From Haliotis rubra (Eukaryota), in NCBI RefSeq assembly GCF_003918875.1, contig NW_025766980.1, positions 1,922,001 through 1,986,000 on the forward strand: DNA of 64,000 bases, written 5' to 3'. The translations under genes and the position numbers were made by a program. The notes beneath the pieces were generated by a model. It did no database searches, was not told the origin of the DNA, and worked only from the letters and a program-made list of their open reading frames with translations. Below, piece by piece: positions 1 to 64,000 of this stretch. How positions within the stretch are numbered: position 1 is the first letter of the stretch; every line of letters starts with the position of its first letter.

Positions 1-653
1 GTGGCCTGATTGATAGAGCGTTTATCTGCCAAACGGAAGGTTGGTCATTCGATCCAAAAATAAATGTTCTTGGTTGATAACACGCCCTGCGGGGAGGAAA
101 AATGGAATGACTGGCTTGGGTTGAGTACACGGACTGATTGACAGCAGTTCGAGTCCCATGGGGTACTGGTACTGCTGTCAATCCCTCTTCAATGTGCTTC
201 GCCGGGTGGCCCTCGAGGACTTTAAGCTTTAAGACTGCTCTGTACTCAAGCTTATCCATAGTGACAGGATCAAGCTGTTATTTACTCACACAAGACACAA
301 AGTCAAGTTTCTATTCATGGACTTCTCCAACATATGTTTAGGAAACTTTTTTGCTAATAACCCATGCACACACATGGTACCACTCACCAGTGGTGTAAAA
401 TACATTAATTTATTTCAGACTTTTTATTATATCGATATTTATCGATAATCGATCAATATATAGTTAAACATTATCGATCTCTATGATTTATATCGATAGC
501 TAGTCCTAATGGACAGTGCTGATGTACTAACAGACAGATTTTCTTGATTTTAATTGATTTTCTTGTCGTATTTATCTTCATTTCGGTGTGATATAGATTG
601 AATATTTATTGAAGTATTTCTTGACATTAATTCATTGACCATTTCCTATGCAG

Positions 654-929
654 GGAGTCGTGTCTTCTTTATTGGAGGATCCAGACAAAACACGTCATCC
701 ATGGCCAATTCTCCTTCTGAGGACTTCGTGTGGACGGACTGTTCCCCCTTAGGTAGCAGCTTGTGGCGTGTGAACGAGCCCAACAGTCACAATTCCAGAA
801 TCGAAAACTGCGTGCATATGAATGATGAGAAGTTGAATGATATTTCATGTGCAATTAAGTACGGGTTTATTTGCGAAAAGACAGGCGAAACACAGCTTGT
901 GTCTGACGCTTACGATGGGAGCTGTCTTG
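654..929 (+). CDS. C-type lectin domain exon (C-terminal half of CTLD) of a lectin-mucin membrane protein; upstream exons not identified
   Basis: FFIGG..FVWTDCS..W...EPN....ENCV...LNDISC..KYGFICEK matches the CTLD consensus; acceptor tatgcag at 653, donor GTAAGA at 930 (phase 1). Confidence 0.85.
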
Positions 930-1061
930 GTAAGAACAACAACTCGTAATCTGAATAACACAACTCATAATCTAAAATAACGTAACCACTTCAAAAGTTT
1001 AAAGACAACATGATTCTGTCTTTGTGCATGTTAGAGATATTTTATAGATGATTTGATATTT

Positions 1062-1221
1062 GAGTGAGTTGGGTTTTACGCCGCTTTTAGCAACATTCCA
1101 GCAATATCACGGCGAGGGACACTAGAAATGGGCTTCACACATTGTACCCATGAAGGGCATGGAACCCGGGTCTTCGGCGTGACGAGCGAACGCTTTAACC
1201 CCTAGGCTACCCAATCGCCCC
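1062..1221 (-). mobile_element. Short tRNA-derived SINE (family A, ~160 bp, (ACTC)n tail)
   Basis: reverse complement of the copy at 55586-55745; Pol III A/B box head. Confidence 0.85.
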
Positions 1222-1657
1222 TACTTTACATGAAGCTTTATGTACTCGGAAAAGAGATTCTTTTAACCAGGTGTGATTTGTAAACGTTCACACTACACTA
1301 AAACTTCGAAGTCTAATTCGCTAAATCATAAAGATTTTTATTTTTTCCACAATCCGTTACTACGGAAACGTTGCAGTATACTTGTGTATATTCCCAGAAC
1401 TTAATCAGAATGATAAGCAAGACTGTTATCACAAACCGTTAGGCAACTGAAAGGACCACGAACTTTAACATTCTTTAAATATTCTAAGAATCGACAGACC
1501 CCTTTAACCCTGTTACATATTAGATGTTGGTTACCACGCATGCATAACCTTAGATGACTTTTCGCCCTCGCCACGTATCTATAACAATTCTGGATTAACC
1601 AGCGGCAAGTATTGCCTTGACAAATTATAATTTTTATATGAGTTCCTTAAATTTGTG

Positions 1658-2013
1658 GGACCGCCTCCGTGGTGTAGTGGTTAGAGCGTCCGCCCGGAGA
1701 GCGGAAGGTCGCGGGTTCGATCCCCGACCGCGTCATACCAAAAGACGTTGAAATATGGTACTTGTTGGTCCCTGCCTGGCGCTCGGCATTAATGGGTACA
1801 ACAAGGACTGGTCGGCTCGGAGTTAGTATAATGTGTCTGAGTGGGGTATTGATGCTTCACTGCGGCATGGTATCTCAGTGGGCTAGCACTATAAAACCAG
1901 CTTAAGTCTGGGCTAATGCAAGCAGCCGCACATACACATACACACGCATGCACGTCGTCATATGAGCGAAATATTCTCAAGCACGACGTAAAACCCAATT
2001 TCACCTCACCTCA
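1658..2013 (+). mobile_element. Full-length tRNA-derived SINE, MetaSINE-like
   Basis: A box GGTGTAGTGG, B box GGTTCGATCC, CATACCAAAAGACG..GGTACT..CCCTGCCTGGCGCTCGGCATTAA central domain, (TCACC)n tail, 13-bp TSD ccttaaatttgtg (1645-1657 / 2014-2026). Confidence 0.85.
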
Positions 2014-2041
2014 CCTTAAATTTGTGCCTCTGTCTTTCCAG

Positions 2042-2335
2042 ACCAAAGATCGAGATCATCCAGTTCTTACTCTGTGGATCTTCAACCATCATCTTTGTCG
2101 GGTGGTGATGGAAGTATTTCCGTATCTAGTGACGCTGGTATTACACCTCACCAAGGTGCCAGTTCTGTGACGGTTTCTACACCTCCCATACCTGTTACTG
2201 TATATGGGACCTTTTCCTCAACATCAGCAGATGCTGTGAGCCTGGTTTCCCCAGACACTGCCTCTTCAACACCGTCCACAATGATGGTTCCCGCTACACT
2301 AATACCAAAAGGTTCTGATTCCAGTGTGACTATCG
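2042..2335 (+). CDS. Ser/Thr-rich (mucin-like stalk) exon of the lectin gene
   Basis: acceptor tctttccag at 2041, donor GTAAAC at 2336; phase 1-1 joins in frame with both neighbouring exons; S/T/P-rich. Confidence 0.75.
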
Positions 2336-2580
2336 GTAAACCACATTCATTATTCCTATGCTCAGTTTTAATAAAGTTAAAGATAAATCTTTTTCAAACA
2401 ATTTCAAAATAAGAAATATATTTAATGTATATTTGAATAGCCATATGATACAAGAAAAAAAACACATTTCAGCCATAAGAAAAGTACCCAGACTGTTATA
2501 GCTTCCATGTGTGAGGTTGTAGTCTGAAATACATCCATACATTGTATGTGAATATACAAGAGTTGTTCTATTTGGAACAG

Positions 2581-3266
2581 GAACTGGTTCTATCCCGGTG
2601 TCTCCTTCTGATCTCGCCACCAGCAGTACCACTTCTGCTGTTGCTGCTACTGCTTCTACAACTACTATAGCAGCTGGTCACACCATTCTTACGACAGCAC
2701 CTGGTCTCACTCCAGTTTCGGCAGCAGCTGGCCTTGCCCCTCTTACGACGACAGCTGGTCTCACACATTCACCTACAACACCATCTGGCAACACAACTAC
2801 TGCCATGGCACCTGGTTTCTTACCTACTACCACAAGCACCTCTGCTGCTCTGCCTACCACATCGATAACGTCAACTTCGGCGTCTCCTGACGTGACTCCC
2901 CCAGGTGAGTGGAACATCAGCTCCTGGGACAAGGACTGGGTTTTAAACTTTGGACCTTGGAAGTCTGACGGAGTGTCGGGCAGATGGAAGAGACTGGTTT
3001 GTCGGTGTGCCTGCGTTCCGAAACGTCTTAAGACTTTGTCTCCATCCGGTGTTGAAGCGGTGAAGGAAACTATAGAGAGGAAACTTTTACTGGACAACAA
3101 GAACCTAACAAAGAAAGCGGCAAAATACAGCAGTGCGAAGGATGACAGGATATCGGCACGTGGCATGGGATACAGCGTCATATGCTTGATAAGCGTGCCC
3201 ATCACCCTCATTGTCCTCGCCGACGTCCTCACGTGCCTCTGTTCGGTGCATAAAAATAGAAAATGA
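2581..3266 (+). CDS. Terminal exon: Thr-rich stalk, CxCxC motif, SAKDDRISA juxtamembrane motif, transmembrane helix, short basic tail
   Basis: acceptor ggaacag at 2580 in phase 1; ORF 2598-3266 with hydrophobic VICLISVPITLIVLA segment; TGA at 3264-3266. Confidence 0.8.
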
Positions 3267-3399
3267 CCTGCTCGCGAGGTCGACATCATCAACGAGTGTT
3301 GAATTGGGATTTTAAGATGTATTTTTATGTATTATATACGTTTTGTAAATCATCAACAGATCATAATAACTTGTTCAAATCTGACACACGTCTTGTTGT

Positions 3400-3770
3400 G
3401 GAGCGCAGTAGTGCAGTGGTAAGGCGTCTGCCTATCACGCTGAAGGCCCGGGTTCGATCCCCGGTGGAGGCATCTAGGTTCGGGTCCCGAGGTGGGCACA
3501 TTTGCGTAGTATCCTTGGACAAGATACTTGGATCCACATTGTCTCAGTTCACCCAGCTGTAAAATGGGTACCCGTGAGGATGTGCTGGCAATGTGAATGT
3601 TAAGTTCATTGCGCCTAACAGGCAGCATGGCTGTATGCTCCCCATGGAGTTGAAAAAGTATCGGAAAGTACGATAGTGTCCTATGACCGGGGATAGTAAT
3701 GTACGTAGCGCCGTGAGCAGGCAATGTGCCTGGATATGAGCGCCATATAAGCGGACTATTGCTATTATTA
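3400..3770 (+). mobile_element. tRNA-derived CORE-SINE-like element just 3' of the lectin stop codon
   Basis: A/B boxes; TCCTTGGACAAGATACTT...GTCTCAGTTCACCCAGCTGTAAAATGGG resembles the MIR/CORE domain; (TAT)n tail. Confidence 0.75.
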
Positions 3771-3977
3771 CACAAGTCATTGTCACTGACCGAGGTTCAC
3801 TACGACACACAGGAAACAATCGAATGTCAAGGTGAAGGTCATCTGTCCATCACTGTCTATAGCCTCTGTGAGAGTCCAGAACTGTCTCCTCATAGAACCA
3901 GTGAGATTATGAATTGTGGCCTAGGGGATCCTCACCCACTCTTCCTGCAGTCTTGTACCTTTGGAGATCCTGTGGCT

Positions 3978-4885
3978 TGGGGTACTGGGGACCTACTTAC
4001 CAACGTATCATCATCGTCAGACAAACAGGGGGTACTGGGGATCTACTCTAATAACGTATTATCATCGTCAGACAAACATTGGGTACTGGGGACCTACTCT
4101 ACCAACGTATCCTCATTATCAGGCAAACAGTGGGTACTGGGGACCTACTCTACCAACGTATCCTCATCAGACAAACAGTGGGTACTGGGGACCTACTCTA
4201 ATGGGTACTTGGGGACCTACTCTAATAACGTATTATCATCGTCAGACAAACATTGGGTACTGGGGACCTACTCTACCAACGTATCCTCATTGTCAGGCAA
4301 ACAGTGGGTACTGGGGACCTACTCTACCAACGTATCCTCATTGTCAGGCAAACAGTGGGTACTGGGGATCTACTCTACCAACGTATCATCATCGTCAGAC
4401 AAACAGTGGGTACTGGGGACCTACTCTACCAACGTATCCTCATTGTCAGGCAAACAGTGGGTACTGGGGACCTACTCTACCAACGTATCCTCATTATCAG
4501 GCAAACAGGGGTACTGGGGACCTACTCTACCAACGTATCCTCATTATCAGGCAAACAGTGGGTACTGGGGACCTACTCTACCAACGTATCCTCATTGTCA
4601 GGCAAACAGTGGGTACTGGGGACCTACTCTACCAACGTATCCTCATTGTCAGGCAAACAGTGGGTACTGGGGACCTACTCTACCAACGTATCCTCATTAT
4701 CAGGCAAACAGTGGGTACTGGGGACCTACTCTACCAACGTATCCTCATTATCAGGCAAACAGTGGGTACTGGGGACCTACTCTACCAACGTATCCTCATT
4801 ATCAGGCAAACAAACAGTGGGTACTGGGGACCTACTCTACCCAAGATTTGTCATCGTCAGACAAACATTGGCCTACTTGGGACCA
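3978..4885. repeat. 51-bp minisatellite (~17 copies)
   Basis: unit gggtactggggacctactctaccaacgtatcctcattatcaggcaaacagt; gives 17-aa repeats in the ORF track. Confidence 0.95.
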
Positions 4886-5499
4886 CTCTGCCCATGAATG
4901 CTCATCGTCAGCACTAGACAAACCTACTCTGCCCAACATAAAACAAAAATGAAGCAAAATCGACCTAATCTGTCCTGGTCTCTTATTGAGTTTATCAGCT
5001 TGAACTTGACATTTAAGGATTCTTTGAAAGTTGAAAAAAGAACCCCTCAGTTGTACCGTTGGTGGCGCCACCATTTGTTTTCGATATTCTTAAATACAGT
5101 GTAGGTATTTGGAGGTACATTGTTGGTGATTGATAATGTGCTTAACATACATTTATGATTAATTGCATATACTGTACTTCCCTTTACAATGCTACCCTTT
5201 GTACGTTTGCAAACATGGCATTTTGATCTAGCTGGCATTATCACCAGTGGTATTATAACCCGGATGTACTGTAGATAAGCCGCCATTGTGCTAACGCGTC
5301 GACCCGAAGCCTCCATGGTCACATTCACGTATACTGCTGGTAAGACTGGGGGATGCTCGTAGCTTACAATCAACAACATCCTCATAGGGTCAGTTTGAAG
5401 GACAGGCATGGTGAACTGGGGACATATTCTACACAGGATTTCCCCTCAAGCACCAGCCTTTGAAAGATTTGCTTCGCGTTCTTGCGGGGTAGGTTAAAG

Positions 5500-5879
5500 G
5501 GTTTACTCCCAAAAGTTAGACGTCCCAAAAGTCATACATCCCAATTGTCAGACAAATCAATTAGGCGTGACTGCGATTTCAACTTAGTCTTACCCACTGA
5601 TATAATGAACCTGTCCCATACACTAACGAGATGGTTTTCACATTTGTACAGAAGTACTTTGATCAGAATACTAATGTTGACTGGCTTACTCAGTCACTGG
5701 GTTCTCCAAATGTGTTTTCACAATGTTCAATTGTCATTATCCATAATCTCTTCCCTTTGTGTTTGGATTAGTACATTTGGACTAGTGTAACAGTGCAGTG
5801 AACCTCAGTGCAACCAACCATAACCTTGGTTGTTTTAACGCGTCTAACTTTAGGGACGTCTTACTTTTGGGAGGACACC
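5500..5879. mobile_element. MITE with ~33-bp imperfect TIRs and 8-bp TSD
   Basis: ggtttactcccaaaagttagacgtccc... versus ...gggacgtcttacttttgggaggacacc; TSD ggttaaag at 5492-5499 and 5880-5887. Confidence 0.8.
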
Positions 5880-6029
5880 GGTTAAAGCTTAATACTTTTA
5901 AAAGTTTATGTAATATTACGAGTGGGTGTCTCTAATGCCGCAGTCAACAATATTCCAGCTATATTGTGGCTATTTACAACCTACTGAGATGCAACAGGGA
6001 ATGGGATGTTGTATTCCAGACTAGGTTGG

Positions 6030-6215
6030 TTGGTCGGTTTGTTGTTTAACGCCGCACTCAGCAATATTAAAGCTATATGGCGGCGGTCTACGCAACTGGG
6101 ATACAATGACATGTGTCAACCAAGTCAGCAAGCCTGACCACCCGATCCTGTGGTTCGCCTGTTACTGCAAGCATTCGTTGCTGAAGACTAATTATGACCC
6201 GGATATTCACGGGTC
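6030..6215 (-). mobile_element. V-domain-like SINE copy (family B), internally deleted
   Basis: reverse complement of the copies at 55117-55345 and 57290-57515. Confidence 0.75.
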
Positions 6216-7663
6216 CCCCCAGCTAGGAGTTAGTATATTGTATGATATATGTTCAGTTGGATAACAGGATGTTAACAATCCACCGCCTAGGAATGTTTAC
6301 TGAGTAGAAACTCAAACGAACTTCTGTCCTTTCTTCATTGATGTTCAGACTTTTATCAAATTTAAAATAAACAAAATATGTAACATTTATTATCATTATT
6401 ATTACATTGCAAGTTGAAGACAAACATTTACATGTATGTATTTGTTTCTTTGGGTAGCATTTTAGAAGTGAAGTGCAATGGTAGCTTTTTATGGATAACA
6501 ATTTCTTTTATTTGGTATGCGCGACGTTTCGACAGAGATTTATGTACCCTTGTCAAGCAGACATGTAACTCGAGAGAGAGGATGTATATACTTAGAACAA
6601 ACCGAAATATGAGTCTCATTAACCTATTCAGACAATGACCTACTTTTCAGCCTATCCGAATTTTCTCGTGTGAAAGTGAAAAGACACACCACAAGCAACT
6701 ATGGTTACACTGAATTCCAATTCCTTGTTTCATAAGAAAATGGTATTTACAAGTAATTTTTAATGTTAAACTTTAATAACATCGTATTTCTATATTTTAT
6801 GTCGAGGTTTAGGCAGCATGACCTTAACTAAGACGTCACAGACTGCCCCTGTTTGATGAGGTCGTAAAATGATTCACAATTCACAACTCACTGGTTACAC
6901 CTGTTATGTGTTTTTTTTGCGCTTATTCAATGCGGTTTTGTAATGCACAATGTGATTGATATAATATCAAGTCCGTACCAGACCGCCAAACTTTTCTAGC
7001 GGCAGAGCCTCGTTTTGAGATTTCCACGATTTCCGTTTATCAGTGCACGCTGTACGACAGAGCACGCTGCACGACGTGTTTGCAAGGATTAGAAGGAGCC
7101 TAGTGTTGCAATATACTAGTGCTCAGATGTATCAAATAATGGTGATTAATATTTATGTATCCAGTTGAATGAATTGGTCTCAAAATTATGGACTGGTTAT
7201 TGCACGAAGTTGCGTAATAAGAATAAACCCAGTCAGCAGGAAACGAGACTGTTGTGTAATCAATGTATTGACTTGATAACAAATATAGGCGAGATTTTTG
7301 TCGGATGTAACCTTTTCATTTGAGGATATGAATCTTACCTGATAAAAGAGTAAGAATATACTCTGATACGTCATGTTCTTCAAATACACAAATTGACATC
7401 CAAACAAATCTGGCCTTTGTGTGTACCACATCTAAATGCCGCTTAAAGACTCAATAATTAAAATAATTAACTAGAAAATGTGTATACTGAAGCCAGAGAA
7501 ATGTGAAAGGGATTAGAAGTGGATTCCAGAGATGTACCAAATCAAGAGGACAGATAGAAAAGAGACGTTTGAGAAGTGCGCCATACTGAGAAGTAATATC
7601 CTTGATATCGGTTGATGGGCTTTTGACCTCAGATATGAATAGCTGTGTCGCACCTACGAAATC

Positions 7664-7792
7664 TACTGGACAAAAATAGTTAGGGATATATGTACATTTT
7701 GAAATTATGAATAATGATCTATTTATTCATTGACACACTGATAAAATATAAATCATAAAAATACCAATATCCCTAACTTATTTTGTCCAGTA
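7664..7792. mobile_element. Small MITE, Tc1/mariner-like
   Basis: TIRs tactggacaaaaatagttagggatat / atatccctaacttattttgtccagta. Confidence 0.7.
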
Positions 7793-8407
7793 TATAAGAA
7801 GTTATTGTCCATAAATTTTGTAGTGACTGATGTGCTACATATACACAGCGTTCTGGGGGGATCTACAGAGTACCATAACCCTGCATGTGAGGCTTTCCGA
7901 TATATTCTGGCCCAGGGGAGCTGGGGAATCTTCTGGTGTCTTTTTCTTGTGTATAAGGGGAGCTAACTATTCCCTATCATCTCACATTACATTATGCCTA
8001 CTTATTTTTGTGATAGTTCAACTTTAATTGATGTGTTGGGCGCAATAGACCCTACTTCCGGTCCCAGTCGCCCTAAACCTATACCACCACCACCTCACAT
8101 TACATCTCAAGTCACAAGTATATAAGTATTATTAGTACATATTCAGGCTAGGCCTATTTTGGAAACTTGTTGAAGTGAGGTGAATATTACCACCTCTTGT
8201 CTTTTAATGGCTAAAATCACTGCTACTGTCTTTGAATTTGTATTGCCACTGTAATACCTTCGTATTAAATTGTACACATAGTTAATTTTATAGAATACAA
8301 TTTTTAATTACGACCAATCACTTTGTTGTTTGTTGGTTTGACACCCAGTCCTCCTAAGGACTAATTCCCGGTTAACTTCCAGTTTCAACTTGGGAATCAA
8401 CACGTTG

Positions 8408-8575
8408 GTTTGGTTTGCTGTTTAACGCTGCATCCAGCAATATTCCAGCAATATGGCGGCGGTCTAGATATAATCGAGTCTGGATCAGACTATCCAGTGA
8501 TCAACAGCATGAGCATCTAACTACGAAATTGGGATACGATGACACGTGCCTGACCAACCGATCCCGTTAGTCGCT
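8408..8575 (-). mobile_element. Family B SINE fragment
   Basis: matches the 3' part of the family B copies. Confidence 0.7.
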
Positions 8576-9077
8576 AACTTATTTACACCCATTTCGCAAT
8601 TCATACACCTTTTCATTCATGTGTCCTTTTGATGTTATTCTTTATGCATTGGGGGGCTGTTGCATTTAATTAATGCAATTTGAGATGAGTGTTTTTGTTG
8701 GTACAGCACAAATTTGTTTATTGCTGCAGAAGTCAAGTACATTGGAGCCTTTCTCGCGTTTATTTTGTGTTGACTGTCTGGATAGTGTGAGGAAGGTAGC
8801 CGTTCAGATTGACGAGGTTTCGATCTACGCACGGTCTCCTTGTGACCAGATATTGGCACAGTTTTCTGGTACCGTATCATTCTTTTTAATCATATGTTTA
8901 GTCATATGTAGCAACGTTTATTTATTTATTTATTTATTTTCAAAATTGTATTGAAACTAATATATTTATATAGCCAAAATACTCCCGAGAGATGTTATTT
9001 CCGATATGCAAGACAAAATCATTTTTGGGAAGTTGGTCTGCAAGAAGTGATTTTTTCTGGGCTTCTATTTACTTGAA

Positions 9078-9378
9078 TTCCCCGGCCGCGTCATACCAAA
9101 AGACGTTAAAATATGGTACTTGTTGGTCCCTGCCTGGCGCTCGGCATTAATGGGTACAACAAGGACTGGTATAATGGTATACAAGTTAGTATAATGTGTC
9201 TGAGTGGGGTATTCGTGCTTCACTGCGGCATGGTATCTCAGTGGGCTAGCACTATAAAACCAGCTTCAGTCTGGGCTAGTACAAGCAGCCGCACATACAC
9301 ATACACGCGCATGCACGTCGTCATATGAGCGAAATATTCCCAAGCACGACGTTAAACCCAATTTCACCTCACCTCACC
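9078..9378 (+). mobile_element. 5'-truncated MetaSINE-like copy
   Basis: near identical to 1721-2013; 14-bp TSD tctatttacttgaa (9064-9077 / 9379-9392). Confidence 0.85.
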
Positions 9379-9599
9379 TCTATTTACTTGAAAGAGCGCT
9401 CATCAAATTAGGAGCAGCATAGACACCGATTTTACGTACGCTTCTAAAGGTAAAATGTCTTTTTGCCGAGGTGTTTATATCGCGTAAATTGGACAATCAC
9501 GTACATATCGTAAAACCAGGCATTGAACATTCGAACACATGTTAAACACTTCCAACTCTTTCAAACAAAAATGTTTGCGCACAGATGTTATCAACCATT

Positions 9600-9707
9600 T
9601 TATGGCATTATTTCCACTTCCGTCTGCTATACGCATGCGCGTTCAAACATCAACAAAGTCACATTTTGCCAGTTGACGTGGCTGGAACAAATATTGAAAA
9701 GAATCTG
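9600..9707 (+). promoter_or_regulatory. Candidate promoter / non-coding first exon of the FAM114A2-like gene
   Basis: CACTTCCG (Ets-like) and ACGCATGCGC (NRF1-like) motifs followed by a strong donor CTG|GTGAGT at 9708; the ATG exon at 12951 begins with an acceptor and so needs an upstream exon. Confidence 0.4.
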
Positions 9708-11199
9708 GTGAGTTTTAGGAGGCAGGGTGGTCATATTTGTCTGACAGTTTCATTGTTACAAGTTCTGCATGTTAATGTTCGTGAAACACAACAGGGAAGT
9801 TCAATAATTACCTGCAAGTGCTCGTCCACATATCTAAAAATAGAAATTAGTTTGTTGTGTATGTCCAGCGTTCGCAATACCCATGATGTCACCGTGCCAA
9901 ACGCAACTGCAGATTTAGTCTTTCCTTTTCGCTGGCTGAAAGGAAGTATCGTAGTGAAACACCCCTGAAATTCTGCTGCTTATAGTTTTTGGTGATGACA
10001 GTGTTGTGGTTGTAATGACTTATGTGTCGTTGTTGTGTACGATAGGACTGTGTATCATCAGAGTCAGAGACCAGAGGTCCACATAATAGATTATATGGTC
10101 TCTGGTATCCAATACCCCTAAAACTAGTGATTGTGTCGTGGGGCTTACATTACTGCATTGTGGTATAGTTTCATCAGTGGACTATGATCTAAAGGATGAT
10201 AATACTGATATGCTAAATGGTTTTGTATCCAAATAAGACTACACATGACAGCAACATTAATGCCTCCATTTACATGTTAACAGCTTTCAGTTCATGACAG
10301 CTTTGTTGAAATTATTAATATCATTTAGGTTTATGCTTCTCTGCTGCTTGACAGTGGTACATAAATCTGTAATGAAATGTCATACAATATAAAAGAAGTT
10401 GTTTTCTAAGATGCTTCGGTGAAAGATCAAAGTCGTTGACATTACTTTATCAGACGATAATGTGCACTTTTTGCATTACATCACAATGTATTGGAGTCAC
10501 TGCGCCATTCTAGTCTGCCCCCTCGAAATCGAACACTTTTGCATTACGTCACAATGTAACCGACGTCACGATGTATGTCAGTTGTCATCGCCTCGTACAG
10601 CCTCATACAGTAACCTACCCCGTTGCATCCCGTTTCTTGGTTTGCAGTTGCTTCACTCAGCTAATATCACTAGTGGAAACATTACGTTTATGTTTTCCGA
10701 TGGATAAAATGTCTCAGTTTGACCCACAATTTTACAGCGACACGGTAACGTTCGCAATGTTTACATTCCCACAATGCAATCGTGGAATGTCGCATGACTG
10801 GTCAGCTTCATTTGGATGTAGTGATCTAAACATATGTTGGTAGTACAAATGCGACGTTCATATTGCCCCATATGGTTTACGTTAAGCACAGATCTGGTTA
10901 AAATAACTTAGAGAAGATATTTAACCCGAACGTAAACCTTCATCAAACTGTTTATCATTTGGTTTTCTGGTAACGTTCGTCTTAACGTAGGGTGGCAGAC
11001 AAGTCAATAGAACAGTGCGTCAGTTAGCCCTGTGCAGGGTTCTTAATTGAGGTCACCGACACTGTCGTTTGTTTTCTGCCTTAGATTAATCGTAATTTTC
11101 CTTAGAAGGTCTTAAATTTGGCATCTTAGGAAAGAAATACAGTTCGCTCTACCATCATGTATAGTGTAATAAAGCACACTTTCGCCCTGAACTATTATA

Positions 11200-11860
11200 A
11201 CGTTAAAGCACTCGGACGCAAGCATATGATGATGTTACATCACTGCCGGGCATGGTTACAATGGTGCAGATGACACCTCAGACATCCCCTGTTTTGGTGT
11301 GATGTTTACAGATGAGTCTTGTTTGCACCTGTCCTCATCAGATATGCGCCAACAGGTGTATCGACATGCAAATGAACGCTACGCAGAGGCATGTGTAATG
11401 GAGAGAAATTGCTATGTGGCAGATCTGTTATGGTATGGGGAGGCATCACTGCTCGTAACAGAACGCAATTGGTGATTGTGAACGGCAATTTGAATGCTAT
11501 GCGGTACCGTGAATGAGATTGTCGCACCCGTTGTCATTCCCTTTGTTCAACGTCATGGCCCTGGGATCGTTTTTCAGCAAGACAACTCACATACAGCCCG
11601 TGTTGTCCAACCATTTCTCCAACAACAACAACTTAATGTGTTTCCCTGGCCTGCAGTATCACCAGATCTTTCGCCAATTGAGCATGTTTGGGATGACATT
11701 GATCGCCACCTTCGATGTCTGCCAAATCCCCTGTAAAGCTTCATGTTCTCCAAGTAGCGCTTGTCCACATATGGAATAACATTCCCCAGGTCTTTCACGC
11801 TCGACTAATCTCATCCATGAGGCATCGTTGTACAGCTGTGGTTCAGGCCAACACGTTATT
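11200..11860 (+). pseudogene. Degenerate Tc1-family transposase (DDE region)
   Basis: MFTDES, SVMVWGGI, FQQDN, WPAVSPDLSPIEHVW motifs, broken by frameshifts and stops. Confidence 0.9.
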
Positions 11861-12969
11861 GAAGTTGTGACTTTCTGTTTTTACCCTTTCAACTTGTGGA
11901 CGTACCCTATGGTACAATAAAAACATTTCACATCGTTCATGTGTGCAGACAAATGCATTTTGTTTTATGCAATACCATTGCCTTTCGATGAATGTGTTTG
12001 CCATTTATCAATGCAATGCACAGTTTCTTTTGGGGTTATATATATGGTCTCTGGTGTAAAGAACATTATGATGTTATTGTTATTATTTTCATATCCCAGT
12101 TTAAATACTGTAATAATCGAAGTCTGGACACAGACTTTCCATTGATCAACAAATGTTTTCTTTTTTGTAATTCAAACCGAAAACGTCAAAACTGTAATGC
12201 CATAAAACTGACCAAAATCCGTTAATCCCTGACTAAGCAACCATAATTTTTTAGATGCAAGCACATGGGTTATGAAGACCATTCTACATGTATCTTTAAC
12301 GGACTCCATCTAGAAAAAAGGATTGAAAGAACATTATGACGCTTTTGTTATTATTTTCATGGTTTAAATTACAATCTACACAGACTTTCATTCACAACAA
12401 ATGTTTTCTTTTGTAATTCAATGACAAAACGTCAAAACTGTAATACTATAAGTTGTATAAAAACGAAAATAGAATCCCTGACTATGCAACCTAAGTTTGA
12501 GATGGCTGTTATCAGAACCATAACATATATGTTTAGGTACTTACCATGTAGAAAATAGGATAGACATGTACGATTAGTGGCACTTACTGTCAAACACTTC
12601 AGCTCCCAATATATCGCAATATACATATCATAATATATTGCAATACAATATATTTGCCAATAGACAGCCCTAGAGAGCATAAATTAGGGCTATAGCATTA
12701 CAGTTAGAAATATGGTTGAGGAACTGTGTGAATGAATATATGGTGTGCATGCATGATTTATTTTTATTGTAAGAGGCAACAGACACAATGACATGTTGCA
12801 TGGTGATTTTTTTATATTCATGTCATTTGAGTTTGAAGGTGGTGGGTTAGTGGTGTGTAATGTTAGTGTGGTTTATGTACAACACGTTACTGATATGTGG
12901 AATCTGTGTTTGAGTCTTGGCATGACAGTGTCTTTATTTGATATATTCAGGTTGTGTTAGTGAGGCGCC

Positions 12970-13773
12970 ATGTCTGACACGGATGATGAGGCAGCATTCG
13001 CTAGTGCTGATGAAGGGGATCAGGCTGAGAAGGGGGGTAAAGCAGAGACGAAGGGTGGCGATGCCGCAGCAGCTTCTGTCCCTCCAGAACCACCAAAGAA
13101 AGATTCCACGAGGAATCAAAAGAAAAAGGGAAAAAAGGGTGGAAAGAAAAATGCCAACAATGACTCCCAAAAGGATCCTGGAAGACAAGAGTCAGGCTCA
13201 AAGAAATCCTCTAATGTGAAGGCTGAGCAGAAGAGTGATAAAGCACAGACTGGTATTACAGGAACCGAGAAGAGTGATAAAGCACAAACTGGTAAAACAG
13301 GAACCGAGAAAAGTGGTAAAGCACAAACTGGTAAAACAGGAACCGAGAAGAGTGATAAAGCACAAACTGGTAAAACAGGCACTGAGAACAGTGGTAAACC
13401 ACAAACTGGTAATACAGACACTGAGAACAGTAGTAAGGCTCAGTCTGGGAAAACGGAAACAGGAAAAGAGAAATCAAATGTTGAAGAACTGGAGCGTGTG
13501 AAACCTGAAACAAAGGATCTTGAATCTAAGTCCAGTGGAGGTGATAACGGAGATGGAAGGGGAAGTTCAAACCCAGCTGCAGCTGAAGGGGAGACAACTG
13601 TTGCTAAATCTGTCGAGGAGTCTGTTCCTCAGGAAGGCAGGACTAGCGGTACACCTGAGAAAACACCTGCCCCACCACCTCAGGTCGCATCCCCTAACCC
13701 TCAGAGCATCCCCCGTGCTCAGGCAAATGCAGGGAATAAAGAGGACGTAGCCGAGGTGCAAGAAGAGAAGCAG
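12970..13773 (+). CDS. FAM114A2: FAM114A2-like coding exon 1 (disordered, charged N-terminus with a 13-aa repeat)
   Basis: acceptor ttcag at 12950, gccATG at 12970, donor CAG|GTTTGT at 13774. Confidence 0.8.
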
Positions 13774-16700
13774 GTTTGTGTGACTGTTTTCAGTTGTCTT
13801 TCTCACTGACCCAAGAAAAACATATTGAGTCATTAATTTCCTGGGTCACCAAACTGCCTATTTTTATGAAATTAGATGAGTTGTTTTAACATGTATTTAT
13901 TTCTCATTGATTTGCCAAAGTATCAAAGCATCATGGTGATCACTGTACCGTGAAAAGTAACATACATTTTGTAATGATTATTAGGAAGTTTTGACAAAGC
14001 AGACATAAATTGAAAAGCGCTTTCTGAAAAATAGGTCAAGTTCACACTTGTTTTTATCTAATTTTGGCCCCTGACTTAATAGTATCAAGTTGCCAGCTTT
14101 GTTTTTCTGAGTAACCAAGTGTCGAATGCTTGAAAAAGCAAAATGTTCCTAATTTTGAGATGTATGATCTACCGGTATACACCAGCGCCTTCAAATCAAT
14201 CTGAAACTGAGATGTAGGCAAATATACATGTGGTGAATACATAATATAGTGGTGAATCATGTAACATGTTTAAATAAGTATCACAATTTATGAGACATGA
14301 GATTGTTGCTATGGTTACAGGAGTCTGGAAGCTGGGGCTGGGGAGGTTGGGGATCATCATTGCTGACAGCAGCATCATCATCAGTGTCCACCTTCACAAG
14401 TCAAGTTGGTGAGTTGCTGTTGCGATAGTGACATGATACTGTGATGTCATTGTGGTGTGATGCAGTGTCATAGTGATGTCATAGTAGTGTGATGCAGTGA
14501 CATAGTGATATGATAGTGGTGTGATGCAGTGTCAGAGTGATGTCATAGTAGTGTGATGCAGTGACATAGTGATGTCATAGTAGTGTGATGCAGTGACATA
14601 GTGATGTCATAATAGTGTGATGCAGTGTCATAGTGATGTGATGGTGGTGTGATGAAGTGACAGTGATGTGATAGTGGTGTGATGCAGTGATATAGTGATG
14701 TCATAGTAGTGTGATGCAGTGACATAGTGATGTCATAGTAGTGTGATGCAGTGACAGTGATGTCATAGTAGTGTGATGCAGTGTCATAGTGATGTCATAG
14801 TAGTGTGATGCAGTGACATTGTGATGTCATAGTGTGATGCAGTGTCATAGTGATGTGATAGTGGTGTGATGCAGTGACATAGTGATGTGATAGTGGTGTG
14901 ATGCAGTGACATAGTGATGTCATAATAGTGTGATGCAGTGACATAGTGATGTCATAGTAGTGTGATGCAGTGTCATAGTGATGTCATAGTAGTAGTGTCA
15001 TTGTGACATAGTGATGTCATAGTAGTGTGTCACCCTCCCAGTGTCATAGTGATGTCATAATAGTGTGATGCAGTGTCATAGTGATGTCATAGTAGTGTGA
15101 TGCAGTGTCATAGTAGTGTGATGCAGTGACATAGTGATGTGTGTGATGCAGTGTCATAGTGATGTGATAGTGGTGTGATGCAGTGTCATAGTGATGTGAT
15201 AGTAGTGTGATGCAGTGACATAGTGATGTGATAGTGGTGTGATGCAGTGACATAGTGATGTCATAGTAGTTTGATGCAGTGACATAGTGATGTCATAGTG
15301 GCATGATAGTACCGTCTAATCTTACCTTCATGTAAAATACCTAAATTTCATTGGTCAATGACGCTTTCACAAGTTTCCATCAATAGGCAGACGTCATTTT
15401 GTTTACATGTCATATAGTCAACAATATTCAATATAAAATAAAATGATATTTTGAACATTTAACATGGCGGTAAGATAAATACGTCATCCCTCGCCTACCT
15501 GCTCAGGTAACACTGCTACAAAGAGACGTACATCAGACCATATTACCCTAGAGAGAAGCATACAACTTATAATAGTGGTGTGATACAGTGTCATAGTGAT
15601 GTCATAGTGCCGTGATACAGTGTTATAGTGATGACAGTGCTGTGATACAGTGTTATAGTGAAGTCATAGTGCTGTGATACAGTGTTACAGTGAAGTCATA
15701 GTGCTGTGATACAGTGTTATAGTGATGTCATAGTGCTGTGATACAGTCATAGTGCTGTGATACAGTGTCATAGTGCTGTGATACAGTGTCATAGTGCTGT
15801 GATGCAGTGTCATAGTGCTGTGATGCAGTGTCATAGTGCTGTGATGCAGTGTCATAGTGCTGTGATGCAGTGTTATAGTGATGTCATAGTGCTGCGATAC
15901 AGTGTCATAGTGATGTGGATAGTGTCATAGTGATGCAGTGTTGTGCTGTGATGTCATAGTGCTGTGATGCAGTGTCATAGTGCTGTGATGCAGTGTCATA
16001 GTGCTGTGATGCAGTGTCATAGTGCTGTGATGCAGTGTCATAGTGCTGTGATGCAGTGTCATAGTGGTGTGATGCAGTGTCATAGTGGTGCGATACAGTG
16101 TCATAGTGGTGGGATACAGTGTCATAGTGGTGGGATACAGTGTCATAGTGGTGCGATGCAGTGTCATAGTGGTGCGATACATTGTCATAGTGGTGCGATA
16201 CAGTGTCATAGTGGTGCGATACAGTGTCATAGTGGTGCGATACAGTGTCATAGTGGTGCGATGCAGTGTCATAGTGGTGCGATGCAGTGTCATAGTGGTG
16301 TGATACATTGTCATAGTGATGTGATAGTGGTGTGATACAGTGTCATAGTGATGTATATTAATGGTGGGGATCGTGCATGAGGAGGACAAAAACATACAGT
16401 CTCACCGTTAAGGTCTAGAGTGTTATACTCCACACAGGATACACATTTTAAACATTAAAAAGCATTTGCCATGATGTCTTTTTGTTTCTATGTCAGGAGA
16501 AGACACCTAGTTCTCCGTTCTTGTTTCAACAAAGAGTTTTTAACAAACACGAAACTACTCGGATGGCCATGGTAATAATCTGTTTATGTTGCTATAGATA
16601 CTGTGCAGTACCCAGTACCCAATGCTTGTAAGTGTTGCAAATGGCTTGGAGGGGTGCTGATCGCTTGGATCGTTGTTTATGCTATCGAACAGCAGTTTGC

Positions 16701-19700
16701 CTGGCATGGACATGTTTTCATTGTTTTTAAACATTGTATTGTTCAGTTTCAAAGGTGAAGCCCGTACAACATACTGAGCATGTTGAAGGCAACACAATTT
16801 TTCGTAACTTTGAATAATATGCTACTCGGTGCTGATCTAGATTTGGTTATTTACAAGCCAACATACAAGATACTGGTTGACTGGCTGTGTGTTTGATTGT
16901 GTGTCCAGGTGAAGGCTTCCACACCATCGTGGAGTCTGTGGAGTCTTCTCTGGGTGCACCACCACCAGAGGAGATCGCCAGGCTTGAGGAAGAGGGGAAG
17001 TCACAGGCCAGAGAAGAAGGTATGTCCTCAGTCTCATGATGTAATATCACACACAGCTTAGGGAGAGCACTACTTGCCAGTGTTAAGTATCCAGTGATTC
17101 ACTAGTGAATTAGGGGGTAAAATCATAATGATGATTGATTCATCCCACCTGAACGATTATTAGAATTAATCAGTTAGTTGCACAATCAATATATTTATCC
17201 ATCACAACATAGATTATCTGTACATCTCTAGTTTCAGTACACTCTTGACCCAGACCAAGGTAAAATTACCAATGTGACTTGATTGTACTGCAGTCTTTTT
17301 GAGGTAAAGTTGAAAGTCGATTACTCATTGCAAACTTATAAGAGAAACTTGTATTCCATAAAAAGGGATATATCTGGTAGGCATAGGGTCTAAGTGCATA
17401 TTACATTATCCATTATTCCCCATCATTTCTGCAGATGCTACAGATACATAGGTAAACATGTATATAATATGTTTGATCTTCAGGATGATCGTCTGGAGGA
17501 AATAAAGACGGGGATATTATATGATTATCATACAGGCGGTCATGGTATATGGTTTTACTGTCAGGTAAACAGGTCACAGGAAACTTCAGTATCGGCTGTG
17601 TTTTCAGATGGAGATGCAGATGAGAAGGGGGCCAAGCAATCTGGTGATGGTGAAGTCCAGTCATCGGGAGGCAGTGGCAGTAGTCCACCAGCTGTTGTTA
17701 CTGAGCCCAAACCAATGGTGAATGATGGAGAACAACCAGCAAGGGTGGACAGCGGTCAGCCTGAGGAGGAGGAGGAGAAAGGGGGTGGAGGGGGATGGTT
17801 CTCCAGTTTTGGAGTTGCAAGCCTCACCAGCAAGATTCAAAACACAGTGAGTGATCAGTCCTGTTGTAGATTTGATACTTTATAGCTAAAGTCAGTCTCA
17901 CGTTAATGATACCCATGAAGATCCAGGTTAGAATATTGATCTTCAGTACCTCATGCTTGTCGTAAGAGGTGACTGATGGGATCAGGTGGTCAGGCTCGCT
18001 GACTTGGTTGACACATATCATCGGTTCCCAATTGCGTAGATCAATGTTCATGCTGTTGATCACTGGATTGTCTGGTCCAGACTCGATTATTTACAGACCG
18101 CCGCCATATAGCTGGAATATTGCTGAGTGTAGCGTGTTCAATGTCTGTTATTGATATATCCACTGAAGGTTTGGGTGTATGTGCCTCCTTCCCATCCTCT
18201 TCACCTAAAGGAGGGAAGTTTGTAGTGTTGGGAATTGGTTGAAATCTCACAATTGATGATTGGTTCAATACCAACGACCAATCATCGAAAAAAATTGGTT
18301 AGCGTCATTTTTTAGATTTTCCTATTCAGCTTGTAGTTGCAGATATGTATAAAGAATAAACATTTGGTTCTCCGTTGTTGTTTTTGTTTTATTTAGAAAC
18401 TGCACACATTACATTTGCAAATTTCATATCCAGTGTAAAATGATTCAGTTCCAGTGTAACATAAACTTCCCAGATTCTTCAAAAATATTCGGGCGTCCCA
18501 GATTCTTCAAAAAATATTTCTGGTGTCCCCCCACCGCGGATATTGCAGTCATGACTTTCAAAAATATTCAGTCATGACTTTTCAGAAAGTGAAGGGAGTT
18601 TTCTAAGAATAAAACACGTTTTCCAGCCCTGACAACGTCCTAGATATGTTCCATCATCAAGTGTTTCAAACTCTATTACAGCGGTTCCAAAATCGTTTGT
18701 GTTCGATTATGAGAAAATGTGATCGATTGCTTGGTCGTTTGGCCACTGCGACCAATCTTCGATTATTTCAATTAATCGGAACACCACTAGAAGTTTGCAG
18801 GGCGGGTTTTGAACACTATGACAAGTTATATGTTATTAACATGTCTTATGGCAGAAATATGTATGACCACCTCCCACGGGTCACCGCCTGAAATGCCTCC
18901 CTTCAGGCCGCACATCACGTAACTGAGGAACACTCTCTTCAAAGAGTTGAAAACCCCTACGGGTTTGGCTAAGTTTGTATGAAAGCACTTTACCCACTGA
19001 TTCACAGAAATTGTTATCCATTCCAGTATGTAACTGAAGTGTTTACTTCCAGGGCAAGTCTCTGGTGTCAGGCTCCCTAGATGCAGTGGAGGCTCTTGCT
19101 ACTGGTGGCATTGACGTCTTGGAGAATATTGGCAAGAAGACCATCAATGTGTTGTCAGACCATGACCCTGGTTTCAAGAAGACAAAGCAGGTGATGTTTG
19201 ATGGCAGCAAGAAGCAGAATCTGTCGTCGATGTTGCGAGAAGCAAAGGAGCGGGCAGAGCAGCAGGCGATACATGAGGAGGAACAGGAAGAAGCTCGGAA
19301 GCACAACTACGGAGCACTGTTTGAGGACTTCCAGGGTGAGGAGAAGGGTTATTGTGCTAAATGAGGCTGTCAGCAGTATTCTAGTGATTGAAGAAGTGAC
19401 ATTAAAACTCACCCCCAATGTGCTGTAAAACAAATCTAGTTGCAAAGTGAGCACATCTTTTCTATATTTACAACAGACATGTCACTGCAGGTTCATCCAT
19501 TACAAAGAACTATATACAGTATGATGACTTTATGGCTTTTCACCAGATGACTGGCGAGTCATAATGCTAGATTCTGTAACGAGTGATAACAATTGTTCTG
19601 TATCATCCTTGTTACAGGCATGGCCCACCTGGAGGCGCGGAGATCCTGTCCAACCAGAGCGAGAAGAAGGTGCAGGCCCTCCTGTCATCTCTGCCAGACG

Positions 19701-22700
19701 ACACCATCCGGCAGCTGAAACCACAGCTCATTGACATCAAGAACATCTTCGAGCTGGATGACACTGACTACGGTATGGATCTGAACCAGCAATTCACTGG
19801 CCATTCTAAACATGAGTTCTTTGAGAGGCATTTTAGAAATTGTGAAGATGAAGGAAAACTAAATTCTAAGATTTTGACTATCCATAGAACTTAGTTTTCC
19901 TTCATTCTAAACATACATTTAAACAAGTGTAGCTAACACATTTATGGTCCATAATATGTCGTTCTGCAAAATTATAGGAAATTATATATAATATCAGCAA
20001 TAACTTGGTTATGTCTGAGAAATTACAACTCTCGTTATTTTTGTATTAGAGAATGTACAGAAGTTAAGTATGCTTTCAAAGGACATAAGGAGGTTCAGTG
20101 ACATTAGTTATTATTTGTATTACAATGTCATGGCATTCCATAGTAATGTGTTGAAGTCTCACAGATGAGAGAATCATCTAGATATTTTCTGTAGAAAATT
20201 AGTACAGTATTTGACAGTGTTGATAACTTGATACTTCCAACTTCTACCTGCTCTCCACCAAGGAAGACCAAGTAACTTTTGTGGCCTGACAGATCGGTCC
20301 TCTTCCCCCATTCAGAGTAGCCTTTGCTGACACCATCACTATGTTATCTAATGGAGAAATTATTAGATTCTGTTTCTGATTAAGCTATCATGTTTCAACT
20401 GCCCTTGACTTTAACAATATCTCATAAGAATTAAATCGTATACTACACTAAGTTGTCTGTCTGCAATACAATCTGATAATCAGCCAATCGTATACTACAC
20501 TAAGTTGTCTGTCTGCAATACAATCTGATAATCAGCCAATCGTATACTACACTAAGTTGTCTGTCTGCAATACAATCTGATAATCAGCCAGTCGTATACT
20601 ACACTAAGTTGTCTGTCTGCAATACAATCTGATAATCAGCCAATCGTATACTACACTAAGTTGTCTGTCTGCAATACAATCTGATAATCAGCCAATCTTA
20701 TACTGCACTAAGTTGTCTGTCTGCAATACAATCTGATAATCAGCCAATCGTATACTACACTAAGTTGTCTGTCTGCAATACAATCTGATAATCAGCCAAT
20801 TGTATACTGCACTAAGTTGTCTGTCTGCAATACAATCTGATAATCAGCCAATCAGATACTACACTAAGTTGTCTGTCTGCAATACAATCTGATAATCAGC
20901 CAATCGTATACTGCACTAAGTTGTCTGTCTGCAATACAATCTGATAATCAGCCAATCGTACCACACTAAGTTGTCTGTCTGCAATACAATCTGATAATCA
21001 GCCAATCGTATACTGCACTAAGTTGTCTGTTTGCAATACAATCGTATACTACACTAAGTTGTCTGTCTGCAATACAATCTGATAATCAGCCAGAGAAAAT
21101 CAATTGAACTTCCCAATCTACAAGAAGGGTGCTTGGATTCTTTCAGTACTTTGATCTGACCATTCTAAAGTGATATCTCCTCATTCCTTTACTGGTACAA
21201 TGTGTGAAGCCCATTTCTGGTGTCCCCCGCCGTGATATTGCTGTGATATTGCTAAAAGCAGCGTAAAACCATACTCACTCACTCATTCCTTTACCACCTC
21301 AATTCAGAATTTGATCCCTAAAACATCCCAAACAGTGGAGGACATTTTGTAAGTCACTATAGGATTGCATTTTATGTGTTGACAAGCGGCAGATGGACGA
21401 CCAATCACATATTTATGTTGACAGAGGAACGTCAGGAACATGAGTTCTTCAAGCTGATCACCGACCACCTGTCTGAACTACACCTGGGCACAACACCAGA
21501 TAAACTCAATAAGGTGCACAATTTTATGTTGCATTTGGCTGAAATTCAGGTTTAATGATTTAAGCATATCGATATATTCTTAAAGGTCACATGCAACGTA
21601 AAACACAACTTTGCAGATTCTGATACCTTTTGGTATGGACTTACCGAAACAAATCGTCAAAAATGCAAATTCAACTTATAAAGTTGAAAAATAACGCGAT
21701 GAAAAAAACCGTGCAAAATCGGAGTTCGATTCACTAATTTTCCCCCGACTTTTCGGGAGAAAACTGGTTTCAACAGCTGGGCTGCGCCCATAGCACGTCG
21801 CGCAGTGAAATAGGTTCACGCAGCTTGGGCCGGGTTGTCCGGTGAATACCGGTGAAGGCTTTGGTGTGAGCTATTTTTCTAATGTTTTGTTGATATCTCA
21901 CAGGCGAAGCTTTTATATGTTATGACAGTAAATTAACTGTTTATATAATTTCATTTGTCTATTTCACCACACGTTCTTCTTACCAAGTCACTTTCTCAGT
22001 TCGATACTTAAAAGCAATGCCATTATTTAGCGTTGACAGAATTTCTAACTGTGATATAGATATGTCGTTGTCACAGACAAAACTCAATGTCTTGTTTTAT
22101 TGACACCTGTGTGTCTGCCTGCCTGTCTGCTAATGACAATAGTCAATACACAGCTGCTATCACTGACAACATTCAATTTGAACTTAACACCAATCAGGCT
22201 ATACACCATAAACAAAATGCATTGATTTATGGCCTGAGTTCGGTCTCTGTCACATTATGTAATTACACAGACAGGCAGGTGTGATACTTGAACACATGAC
22301 ATGTTATGATGTCTTTTGATTGCAAAATGTTATACACAAAAAATGAGCATGTATTTACAAAACCCAACATCTCTTTATATACAAACACAATGAACCGTGA
22401 GGGAATCTGCTAATGAACCAGCCATTACACTTGAGTGCACACCCACCCGCTCTGACTGGGTTCGGTATCCCGGCTGCTTCGTTTCTTGGGAAGTAAACCC
22501 AAGTACACAATATTGCACTTTTGATTTGCGATTGTACGCTTATAATTTTGTTTATATGTTTTTTCATAACCAGCAATGTATATTATATGTCATGAATAAG
22601 TGATAATTGTGTTTTAATTATGTTTGATTTTTTGGTTGCATGTGACCTTTAAGGATCCATACAAGAGAATTATCTAGATCTACTGTGAGGCTGATATTTA

Positions 22701-25700
22701 TCCTCCCAATCTGCTGAAAAGCAATCCCAGATTGGGAAGCAGCATGCCCCAATTCATGTACTTATGGATCAAGTTACTAATGTGATTACTTTGTAGAAGT
22801 GGCTGGTGTTTCACTGTTAACTTGACCTGTAGATAAAGAGGATGTAGAGATTTGATTTAATGCAATGATAAAATATCAGTGAATTTTAGAAAAGAATAAC
22901 TTAAAATAATCCCAGTTGTGAACAAAATAACAGTTGATTGCCAACTTACCTTACCAAAGGGATTCAGTTTGGGATCCAAGATAAAACCCTGTGCATACAT
23001 AACAAGCTTCCTGGGATGTGTTTTGAACCTACTTGTCCCTGTGTGCAGGTCCAGGAGAAAATCCGAAAGTGGATCATCGACTTTTACGCTGATCCCCCAG
23101 AAGGAGAAGAGAAGAAGATAACAGAACCAAAAGTAAGACCAGTTACCATGGTTACCATTCACACAAATCATATAATCTCCCAGATAATATTAAGTGTGTC
23201 TTACAAAGTAGAACCTGCTTACCTGTGGCGAATCATGCTAATGAGATCATAACTGATCATTAGGAGTTTTGACAGATTGCCTGAATTCCCAGGCATTTCT
23301 GCAGTTTCCACAACCAGGGTCCTGTTTCACACACCCAAACCTCTGGTCACGTAATCTTATCACTACTATATTAGCATTGTGTGTTTCAGGAGATATTCCA
23401 CACTGCTATAGAGGCTCTGGCAGAGCTGACAGCCAAGTCTGTTGAGCAGTTCCACAAGGCTGGGGAGCTGATTCTGCTGCAACAAGACACCGACACTCCC
23501 TACCAGAACCGCTCCAAGAGTCTTGCCAGGTACGAGTTGTTGGTTACAGTCCCAGTATTCTAACTACTAGTATATGATGTCAGTCTATGTGTCGCGGGTT
23601 CTGGTCTTGAGATGTCCCAAGGACAATAATTGATGAGACGGGGAATGTCGCTTAAGATATGCACCAGTTTATTGCCTGTGAAATATGAACATTACAACAT
23701 GAGAAAGATGATGTATGCGTCCGACATGGTCGGATGGTGACATGAAAGTCGTATATATCTTATATGAATACATCGGCAATAAACAATACAATTATAGATA
23801 TAAGATTGGTATATAATAGTTATGCTATAATTGTATAATTGATAAAATATATATGACGTCACGCATAAGCGTTTCGTCCGGGATATTTACAATTGATGTG
23901 ACGCCACGCATTAGCTTATCAGCCAAAATTATATACAACTGATGATTTAGTATACTGTAGATATAAAATCATAATTATTGATCATTCACACACTGTCTTA
24001 CATGCAATGCTAGTGCTTTAAGTTAGTAAGTGATCCACGCGAGAGAAAGTTTACAATACGCGGTCGCGATTAATTACTAACTTAAGATATATGTTATTAC
24101 TATGTTGATGACAATAATATATATACTAGCAATGATATAGATGTAGAAAGAATATATGTAGAGAGGGTGCTTACCTGTGAAATATGAACATTACAACATG
24201 AGAAAGATGTTGTATGCGTCCGACATGGTCGGATGGTGACATGAAAGTGTCACACGTCACAGGCATGAAACGCATCGAGATTTGGCGGTTAGCCAAATAC
24301 GGGTGGCACGCATAACTCTCTACATATAGCCAGTGGAGAAGCAGCCCTCTGTTGAAATAAAAGGAAATAGAAGGTTGTCGGCTACATATTCCCCCTTTGG
24401 AAAATGGTGTCCTCAACATTTATAGAACAAAGGACATGGTCAACAATGAGAGAGGAAAATGATCAAACAGGGATATTGATGAAAATATCCCCAACTGAAT
24501 TAGTTGCTTTTAATGACATCGCATGCTTTTGAAAGGAACACCAAATAATGGAAAACAAAACACCTGGTACTCCTATGAAAGTCAGAAGGTTTCAATGATC
24601 AGGAAATCATTGAAAGAAACTGACAAACCAACTGAACAAACCAACTAAACTATGTACAAGAACTTCAAACAAAAACTTCTTCCTCTTCCGCTTCGCTACT
24701 TAACGACGGCCCCGGAAGTTTGTCACCCACTGATCACTCTGCATCCAGGCTGGACAGGTTCTGAGTCGGGTAGGCCTCCCCGACTCCAGAGCCGCCCATC
24801 TGGGCAGGTGATGCAGGCTGAACGCTGATGACAGGAGGGGTTGCATCTTCTGGTTCCACAGCAGTACTTGAGGGCGGCGCTGAAGTCGACCTTTCCGAAC
24901 GGAAATACTGGCAGGGGATAACTGTATCAGCTGCTGGCTCTGTGGTCTCTGGCTGGCTTCCAGAAGATCCTGAGGGTGGACGAGAAGCATTAGCAGCACT
25001 TGGAATCAAATTCGTGGCTCTGGTTTGACTCCTCAGTCTTGGCAGCAGTATGATCTCCTCTTCATCCTGACTGTCTTCTTCGGATCTGTCTGAAGCTTGA
25101 AACTCCTTCACCAAGTGATACCCGATTCTTTGCTTCTTCTAGATTGGCGTCGTTCTGTCCTGGGCGGTCTTGTTGGAGGGAAACAGATTCCAGTGGCAGG
25201 AGCATGTTAGCGTGGAGAGTCTTCATTGGCCCCTGGCCACTCTCTTGCTTCAAAGTGTAGACGGAATGTCCTCGCTGGGTTGTTTCACAATGACATAGAC
25301 GTTTTTCCCCACTTGTTGGCAAGCTTGTTCCTTCCTGTAAGTCCGACAAGTCGCACCAGAACACGATCATTTGGTTGTAGAAAGGACTCTCTCACTTTCT
25401 TGTCGTAATGTTGTTTGTAGCGTTGTCCTGCCTTCCTAGATTCCTTGGAGGCTATGTTGTACGCAAACTGTAGCCGCTTCTTGAGGTTGTTAGCGTATTG
25501 AGTACAGGTAGCTTGTCCTTGTCCAAGGTCGAATCCAAGAAAGGCGTCCACTGGGAGTCGAGGGTGTCGTCCAAACATGAGGTAGAAGGGAGGTACTCTC
25601 GTGACTTGTGGCATTGTAGGAATGAACGAGAGCAGGTACATAAGTTTTCCAGTCACTCTTCTTCTCTTCATCCAGGGTACCCATCATGTTCATCAGTCTG

Positions 25701-28700
25701 GTTGAAACGCTCCGGCCATACCATTACCTTGAGGGTGATATGGCGCCGTTCTTGTCTTCTTTATCCCAGTAAGTTGGCAGAGTTCTCTGATGATGTTGCC
25801 CTCGAAGTTCCTCTCTTGGTCACTGTGGAGTTTAGCCGGAATCCATAATGTACTAGAAAATTGTCAAACAGTACTCTCGCTGTGGTCTTGGCTGATTGGT
25901 TACGAAGCTGGGATGGCAATAGCATCGCGAAAGTAAAATGATCCGTGATCACAAGGATATTCTCGTAGCCTCCTTTGGATTCTTCAAGCTTGAGATAGTC
26001 CAAACAGAAAAGTTCCATGGGCTGTGAAGTGTGGATGCTTATAAGTGATGCCGGCTTTCACAGTGGTTTTGCACTTGCGCCGGACACAATTACCACAGTT
26101 CTTAATGTACTTCTCAACATCCTCAGACATTCCAGTCCAGAAAAACCTTGATCTCACAAGATGGAGAGTTCTGTCGCTGGGCCCTGGTGTCCTGAGTTGT
26201 CATGGAGAGACTGAAGTATTTCCTGTATCTTGTTCCTTGGTAGAACTAGCTGATGTTCAATACCTTCGATGTTGTTAATTCGCCTGAACAAGATCCCATC
26301 CTTGAGAAACAACTTGTCCCTGTCCTGAAGTAATCTTCTCACTGTAGGATCCTCAAGTGACCGCTGACGCTGTGAGCTTAACTCCTTCCTTGATGAGATG
26401 GATTACACGCCCAAGATGTTGATCACTGAGTTGTTCCTTCTTCCAGGACAGTGATGTAGGGGTCAATGGAATTATGTCATCTGGGCAAACAACTTTTTCA
26501 TCACAAGATAAGCTTTCTGCAGCAATGCAGGAGGTGCAATGAACTTGGCAGATGGCCTTGATAGATTGGGGTTCGATATGAGACTCCTTGCTGTCCGAAA
26601 GTAGTCTGGCCTTCTTGACAATCCATCGGCATCCATGTTGGTGTTGCCTGCACGATAGGTAATGATGAAGTCGTGATGCTGAGAGAGCAGCGAGCCACCT
26701 GTGTCCAGTGGCATCAAGCTTGGCTGATGTCAAGACGTGGGTAAGTAAGAGGGTTGTTATCTGTCTTGACCTCGAACTTGTTTCCATACAGGTACTCATG
26801 AAACTTATCCGTAACGCCCATTTGAGTGCTAAAACTCAAGCTTGTGTGCAGGATAGTTCCTCTCGCTTCTTCCTGAGTCCTCTACTTGCATATGCATTAC
26901 TCTCATCTTGTCATCCTGCTTCTGGTAGAGAACTGCTCCCAGTCCATCAGCACTGGCATCAGTGTGGACCTCAAGGGGAGAGCGTTAATCAGCATACGCT
27001 AAGATTGGCGGTGACGTGAGGTGCTGGATCAGGACATCAAAAGCTTTTGTTGCTCATCATTCCACTTCCAGTTAGGATCAGGTTTAGAGCTTCGCCTCTT
27101 CTTCTTTGGTTGGTCTGTCAAGAGATCGTTGAGGGTCTTGCAATCCGAGAGAAATCCTTCACAAAACGCGGTAATACCCAGTGAAGCCTAGAAATCTTCT
27201 AACGTCATGCACATTGGTTGGTACGGGCCAATTCTTTAGTGCTGATACCTTCTCTGGATCCGCTCTCTATCCCGCTGCAAGATACAACATGCCCAAGGTA
27301 TGTTACGCTTATCCCTGAATAACTCACACTTGGAAGGCTTTAGCTTGAGGCCGCTTGTCTTTCAGTCGTTGGAATACTGCTTCAAGACGCTCCAAGTGTT
27401 CCTCAAATGTAGTTGAGAAGATAATGATGTCATCCAGGTAAATTAGACACTCCTTGAGGTTGAGATCTCCCATACATTTCTCCATTAGACGCTGGAAGGT
27501 GGCAGGTGCATTGGTCAGTCCGAACGGGTATTCGATTGCATTCATAAAATCCGAAAGTGGACCGGCTGAAAAGGCAGTCTTGTGCTTGTCTTCTTCTTTT
27601 AGTTCCACTTGCCAGTATCCTGAGCATAAGTCCAACTTAGAAAACATGGATGCTCCTGACAGACAATCTAAGGTTTCATCGATCCTGGGGATGGAATAAG
27701 CGTCCTTAACCGCCTGTTGGTTAATCCGGTGAAAATCCAGACATAGACGAGAGACTTGTCTTTCTTCCTCACCAGAACTATGTTAGACGAGAAAGGACTA
27801 CTTAGACTCACCTAATGGCTCCACATGTCAACATCTCATGAAGGTGTTCCCTGACTTCCTCAAACATTCCAGGTGGAATTCGCCGGGTGAGGTTCCTTGA
27901 AAGGAGTATCGTCAATGAGGTTGATCTCATGTTGCACAGCTGTGGTGTGTCCCAAATCAATGAGGCTCTTTGACATGATGCAGTTCCATCTTGAAAGCAT
28001 AGTCAAGGCTTCGGCCCCTCTGTCCATCGGGTGAGACAACTGTCCGAGAGGTCAAAGTCCACTGGTGAGGTATGAGTCTCCTGGATGGTGTTGGTCTTTG
28101 TTGGCAGAGCATCGACAGGTACTTCACTGAGCACTCGAACCCTCGTGAAGCTGACAGAGTCTGGTCTTGGCGGGTATACTGATGATCCTGGCTGACATGT
28201 TGCAAATGCTAACAGGAACCCTGGAGGAGTTACCTCGCTTACCTATTTCAACGAGTCTTGGGTAAACTGAGAGTCCTGTCCGAAGGTCAGAGTCCAAGTC
28301 ATGGTGTTCGGTGATAGCTGTGGCTCTTCCAGGCTGATGATGCACAAGTCCAGCGATGGTCATCATCTGGTTTGGTTGAAGGTGGATCGGCGTCTTGTTA
28401 GTAGATCTTACTTGTCCAGTGATTCCATTAGCTTGCGAACGTAATGCAGTAAGCCAAGAGGCTGGTATGGTGTTATCTACAGGTACCAAGAATCTCTCCA
28501 CAAGATCTATGACGTTGGTTCCGATCACTAGTGGTACTCGCCTGTTGTACTCTGTGTCTCTGGTGACTAGTAGAACAATGTCCAACTCCTTGTCAATGAA
28601 GGGGATGTAGATCTTGGCCTCCAAATATCCTGAGTATGGAAGGATGTTATCGCCTGCACCCATTACTTCGATCTCAAAGTCCTTGAGCTGTCGTAGTGGA

Positions 28701-31700
28701 AGATGAGTAAGGCATGACGCGTGGTATCCCTCAGATACAGTTGAAACCATAGATCCTGGATCAATCAAGGCTGGACAGTTGATTCTTCTCTATGTCGATA
28801 ACTGCCTCGTTGGCTTTGCCGACCATCCGGCCGATGTAAATCTGATAAGGGGCTAGTAGTTCCCTCAGCCTCAGCATGCCCCGCAGCAGTAGGCTGGATT
28901 AGTTTAAAGAATCCTTATCTTCCTTCGAGTATACTTGACCTCGACCACGTCCTCTTCTTCCTCTACCTCGAGTCCGTTGTGGCTGAAGGGAGTACTGTTG
29001 TTGCTGGGTCTCGTGGGTTTCCAATGCCTTCAGTCTGTCCAGAATCTGCTGGAGAAGATGACTGTCTGTAGACGGTTTCTTGGATGCCAATTCCAACTTC
29101 TCAAGCCTTTTGTAATGTCGGACAGCTGTCGAAAGCACTTTGATCCTGAGGAGAGGAAGTAGATCCTTCTAGTGGTTGTGAGAATCCTAATGTTTGAGGT
29201 TGGTGCTGACTACGACTGGGTCTTGGCTTGACAGGCTGGCTGTTGTTGATTTCCTGTTCAATCAGTCGAACGGTCTGTAGTAGTGTGTGAAATCCATCGA
29301 CGAAGTAAAAAGCATGACGTGTTGCATCCTTCAATGCCAGATTCCTCAACCCTGTCCAGAACCGATTCCGTAGCATGGCCTGTCTTGCTTGTGTATCCAA
29401 GTAAGACCCTCTATCGTACACACTCTGTAGGATGTCCTCAAGCCTGATTCCCCATGAAGCCACTGTCTCCTAATCCTTCTGAGTTGCCTGATGAAACTGT
29501 TGAAGAAGCTGTTCGGCCGTGATAATGGTTCCGTGAGGGCCCCCTCCAAACGCTGTAGAATATCTGTGACTGTAGCATATTCTCCTAGAGTAACTAACAC
29601 ACGAGCGGCATCTCCTCTGAGTGACTTCCCACAGCTTGCATAAGAGTTGAAGATGTAATGCTGTCATCCCTCATCAAGCAACGAATCTCAAACTTCCAGT
29701 TCTCGAAAGTTGTCTCCCCTTTCTGCACTGGCTCTTCACCTGAGAAGGCTGAAATCCTGAGTAGCGGCTGAAGTGTAGGCCATGGTGCAGGTGGATAGGT
29801 TGAAGGAGGGAAAGGAAACGATCCTGGTGTTGGGACATAAGATGGAAAACTAGGTGTGGAAAAGTTTCTTGAGTGTGGTGTAGAAGAAGTGGGTACGGAG
29901 CGAATGGTGTATTTCCCAGTCCCCTGAAGATAGGTCAACATCCTGGCTTCGTCCTCTTCGGAAATACCCTCGGACTTGATCTCCCAATCTTCACCACCTT
30001 GAGCCATGTTGTCCTCGATCCGTGATATAACGAGTGAAAGGTAAACACCAATGACCAGCAAAGAAAAGTATGAAGCGTTTACTGGTTTATACAACCACGA
30101 GTAGACCCAGCAGGGTAACTACGGTAGTAACATATAAACTATGCTGATACTATTACGCTAGGTAAAGTATCTGCTGTGCACAAACAGTAAACAAGGAATA
30201 GCAAACATGGAGGGAAGCATGAATGTATCTGTGATAGAATATGCTCTGATATTGCAGAGTGTATGATACTGTGTGCGGTATACCAAGGTGTGAAGCAAGA
30301 GCTAAACGCAAGCGCAACTCTAAGAGTTACTACGGTAATAAATGCTAAGGGTGTGCAGAGAGTATAAAACTTGCACAAGTGTGCAAATGCAAACTTGAGC
30401 ACCCAACAGAAACAAACTTACCCAAGGCAAAAAGCAAACAACACCATGAGAAAGAAACACAACGCCAGTTGATACGAAGCAAAGGGGAGGCAATCGCCTA
30501 TAGCATAGGGCTTAGGAAGCACTATAAGATAGGAAAATGGAAAAGACCCTAAGTATATTATCCTAACAGTTTATAAGATTAACAAACGCGACGAGATCGG
30601 GTAAGGACGCGAAATGTTAACGCGAGTGCATGGCTGTATAATTAGTGCAAATGAAAATAACTGACGATACACACAAGCAAACATAAAATGTAAACAATCA
30701 ACTATTGCACTAAGTCAAGTCAACACACTAATATAATACTTAAGCATGCATTGTCGCTTTTACAGACAATATAGGTAGCTTGATTATTTATAAATATAAC
30801 TAATATATCTAACAAATTGAATTAATCTAACCAATTACACTAATCTAACTAATTCAACTAGTCTAACTAATTAAACTAATCTAACTAATTACACCAATCT
30901 AACTAATTAAACTAATCTAACTAATATGATGAAGTCAAGTTATGTAAATATTGCACAGTTATGTGAAATTCAATGCATTCATGCAATATTATGGCATGTA
31001 GACAAATGTCAATAGTATGAATACAACTGATCCATGAAATCAATGCTATGAATATAGCAAATTCATGGATATAAATGGAATGTCACATATAAAATGCACT
31101 TTAGCAGCTGAATGTCTCCCAATGTCTCACTGATGATCACTGATATCACACGTTTATCACAGTCTTGTTTAGAGTGTCACATGTATATATGGATATCACA
31201 GATAAGGTGTAGAATATATAAGATGTAAAGTGTCTTATCACAGTCAAATAGAAGTTGATATATACACACACGAAATCACTGAGCGCAAATCTCACGTATC
31301 TGACGATCCTTGAAGATGACGTCCAGGTGAGCTGTACCGTGAGGGTGTCGTGGATGATATCGTGGGTTGTTCTTGGTTCTGCTTGGCACTGGTTGACGGC
31401 GATGTTATGATGAACCCCGTCTCTGTTCGGGCGCCAATTGTCGCAGGTTCTGGTCTTGAGATGTCCCAAGGACAATAATTGATGAGACGGGGAACGTCGC
31501 TTAAGATATGCACCAGTTTATTGCCTGTGAAATATGAACATTACAACATGAGAAAGATGTTGTATGCGTCCGACATGGTCGGATGGTGACATGAAAGTCG
31601 TATATATCTTATATGAATACATCGGCAATAAACAATACAATTATAGATATAAGATTGGTATATAATAGTTATGCTATAATTGTATAATTGATAAAATATA

Positions 31701-34700
31701 TATGACGTCACGCATAAGCGTTTCGTCCGGGATATTTACAATTGATGTGACGTCACGCATTAGCGATCAGTTAAAATTATATACAACTGATGATTTAGTA
31801 TACTGTAGATATAAAATCATAATTATTGATCATTCACACACTGTCTTACATGCAATGCTAGTGCTTTAAGCTAGTAAGTGATCCTTTAGAAAGTTTACAA
31901 ATAAGTGATCCAATTACTAACTTAAGATATATGTTATTACTATGTTGATGACAATAATATATATACTAGCAATGATATAGATGTAGAAAGAATATATGTA
32001 GAGAGGGTGCTTACCTGTGAAATATGAACATTACAACATGAGAAAGATGTTGTATGCGTCCGACATGGTCGGATGGTGACATGAAAGTGTCACACGTCAC
32101 AGGCATGAAACGCACGAGATTTGGCGGGTTAGCCAAATACGGGTGGCACGTACAACTCTCTACATATAGCCAGTGGAGAAGCAGCCCTCTGTTGAAATAA
32201 AAGGGAAATAGAAGGCTGTCGGCGACATATTCCCCCCCTTTGGAAAATGGTGTCCTCAACATTTATAGAACAAAGGACATGGTCAACAATGAGAGAGGAA
32301 AATGACCAAACAGGGATATTGATGAAAATATCCCCAACTGAATTAGTTAAGCTTTTAATGACACGTATGCTTTTGAAAGGAACACCAAATAACGGAAAAC
32401 AAAACACCTGGTACTCCTATGAAAGCTCGTAAGGTTTCAATGATCAGGAAATCATTGAAAGAAACTGACAAACCAACTGAACAAACCAACTAAACTATGT
32501 ACAAGAACTTCAAACAAAAAAAACTTCTTCCTCTTCCGGCGCTTCTGTTACGAACGACGGCCCCGAAGTTTGTCACCCACTGATCACTCTGCATCCAGGC
32601 TGGACGGGTTCTGAGTCGGGTAGGCCTCCCCGACTCCAGAGCGTCCATCTGGGCAGGTGATGCAGGTTGAACGCTGATGACAGGAGGGGTTGCATCTTCT
32701 GGTTCCACAGCAGTACTTGAGGGCGGCGTTGAAGTCGACCTTTCCGGAACGGAAATACTGGCAGGGGGGATAACTGTATCAGCTGCTGGCTCTGTGGTCT
32801 CTGGCTGGCTTCCAGAAGATCCTGAGGGTGGACGAGAAGCATTAGCAGCACTTGGAATCAAATTCGTGGCTCTGGTTTGACTCCTCAGTCTGGGCAGCAG
32901 TATGATCTCCTCTTCATCCTGACTGTCTTCTTCGGATCTGTCTGAAGCTTGAAACTCCTTCACTCGAAGTGATACCGATTTCTTGCTTCTTCTAGATTGG
33001 CGTCGTTCTGTCCTGGGCGTGTCTTGTTGGAGGGAAACAGATTCCAGTGGCAGGAGCATGTTGCGGTGGAGAGTCTTCATTGGCCCCTGGCCACTCTCTT
33101 GCTTCAAAGTGTAGACGGGAATGTCCTCGTTGGGTTGTTTCACAATGACATAGACGTTTTTCCCCCACTTGTTGGCAAGCTTGTTCCTTCCTGTAAGTCC
33201 GACAAGTCGCACCAGAACACGATCATTTGGTTGTAGAAAGGACTCTCTCACTTTCTTGTCGTAATGTTGTTTGTAGCGTTGTCCTGCCTTCCTAGATTCC
33301 TTGGAGGCTATGTTGTACGCAAACTGTAGCCGCTTCTTGAGGTTGTTAGCGTATTGAGTACAGGTAGCTTGTCCTTGTCCAAGGTCGAATCCAAGAAAGG
33401 CGTCCACTGGGAGTCGAGGGTGTCGTCCAAACATGAGGTAGAAGGGAGGTACTCTCGTGACTTGTGGCATTGTAGGAATGAACGAGAGCAGGTACATAAG
33501 TTTTCCAGTCACTCTTCTTCTCTTCATCCAGGGTACCCATCATGTTCATCAGTCTGGTTGAAACGTTCCGTCATACCATTACCTTGAGGGTGATATGGCG
33601 TCGTTCTTGTCTTCTTTATCCCAGTAAGTTGGCAGAGTTCTCTGATGATGTTGCCCTCGAAGTTCCTCTCTTGGTCACTGTGGAGTTTAGCCGGGAATCC
33701 ATAATGTACTAGAAAATTGTCAAACAGTACTCTCGCTGTGGTCTTGGCTGATTGGTTACGAGTTGGGATGGCAATAGCATCGCGAGTAAAATGATCCGTG
33801 ATCACAAGGATATTCTCGTAGCCTCCTTTGGATTCTTCAAGCTTGAGATAGTCCAAACAGAAAAGTTCCATGGGCTGTGAAGTGTGGATGCTTATAAGTG
33901 ATGCGGCTTTCACAGTGGTTTTGCACTTGCGTCGGACACAATTACCACAGTTCTTAATGTACTTCTCAACATCCTCAGACATTCCAGTCCAGAAAAACCT
34001 TGATCTCACAAGATGGAGAGTTCTGTCGCGTCCCTGGTGTCCTGAGTTGTCATGGAGAGACTGAAGTATTTCCTGTATCTTGTTCCTTGGTAGAACTAGC
34101 TGATGTTCAATACCTTCGATGTTGTTAATTCGTCTGAACAAGATCCCATCCTTGAGAAACAACTTGTCCCTGTCCTGAAGTAATCTTCTCACTGTAGGAT
34201 CCTCAAGTGACCGCTGACGTGCTGTGAGCTTAACTCCTTCCTTGATGAGATGGATTACACGTCCAAGATGTTGATCACTGAGTTGTTCCTTCTTCCAGGA
34301 CAGTGATGTAGGGGTCAATGGAATTATGTCATCTGGGCAAACAACTTTTTCATCACAAGATAAGCTTTCTGCAGCAATGCAGGAGGTGCAATGAACTTGG
34401 CAGATGGCCTTGATAGATTGGGGTTCGATATGAGACTCCTTGCTGTCCGAGTAGTCTGGCCTTCTTGACAATCCATCGGCATCCATGTTGGTGTTGCCTG
34501 CACGATAGGTAATGATGAAGTCGTATGCTGAGAGAGCAGCGAGCCACCTGTGTCCAGTGGCATCAAGCTTGGCTGATGTCAAGACGTAGGTAAGAGGGTT
34601 GTTATCTGTCTTGACCTCGAACTTGTTTCCATACAGGTACTCATGAAACTTATCCGTAACGGCCCATTTGAGTGCTAAAAACTCAAGCTTGTGTGCAGGA

Positions 34701-37700
34701 TAGTTCCTCTCGCTCTTCCTGAGTCCTCTACTTGCATATGCGATTACTCTCATCTTGTCATCCTGCTTCTGGTAGAGAACTGCTCCCAGTCCATCAGCAC
34801 TGGCATCAGTGTGGACCTCTCCGAAAGGGAGAGCGTAATCAGCATACGCTAAGATTGGCGGTGACGTGAGGTGCTGGATCAGGACATCAAAAGCTTTTTG
34901 TTGCTCATCATTCCACTTCCAGTTAGGATCAGGTTTAGAGCTTCGTCTCTTCTTCTTTGGTTGGTCTGTCAAGAGATCGTTGAGGGGTCTTGCAATCCGA
35001 GAGAAATCCTTCACAAAACGGCGGTAATACCCAGTGAAGCCTAGAAATCTTCTAACGTCATGCACATTGGTTGGTACGGGCCAATTCTTTGAGTGCTGAT
35101 ACCTTCTCTGGATCCGTCTCTATCCTGTTGCAAGATACAACATGCCCAAGGTATGTTCGCGATCCCTGAATAACTCACACTTGGAAGGCTTTAGCTTGAG
35201 GCCGTTGTCTTTCAGTCGTTGGAATACTGCTTCAAGACGCTCCAAGTGTTCCTCAAATGTAGTTGAGAAGATAATGATGTCATCCAGGTAAATTAGACAC
35301 TCCTTGAGGTTGAGATCTCCCATACATTTCTCCATTAGACGCTGGAAGGTGGCAGGTGCATTGGTCAGTCCGAACGGCATTGATTGCATTCATAAAATCC
35401 GAGTGGACCGGCTGAAAAGGCAGTCTTGTGCTTGTCTTCTTCTTTTTAGTTCCACTTGCCAGTATCCTGAGCATAAGTCCAACTTAGAAAACATGGATGC
35501 TCCTGACAGACAATCTAAGGTTTCATCGATCCTGGGGATGGAATAAAGCGTCCTTAACCGTCTGTTGGTTAATCCGGCGAAAATCCAGACATAGATGCAG
35601 AGACTTGTCTTCTTCCTCACCAGAACTATGTTAGGCGAGAAAGGACTACGAGACTCACGAATGGCTCCACATGTCAACATCTCATGAAGGTGTTCCCTGA
35701 CTTCCTCAAACATTCCAGGTGGAATTCGTCGGTGAGGTTCCTTGAAAGGAGTATCGTCAATGAGGTTGATCTCATGTTGCACAGCTGTGGTGTGTCCCAA
35801 ATCAATGAGGCTCTTTGACATGATGCAGTTCCATCTTGAAAGCATAGTCAAGGCTTCGTCCCTCTGTCCATCGGTGAGACAACTGTCCGAGAGGTCAAAG
35901 TCCACTGGTGAGGTATGAGTCTCCTGGATGGTGTTGGTCTTTGTTGGCAGAGCATCGACAGGTACTTCACTGAGCACTCGAACCTCGTGAAGCTGACAGA
36001 GTCTGGTCTTGGCGGGTATACTGATGATCCTGGCTGACATGTTGCAAATGCGAACAGGAACCCTGGAGGAGTTACCTCGCTTACCTATTTCAACGAGTCT
36101 TGGGCAAACTGAGAGTCCTGTCCGAAGGTCAGAGTCCAAGTCATGGTGTTCGGTGATAGCTGTGGCTCTTCCAGGCTGATGATGCACAAGTCCAGCGATG
36201 GTCATCATCTGGTTTGGTTGAAGGTGGATCGGCGTCTTGTTAGTAGATCTTACTTGTCCAGTGATTCCATTAGCTTGCGAACGTAATGCAGTAAGCCAAG
36301 AGGCTGGTATGGTGTTATCTACAGGTACCAAGAATCTCTCCACAAGATCTATGGCGTTGGTTCCGATCACTAGTGGTACTTTCGCCTGTTGTACTCTGTG
36401 TCTCTGGTGACTAGTAGAACAATGTCCAACTCCTTGTCAATGAAGGGATGTAGATCTTGGCCTCCAAATATCCTGAGTATGGAAGGATGTTATAAGCCTG
36501 CACCCATTACTTCGATCTCAAAGTCCTTGAGCTGTCGTAGTGGAAGATGAGTAAGGCATGGCGCAGCGTGGTATCCCTCAGATACAGTTGAAACCATAGA
36601 TCCTGGATCAATCAAGGCTGGACAGTTGATTCTCTCTATGTCGATAACTGCCTCGTTGGCTTTGCCGACCATCCGTCGATGTAAATCTGATAAGGGGCTA
36701 GTAGTTCCCTCAGCCTCAGCATGCCCCGCAGCAGTAGGCTGGATTAGTTTAAAGAATCCTTATCTTCCTTCGAGTATACTTGACCTCGACCACGTCCTCT
36801 TCTTCCTCTACCTCGAGTCCGTTGTGGCTGAAGGGAGTACTGTTGTTGCTGGGTCTCGTGGGTTTCCAATGCCTTCAGTCTGTCCAGAATCTGCTGGAGA
36901 AGATGACTGTCTGTAGGCGGTTTCTTGGATGCCAATTCCAACTTCTCAAGCCTTTTTGTAATGTCGGACAGCTGTCGAGGCACTTTGATCCTGAGGAGAG
37001 GGAAGTAGATCCTTCTAGTGGTTGTGAGAATCCTAATGTTTGAGGTTGGTGCTGACTACTGACTGGGTCTTGGCTTGACAGGCTGGCTGTTGTTGATTTC
37101 CTGTTCAATCAGTCGAGCGGTCTGTAGTAGTGTGTGGAAATCCATCGGCGAGTAAAAGCATGGCGTGTTGCATCCTTCAATGCCAGATTCCTCAACCCTG
37201 TCCAGAACGATTCCGTAGCATGGCCTGTCTTGCTTGTGTATCCAAGTAAGACCCTCTCGTCACACACACTCTGTAGGATGTCCTCAAGCCTGATTCCCCA
37301 TGAAGCCACTGTCTCCGAATCCTTCTGAGTTGCCTGATGAAACTGTTGAAGAAGCTGTTAGGCCGTGATAATGGTTCCGTGGGGGCCCTCCAAGCGCTGT
37401 AGAATATCTGTGACTGTAGCATATTCTCCTAGAGTAACTAACACACGAGCGGCATCTCCTCTGAGTGACTTCCTCACAGCTTGCATAAGAGTTGAAGATG
37501 TAATGCTGTCATCCCTCATCAAACAACGAATCTCAAACTTCCAGTTCTCGAAAGTTGTCTCCCCTTTCTGCACCTGGCTCTTCACCTGAAGGCTGAAATC
37601 CTGAGTAAGCGGCTGAAGTGTGGAGGCCATGGTGCAGGTGGATAGGTTGAAGGAGGGGAAAGGAAGCGATCCTGGTGTTGGGACATAAGATGGAAAACTA

Positions 37701-40700
37701 AGTGGAAAAGTTTCTTGAGTGTGGTGTAGAAGAAGTGGGTGCGGGCCGAATGGTGTATTTCCCAGTCCCTGAAGATAGGTCAACATCCTGGCCGTCCTCT
37801 TCGGAAATACCCTCGGACTTGATCTCCCAATCTTCACCACCTTGAGCCATGTTGTCCTCGATCCGTTGATATAACGAGTGAAAGGTAAACACCAATGACC
37901 AGCAAAGAAAAGTATGAAGCGTTTACTGGTTTATACAACCACGAAAGTAGACCCAGCAGGGTAACTTCACGGTAGTAACATATAAACTATGCTGATACTA
38001 TTACGCTAGGTAAAGTATCTGCTGTGCAACAAACAGTAAACAAGGAATAGCAAACATGGAGGGAAGCATGAATGTATCTGTGATAGAATATGCTCTGATA
38101 TTGCAGAGTGTATGATACTGTGCGTGGTATACCAAGGTGTGAAGCAAGAGCTAAGCAAAGCGCAACTCTAAGAGTTACTACGGTAATAAATGCTAAGGGT
38201 GTGCAGAGAGTATAAAACTTGCACAAGTGTGCAAATGCAAACTTGAGCACCCAACAGAAACAAACTTACCCAAGGCAAAAAGCAAACAACACCATGAGAA
38301 AGAAACACAACGCCAGTTGATCTGAAGGAAACAAGGGGAGGCAATCGCCTATAGCATAGGGCGAGGGAAGCACTATAAGATAGGGGAAAATGGAAAAGAC
38401 CCTAAGTATATTATCCTAACAGTTTATAAGATTAACAAGCGCTGACGCAGACGCGGAGGCGGACGCGGAAATGTTAACGCGAGTGCATGGCTGTATAATT
38501 AGTGCAAATGAAAATAACTGACGCATACACACAAGCAAACATAAAATGTAAACAATCAACTATTGCACTAAGTCAACACACTAATATAATACTTAAGTAT
38601 GCATTGTCGTTTTTACAGACAATATAGGTAGCTTGATTATTTATAAATATAACTAATATATCTAACAAATTGAATTAATCTAACCAATTACACTAATCTA
38701 ACTAATTCAACTAGTCTAACTAATTAAACTAATCTAACTAATTACACCAATCTAACTAATTAAACTAATCTAACTAATATGATGAAGTCAAGTTATGTAA
38801 ATATTGCACAGTTATGTGAAATTCAATGCATTCATGCAATATTATGGCATGTAGACAAATGTCAATAGTATGAATGCAACTGATCCATGAAATCAATGCT
38901 ATGAATATAGCAAATTCATGGATATAAATGGAATGTCACATATAAAATGCACTTTAGCAGCTGAATGTCTCCCAATGTCTCACTGATGATCACTGATATC
39001 ACACGTTTATCACAGTCTTGTTTAGAGTGTCACATGTATATATGGATATCACAGATAAGGTGTAGAATATATAAGATGTAAAGTGTCTTATCACAGTCAA
39101 ATAGAAGTTGATATATACACACACGAAATCACTGAGCGCAAATCTCACGTATCTGACGATCCTTGAAGATGACGTCCAGGTGAGCTGTACCGTGAGGGTG
39201 TCGTGATGATATCGTGGGGTTGTTCTTGGTTCGTTGGCACTGGTTGACGGCGATGTTATGATGAACCCCGTCCCTGTTCGGGCGCCAATTGTCGCAGGTT
39301 CTGGTCTTGAGATGTCCCAAGGACAATAATTGATGAGACGGGGAACGTCGCTTAAGATATGCACCAGTTTATTGCCTGTGAAATATGAACATTACAACAT
39401 GAGAAAGATGTTGTATGCGTCCGACATGGTCGGATGGTGACATGAAAGTCGTATATATCTTATATGAATACATCGGCAATAAACAATACAATTATAGATA
39501 TAAGATTGGTATATAATAGTTATGCTATAATTGTATATTTTTCCTTATCCTGACTCATGCTCTTTTGCTTGTCCCCTTCCTCTTGCGAACATAGTGGAAC
39601 ACTTGTATCTCCTTAATTGAAGCTCCCTTCAATGTAAAATCACTAATTGGTACTCACCCACGAGTTACCTCCCCTGCCGTAAGCGCGGGAACAGGTGTCG
39701 CCACCCTCTGGCCTCATGCTTCACTCTCTCCTTCTTCGCCCAGTGAGCAGGATGTGAGAGCGCCTGTGTCTCCTTACACACTATATCCTTTGGTTTTCTT
39801 AGTTAGTTACCTTTTATAGTTTACTATAAAGGTATAGCTAGTATCCTTCAGTTATTTGCATTAATAATTAATCATTATTTCTACTGTTTATTCCATTGAG
39901 TTAAGTGATTGTTCAGCTAGTTTTACATTGATGAAAAACTGTACTATTTGTAGATTACGTTTTCCGCTCATGCGGATCATGTGGTATGCCCTAGTTGTAC
40001 TCGCCTTGTCGCGTTTGACTCACGTTGCAGTTACTGCATAAATTTAACCAATTCTGCCTTTGATAAATACCATCTTTGCGTCTTGAGGCGTGTTGCAGAT
40101 AGGTCACGCAAACTAGGTGTAGACATGGCCGATCGTCCGGATTGCCCATCCAGTCAACTGCTGTCGAGTGATCCCCTCCCGTCTGGTGTTCTGCTTGAGA
40201 CCCCATCGGTAGAGGGGCGTGGGATGCAGTCCGTCACCTCTAAGAAGCGACCGGCCTCTCCAGACATCCAGTCATCGCAGACAAAGTCCAGAGGGCCTCA
40301 GCGTCTTCTCAGCGCCAGACTTAGTGCCCCAGGGCAGCGTCTTCCTCCAAAGGGAAATCACGAAGTCATCGAGAACTTTCTCAGGCGAGATCGTTCCAGC
40401 AGCAGAATTGGGCCTCTCGATGACCAGCCTATCATCATACCCGACATATGCATACAAGAAGCGACCAGTGACAGCGACAGTGGCGTCAGCAGAGATCAAC
40501 AAGCAGCCTGATGCCTCTACACTGATGTCAGGCGAGATCGCTGAGGGCCCCACAGCTAACACAGCAGAAAGGGCACCATCTACTACGTCGCCAGATCATC
40601 CCAAGCGATCTTATGAAACAGATCATGATTATGATGGAAGGCCACTATAGACTGGAGAAGCAGCCATCCCAGGGTCGAGGAGCCGAAGGCTCCAACGTGA

Positions 40701-43700
40701 CAGCACCCCAGGGCACCATCTGTCAACGTAGCAGCCACGACAATGCAGCCTTCGAAGGAAGTCACAGACCACCTCGACGAAGGACCCAGATGTACAGCCT
40801 TCGCGAAGGCCTTACGTAAAGCGGGGAAGAATCATCACCTCCTTCCCGGTCATACTCAGATATGGAATCTGATCACCCAGACCACGCATGAAGCCTTGGC
40901 GAAGGTCATATCATCATTCCCAGGACCGGACATCTGAAGCTTCCGGCGAAGTTGTGAAGGACACCTGAACCCAGATCGTCTTCATCTAAAAAGATCAGCA
41001 AGGGACTACACAAGAGCTTCGGCGAAGCTATCAGTCCCCTCATAGGTCGCCAAGAAGGTCAACCTATCGATATAGATCACCAAGGCGATCACCTCGCCCG
41101 ATCACCACGTCGATCACCTCACAGGTCTGCACATAAGCCTACAACTAGATCTCCACAAGCGTCAAGCGATATAGAGATAGAGCCACACAGCCCTACATCA
41201 GAAGAGCAACAACCTCTTATCTATGATGATGGAATGGAAGATGATGGAGGAATTATTTTCTCAGATGCAGAGATAAGATATTGGATGGTCAATAATCTAG
41301 ATCTCTCATCACCTTCCAAGAGTGGCAATAAAGAAGCAGACTTATCTGATGAAAGAAGATGGCGCAGATGCTATTACACTACCCCAATCGACCCGATTAG
41401 GCGGTACCTCAGAACCTAGATACAGCATTTAACAAAGCCACAAAGGTTCAGGCATACATCTGCCAAATTTCAAGCGCCAAGAAGTTCTCCACGCATAATA
41501 TGGAACCCTTCTTCAAAAGCCAAGACATCGATGAGAACTATAAGCTGATCTCCGATGCCAAGAACAAGTACTACAAGATTGATGATGGAAATTGGTTCAG
41601 ATAGAAACCATGGCGAGGCGTATGTTCTTCGGTCTAAATAGATCTAGAACAATAAATGAGACACTTATCTCCAGATTTGAACCACGACCTCTGAAGATGA
41701 CAGAATGATTTACTTTCGGCCCTACTGATGCAAAAAGAAGGACCAGCAGTTTTTAACAGATCATCTGGCGTCTGTCTCAGCAGCACTGACCTTAGCTTCG
41801 TCGTCAAGGCCTCCTAGCTTCCTGCAACTGGGGTGAGAACTTTACAGCTCCACTATATACAGCCCGTGGTCTTCCCCATCCATATTTGTGGAGGAATAGA
41901 CACAGTCTCCAAAGAAGTCACCAAGGATTCTAGAGAGTCCTGATGATTAAATCGATGGACCACGCTAGCCAGTGTCATTCGACAGACTTCACAAAGATAC
42001 TCAGGGAGATCTAAATTCACGGGCCTACAAAGAGCTAGAGACAGGAAGATTGCCAGTTCCAGGGGAAGAGATTCTTTTAAAATTAAGCCCATATGGCAAC
42101 TATAGAGGAGGGTCAGGGCGAGGCAGGACACCCAGAGGTTCCCGCAACTATAAACGCTGAAAGACAGGTTCGAACGACTGGAGTCTTCCACCCCAGCCGT
42201 TCCAGTACAACCGTCACAAGTGGGTGGGCGTCTTCAACTACACTGGGAAAACTGGGGAATACTTCAAGACACCTATGTCTCCAACATTCTTCAGCGGTTT
42301 AGAGTATCCCACTACAGGCCAAGCCTCCACTAACAGTCAACCCTCACAAGTTCGAGGTAGAGGCACAACAACTACTAAAGTTAAGAGAGGCGGTTACATT
42401 ACTCCTAACCAAGCAGGCCATAGAAGTAATAGAGCAAGGAAACATCGAACCAGGTTTCTACTCCCCAGTTTTCCTAGTACCCAAGAAGAACTCCAAGGAG
42501 AAATACAGACTCATTTACAACATGAGCTTCTTCAACAAGACTTACTTAAAACACACCACCCAGGTTCACTATGATACATCTACCGCTAGCTTCTGGCAGA
42601 TGATTAGCCCCATGGACTACATGGGCAGTATAGATCTACAAGATGCTTATCTGCACATCCCAATACATCCTTCAATCAGGAAATACCTTCGGTTTTACGG
42701 CTAAGGCGGGTTACATTACCAGTGGAAAGTACTCCCATTGAATAGCATCAGCCCCATGGTTATTCACGAGGATAACGAAACCGATTGTTACCTATCTACA
42801 TCGTCAAGGGCTACGCGAGAGTGCGTTCTTCCTCGACGACGGGATACAAGTAGATCAAGATCCACAGCATCTCAAACTACAGTTAAACTACATCATAAAG
42901 CTACTAACACAGCTGGGATGGTTAGTAAACTTACACAAAGTCGGACCTAGTACCATCGCCAAGATCTGCAATTCCTAGGAATCCGATTTATCACCAATCT
43001 CAACCGTATAGTCGTACCAGAAGACCGTTGGCTCAAGATCCAACAGATCATTCCACCAGCTCTACTGTCACCGCTACCACTTCTTCACAATGGCAGAGCT
43101 TACTAGGTCTTCTAACATCAGCCCAAGACTTGACAGTCATAGGCAGATTACAGTTACGTCCGTTACAGGTCTTCGTCAATACACATCTCGGCGACCTACA
43201 ACCATTCAGTCTACCGATACATCTCAGACCTCATCTATTATGGTGGACAAAGAAATCCGAATGTCTCGAGAGGGATTTGTTTAGCAGAGCAGGAATTCAA
43301 GACCCATCTATATGTAGATCAGCGATGGCTCCAAGGTTGGGGAGCTCATCTCTCCAACCGACGACATCAGGGTTATGGACTCAGCTAGAAAGCAAACTCC
43401 ACATAAGCGCATTAGAGATGAAAGCTGTAATCAGCGCCATAAGACATTGGAGCAACATTCTACAGAATGCGCACCTGATGATACATACCGACAACTCGAC
43501 AGTGGCGTTTATGTGAACAGACAAGGCTCAACGAGATCGCCGAACCTTTTGAATTTAACCTTTCAACTGTTCGAATTAATCCAAGATCTAAATCTACATG
43601 TCAAAGCATGCCACATTCCCCGAGCCAGGAATATACTAGCAGGCGCACTCTCGGCCACATCTACCGTCACCCGACAGAATGGATGCTCAATACAGAGATA

Positions 43701-46700
43701 TTTGCACAGATAATCAAGCAAATAGGAGCTAGCCGCTAGTAGATCTATTCGCCACAAGGTTCAACAATCAACTACCGACATTAAATTGTCACCAGTGCCA
43801 GACCCACAAGCATGGGCAACAGGCGGCTCTAAGCATTTCATGGGAAGGCCTCAATGCGTCTGCTGTTTCCGCCCCCAGCAATAATACCTCTAGTATTACA
43901 GAAAATCAACCAAACGCAGAGCCTACAACTCACTTTGGTCGCTACCCTATTGGCCGGCCAGAACGTGGTTTCCGCCTTTAATACAAGATATCGGGTCAAC
44001 CCGGCACTAGAACTACCCAAGCGCCAAAACCTGTTAATACATCCTCACACCAAACAGGTGCAGAGAAACCCAGAAGTATTCAAACTTCATTATGGACTGT
44101 ATTAAAATGTGTTTAAATAAGAGAGGATATTCTACCAGGGCTATAAAAGCGCGGTCACGCTATGTTTACGATATTCTTAACGATACTCAGCAGCGTGGCA
44201 ATGCGATGACAAGTGGCAAAGTTTAGAAAATTATGCAACAAACAAGGGTTTTAGCGAGATGCTACGATCCTCAAGTGGCAGACTATTTGTGTTACTTACG
44301 GCAAAACAAACATTTAAAAGGCTCGACATTGTCTCATATCTTGCCGCGCTTAGTTCTGTGATTTCTATGAGAACGGGTGTTAAATTAACAAGAACACCAG
44401 AGTTACTGGCCTTACTACGTGCTTTCGATTGGAGGACCAAAGCGGAAATTCCACGCTGCAGCTTGGGATCTGAATGTAGTTTTACGACACCTCACAAAGT
44501 GAGGATTATGAACCATTGGAATCGAACAGCGTTTGAATTTCTCTCACAGAAAACAGTCTTCCTGTTATCGCTAGCCACGGCAGCCAGAATATCTGAAATT
44601 CATGCTCTAGATTATGAGAGGATACAGTTTGATGAAAATCAAAGACAGCGCACCTGGGATTAAGATGGGATTTCATCGCCAAAAATCAACTACCAGGTCA
44701 ACCAGACAGGTTATTTCACATCCCTGCGCTATCCTCAATTCTTGGATCTCAAGATACATTGGACTTATCTCTATGCCCAGTATGCACGAGCTCTCATAAT
44801 CTATTTGCGTCGTTTCCAAAACAAAGCGAAGATCGCCAGAAGATTGTTCATCCCGTTATAAGCCTACAAATCAGACAGAAGTCTCGTTACCACCATATCA
44901 ATATGGATAAGAACTGTCATTTCTGCAGCCTATAAGGCAGCAGGACTGGACCCTCCAACAGCATCAAATCCCCATGAAATCAGGGCATTGGCATCCACCC
45001 TCGCCCTTCATGGTAACTGTTCATTGAATACAATTATGGAAGGATGCTTTTGGAAATCTAACATGGTGTTTGCTAATCACTATCTCAGAGATATCACCAC
45101 CGAGGGCGTCTCTGGCATTCATCATTTCGGTCCTTTGGTCCTCGCTCAGCAATTGACAGTCCCTCGTAGATGGCGTTAATATTCACCCCCACGTAGATTA
45201 TTAGATATATGATACATATATTCACTAGCTTATAACTCCATGGAGTTCTAGGGCTATGTACATATTTAGCTTAGGTTATTCAACCTTAAGCTCATACTGA
45301 GTTATATTCAGTGTACAGCTACGTTAGAGTAGCAGTTTATATATATATATTGATATATCAGTATATTAGTAAGGTAATACCCACTTATAGTGTATATATC
45401 TATGGCTTATTATAAGGAAATATCCTAAGTCTCAATGCCTTATGAAGTTCCCGCGAGGGTTATTACAATATCACTTACTTAAATCACTAATTAATCCAAA
45501 GTATTCTGTTTACCCACCACCTCTCCGATTGGATTCTACAAAACAAAAGAGCATGAGTCAGGATAAGGAAAAATATGTAATTTTTGAGTAAAATTGATAT
45601 TTTATACTTATCCTGACTCATGAGGTTAACTCCTCCCATCCTCCCCACATAACACTTTGGATTTCCCTGTAAATTCAAGTGTTGGGCTCGCAAAATCAGG
45701 AGAGAGTGAAGCATGAGGCCAGAGGGTGGCGACACCTGTTCCCGCGCTTACGGCAGGGGAGGTAACTCGTGGGTGAGTACCAATTAGTGATTTTACATTG
45801 AAGGGAGCTTCAATTAAGGAGATACAAGTGTTCCACTATGTTCGCAAGAGGAAGGGGACAAGCAAAAGAGCATGAGTCAGGATAAGTATAAAATATCAAT
45901 TTTACTCAAAAAATTACATAATTGATAAAATATATATGACGTCACGCATAAGCGTTTCGTCCGGGATATTTACAATTGATGTGACGTCACGCATTAGCGA
46001 TCAGCCAAAATTATATACAACTGATGATTTAGTATACTGTAGATATAAAATCATAATTATTGATCATTCACACACTGTCTTACATGCAATGCTAGTGCTT
46101 TAAGTTAGTAAGTGATCCACGCGAGAGAAAGTTTACAATAGCGGTCATGCGATTAATTACTAACTTAAGATATATGTTATTACTATGTTGATGACAATAA
46201 TATATATACTAGCAATGATATAGATGTAGAAAGAATATATGTAGAGAGGGTGCTTACCTGTGAAATATGAACATTACAACATGAGAAAGATGTTGTATGC
46301 GTCCGACATGGTCGGATGGTGACATGAAAGTGTCACACGTCACAGGCATGAAACGCACGAGATTTGGCGGGTTAGCCAAATACGGGTGGCACGTACAAAT
46401 CTCTACATATAGCCAGTGGAGAAGCAGCCCTCTGTTGAAATAAAAGGGAAATAGAAGGCTGTCAGCGACATATGGATAATGTAGCCTAGACCAGACAATC
46501 CAGTGACTGACATCACATACAGTTAGGAGGCAATAACATACAGCAACCAAGTCTATGAGATCGACCACCAATCCTGATAGTTGACTCTAAGGACAAGCAT
46601 GGTTTGCTGAAGAACAATTCTAGTCCAGATCTTCAGGGGGTTGCCAAGTAGTAAACTCTGATCTGCCAGAGGTCAGACTTGTGTGTCGACAGAAAGGGTA

Positions 46701-49700
46701 GCCATCACACTGGTGCAGTGAATCGCTGGTCACACATAAGGTCAGTCACTTACACTTACCAGATTTGTCATGTGGGTCAGTGGGTTTAGCTGCACTTTCA
46801 ATCACTAGCTCAGTTAAAGGATCCCGGGTGCTGCCACATAGAAGGGACACAACTGTGCAGATTGCAGATCTTCCTCCTTACAGCACAACAATAGGGATAG
46901 ACAGCCAAGGTTCAGTGCACTAACCACAGCAAACTTATGCTGTTTTAACTTCATTTGGATAGAATCTTGGACAACAGTTGGGGCTTCCACCAAAGTTTAG
47001 TGTCTTAAGATTGGAATTAGGACTGTATCATATTTTGCTGACCCCCTCATTTTATATAACATTCTTTTATTATGGGGCAAAATTAGATTGGGAAAACGTA
47101 AACAAACACAAGATTTAATTGTATCTCAATTTGACAGGGTTTGTCTTAGTTTTGTTGTGTTTATTTTGCAGTTTGACCCAGGTTCTTTGCACAGAAATCT
47201 CAATTCTCTCCACCAAGTTTACTCAGTGTCTACACAAAGTCAGTGTAAGTACCCATCAGTTGGTTCCTGGCCACCGGGGAAATGTGGTATTGTATGTCTT
47301 CATGTATTGAGAATGTAATGTGGATTCTTTCTACAATCTCATTTATATCTTGGTGAGGTTGTACAAAGGACCTTAGACTGTCATAAGTCAGTGTGTATGG
47401 GAGTTACGATCACCTTGGCGCTAAGATCGCTTTGATTTTATTAAGATTTATCAATATATTATTCTTGATTATCAAATTGATCTGAACATTTTATATTACA
47501 TTCATTAGGTTTGTGTGATGCAGGGACTTTTTTTTTTAATCAATTGTCTTAGATCTGATACTGTGATTTTAGATGCCAAGGCTAGAACATTTCCTCTTGT
47601 GAAACACACCCTGCTTCAGTTATACCACCTAACGTAACAGTGAGTAGGTTTGACTCCCTCAACAGTGTATCAGGTACAGTGAAGCCTCGTTAATCCGGAC
47701 GGTTGCGTTTCTCAGTAAATTCGTCCGGATTGCGAATATTCCGGACTACTGAATCAAGACCCAAGTTGCTTCCCTAAGAATTACAAAAACGACACGAATC
47801 TGGATAAAACAAATAAGCATTTAATGTAAAGCTTAATTCATCACATCAATAATTTTACCGAGTGACATCCGCATGTTGATCCGACGTGTCTGATCACGTC
47901 CTTCCTCAGCACAGATGAGGTAATGTCTAACAAGCGATCTATTGTAGTATGCCTTGAATGTCCGAATTATTCCTCTAATTAAAACAACAACCCACTTGGC
48001 CAGTTAATTAAGTAAACATCGCCGGGCGGTGTTGTTACGGTTCGTGAACACGACTTACAGCGTCCGGACTGTGAAGCAATTTACTGTTTATTTTACTGAT
48101 TGGTGACAGCTACTTACTGTCCGGTTCCGGAAACCGAATTTCCGGATTATCGAGGCAAATTATATAGGCATAGATTGGTAACAAGCTGAAATCGCCCGGG
48201 AGGCGAGACTTCCGGATTATCGGAGTCCGGACTAACGGGGCTTCACTGTATATGATTGCATGACATGTGGGAGTACTACCAGATATGGCTGAATGGTGGA
48301 CAGCCATGATGAATAGCAGTCTGAGATTCAAACCCTCATCCAATCAATCCCAGAAATATTTATCTATGACCACTGACCTACTATATAACCATGGTAACCA
48401 ACCTCCATCCACTTTTGATGCAGGGTTTCACAGTTCCATGTGCCTGCATCATACAATTGAATGGTTTCGGGTCGAGCAAATAAAGGATGAATTTCCTCAA
48501 ACTTAAACCATTCTATTTGTATCAACTGTGAGCTGCTGTAGGATGTGGATCCTCCTTGAGTCCAAGATTGAGGTGTTTGTATGTTGGCAACCGAGTATTT
48601 ATTACTTAATTTGTTTTCACCAGGAGGATCTGGAAGACGCTACTGTTGTGACACCCCTCGTCACCAACGTGTATCTGGAGGTGAGTGGCAGATGCTGTAA
48701 AACATGTCCTCATTCTCATCAAGTAGCATTAAGTAGACCCCAGATGCTAGTGACAAGGTGATGTGTCACATCAACAGTAGGTATAAGGAGTTGTTGAGAA
48801 TGACCTACACATGGAAACAGACACGTTGTAGCCTGTTGGCCTTGTGATGTCATTGGATCCTTTTTCTGATCATGTACTCGGGGCGGTAGCCTTGTGGTTA
48901 AAGCGTCCGCTCGTCACGCCAAAGACCCAGGTTTGGGTGTAATGTGTGAAGCCAATTTGTGGTGTCCCCCGCCATGATATTACTGTAATGTTGCTAAAAG
49001 TGACATAAAACCATACTCACTCACTCACTGATCATGTACTCAGTCTCCCTCCTCCCCACCTCTCTCTCCCTTCTGTTCCCTTGTCTCCCCATCCTTTTCC
49101 CTTCCTCTCCCTACCTTCCCTTTCCTCATCCCCCCTTCTCTCCCTCCCTTCTCTCCCTCCCCTCTTCTCTATTAGCCATATCATTCCCTGACACCCCACA
49201 CCTCCTCCCTCACAATCTTACCTCTCCCTACCTTCCCTTTCCTCTCCCCTTCTCTCCCTCCCCTCTTCTTTATTAGCCATATTATTCCCTGACACCCCAC
49301 ACCTCCTCCCTCACAATCTTACCTCTCCCTACCTTCCCTTTCCTCTCCCCCCTTCTCTTCCTCCCCTCTCCTCTATTAGCCATATTTTTCCCTGACACCC
49401 CACCACTCCTCCCTCACAATCTTACCTCTCCCTGCCCTCCTTTCCCTAACTCTCTTTTCTCCTAAATTTGTAACTTTCTCTTTAACTATACTTTCTCTCT
49501 AAACTCTTAAGCATAAGTGATTTGAATGGAACAAAGGCTCATTTCAGATTTAGTCAACTGAGATAACAGTACTGTCTGATCCGCCAGTGTCTCAACTTGA
49601 TGATTCGCAACAATCAGATGTGAAGGGCAAAGTCACATGTCCCTATGTATTATCTAAACTGGAAGTAATAAGATAAGAATCCACCTGACTGACTCTTGTT

Positions 49701-49803
49701 ACAGGCCTCCAACTCGTCCACGTACATACAAGATGGCTTCCAGCTTCTTCTGCCCGTCCTCCAGCAAGCTGCTATACAGAACTCGCCTGTTGTCAAGTCC
49801 TGA
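12970..49803 (+). CDS. FAM114A2: FAM114A2-like (Noxp20 family) gene, 12 coding exons: 12970-13773, 14321-14408, 16909-17019, 17608-17846, 19053-19335, 19618-19772, 21425-21513, 23049-23132, 23390-23529, 47172-47244, 48624-48680, 49705-49803
   Basis: all introns GT-AG with compatible phases except one 1-bp loss near 19638; family motifs [96 protein letters not shown]. Confidence 0.9.
14321..14408 (+). CDS. FAM114A2: FAM114A2-like coding exon 2
   Basis: [29 protein letters not shown]; ttacag / GTGAGT. Confidence 0.85.
14430..15305. repeat. Low-complexity minisatellite built from catagtgatgt / catagtagtgtgatgcagtga units
   Basis: direct inspection. Confidence 0.9.
15570..16352. repeat. 21-bp minisatellite (catagtgctgtgatgcagtgt), related to the preceding array
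   Basis: 7-aa periodicity in the spurious ORFs. Confidence 0.9.
16909..17019 (+). CDS. FAM114A2: FAM114A2-like coding exon 3
   Basis: [24 protein letters not shown]; gtccag / GTATGT, phase 1-1. Confidence 0.85.
17608..17846 (+). CDS. FAM114A2: FAM114A2-like coding exon 4
   Basis: ttttcag / GTGAGT; ends [19 protein letters not shown]. Confidence 0.85.
17910..18140 (+). mobile_element. V-domain-like SINE (family B)
   Basis: ATGCTTGTCGTAAGAGG(C/T)GACT motif; 3' tail GCTGGAATATTGCT shared with family A. Confidence 0.8.
19053..19335 (+). CDS. FAM114A2: FAM114A2-like coding exon 5
   Basis: [11 protein letters not shown]...[20 protein letters not shown]...[10 protein letters not shown]. Confidence 0.92.
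19618..19772 (+). CDS. FAM114A2: FAM114A2-like coding exon 6 (apparent 1-bp deletion near 19638)
   Basis: MAHLEA[L][15 protein letters not shown]; ttacag / GTATGG; 155 bp where 156 is needed. Confidence 0.85.
20434..21092. repeat. 52-bp minisatellite (~12.5 copies)
   Basis: unit aatcgtatactacactaagttgtctgtctgcaatacaatctgataatcagcc. Confidence 0.95.
21193..21281 (+). mobile_element. 5'-truncated family A SINE
   Basis: 3' half of family A; TSD ctcattcctttac. Confidence 0.85.
21425..21513 (+). CDS. FAM114A2: FAM114A2-like coding exon 7
   Basis: [29 protein letters not shown]; phase 1-0. Confidence 0.85.
21584..22648. mobile_element. Non-autonomous DNA transposon, Kolobok-like
   Basis: TIR aggtcacatgcaac / gttgcatgtgacct; TTAA TSD at 21580-21583 and 22649-22652; RR..YY termini. 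Confidence 0.85.
23049..23132 (+). CDS. FAM114A2: FAM114A2-like coding exon 8
   Basis: [28 protein letters not shown]; gtgcag / GTAAGA. Confidence 0.8.
23390..23529 (+). CDS. FAM114A2: FAM114A2-like coding exon 9
   Basis: [30 protein letters not shown]; tttcag / GTACGA, phase 0-2. Confidence 0.9.
23590..24386 (-). repeat. Gypsy LTR 1 (3' LTR of copy A)
   Basis: 797 bp, TGT...ACA, abuts a minus-strand polypurine tract (aaagggggaa, ~24389-24398). Confidence 0.95.
24645..28902 (-). pseudogene. Gypsy pol, copy A (PR-RT-RNaseH-integrase), many frameshifts
   Basis: [62 protein letters not shown]. Confidence 0.93.
28899..30007 (-). pseudogene. Gypsy gag, copy A (PNMA/Ma-type), frameshifted
   Basis: MAQGGEDW...[26 protein letters not shown]...FWTGLRN...[11 protein letters not shown]...DSLN*. 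Confidence 0.88.
30820..30925. repeat. 18-bp tandem repeat (taatctaactaattaaac) in the Gypsy 5' leader; also at ~38675-38778
   Basis: direct inspection in both copies. Confidence 0.8.
31419..31436 (-). promoter_or_regulatory. Primer binding site, tRNA-Lys(UUU), copy A
   Basis: TGGCGCCCGAACAGAGAC, 2 nt from LTR 2; 17/18 match to the copy B PBS. Confidence 0.9.
31439..32227 (-). repeat. Gypsy LTR 2, shared (5' LTR of copy A and 3' LTR of copy B)
   Basis: PBS on one side and PPT (~32230-32241) on the other; near identical to LTR 1. Confidence 0.95.
32490..36747 (-). pseudogene. Gypsy pol, copy B (PR-RT-RH-INT), few frameshifts
   Basis: 513-aa ORF 33524-35065 with RH ([25 protein letters not shown]) and integrase (HHCC zinc finger, D..D..E); RT YLDD. 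Confidence 0.95.
36744..37850 (-). pseudogene. Gypsy gag, copy B (PNMA-type), frameshifted
   Basis: same protein as copy A, e.g. [21 protein letters not shown]. Confidence 0.88.
39270..39287 (-). promoter_or_regulatory. Primer binding site, tRNA-Lys(UUU), copy B
   Basis: TGGCGCCCGAACAGGGAC, the canonical 18-nt complement of the tRNA-Lys3 3' end. Confidence 0.92.
39290..39537 (-). repeat. Gypsy LTR 3, left fragment (interrupted by DIRS)
   Basis: matches LTR 1 from 23590 to ~23837. Confidence 0.93.
39981..42160 (+). pseudogene. DIRS ORF1 (gag-like), frameshifted
   Basis: N-terminal Cys/His cluster (CPSC...H.LC...C), Ser/Arg/Pro-rich RSP repeats at ~40900-41200, C-terminal RGG-rich end, upstream of RT. 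Confidence 0.6.
42220..43700 (+). pseudogene. DIRS reverse transcriptase / RNase H, frameshifted
   Basis: [70 protein letters not shown]. Confidence 0.9.
43730..44105 (+). pseudogene. DIRS methyltransferase-like (Dam-like) domain
   Basis: [13 protein letters not shown] and [14 protein letters not shown] motifs following RNase H, as typical of DIRS1. Confidence 0.75.
44110..45179 (+). pseudogene. DIRS tyrosine recombinase, frameshifted
   Basis: [20 protein letters not shown] (catalytic R), LCP, PHEIRA (HxxR), [16 protein letters not shown] (W...Y). Confidence 0.92.
45544..45622. other. DIRS internal complementary region (ICR)
   Basis: reverse complement of the left terminus (tttttccttatcctgactcatgctcttttg) joined to the reverse complement of the right terminus (...ttttactcaaaaaattacata). 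Confidence 0.93.
45921..46470 (-). repeat. Gypsy LTR 3, right fragment (5' end of the whole element)
   Basis: resumes the LTR sequence (attgataaaat...) exactly where it was interrupted; ends gcgaca + TSD tatg. Confidence 0.93.
47172..47244 (+). CDS. FAM114A2: FAM114A2-like coding exon 10
   Basis: [24 protein letters not shown]; ttttgcag / GTAAGT, phase 2-0 matches exon 9. Confidence 0.85.
47677..48248. mobile_element. Tc1/mariner-pogo-type MITE
   Basis: TIR cagtgaagcctcgttaatccggac / gtccggactaacggggcttcactg; TA TSD; internal tccgga repeats. Confidence 0.88.
48624..48680 (+). CDS. FAM114A2: FAM114A2-like coding exon 11
   Basis: [19 protein letters not shown]; caccag / GTGAGT. Confidence 0.85.
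48880..49028 (+). mobile_element. Family A SINE
   Basis: TSD ctgatcatgtactc. Confidence 0.85.
49045..49500. repeat. Pyrimidine-rich tandem repeat (~100-bp unit, ~3.5 copies)
   Basis: recurrent attagccatat..ccctgacaccccacacctcctccctcacaatcttacctctccc. Confidence 0.8.
49705..49803 (+). CDS. FAM114A2: FAM114A2-like last coding exon
   Basis: [32 protein letters not shown]; followed by an AT-rich, SINE-poor probable 3' UTR to ~52600. Confidence 0.9.
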   Translation, partial: ASNSSTYIQDGFQLLLPVLQQAAIQNSPVVKS

Positions 49804-52800
49804 TGTGCCGGAACCTGTCTGGCTGTACATATGTCCATAGTAGTGCTTTAATGTCATTGTGATACATGGCTGTACAGTGTACATAAGGATGTCATGTCTT
49901 CATGGAGCTGGCAGTACAAACCCAATACCTGTTGTACAGGATCAGTACATTCTGTAACATATTGTCACTATTTATGACTGCAACACAACATTGAGTGTGT
50001 TGAATCAGGTGAACAGAATTCTGAGATGTTAAATTAACTGAACCTGATTCCTGCACAATGTTTAGTAATAATGATAATAATAATAATAAGTCATAAGGCC
50101 ACTTGTAAACTGATGTAACTATACACCTTGTGAACATGGTCTTAGCACATAAAAACACACTTTCAATGAATGTCAACATTGCCGAAATATATGCATCTAT
50201 AGTTGGGATTAAAGGTTGTTAACAGGGGATTAAAAGTGTTGAATGTAGGGGCACATTTGGAAGGAGAGTGTTTCATAACCGACAGTACAATGATCTGACA
50301 CCAACAGTCTTTAACTTGTAGGGAGGTACTGTAAGAAAGAACTTGTCAACTGAAGGAAGACTCCTTGAAGGTTAATGCACACTAGTGAGGGTTTTAAGAT
50401 ACATTAAAATTGATGGAGACGATTTTGGATATATGTATACATGAAATATTGTATAGAAATTCATGACTATGGGATTGGTTGATTTTAGTAGGACAAAGTT
50501 GGTTTACAAATGCAATTATGGTGTTGATCATGATGAATGATATTGTTTTATTATTTTTGGTTTCATTTGTGTTAAACTATTCATTATCATCCAAATAGAT
50601 TTACATATTAATATAGATATTTTCTGTATTCCTGTTTGTTATTAGTAGGGGGTGTTATAAAGTTGCATTAGCAACGCTTTTACACAGTACTCGAAAATAC
50701 ATCAAGATAATTTCAGGATTTTGAAGAAATATACATGTCATTCTGCCTATTGTCATGATGAAAGGATTGTTATAAAGTAGGTAGGGAATGATATTTGCCA
50801 TACAGAGTTTGTAGCAATGTGTGGAGAAATACTTATTTCTCATGAAATAGATGATTTTGTATGAAGTATTTCTAAATGACAGTTTAAAATTAAATTATAA
50901 CTGGTTTGTCCATCTTAGGGTCATGCATCACATCACAGAGGGTTCATGGTGTTAAACCTTTAAGGTGTTATGGGATTTCATGAAGGTTTTATGTTCCTGC
51001 AACCTGTATTGTGTTCACTGTTTAATCAGGATAATTACCAATTCACATTTCAGTCTTCAAAGGCCTTGGTATATTTCTTTCTAAGGCTCTTGATTAAAAA
51101 TTGCTTGATGTAAACATTGTTAAATTCAAAGCTAGATTGGACTTTAATATTCATCAGTTATTGGTTTTCACTTAACACAAAGTGACGTCCAAAGTTAATG
51201 TATATCTGTATAAATACATTCATTTAGATGTCTATTTTTGTGGCATTGTTTAATAATCATGATCATAAATAAGTACTGTTTTTTGTGCGAATCTTTTAAT
51301 TTCTGTTTTATGAAGGCCGCTTAGCAGTGCATGTTGGTTAAGAATGTTGCTTTATCTCAGGTATCTGGAGCATATCAGATTAATAATGATGTACACTGGG
51401 TCAGAATAGGACTAAATAAGAAGATGTTCTAGAAGTTATCAGTGTTAGAGGGTTGTAAGAAGGGGTGTACAGTATACTGGAAAGTCTACATTCAGATGTA
51501 CAGCAACTGTTTGTACTTATAATATGTAGATATAAGGAAATGCCTGTTAATACTTGTTACACCCAGTGTAATAACATATATATTGTCCATACCCTGTTTG
51601 TGTTTGATAATAGTTTTAGTTGAATATTTGTTGGTAACTTCTTTGGATGCATTTGCAACTTTGTGTATAGAATTTTGCTGATATTAGATTTATGCATTTA
51701 TATTGCTATTGCCATATTCCACTGGTACTGTTTACAGAAGACCTGAAATTTGGACTGACATTGAATCATGCCAGCATAGACTTGCTACATTATTTGGGTT
51801 CTATTGTCTGTGACTTAAATGTGGGGATCGTACCGATGAATATTTGTGGTTTGCAATGGATCTGAAAAGGTGTAAAGTCTTGTGAAAACATTGAATTGCT
51901 GTGACAGAATGATTCCTATTGCTAAGTGAAAAACAATCTAAATATCCATAAGTAATAATATTTGCAAATATACTAGTTCTATTCTTTAAAATTGTTTTCC
52001 CAGGTGACTAATTTTAAATACTTAAAGAGGAACCAGACCTCACAGTTTGGTGCCAATTTCAAGTCTAGGGTGACACAATGTAAAAATACAGTAAGCGAGG
52101 GTTATAAAGTTATACCCATCAGTTCACTATAAGCATGTTCATTGAAAACACTTTTTACTGTACTTGGTGTAAGAGTGAGACATTGTCTCCAGCTGATAAA
52201 CTCTGGTAATGTAGCTAGACAATTTGAGTGCTCAGTAAAACAAGATTGAGATAAATTAGTGCTGTAACTGCCTATATACAGAGGCAATTATCTCTATAAA
52301 GCTAAAGACAGGGAATGATATTGCATGGTGTGTATCAACGTTTTTGTTGGTTAGCTTTTGGGAGCTAAAGTGGAAAAGTCAAATTTTAGACAGCCCGATA
52401 TTGAATATTATCATGATTAATTGTTGGTGCTTTTTAAATGCTTTACAGAAACTAAGAATGAAAAGGTGAAGTGTTGGCAATGTGGTTATTGCTGTCTTGT
52501 ATTAATAATGGTCATAATAAATGTATGATTTATTTGCCTGAAAACATCACTGGGGAAATAACTTCACTCATGCTGGTGAAAATAAATACATGCAAGTCTC
52601 AAGTGTTGGTTGGGCTTTAGTTACAGGTAGTAATGTGTTTTTTTGCTGGCTTCTGTGTAATTGTATCTGCAAGACCTGTTCAACAGAGACAATGTAACTG
52701 GTGAAATGGGTCTGTGAAAATAATCAAGTCATGGGCATTCATCTACCCAACTGTGATATGATGACATGCTTCAACCAAGTCAGGGATACTGTGCAGCCGG

Positions 52801-52929
52801 TGAGTTGCCTGAAGACCAATTCTAAGGGATAAATGAATGTCTGTGTGTTGTAACTGGTACTTGTCTGTGTACATTTTGTCAAATATACAACTGACCAGGG
52901 AGAATAGAAGACGTAGATTATCCCTGAAC

Positions 52930-53130
52930 TAACATATAATGCTTTAGTTCAACATAGATACTTCACTCCAAAACAGTAGTGTGACAAGACAACCAGTCCT
53001 TGTTATGTCCATGCCAAGCTCCAGGATGGGTAACAAGTAGGGTAGTATACCTTTAATACGAGAAAGCTGGGAATTGAACCGCTGAGGTTCCACTCTCCAG
53101 GCGTGTGCTATCCTCTAGACCACGAAGACA
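52930..53130 (-). mobile_element. Degenerate MetaSINE-like fragment
   Basis: decayed tRNA head on the minus strand and ccagtccttgtt matching the 1658 family. Confidence 0.45.
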
Positions 53131-53312
53131 GTCTTCAACTGTGGAACAATAATAATTAGGACCATAATACTACCTAAAAGTCAACATTTGCAAACACTCT
53201 TTACAATATTCCTGTTATTTCCTTGTTATCTGCTCATCCAAGTAATTAGCTTTGGGTGCAACTCTCTGTCTCATGTTTCATCTGTATAACTGCTAACAGA
53301 GGTAAAAAGTCA

Positions 53313-53920
53313 TTTGAGACAAAATGATACTGATGATTTGCGCATAATTTGTGCCACAAAGATAAAAAAATTGTTTAAGAAACTGTCGTCATTTATTTGT
53401 GCGTTTTCCCAGTTTGTTATAAGGGCGCATTGGCAGCTAAAGGCACAGCGCGAAAAGCGAGATGCACGTGCGTTAACCGGTTCTCAACAAATTTTTGAGC
53501 TGGTGAGATGGCACGTACCCCAGCTGTACAGGCAGTGCGCTGTATGTACTTACTAATTGCATACCTGGGTCACCCCGTCATTTTCATCCTTGAAGAAATC
53601 ATAGACTTTGTTAATTATAGACTTTAATTTTCTCTCACTTTGTCAATCAGCAGTAATCACATGTCTCTGATGTCTCTAATGCACGCGCATCTCGCTTTTC
53701 GCGCTGTGCCTTTAGTTGCCAATGCGCCCTTGTAACAAACTTGGAAAACGCACAAATAAATGATGACAGTTTCTTAAACAACTTATTTATTTTTTGACAA
53801 AAATTATGCCATTTTTAGAGTTGGTCTGTTGTTTTTCTTGCAGTCCGCGTTGGTTTGATTATTTTATGTCTATTTGTTTTTGTGTTAGATTGCAATTCAT
53901 CGGTATCATTTTGTCTCAAA
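53313..53920. mobile_element. Foldback-like element with long inverted repeats
   Basis: ~53370-53475 inverted to ~53677-53782; outer tttgagacaaaatgatac / gtatcattttgtctcaaa. Confidence 0.75.
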
Positions 53921-54568
53921 CGTACTGTACATGCAATAGCCATGTCTGTCGGGTACACATCAAACTTAGATCCCTGTGCCACAACAGTTCGTAATTCAAT
54001 ATTTAGGGGTCTTGCCCAATGAAAATACAACCCTTTAATTTAATCTGCGAAATGTCATCAAATGCTAAACAAGCTTAATCAGTTTCAGATAAATGTTTTC
54101 CGTTGACAGGAATAATCTAATCAGTTGTACTCATTAGCAGGGCAATCACGATGATAATCTTCATCAATAAGTAAACAGTGTGATAACCCCTTTGATCCGT
54201 CTATGAATAGATACTGGTGTATCGTACAGACCATTTTCAACTCAATTTCTGTGAAACGAATAATCGATTCTTTCACAAGACCCCATCTGATCAGAATTAT
54301 TCGGTTTGCGGGCAAGAGCAAGTGAGTTAATGATAGATTTTACGCGCGCTTCTTTTGCCTGTTGTTCACTTGTTGACAACCAACGTTATGTTGAGCTGAA
54401 CCAACTTACACATAGAAGACTCTGTCTGTGTCAATTGGTGTACACAGCCATGATCACGAAAAACACGTGAAAATCATACAAACCCTTTCTTACAATGCGG
54501 GCACACGCGGTGATAGCTGCTGAAATTGTTCAGCATGCAAGTGAGTAAATGTACGGCATCATTCTGCG

Positions 54569-54728
54569 CTAGTCCTTTTTGTAATTCGACAATAAGTCCG
54601 ACTTGTTTAGTCCTTTTTGTAATTCCGACAATATGTCAGACTTGTTTACTAGTCCTTTTTGTAATTCGACAATATGTCAGACTTGTTTACTAGTCCTTTT
54701 TGTAATTCGACAATATGTCAGACTTGTT
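54569..54728. repeat. ~40-bp tandem repeat, 4 copies
   Basis: ctagtcctttttgtaattcgacaatatgtcagacttgttta. Confidence 0.85.
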
Positions 54729-55116
54729 TCTATACAATATATTCTCGACCATCATTTATGTGCGTTTTATGTAACGATTAAACGTAGGGTATGTCCTTGT
54801 GTATCTTGAGAATGGCTTGTTCTTCAAGGAATGAGCACCTACCTTTCAAAGCAAGTATATTTTTCACAGGGTATGACTTGATTTCCGCAGGCAAACACTG
54901 AACTATATTTTCCTTATGAACATACTTTGGACATATTCCAACCCAGAACTAAACTAAATTGCTAAAGAATTGGAAGGTTGTCGTGTAAATTCTGGAACAA
55001 GTGCGAATATTTATTTAACTAAACTAAATATTGTCGTATTTATGGGAACTGAATTGCTCTGAAAACTTTCACTTTCAGTAAATTATTATGTTTTGTCTTT
55101 TCCTCTTCCTAAAACC

Positions 55117-55345
55117 GACCCGTGGGGGTCCGGGTTAGAATATAAATCTTCACTAACTCACGCTTGTCGTAAGAGGCGACTAACGGGATCGGGTGGTCAG
55201 TCTCGCTGACTTGGTTGACACATGTCATCGGTTCTTAAAGGCGCAGATCAATGCTCATGTTGTTGATCACTGGATTGTCTGGTCCAGACTCGATTATTTA
55301 CAGACTGCCGCCATATAGCTGGAATATTGCTGAGTGTGGCTTAAA
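55117..55345 (+). mobile_element. V-domain-like SINE (family B)
   Basis: GCTTGTCGTAAGAGGCGACTAA motif, (ACTC)n tail, TSD-like cttcctaaaacc / cttccttaaaacc. Confidence 0.85.
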
Positions 55346-55585
55346 ACTAAACTCACTCACTCACTTCCTTAAACCACGCTTTAGAAAGCCTCCTGAAGTA
55401 GATCCTCTTGTGGACAGTTTAAGAAACCCTCTTAAAGACAGTAATAGTATCGAGAGAAGAGGTCACGCAGTGTAGAAGTCCTCCATGGAGAAACACATCA
55501 TCATATGAACAGATGTTATCAATGATGTAGCCCACCAGTGGAACTAATATTAAGTATTGCAGTTCTTGGCCTTTCTTACACTATG

Positions 55586-55745
55586 GGGGCGGTGGGGTAG
55601 CCTAATGGTTAAAGCGTTGGCTCGTCACGCCGAAGACCCGGGTTCGAATCCCCACATGGGCACAATGTGTGAAGCCCATTTCTGGTGTCCCCCGCCGTGA
55701 TGTTGCTGGAATATTGCTAAAAGCGGCGTAAAACCAAACTCAGTC
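55586..55745 (+). mobile_element. Full-length family A SINE
   Basis: A box GTAGCCTAATGG, B box GGTTCGAATCC; 12-bp TSD tcttacactatg. Confidence 0.9.
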
Positions 55746-57062
55746 AGTCTTACACTATGTTCGGATTTGAAAGATATGCGACGAGCATATCACTACGGCC
55801 GTTTACTAAGGGCTTTACTATGCTTGTTTTGGGACCCTACATTCGATTTTACTGAAATGTGTCAGTCGGGGTTTCTCATTGAAAGATATCTTTGGTTTCA
55901 TCGAAACAGCAGAAATATGTCGCAGGCTTTACCCTTTTAACATCTACTGGGATAAATTAGACAGAGCTTTTTAGATTTCCTCGGACCAGGGATACTCTAC
56001 AACCTTATATAGTCTCCCTGCTCGGACAAATAAGCGCAACGAAAGATGACCCCAGAATGAACAGTTTTTCAATTAGAATTACTAACAGGTGCGTGCGAGA
56101 AGTGATAGTTTCACCGTAATTTGTAAAGTGATAACAAGTACACTGAAAGTTTAAACAAATGTCCTTTTAATTGTTAAGTACGATACACTCTTGATCTGGA
56201 GTTTACCGTTATTTCCTCTTCCGATGGCAGACACATGCTATGAAACAACCGGCTGATTAAAATTAAACAATTTGAGGCGAGTCACCCTTATCTGTTTGTC
56301 GACTTGACACGCGCGAACTATATTTGCGGAAGGATAGAAATGCTACAACACTGAGCCGGTGTAATGAGAGTGATTTGCCTCGGTTGACAGTGTATCCTGA
56401 CGCAGCTTGACTTAAACCTTGCCCATGGACCGTGCAAACAGAGGGGATAGTTACACGCAGTGTTGAAATAGCCAGTCAAACAGTCAGTCTTTGTATGCTC
56501 CACAAAAAACGACCAGCGACCAATTTACTCCCCGTTTCACCACTAGAAACATTCTGTGGATAAGTCAAAGGTAGCTGTCGGCAACCCGAAGTCGGATAAA
56601 GCGAAAACACCAGTAACATGTAAAATCCTTATATTCCCGCAATACATGAGAGTGTGTTTATCAGCTATTTCACGAAACATTGAAATATCAAACTTTACGG
56701 GGCATACATATTTAAGCAAAGGGTGGTCGTCGATTGATGAGTGGTCGCAATTTTCGTCATGGCTGCCGCGTACGCTTATCAAGCCAGGTTGGCGTTTCGG
56801 TTTGGTGCCACATCTGAAGCCCAGTAATGATGCCTGCCGCAGGCACTTGTGTGACTAGACTGGTGATGAGAGCTTCGTAAAACTATTCTCACTCATCCGC
56901 TGGCTACTCCCTCCTACATTAGCACACACTTACACATTACCGAAATGTTCTACATCGTCGCACATCCGGTACCATCAGCCCACCCATGATGCTGGTTACC
57001 CGGATGCTCTGACCGATGGCCCAGAGTACCCGGATATGGCGGCCATATTCTTCAAGTTCAGG

Positions 57063-57143
57063 CAATGTATGAAGCCCATTTCTGGTGTCCCTCGCAGTGA
57101 TATTGCTGGAGTATTGCTAAAAGCGGCGTAAAACTAAACTCAC
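57063..57143 (+). mobile_element. 5'-truncated family A SINE
   Basis: TSD tcaagttcagg. Confidence 0.8.
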
Positions 57144-57289
57144 TCAAGTTCAGGGGAGAGCTCGTACCTCGTACCTCTTCCCGACTGTGAAGGAGATCAG
57201 ACTCTGACTACCTGTCTGTCGTCATGCTCTGATGACGGGGGTTGTCACTCATAATTTTGTTCATTTCTTTGTCTTATTCAGGAGGGCTG

Positions 57290-57515
57290 GACCAGTGAAG
57301 ATCCGGGTTAGAAGTGGCCTTCGGCTACCCATGCTTGTCGTAAGAGGCCACTAACGGGATTGGGTGGTCAGGCTCGCTGACTGAGTTGACACATGTCATC
57401 GTATCCCAATTGCGTAGATCGATGTTCATGATGTTGATCACTGGATTGTCTGGTATAGACCCGATTATTTACAGACCGCCGCCATATTGCAGGAATTTTG
57501 CGTTAAACAACAAAA
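57290..57515 (+). mobile_element. Family B SINE
   Basis: matches 55117-55345. Confidence 0.85.
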
Positions 57516-57849
57516 ATGCGAAACAAAGCAAGGAATATCGGCGCAATGAGATTTGAAACTTACGGACAAGGGCTTTGTCAGCTCACTCCTGTTTTTTGTG
57601 GGTCGTATGTACAGTCCAGTGTGGAAGGTCGTCTCATTAATTTTGTTAGAAGTATATCTGCGTTTATATATTTTATCTCACCCATTTCTTTGTTGTTAAA
57701 CGCCACCACAGCAATATTTAATTTTTATGAAGGTGGCCTTCAAATAATCTAGTGTGGACCAGAATAAACACTGATCACATTGTAAACAGAAAGTAACACG
57801 ACGCTGGTTTACGGTCACGCGCAATCAACAAAATCATCGAAATTGACAT

Positions 57850-58070
57850 CCTTGTGAAGATCCGGGTTAGAATTGGTCCTTAGCTACCCGTGCTTGTCTC
57901 AAGAGGTGACTAACTGGATCAGGTGGTCAAGTTTGTTCACTTGTTAGATGCATGCTATAGTTTCCCAGTTGCGCTGGTATCAATCAATAGGTTACCAGGT
58001 CCAGGCGCCATGATTTATAGACCGCCTTCATACAGCTGGAATAGAGCTGAGTGCGGCGCTAAACATAACA
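57850..58070 (+). mobile_element. Diverged family B SINE
   Basis: gtgaagatccgggttagaattgg ... gctggaatagagctgagtgcggcg. Confidence 0.7.
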
Positions 58071-58074
58071 CAAG

Positions 58075-58260
58075 GTGTGCTATTCCACCAGCAGAAGACA
58101 CATGTACTCGAGTCTCTTGTCGCCAAGGCTATGTACAATGCTTGGCAGTCCATTTGAACTCATTGAACATCCTCTGTATTCACCAAATGTAGCACCGTCA
58201 CATCTCTTCCCAGACTTGAAGAAAGAATTCTTTGGCATTATGACGTCATTTCCGCTGTGG
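58075..58260 (+). pseudogene. Mariner transposase relic
   Basis: FELIEHPLYSPNVAPSHLFPDLKK resembles mariner HPPYSPDLAPSDYHLF. Confidence 0.7.
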
Positions 58261-58725
58261 CGGACTCATCAGACCACTGAAAGGGAGCTAGGACCAGTAG
58301 GTCCCAGGAAGTGTGGCATCGTTGGCAGAAGTGAGTGGACCTAGGTTGTTAAATAAACAAATCCACGCAGTCCATCATAGTTAAGCTCAGTCCCGTCGTA
58401 CACACTGGTCGTAAGACTCAGATCAGATGGTGAGGCTCGGTTACTTGGCTGACTGCGTGATGGTGTGGATGGTGTTCATCCTATCAATCACTGATTTGTT
58501 ACATTACGAAATGTCAGTCCAAATTTGGAGGACGTCCCAAGACGATATGCAGGTCATAGACGATAATCACAAAACCATGAGTCCTCTTAACTGGAATTCG
58601 AACTCACGAATGAGATAAGATTCCAACACGTTAAAGGGGGTGGGTGTGTATGGCCTTAATACTCACTCACCCACTTTAAACGTGTTTCCAAAACGTGTAA
58701 GAGGATTCTTCATGGAGTGAAATAG

Positions 58726-58865
58726 CAGTGGCGGATCCAGAGGAGGGGTTCGAACCCACCCACCCCCACCCCTCTCTTTTGAAAATGACTTAAGATCACA
58801 TTGAAGATTTTTTTGCGTTGGGGGAGCCAATGGGGGTCCTTTCAAAATTCCTGGATCCGCCCATG
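58726..58865. mobile_element. 140-bp MITE with 5-bp TSD
   Basis: cagtggcggatccag ... ctggatccgcccatg; TSD aatag at 58721-58725 and 58866-58870. Confidence 0.8.
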
Positions 58866-59802
58866 AATAGTGTATGTCTTGTAGAGGTGACAGACATTAG
58901 AATGAGTGAAATGAAATTCGGAAATTTCAACTTCTAGGTTTCAAGCTCCATACCATCGCGTGCTACCTCACGTCATGGGGAAAAAGTCAAGGCTAAGTAT
59001 GGCTTTTGGGAGCTTGTTTGGGTAATTATCTAAGGGCGGTAACTCAAAGTGAAAAAGATATCTCGGTCGCATGTCGTGACGTTTCTCCTCTGATCATTTG
59101 TAAGATTGCATGTTTACCACGGAGATTATGTAATAGTGCTTTAATGGGTGCTGACACTGTGCACGCAAACAGTAAACTCTGTCATAAGGCCGTTTCAAAT
59201 AAACCACGTCCCATGCCAAGCTGGTGCTAATCTGTTAGAGGACTGGCTAATCTCTACGAGTGACGTGAAACGTGCACGGAAGTTGCATTTTATGCAACAT
59301 CTGATTCCGTTTTAGACCGCTAAAAATGCTGGAAGAGACAAAACGAATAATCACTTATAAATACACCCCGGTCAATAACCGCCATGGAAATGAGGGGCGA
59401 TAACTCCCTACCCAGTTCCTCATCGTTTACATTCGAATTAGATTTAATCAGAACACACAGCCTATTTATGTGTGGGTGGCTCAATTGTATTTTGACTTGT
59501 TTAGTGTGGTATGATGTCTGCACGACACACCTATAAACTTCGCCTGATAAAGATTCCTTGTTTGTTAGTACTATAACCCGGGTTTTACCAGGTCGCTGCC
59601 ACTTCCTGTTATACCGGAAATGCAACGTCCCAAACACGTGGTATAGCTGATATATTCGACCGAGCGTATTCCAGTCAACATCCTTGACATAAACGGTGAT
59701 TCGAGAGCTTCACATGAAATAATTAAGTTAACAAACAATATGACACATTTAGTACTTTTCAAAGACAAGTTCGAATTATTGTATTTGTACACAAAAATAC
59801 CC

Positions 59803-59947
59803 TTGAAGACTAGGATTAGGACTGGTCTTCCATGGTCTGCCATGTTTGTCGTATGAGGCGACTATCGGGATCGGGTGATCTGGTCCAGACTCGAATATTT
59901 ACAGGCCTCCTCCATATAACTGTAATAATATTGACTAAACAACAAAA
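59803..59947 (+). mobile_element. Diverged, deleted family B SINE
   Basis: tgtcgtatgaggcgacta, tctggtccagactcga. Confidence 0.6.
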
Positions 59948-61084
59948 ATTGGACATAACAGCGTGTACAAATAAAAACGAATTAAGAGTGAATGTGATTA
60001 GTTTAATTTTAGGAGTGAGCGAATTTTGGTAACACCAGCGTCTGTAACATTCAAGCAGCTTCATGGAAACCTGTTTTTGATATAACCAACCAGTGATCAA
60101 CTGCACGAGCAGCTGTCCAGTGTATCAGTGGCCCGTCCACCGAGAACAGTGACACGTCATGAGCAGGGCCATACATGGTAACCATTAAGTCCATGTTATA
60201 GTCTTGCAGCACTGGGATATGTAGACATATTTCCGAGAAAAACTCCAAACAGGATATTTCGAGATTGAATAAGACAACATTATGACGTCATAGTCATTAA
60301 TACCCCATGATCCAGGCTACAGTAGGTCTTCTACAACACACGCTTGTCGGAAGAGGCGGCTGTGGCCATTCAGGGGATCGGATAGTGAGGCCCTATGGCA
60401 GATGGCAGTTTCAATTTCTGTATTACGTTGTGTGTTTTGTCACATTGAAAACAAAAATAATTGTGTCTTGCGATGTTTTAAGAAGGAAATATGTGGTAAC
60501 CTGCTCTTGTCTTATTTCCAGGTGTGCATACATACCCTATTTTATTACAGTTGACGTATCTTACAACCTGATATCCTAACTCGAAAACACACTTAAGGAA
60601 TGCGTGGAAGTAAGTATTACAAATTATTCACAGGTGTTGCCAGTCGATATCTCACGGTAGCAATATGTAACTAGGCCTGATATTATCAACTCCTTGGGGA
60701 TAAACTTCATCTGTCATCTGTCAATCAAGTGAATTAAATGACGTCACCAGTGCTGATGGAGGGATTAACATGCCTGAGGAAGATCAGATTTCTATCCAAG
60801 AATTAACTAGGCCGTGACGAACTCAAGTTTTAGATTACAAGTACCGGTGAAAATTATTCGCCACTATTCAGTAAATCCCGGACTCAACCTAGCGGAAGTA
60901 ACTTCACGCCATGAAACTGAACGATGCACGCGCAGAACATGTTTTCGTGCTATCGGGACGCCCGCACAGTTGATACACATATACATGTATATTGGCATAA
61001 AATCGCAAAAAGTAGCATTCCGTGCAAGTTGTCATCCCGGGCACAGCACAGTTCATTCTGTCGACGGGGATGTCAAACTGACAG

Positions 61085-61223
61085 AGTGAGTGAGTTTAGT
61101 TTTACGCCGCTTGTTACAATATTACGGCAGGGGACACCAGAAATGGGCTTCACACGTTGTACCCATGTGGGGAATCGAACTCGGGTCTTCGGCATTATAA
61201 CCACTAGGCTACCCCACCGCCCC
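61085..61223 (-). mobile_element. Family A SINE
   Basis: reverse complement of family A; TSD tcaaactga. Confidence 0.85.
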
Positions 61224-62128
61224 TCAAACTGAAAGAAGTGTATTTCAATCTCACCATGTCACAAAAGCAGTGCAGGCATTCCGCACCCCGTATTGTAATG
61301 AACCGATCGGATCGTGCCAATAGGTTTGTTGAGGAAGAATGTTTTTCATAACTTTGCTGAAATATCCCTGTGAATCTTGAATATTTAGTAGGGAAACTGA
61401 CATATTGATTCATACACACCTATCACCTCCCAAACAACAGCTTCTTGTACTGTTCAATGCATCGATCAAGCCACGGCACTCTCCCGCTACGGTGTAAAAC
61501 GTTTCATATGTACAAGGATAACCTGTACAAGTCACAGAACATTCGTGTCTATAGTTAAGCCATTATAGGCACCAGCTCGGATGTTATTAACGTCTTGTCA
61601 GTAGTGTACTACCTGATGTGTCCACAGTGGCATATACTAGTATATAATTCTGTGCAAGAAATGGTTTTCTCCTAACCAATTTCCTTGGTGACTATTTATA
61701 TTTTTCCATATTCCAGGTTTCAATAAAAAAAATATCCTGGGCTATAATATATTGTGTGCAAACAAATCTGAAACAGGTTTGTAAATATTGTCTGACATGA
61801 CATTAAATCACGACCAACATGCCACTGAAACCTTACAACCCTTTCCGTCTAATGGTCGCTCCCTATCAATATACTCCAACCAACTATTGACTAGTCTATA
61901 ACAGACCTTAGATAACAAACAAGATAGGGAGTTAAACTCAAGTCTAAAATGATTTGGCAAGTCTAGATAGTCTTAGTTTAGAAAATCTTGCGTTCATGAA
62001 GGCCTTATTTAGATTTGAACTTATATTTTGTAGACAAAATGGTTTACATAGATTTGTTCTGAGATTAGATGTAAGTCTGACGTTTGACACTTGGGAATGT
62101 TCCCATGTACATAACAGCAAGGTCGGGC

Positions 62129-62296
62129 TGAGGGGTAGCCTCGTGGTTAAAGCGTTCGCTCGTCACGCCGAATACCCGAGTTCGATTCCCCACATGGGTA
62201 CACTGTGTGAAGCCCATTTCCGGTGTTTCCTGCCGTAATATTGCTGGAATATTGCTAAAAGCGGCGTAAAACCAAACTCACTCACTCTCTCACTCA
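62129..62296 (+). mobile_element. Family A SINE
   Basis: A/B boxes, (ACTC)n tail, imperfect TSD acagcRaggtcRggc. Confidence 0.85.
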
Positions 62297-63479
62297 CAGC
62301 GAGGTCAGGCAAGACGTGTAAAATGCCGCCCGAGTTGGCCATCAAGTTGTGATTGCGATCTATTACATGTCGATAGCTGTCAACCGCTATGTCTTGTTAT
62401 GAACAAGCGAGGTGATTGACAGCCCTTGTAATGGGCCCGTGATTTCTGTATCGGAGACACTACCGCCATCTGGCCGAGAAGCCGACTGTTGACATAAGTA
62501 TAATACATTCTCAATATCATGTTATACCTTCTCAAGCGCACAGACAAGTAAACTCTTTCCCCTTGTATATTTATTAATTTTCTCAAGAGCGAGTTTAAGA
62601 AGACCCCAAATATTTACTTTTCTTTTGTGTAGGAAAAAACGGCCAATATGCCAGTATTGTATGGCCCGGTTACAAGAATGGATTATATTAACTGTGGAGA
62701 ATTCAATGTAGTCATGATCGGTATTTCTGTGTGATGGCGTGTGTTGTGTGTCTTGAAGATTTAATAACTGTAACACTATTGTCCGAAGCACGATCTCTTC
62801 AGCGTGACCTCGGTGTTGTAGAAGGAATATTATATATGTTTCGTTCTGCGTTGGGGAACAAGAAGGGCTAAGAAGGGTCACGAAATTATGTGACAGTGGA
62901 GTGTGGATTTAGATATCCTGCCCATAATGGTGTCATAACACTCACACAAAAGTGCACTTAGCAGTCGACTTTAAACACATTTCTTGTTCAATGGCCACTC
63001 TGGCAGTGTTCAACAACAGAGCTGACGGTCACGGAGTCCTTAGACGAAGGTTAAATTGAGTGAAAGAATCCTTTTATACCACCTACTTAATATATTATTC
63101 CGATAAACCCCATGTTGATAGAAACTGCGAGGTTGATTTTAAGAATTATATATCTCAGACGACCGTAGAAAGGCCTTTCCTTACACTTCGGGCTGTAATT
63201 TCACCATTTGTGTTTTGTATCATGCATAAATTTCAAAACAGAAAAATGAATCACCGTACGTGGTATCTTTATCAGACAACGATGTCTTGTCATTTTGAAT
63301 ATGTTAGTGAGTTATTCAACGTTGAAGAGTATTTCAGTGGAATCAAGGTATGTAAGCTGTGCTTGAGAGGAAAGTCCGAAGTGTTGAAGTTCTCGAGCGC
63401 TGACCACTTTGCCGCCAAAACAAAACTTGTGATAATTATCAAAATAAAATCCACCACCGTTTTCTGAACTGATGTTAAA

Positions 63480-63890
63480 GAAGACAGAACCAAACATATT
63501 TTTTGACGTGGCAAGACGCAGACTTTCAGAAACTATGCCATGTCAATGGATGTCCTACTTTAACACCGGTGCTAACTTATTGGTTGACCGTCGAGAAAGT
63601 TCGTAGGCACCGGTGAAGTAAATGATAGTCCAAGACCTGGAAGACCGGGGAAGACCAATGACCGTAATGACCCAGCCCACATTCGTCTTGCAAGACGCAA
63701 TCCCATAATCCATGACGAAGAATTGTGCCTGCAATGGAGAGTGGAGTACCAATACTATCAGAAGGACGCGATCAGACGTCCCTTTCTCACAGAGAGGCAC
63801 GGTCAGGAACCTCTGATGTGGCACAGGCTAGGAGAAAACCTCAACGTGAAGACTTAGCAAGGGTTCATTAGTCTGATGAAAATCTTCTAC
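63480..63890 (+). pseudogene. Highly degenerate Tc1-like transposase N-terminal relic
   Basis: TGEVNDSPRPGRPGKT..D..IRLARRNP resembles the GRPR linker and HTH region; tctgatgaa (SDE) near 63872. Confidence 0.55.
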
Positions 63891-63910
63891 ATGCTACGGC
63901 CGTTGTCAAG

Positions 63911-64000
63911 TACGCCGCTTTTAGCAATATTCCAGCAATATCACGGCGGGGACACCAGAAATGGGCTTCACACATTGTACCCATGTGGAGAATCGAACCC
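63911..64000 (-). mobile_element. Family A SINE, cut by the window edge
   Basis: same sequence as 1078-1166. Confidence 0.85.

What the first reader, a model, noticed from the sequence alone, without database searches (positions are those of the whole stretch)
23668..24248. LTR contains an intron-like segment whose 3' end is a 74-nt copy of the sequence before its donor
Seen: on the element (minus) strand every LTR reads U3 - repeat (24248-24175) ending TTTCACAG|GTAAGC (consensus donor) - ~425 nt AT-rich - same repeat (23749-23676) ending TTTCACAG|GC AATAAA. This defines a 499-nt GT-AG segment (24174 to 23676), conserved in LTR 2 (32014 to 31525) and LTR 3 (46257 to 39376). The repeat carries a pyrimidine tract and a TCCGAC-CAT-GTCGGA hairpin. 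Splicing would create a junction (repeat + AATAAA) essentially identical to the unspliced 3' end. Inference: (a) a spliced 5' end could still strand-transfer onto an unspliced 3' end and regenerate the intron at each cycle, solving how a retroelement keeps an intron in its LTR; or (b) splicing in the 3' LTR removes the CRE/TATA-like segment and yields promoter-less short-LTR progeny, a self-limiting switch. I do not recall this architecture being described, but could not search for it.
Basis: partly seen in the sequence, partly recalled or inferred. Interest (0 to 1): 0.85.

Follow-up and report, generated by a model that had tools for sequence, protein, structure and literature searches.

The report
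Repeat-flanked promoter segment inside LTR
Each long terminal repeat of this abalone jumping gene has two co-evolving copies of a 74-base leader around its promoter-like core; the layout looks like an intron and often collapses into short dead repeats, but splicing could not be tested.

Summary
All three LTRs of a tandem Gypsy-like element (LTR-int-LTR-int-LTR, TSD CATA) read U3a, 74-nt repeat, CAG|GTAAGC, 425 nt of AT-rich CRE/TATA sequence, the same repeat, CAG|GCAATAAA.

New here:
- The layout is old. At least two further LTR families in this genome (~70% identical) keep it with a very different repeat sequence.
- The two repeat copies evolve in concert: 0-1 differences within young LTRs, at least 18 between families.
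- ~290-bp LTRs lacking exactly the segment arose at least 3-7 times. Some are elements with two short LTRs plus a TSD, and none spread.
- The GTAAG block sits inside a very stable conserved stem (z -7 to -8) that pairs it with U3a.

None of this proves splicing. Deleting between 74-nt repeats gives the same product by RT copy-choice, and one sublineage kept repeat-2-specific changes at loci on two contigs, so repeat 2 is not rewritten every cycle. No RNA data could be obtained.

Best reading (about 0.5): a duplicated R-leader flanking the promoter, homogenised and often deleted by reverse transcription. The self-regenerating intron stays open at about 0.25.

The parts
23590..46470 (-). Whole insertion: tandem LTR-int-LTR-int-LTR Gypsy-like element with 4-bp TSD CATA (46474-46471 and 23589-23586)
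   Evidence: internal copies 99-100% identical; RT domain RVT_1 E=1.4e-19 in ORF 27324-27647
23590..24386 (-). LTR1 (3'-most), 797 nt, TGTAGC...GCGACA; preceded by the polypurine tract AAAGGGGGAATA (24398-24387)
31439..32228 (-). LTR2 (middle); followed 2 nt downstream by the primer-binding site TGGCGCCCGAACAG... (31436-31419)
39290..39537 (-). LTR3, 3' part (end of X, rep2, AATAAA, U5), followed by the PBS
45921..46470 (-). LTR3, 5' part (U3a, rep1, GTAAGC, most of X)
24249..24386 (-). U3a: 138 nt upstream of rep1. It holds three blocks that pair with the sequence just after rep1 (TATATGTAGAGAG 24328-24316; GTGC; GCCTGTGA 24264-24257) and a CRE-like TGACGTGTGAC
24175..24248 (-). rep1: upstream copy of the 74-nt leader, with two hairpins (TCCGAC/GTCGGA 24233-24219; ACAACAT/ATGTTGT)
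24153..24180 (-). Conserved block TCACAG|GTAAGCACCCTCTCTACATATA. It matches the 5' splice-site consensus and is at the same time the 3' arm of the three-part stem with U3a
23750..24174 (-). X: 425-nt AT-rich segment with CRE TGACGTCA (23861-23854) abutting TATATAT, a second CRE-like site, TATAAG about 27 nt before rep2, and TACTAAC and GTAAGA motifs conserved between families
23676..23749 (-). rep2: downstream copy, ending CACAG|GC. Probably the start of R
23668..23673 (-). AATAAA poly(A) signal, 2 nt after rep2. In this family it pairs with GTTTATTGCC in X (10-bp inverted repeat enclosing rep2, seen in LTR2 at 31516-31525 / 31624-31633)
39538..45920 (.). 6.4-kb element with ~100-nt inverted ends inserted into X of LTR3. 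Not part of the feature; it shows LTR3 is disrupted

Best explanation
The 499-nt segment is the promoter-bearing core of an old, conserved 'duplicated-leader' LTR, and is not shown to be an intron. rep2 plus the AATAAA region is most likely R: a TATA-like box sits ~27 nt upstream of rep2, AATAAA lies ~77 nt into it, and it has two 5' hairpins, as in retroviral R regions. rep1 is a second copy of that leader lying in U3, locked inside a very stable stem-loop domain formed with U3a. Reverse transcriptase copy-choice or strand transfer between the two copies does two things. (i) It occasionally homogenises them, giving concerted evolution. (ii) It often deletes X plus one copy precisely, giving ~290-bp LTRs that lack the CRE/TATA core and never spread. 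Shown here: the anatomy, its conservation, the concerted evolution, the recurrent dead-end short LTRs, and the structure. Inferred: the TSS position, the RT mechanism, and the idea that the stem shields rep1 and the GTAAG site. The GTAAG site may also be used as a 5' splice site at some level; that is untested.
For: More than 40 LTRs keep the layout. Within an LTR, rep1 and rep2 differ by 0-1 positions in young copies, against at least 18 differences between families. Lineage-specific variants occur in both copies: the TGTAA deletion, GCATAC/GCACAC/G--TGC, and the GGATAC variant of L021. Short LTRs are interleaved with long ones on the tree, with a long-LTR outgroup: 7 changes by parsimony, at least 3 forced by starred branches, and 0% of bootstrap trees with one origin. 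L031 and L043 have two short LTRs plus TSDs, so the loss predates integration. Every short lineage is a single insertion or a segmental copy of one. RT deletes direct repeats precisely and at high frequency (PMC3187697). The internal deletions of L031 have no GT-AG ends, so that copy carries non-splicing deletions (RT errors or later genomic loss). Sublineage L060/L064/L065/L066, on contigs C2135 and C2247, shares rep2-private changes (TTAACAG|TCAATAAA; CATGTTAC in three of the four), so rep2 was not overwritten by rep1 each cycle. The conserved block after rep1 is almost fully base-paired with U3a, with 2 compensatory pairs between families, MFE z-scores of -7.0 and -8.0 and a perfect 13-bp inverted repeat.
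Against: A near-consensus CAG|GTAAGC lies exactly at the repeat end, and ...CAG| exactly at the end of the second copy. Both are kept in all families, with only an A/G change at +3 (GTGAG), and this reading leaves that as coincidence or as a by-product of the stem. The unpaired AA of GTAAG is conserved too. A costly repeat (frequent dead progeny) has been kept through ~30% LTR divergence without an identified function for rep1. Homogenisation by copy-choice needs triplicated intermediates (rep-X-rep-X-rep), and none was seen among 75 hairpin-core hits. The TSS is only inferred from motifs.
Confidence: 0.5

Rival explanations
1. Self-regenerating LTR intron. Some transcripts start at the left edge of rep1 (TSS1), so rep1 is exon 1 and X+rep2 is a GT-AG intron. 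Splicing gives a 5' end (rep+AATAAA region+U5) identical to the unspliced 3' end, so minus-strand strong-stop DNA lands on rep2 and the long LTR is rebuilt. X is lost only if both ends are spliced. The U3a arms that pair with the donor exist only in 3'-LTR RNA, so they would mask the 3' copy of the donor and give the needed 5'/3' asymmetry.
For: It explains both repeat boundaries (TSS, donor) and why the copies match. Consensus donor and CAG acceptor are conserved in at least three families, with A/G at +3. All three U3a pairing blocks lie upstream of the homogenised tract. In L058 and L067 the identity of rep2 with rep1 extends a further ~17 nt into U3a-type sequence, as if recopied from a longer 5' end. 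Short LTRs on both ends of an element are as predicted for doubly spliced RNA. No triplicated intermediates were seen. Spliced LTR-contained transcripts are reported in maize (preprint 10.64898/2026.05.08.723830).
Against: No RNA evidence. CRE and TATA motifs lie inside the 'intron', and there is no TATA ~30 nt before rep1. rep2-private variants persisted at loci on two contigs, and there is shared rep1/rep2 discordance in L025/L029, so rewriting is at most occasional. The polypyrimidine tract is weak, and the branch-site match is good only in family 2. The donor block conservation has a structural explanation.
Confidence: 0.25
2. 3'-LTR splicing only. Transcription starts near rep2, so the donor is seen only in the U3 part of the 3' end. 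Occasional splicing there removes X. Because rep1 then abuts the AATAAA region, the spliced RNA still has a functional R and yields promoter-less short-LTR progeny: a leak or self-limiting switch, damped by the stem that masks the donor.
For: Short-LTR insertions make up roughly a quarter to a third of family-1 insertion events counted (about 9-10 against about 22), and none spread. The donor is paired in a stable stem. Promoter motifs in X fit a TSS near rep2.
Against: RT repeat deletion gives the same product without splicing. A purely harmful donor could be lost by one mutation, yet it is conserved. The youngest burst (L001-L010 clade) has almost no short derivatives. No RNA data.
Confidence: 0.15
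3. A one-off duplication or foreign insertion with no function: a chance template-switch duplication, a MITE, or another element's LTR inserted in the LTR.
For: Direct repeats in LTRs are common products of RT errors. A 13-bp inverted repeat flanks rep1.
Against: The layout is kept in families only ~70% identical, with co-varying repeat copies and compensatory stem changes. X does not start TG or end CA, has no TSD, and its only matches are in LTRs of this or the related family, or fragments whose context I did not check.
Confidence: 0.05

Closest known systems
Direct-repeat deletion and enhancer-repeat copy-number change during retroviral reverse transcription (SNV, MLV and HIV vectors; self-inactivating 'E-' vectors)
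   Same: One repeat plus the intervening sequence is lost precisely in one cycle, both LTRs of the progeny carry the loss, and the progeny are promoter-less (review PMC3187697).
   Different: There the repeats are engineered or are tandem U3 enhancers and are unstable. Here a non-tandem 74-nt repeat around the promoter has been kept and co-evolved through ~30% LTR divergence.
Retroviral R regions (HIV-1 TAR/poly(A) hairpins) and retroviruses with the major splice donor inside R (HTLV-1/BLV, foamy viruses): from my own knowledge, not checked here
   Same: A structured ~100-nt leader with AATAAA ~75 nt from its start; a 5' splice site within the LTR; RNA structure or U3-only sequences giving 5'/3' asymmetry.
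   Different: In those viruses the acceptor lies in the internal region, not in the same LTR, and R is not duplicated inside U3.
Spliced LTR-contained transcripts of maize LTR retrotransposons (bioRxiv 10.64898/2026.05.08.723830)
   Same: Introns wholly inside LTRs, with canonical junctions; the authors say this is the first such evidence to their knowledge.
   Different: Those are shown by long-read RNA. They have long introns (mean 1.3 kb) and often three exons; the passages I read mention no exon copy at the intron's 3' end and no link to strand transfer. Here there is no RNA evidence.
Introns of Ogre (legumes) and EVADE (Arabidopsis) LTR retrotransposons
   Same: Functional spliceosomal introns retained by LTR elements (cited in PMC12786077).
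   Different: Those introns are in the internal region and make subgenomic RNAs; they are kept because unspliced RNA is the replication template.
Intron gain by tandem duplication of an AGGT-containing segment (Rogers model): from my own knowledge
   Same: The 3' end of the intron is a copy of the exon sequence before the donor, and splicing restores the unduplicated sequence.
   Different: Here the sequence after the donor (GTAAGC...) is not a clear copy of that after the acceptor (GCAATA...; 5 of 10 identical), and the duplication lies in a retroelement LTR, where RT acts on it every cycle.

Membership tests
U2-type GT-AG spliceosomal intron | 5' splice site matching MAG|GTRAGT | tested here: met
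   CAG|GTAAGC in 19 of 23 full-length family-1 LTRs tabulated. The motif with flank gave 88 genome hits against 2 in the reversed control, and the only variant at +3 is GTGAG.
U2-type GT-AG spliceosomal intron | 3' splice site YAG preceded by a polypyrimidine tract and a branch site 18-40 nt upstream | tested here: inconclusive
   CAG| is present in all families. The last 19 nt are only about half pyrimidine. CTAAT about 20 nt upstream in family 2, but CTCAT/TGTAAT in family 1 (read by eye).
U2-type GT-AG spliceosomal intron | Transcribed from an upstream start site and removed from RNA | not testable with these tools
   No run on record as RNA holds the stretch. The four runs laid are contigs that break at the repeat, with even depth over X. 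The LTR ORF that would end ...FHR or ...FHRQ has no database hit.
Ty3/Gypsy-type LTR retrotransposon | LTRs with TG...CA ends and short inverted termini, 4-5-bp TSD, PBS and PPT next to the LTRs | tested here: met
   TGTCGC...GCGACA. TSDs are CATA here and CGAT, TCTA, CCTA, CGAC in relatives. PBS TGGCGCCCGAACAG 2 nt after the LTR; PPT AAAGGGGG.
Ty3/Gypsy-type LTR retrotransposon | pol order PR-RT-RH-IN | tested here: inconclusive
   RVT_1 E=1.4e-19. The downstream ORFs look RNase H- and integrase-like by eye, but Pfam does not recognise the frameshifted fragments.
Products of RT direct-repeat deletion | Exact loss of one repeat plus the spacer, present on both LTRs of an insertion with a TSD, arising recurrently | tested here: met
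   L031 (TSD CGAT) and L043 (TSD TCTA) have two short LTRs. There are at least 3-7 independent origins. The same product is expected from splicing, so this does not exclude it.
Retroviral-type R region (for rep2 + AATAAA region) | Starts at the TSS ~30 nt after a TATA box and contains the poly(A) signal ~20 nt before its end | tested here: inconclusive
   TATAAG lies ~27 nt before rep2 in family 1, and an AT-rich TAATTAATAT ~25-35 nt before it in family 2. AATAAA lies 2 nt after rep2. The TSS and poly(A) site were not measured.

The most novel reading that the evidence does not exclude
The LTR carries a self-regenerating intron. Exon 1 (rep1) is duplicated at the intron's 3' end, so a spliced 5' leader is identical to the unspliced 3' R. 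First-strand transfer then rebuilds the intron-containing LTR unless both ends are spliced. A U3a stem present only in 3'-end RNA masks the 3' copy of the donor. Other first-reader notes on this genome describe similar layouts with 42- and 52-bp repeats (untested), so this could be a general strategy of abalone LTR elements.
Probability: 0.25. Interest if true: 0.85.

Novelty: new variant of a known kind. Interest (0 to 1): 0.6.

Why it matters
LTR elements are thought to shed introns and direct repeats quickly, because they replicate through RNA and an error-prone, jumping polymerase. Here a costly repeat around the promoter has been kept, co-evolving, through deep family divergence, next to a canonical splice-site pair and inside a strongly conserved RNA or ssDNA fold. 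Two outcomes are possible. It may be a new way for a retroelement to keep an intron in its LTR and to tell its 5' from its 3' end. Or it may be a natural self-inactivating design that turns a sizeable share of progeny into inert short-LTR copies. Either would add to how retroelement copy number and LTR evolution are understood, and it gives a concrete, cheap RNA experiment in abalone.

Tried and rejected
- RNA evidence. Two run searches found no run on record as RNA. Laying four runs gave only contigs that break at the 74-nt repeat, with even depth over X, so they look like DNA. A few low-depth 'skips' in X11 are not GT-AG and are probably short or divergent DNA copies. No support either way.
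- Transcript contigs through proteins. The ORF nearest the 3' LTR and the LTR ORF ending at the donor had no database hits. The protease-region ORF only gave Haliotis rubra genome proteins and one 1.98-kb ENA contig.
- Telling splicing from RT deletion in the short LTRs. This is impossible in principle when the repeats are identical. Diagnostic rep1/rep2 differences in the nearest long relatives were too few and were blurred by later mutations.
- Other splice footprints in short-LTR elements. The three internal deletions of L031 and the one in L043 have no GT-AG ends.
- Triplicated LTRs as copy-choice intermediates. None among 75 hairpin-core hits.
- X as a foreign mobile unit, a MITE or another element's LTR. 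Rejected.
- 'Short LTR is ancestral'. Rejected, because the outgroup family is long and the short forms are polyphyletic.
- Pfam on integrase-like fragments. No hit.
Seven single hairpin-core hits (C358, C2412, C493, C2182, C224, C1258, C2240) therefore remain unclassified.
Full report
**1. What is there**

On the minus strand the window holds one insertion, 46470 to 23590, flanked by a 4-bp target-site duplication CATA. It has the form LTR3-internal-LTR2-internal-LTR1.

- The two internal copies are 99-100% identical.
- The LTR is 797 nt and reads TGT(A/C)GC...GCGACA. A polypurine tract lies just before it, and a primer-binding site TGGCGCCCGAACAG lies 2 nt after it.
- pol is frameshifted. 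One ORF hits RVT_1 at E=1.4e-19. The integrase-like pieces are not recognised by Pfam, so 'Gypsy' is likely but only partly tested.
The genome is therefore blacklip abalone.
- LTR3 is split by a 6.4-kb element at 39538-45920.

**2. The observation**

It is exact.

- rep1 (24248-24175) and rep2 (23749-23676) are 74 nt and identical at 73 of 74 positions.
- rep1 is followed by GTAAGC. rep2 ends CACAG and is followed by GC AATAAA. The segment between is 499 nt including rep2.

One caveat applies. With a 74-nt flanking repeat, the deleted interval can be drawn at 75 equivalent positions, so bare GT-AG means little. What counts is the extended CAG|GTAAGC falling exactly at the repeat edge.

**3. 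Genome-wide anatomy**

- The LTR has at least 21 near-full-length copies at 91-100% identity and older ones down to 78%. All have both repeats, the GTAAG-type site and X.
- A second family, only ~70% identical, has the same layout: U3a, a 78-nt repeat, GTAAGCACCCTCTCTA, X, the same repeat, GCAATAAAC, U5, and the same PBS where it is visible. Examples are L049-L059, with sublineages L060-L066, L067 and L070, and a more distant L071.
- The repeat sequence of that family is very different and includes a different first hairpin.
- The 20-nt donor-block motif occurs 88 times in the genome, against 2 for the reversed control. The only change at +3 is A to G.

**4. Concerted evolution**

- Within young LTRs, rep1 and rep2 differ at 0-1 positions. 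Between families the same repeat differs at 18 or more positions.
- Lineage-specific changes appear in both copies of the same LTR: a 5-nt TGTAA deletion, GCATAC/GCACAC/G--TGC, and the GGATAC variant of L021. L004 is a hybrid.
- Homogenisation is not obligatory each cycle. L060, L064, L065 and L066, on contigs C2135 and C2247, share rep2-private changes (TTAACAG|TCAATAAA, and CATGTTAC in three of the four) that rep1 lacks. L025 and L029 share another discordance.
- In L058 and L067 the identity with rep1 extends a further ~17 nt to the left. In typical copies that stretch survives only as a diverged homologue.

**5. Short LTRs**

- LTRs of ~285-300 bp that lack exactly X plus one repeat are common: L031a/b, L032/33, L038-L046.
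- L031 (TSD CGAT) and L043 (TSD TCTA) are elements with two short LTRs. The loss therefore happened before integration, in RNA or during reverse transcription.
- On a tree of the shared parts, rooted with the long-LTR second family, short LTRs are scattered among long ones. This needs 7 changes by parsimony, and at least 3 are forced by well-supported branches. No bootstrap tree had a single origin.
- The long form is therefore ancestral, and the short forms are recurrent derivatives.
- Every short lineage is one insertion or a segmental copy of one, so short-LTR elements did not spread. That fits X being needed for expression.
- A rough count for family 1 gives about 22 long against 9-10 short insertion events. 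Seven hits remain unclassified.

**6. Why this does not prove splicing**

- RT copy-choice deletes direct repeats precisely and often. A review cites 41% per cycle for a 110-bp repeat, and notes that LTR enhancer repeats vary in copy number (PMC3187697). Its product here is identical to the spliced product.
- Misaligned copy-choice followed by contraction also homogenises repeats. However, no rep-X-rep-X-rep LTR was seen among 75 hairpin-core hits.
- The other deletions in L031 have no GT-AG ends.
- The best promoter motifs lie inside the proposed intron: two CRE sites, TATATAT, and TATAAG ~27 nt before rep2. AATAAA ~77 nt into rep2 plus the following bases looks like an ordinary R region. The main transcript of the 5' LTR may therefore never contain the donor (motif reading only, TSS not measured).

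**7. A new structural fact**

RNAalifold on 12 diverse copies, and single-sequence folds of both families, give the same domain.

- U3a TATATGTAGAGAG pairs with CTCTCTACATATA, which starts 9 nt after the GT. This is a perfect 13-bp inverted repeat in family 1 and 11 bp with one G-U in family 2. Two pairs are changed on both sides between families.
- GUGC pairs with GCAC.
- (G/A)CCUGUGA pairs with UCACAGGU, which is the splice-site junction itself.
- MFE is -64 and -70 kcal/mol, with z-scores of -7.0 and -8.0.
- rep2 is enclosed more weakly (z -2.3 and -2.7). In family 1 the closing helix is GTTTATTGCC/GGCAATAAAC.

This stem cuts both ways. It explains why the block after rep1 is so conserved without invoking splicing. 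Equally, a donor paired with sequence that exists only in 3'-end RNA is what a 5'/3'-asymmetric intron would need.

**8. Weighing**

For the intron:
- both repeat edges get a reason (TSS, donor);
- the consensus sites are kept in all families;
- the unpaired AA of GTAAG is conserved;
- a costly repeat is retained;
- there are no triplications.

Against the intron:
- there is no RNA evidence;
- the promoter motifs sit inside it;
- the acceptor tract is weak;
- rep2-private variants persist;
- a sufficient RT-only mechanism is known.

I put the RT-maintained duplicated-leader reading at about 0.5. The self-regenerating intron gets about 0.25, 3'-LTR splicing only about 0.15, and a functionless accident about 0.05.

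**9. Novelty**

Full-text searches found no description of an LTR with a duplicated leader flanking its promoter, or of an LTR intron bounded by an exon copy. A 2026 maize preprint claims the first evidence of introns within LTRs, from long reads; the passages I read describe no such layout. Three other unchecked first-reader notes on this genome describe similar layouts with 42- and 52-bp repeats. This scan has therefore flagged the theme on other DNA of the same genome.

**10. Limits**

- The align tool printed a two-LTR consensus on its own; it was not used.
- Chance estimates for the splice-site coincidence are my own arithmetic.
- Statements about HIV, HTLV and foamy virus LTRs and the Rogers model rest on my own knowledge.

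Noticed in passing
window 39538-45920: A 6.4-kb element with ~100-nt inverted terminal repeats is inserted in the X segment of LTR3. I only confirmed its boundaries and inverted ends.
   Followed up: partly
window 23590-46470; also G000:C2125:163450-180066 and L039: Tandem LTR-int-LTR-int-LTR arrays recur in this family. C2125 has three LTRs ~7.9 kb apart, and the short LTR in L039 has a PPT before it and a PBS after it. This points to unequal LTR recombination or concatemer integration.
   Followed up: no
window 20302-21092: A tandem array of ~13-15 copies of a 52-nt unit (90-97% identical), just outside the element.
   Followed up: no
window 49146-49450: Three tandem copies of a ~101-nt unit (88-100% identical).
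   Followed up: no
X segment, e.g. window 24060-24000 (LTR1): Blocks conserved between the two LTR families inside X: ATCACTTACTAACTTAA(A)GCAC, which contains the canonical branch-site heptamer TACTAAC, followed by a second donor-like GTAAGACAGTGTGTGAA. X could hold further splice signals or a small internal exon. Not tested.
   Followed up: no
L032 4007-4298 and L033 4024-4316; L041/L042; L045/L046; L013/L016: Several LTR copies with identical flanks lie tens of kb apart on one contig or on two contigs. These are segmental duplications, or uncollapsed haplotypes in the assembly, and they inflate copy counts.
   Followed up: partly
L068, family-2 LTR: An ~80-nt deletion at the 3' end of X, bounded by a 9-nt microhomology (ATTCAATTG) that includes the first bases of rep2. 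This is an example of microhomology-mediated copy-choice in the same region.
   Followed up: partly

What the first reader, a model, noticed from the sequence alone, without database searches (positions are those of the whole stretch)
39538..45920. Complete DIRS1 element with a readable circle junction and a 3-nt crossover site
The ITRs appear identical over 189 bp. The ICR spells the circular-intermediate junction ...TTACATA|TTTTTCC.... The empty target is known from LTRs 1 and 2 (TTGTATA|ATTGAT). Both share ATA at the crossover, and the filled site reads gtATA-tttttcc...ttacATA-attgat. Pre-insertion site, circle junction and product are all in one window and fit tyrosine-recombinase integration through a trinucleotide (here ATA, not the T-run at the element's left end). 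Identical ITRs suggest a recent insertion.
Basis: partly seen in the sequence, partly recalled or inferred. Interest (0 to 1): 0.7.

Follow-up and report, generated by a model that had tools for sequence, protein, structure and literature searches.

The report
DIRS1 retrotransposon with one-sided insertion junctions
This is an ordinary DIRS1 jumping gene, but its many copies show that it joins the host DNA at one fixed point without needing a matching three-base word, which likely means that only one DNA strand is swapped during insertion.

Summary
The anatomy is real: 189-bp identical inverted repeats, an internal copy of the circle junction, and empty sites in two sister LTRs. It is a DIRS1 retrotransposon of a family with over 1,000 copies here, its ORFs shattered in this assembly. 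The ATA crossover is refuted: only 8 of 78 independent copies have ATA at both junctions, 17 have the textbook ATT at both. Instead the join is fixed at TTACAT|ATTTTT, without target duplication. The circle's ATT ends up on the left and the target's own bases on the right in 57 of 60 informative copies, never the reverse; a distant family gives 13 versus 0. Targets resemble AAAA-N6-TTTT, mirroring the circle, and the base before the cut tracks each family's circle base (p=0.007). This likely records a single exchange of the minus (cDNA) strand at the edge of a 6-bp spacer, resolved by replication as in integrons; inferred, not shown. The scan earlier proposed folded single-stranded DIRS insertion on another genome (e1-9036628); my fold test supports it in one family, not the other.

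The parts
39537..45919 (+). DIRS1-like retrotransposon, 6383 bp, ends as fixed by the family (starts ATTTTTCC, ends TTACAT)
39537..39732 (+). left terminus; 39544-39732 is the exact 189-bp ITR core
39907..42157 (+). ORF1 region (gag-like by position; N-terminal Cys-rich motif), in 6 pieces in this assembly
   Evidence: tblastn with the 754-aa frame of L045; weak Prok-RING_1 hit E=0.009; 'gag' is by position, recalled
41969..44113 (+). pol region: RT (FLDD at 42829), RNase H (HTDNS at 43484), methyltransferase-like tail (DLFAT at 43742), in 3 pieces
42192..45179 (+). overlapping ORF3 with tyrosine recombinase: R motif at 44580, HEIR at 44973, NHYL at 45075; broken by frameshifts and stops here
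45541..45622 (+). internal complementary region (ICR); the circle join maps to 45574|45575; folds into a long imperfect hairpin
45698..45919 (+). right terminus: ITR core 45698-45886, then divergent part and right extension 45887-45919
39290..39536 (-). host LTR3, part left of the insertion (0 of 247 differences from LTR2)
45920..46470 (-). host LTR3, part right of the insertion
23831..23843 (.). empty paralogous target in LTR1; join position 23836|23837
31680..31692 (.). empty paralogous target in LTR2; join position 31685|31686

Best explanation
This is a DIRS1 retrotransposon whose copies all join the target at one fixed point, TTACAT|ATTTTT, with no duplication and no need for a matching trinucleotide, and this likely records a single exchange of the minus strand by the element's tyrosine recombinase that is then likely resolved by replication. 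Shown: anatomy, fixed join, one-sided outcome (circle's ATT left, target's bases right), a weak target motif A-rich at -10..-7 and T-rich at +1..+4. Inferred: the motif is a two-arm recombinase site AAAW-N6-WTTT; by the usual 5'-overhang geometry of tyrosine recombinases (established knowledge, recalled) a join at the right edge of the 6-bp spacer is the bottom-strand cut, and the bottom strand is the reverse-transcribed cDNA strand; the second exchange is not completed, so one daughter chromatid gets the element. Open: whether the donor is the folded single-stranded cDNA or a double-stranded circle.
For: Family 1: all 81 copies counted end TTACAT; 92 of 97 left ends start ATT; right flanks start TTT 37, ATT 18, TAT 8, AAT 4, GTT 4, other 10. 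After removing 3 shared-flank copies: 57 of 60 informative copies are circle-ATT left / target right, 0 reverse, 3 neither (57:0 p=1e-17). Set B (57 left ends) was picked without regard to +1..+6 and gives 54 ATTTTT. Among the first 100 rows of a right-end pattern (my hand count) 44 are right ends, none clearly continuing as ATTTTT, 48 exact and 6 variant ICR-type, 2 unclear. Paralogous empty sites keep the register at 10 sites; L038 (G|T) and L134 (C|T) share neither base next to the cut with the circle. Target matrix n=81: A at -9 p=9e-9, T at +3 76 of 81, T (not the circle's A) preferred at +1. Family 2 (RT about 50% identical): 21 copies with both ends give 13 left-ATT/right-other, 0 reverse, 3 ATT/ATT (one after correcting a misparse), 5 neither; A at -9 in 18 of 25; its junction is a perfect AAAT-N6-ATTT. 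Base -1 follows the circle: T 45 / A 25 in family 1 (circle T), A 13 / T 5 in family 2 (circle A), p=0.007. Table 3 of PMC3266345 (section 10 read): of 10 elements whose start and end differ, 7 match the circle at the start, 1 at the end, 2 undecidable (my count). PMC7192593 (passages, section 29): DIRS-1 cDNA is single-stranded, mostly linear; no circle junction could be amplified. PMC3458562 (abstract): single exchange with replicative resolution in integrons.
Against: No biochemistry: the cut strand is read from a weak logo. The T preference at +2..+4 also matches the circle and could be homology sensing after a top-strand cut. Eight further copies had non-canonical right ends and were left out of the 81 (4 point variants, 4 shortened or altered at the last bases; none of the reverse type). 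Five empty-site comparisons are off register or unclear (L049, L066 with an 8-bp duplication, L123, L129, L157) and 3 were self-hits. A|A at the cut is depleted (3 against A|T 22, T|A 23, T|T 20; p=7e-4), which the model does not explain. Set A was chosen by a query that included the T-run. The assembly is indel-rich, so T-run lengths are unreliable. About 100 of over 1,000 copies were examined.
Confidence: 0.55

Rival explanations
1. One reading: reciprocal crossover inside a shared ATA trinucleotide.
For: True to the letter at this one site.
Against: 8 of 78 copies have ATA at both junctions, about chance; L038 and L134 have verified empty sites without it.
Confidence: 0.01
2. Textbook model: double exchange between the circle's ATT and an identical ATT in the genome.
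For: ATT is the second commonest target triplet (18 of 81); PMC3266345 background states this model.
Against: 61 of 78 copies lack ATT at one end; TTT is twice as common; T is preferred over A at +1 in both families.
Confidence: 0.05
3. Top-strand cut at the same point, with TTT at +2..+4 acting as a short homology check and the spacer lying to the right; still one exchange kept, but of the plus strand of a double-stranded circle.
For: Target equals circle at +2, +3, +4 in 78, 94 and 81%.
Against: The first swapped base (+1) would mismatch in two thirds of sites; the circle's C at +7 and +8 is not enriched; the A-rich arm at -10..-7 mirrors +1..+4 around 6 bp; base -1 tracks the circle across families.
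Confidence: 0.2
4. Double-stranded circle, both strands exchanged without homology (as recalled for Tn916-type integrases), heteroduplex spacers then repaired always in favour of the minus strand.
For: Explains mismatched targets with ordinary two-step chemistry; PMC7192593 speculates that full circles become double-stranded and integrate at once.
Against: Unbiased segregation predicts both product types equally; observed 57:0 and 13:0. Needs the circle's top strand removed at one junction and the host's at the other, with no known signal.
Confidence: 0.17

Closest known systems
DIRS1-like retrotransposons (PMC3266345; ATT-type mollusc elements AcaDIRS1/2, LgDIRS1/3 in its Table 3)
   Same: ITRs with conserved and divergent parts, right extension, ICR, RT-RNase H-MT, overlapping tyrosine recombinase, about 6 kb, left end ATT, no target duplication.
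   Different: The target need not carry the junction trinucleotide; the outcome is one-sided; a two-arm target motif with a 6-bp spacer appears. Probably a general DIRS1 trait rather than a peculiarity of this family.
Dictyostelium DIRS-1 (PMC7192593)
   Same: ICR spelling the joined ends; predicted cDNA route.
   Different: [quoted passage not shown] Nothing on intermediates was tested here.
Integron attC x attI recombination (PMC3458562, abstract)
   Same: Works like it if the inference holds: tyrosine recombinase, one strand exchanged, replicative resolution, imperfect hairpin with unpaired bases.
   Different: No integron, no IntI; eukaryotic retroelement; hairpin is the lowest-energy fold in family 1 only. 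Not a member.

Membership tests
DIRS1-like superfamily | Inverted terminal repeats | tested here: met
   189 bp exact
DIRS1-like superfamily | ICR complementary to both ends, right extension | tested here: met
   45541-45622
DIRS1-like superfamily | RT and RNase H | tested here: met
   window pieces RVT_1 E=0.006, RT_RNaseH E=2e-5; copy L045 E=3e-18 and 2e-8
DIRS1-like superfamily | Methyltransferase-like domain after RNase H | tested here: inconclusive
   Dam E=0.094 in L045; 4 of 24 aligned homologues hit Dam, best 2e-5
DIRS1-like superfamily | Tyrosine recombinase instead of DDE integrase | tested here: met
   Phage_integrase E=7e-5, below the curated cut-off, in L055 and L048; R, HxxR and Y motifs in the window and in one frame in 9 of 81 copies
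DIRS1-like superfamily | No target-site duplication | tested here: met
   10 empty sites in register; one 8-bp duplication (L066); 4 unclear
DIRS1-like superfamily | Begins and ends with NTT matching the circular junction | tested here: inconclusive
   begins ATT; this copy's right triplet is AAT; ATT at both ends in 17 of 78. Published members also differ at the end in 10 of 28, so this is not a strict feature
DIRS1-like superfamily | RT groups with named DIRS1 elements in a tree | not tested
   no named reference DIRS proteins came from any call; homologues are unnamed or 'uncharacterized'
PAT / Ngaro / VIPER | Split direct repeats | tested here: not met
   termini are inverted; only short direct matches from the ICR
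attC-type folded single-strand recombination (works like) | Donor site folds into an imperfect hairpin that rebuilds both arms | tested here: inconclusive
   family 1: lowest-energy fold, 20 of 21 distinct cores; shared variants in 7 of 12 unpaired against 2 of 28 paired columns. Family 2: 2.0-2.8 kcal/mol above the best fold, pair probability 0.02-0.06 in 4 of 4 tested
attC-type folded single-strand recombination (works like) | Only one strand exchanged, replicative resolution | not testable with these tools
   inferred from 57:0 and 13:0 polarity

The most novel reading that the evidence does not exclude
DIRS1 retrotransposons integrate the way integron cassettes do: the single-stranded minus cDNA, with its joined ends folded on themselves or paired to the ICR, presents an AAAW-N6-WTTT site, the recombinase exchanges only that strand at the right edge of the spacer, and host replication completes the insertion, so no double-stranded circle and no trinucleotide identity is needed.
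Probability: 0.3. Interest if true: 0.75.

Novelty: new member of a known kind. Interest (0 to 1): 0.5.

Why it matters
The DIRS integration step rests on a 1985 model, and PMC7192593 states that the recombinase's specificity has not been tested. This family turns it into exact predictions: scissile bond, cut strand, spacer length and target motif. It also corrects the 'identical trinucleotide' rule, and would explain why double-stranded circles were not found in Dictyostelium. The element itself is ordinary. [quoted passage not shown]

Tried and rejected
ATA crossover: rejected. Obligatory ATT homology: rejected. Register shift with the left A coming from the target: rejected by empty sites L038, L041, L134, L135. 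Hidden reverse products: left flanks match the circle's -5..-1 fully in 1 and at 4 of 5 positions in 7 of 97, about what base frequencies give (0.5 and 5, my arithmetic); the 8 odd right ends are not of this type. Rows dropped before counting family 1: 5 left-end rows (a nested host end, an rTR-like end, second ends of tandem or partial copies), 16 left ends without a canonical right end, 4 loci without a left end, then 3 shared-flank copies. Family 2: 46 loci screened, 32 unique left ends, 30 unique right ends, 21 with both; 2 left ends nested at DIRS ends removed for the -1 test. ITR identity as a clock: too short to date. Expression: no RNA holder listed; no reads were laid. PDB sequence search with one recombinase piece: 0 hits. 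No RT or YR tree was built. A conserved attC-like fold across families: not supported in family 2. Supplements of the papers were not opened.

Full report
Observation. The element sits in the third LTR of a tandem LTR retrotransposon with RNase H followed by integrase on the minus strand. LTR2 equals LTR3 over the 247 bp before the site, so it is a good stand-in for the pre-insertion site, though a paralogue.

What it is. A DIRS1-like retrotransposon. The window's frames are short pieces, but copy L045 has frames of 754, 708 and 915 aa with RT, RNase H, a faint Dam hit and phage-integrase hits. These map onto the window in 6, 3 and 5 pieces, and the recombinase motifs lie at 44580, 44973 and 45075. 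The window differs from L045 by 88 indels, 64 of them single bases and 45 of homopolymer type; the two host internal regions differ by 88 indels too. Assembly noise is the likely cause, so coding integrity cannot be judged. The family is large: 2211 matches to the junction's left half, 1075 of them exact ICR-type. L045 and L035 differ by 0.27%, so the family was active recently. The closest named homologues are abalone proteins, so the host is likely an abalone.

The crossover. I fetched 99 loci of the family (39, picked by identity to the left end including its T-run; 60, picked without +1..+6). With the window, 97 left ends and 81 copies with both ends were scored. All 81 end in TTACAT; 92 of 97 start ATT. 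The base after TTACAT is T 48, A 27, G 5, C 1, so the last A of 'ATA' is not part of the right end. ATA at both junctions: 8 of 81, 6.0 expected. ATT at both: 18 of 81. After removing 3 shared-flank copies, 57 of 60 informative copies carry the circle's ATT left and target bases right, none the reverse, 3 neither. Eight more copies had odd right ends; none is of the reverse type. A right-end search independent of left ends agrees (first 100 rows, hand count: 44 right ends, 10 starting ATT, none clearly ATTTTT, 2 unclear).

Register. Searching each copy's two flanks separately in all fetched DNA (84 rows, 19 with hits) gave paralogous empty sites in register at 10 distinct sites, 7 of them letter-exact over the 9 central bases. 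L038 (G|T) and L134 (C|T) pin the join to one bond with no shared base on either side. Five were off register or unclear, including an 8-bp duplication at L066; 3 were self-hits. The ends of the window copy are therefore 39537 and 45919, and its target is TTGTAT|AATTGAT.

Target motif. Reconstructed targets are A-rich at -10..-7 (peak -9, p=9e-9) and T-rich at +1..+4 (peak +3, 76 of 81). This mirrors the circle, AAAA-TTACAT-ATTT: two arms around 6 bp, with the join at the spacer's right edge. A distant family (RT about 50% identical) has AAAT-TTACAA-ATTT, the same polarity (13 versus 0 among 21 copies with both ends; 3 ATT/ATT, 5 neither) and the same A peak at -9. Base -1 follows each family's circle (T against A, p=0.007 after removing 2 nested ends), while +1 prefers T in both although both circles have A.

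Mechanism. Tyrosine recombinases cut the top strand at the left edge and the bottom strand at the right edge of the spacer (established knowledge, recalled). The join kept here would then be the bottom-strand exchange, and the bottom strand is the cDNA strand. A double exchange over a mismatched spacer would give two product types equally; only one is seen. A single exchange resolved by replication, shown for integron attC sites (PMC3458562, abstract), is the simplest account. PMC7192593 (passages and section 29) found DIRS-1 cDNA single-stranded and mostly linear, able to integrate when transformed, and failed to amplify a circle junction. These steps are inferred; a top-strand cut with a TTT homology check, or biased repair, remain possible.

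Fold. Prompted by earlier scan note e1-9036628 I folded the junction. In family 1 it forms a long imperfect hairpin that rebuilds both arms with a 6-versus-5-base spacer (20 of 21 distinct cores). Shared variants fall in 7 of 12 unpaired and 2 of 28 paired columns among 76 of 110 cores of standard length (columns are not independent and the structure comes from one core). Between families one arm pair changes on both sides (T-A to A-T; one event, read). Against: in family 2 this fold lies 2.0-2.8 kcal/mol above the best fold, and two palindromic sites in tandem would fold this way even if used as duplex DNA. That note's 'three-base match' is not required here.

Known or new. The textbook model has recombination between the 3-bp junction and an identical genomic triplet (PMC3266345, passages and section 10). 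Its own Table 3 already hints at polarity: 7 of the 10 elements with unequal ends match the circle at the start, 1 at the end, 2 undecidable. PMC9210276 (passages) reports TTT at both ends in Xenopus. PMC13465315 (passages) added nothing on this. Searches showed no paper stating a one-sided rule or a 6-bp spacer, but two key older texts were not held.

Verdict. An ordinary DIRS1 copy; observation confirmed, ATA claim refuted. The value lies in the family-wide junction rule, which makes the untested DIRS integration step directly testable. Interest 0.5.

Noticed in passing
window 23590-46470, minus strand: Tandem LTR retrotransposon with three LTRs (23590-24386, 31439-32227, 39290-46470), RNase H then integrase, a primer-binding site resembling tRNA-Lys (recalled), and TATG on both outer sides as a possible 4-bp duplication.
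   Followed up: partly
window 32490-33539, minus strand: A 349-aa open frame downstream of the host element's integrase with no Pfam hit.
   Followed up: no
L066: One DIRS copy with an 8-bp target duplication in a tandem array, the only clear one among the checked sites.
   Followed up: partly
L111:2725-9868: Two DIRS copies head to tail joined by a perfect circle junction; dimer circle or insertion into an existing end.
   Followed up: partly
L034, L129, L198: DIRS copies inserted into the AT-rich termini of other DIRS elements, which resemble the target motif.
   Followed up: no
L136:7019-7169: About 150-bp remnant: left end, right end and a second left start in a row, without coding sequence.
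   Followed up: no
family 1 targets: A|A at the join is rare (3) against A|T 22, T|A 23, T|T 20; p=7e-4; unexplained.
   Followed up: partly
window 3883-4914, 13190-16398, 20302-21029: Several minisatellite arrays (periods 51, 39, 32, 21, 52) and a dispersed SINE-like repeat.
   Followed up: no
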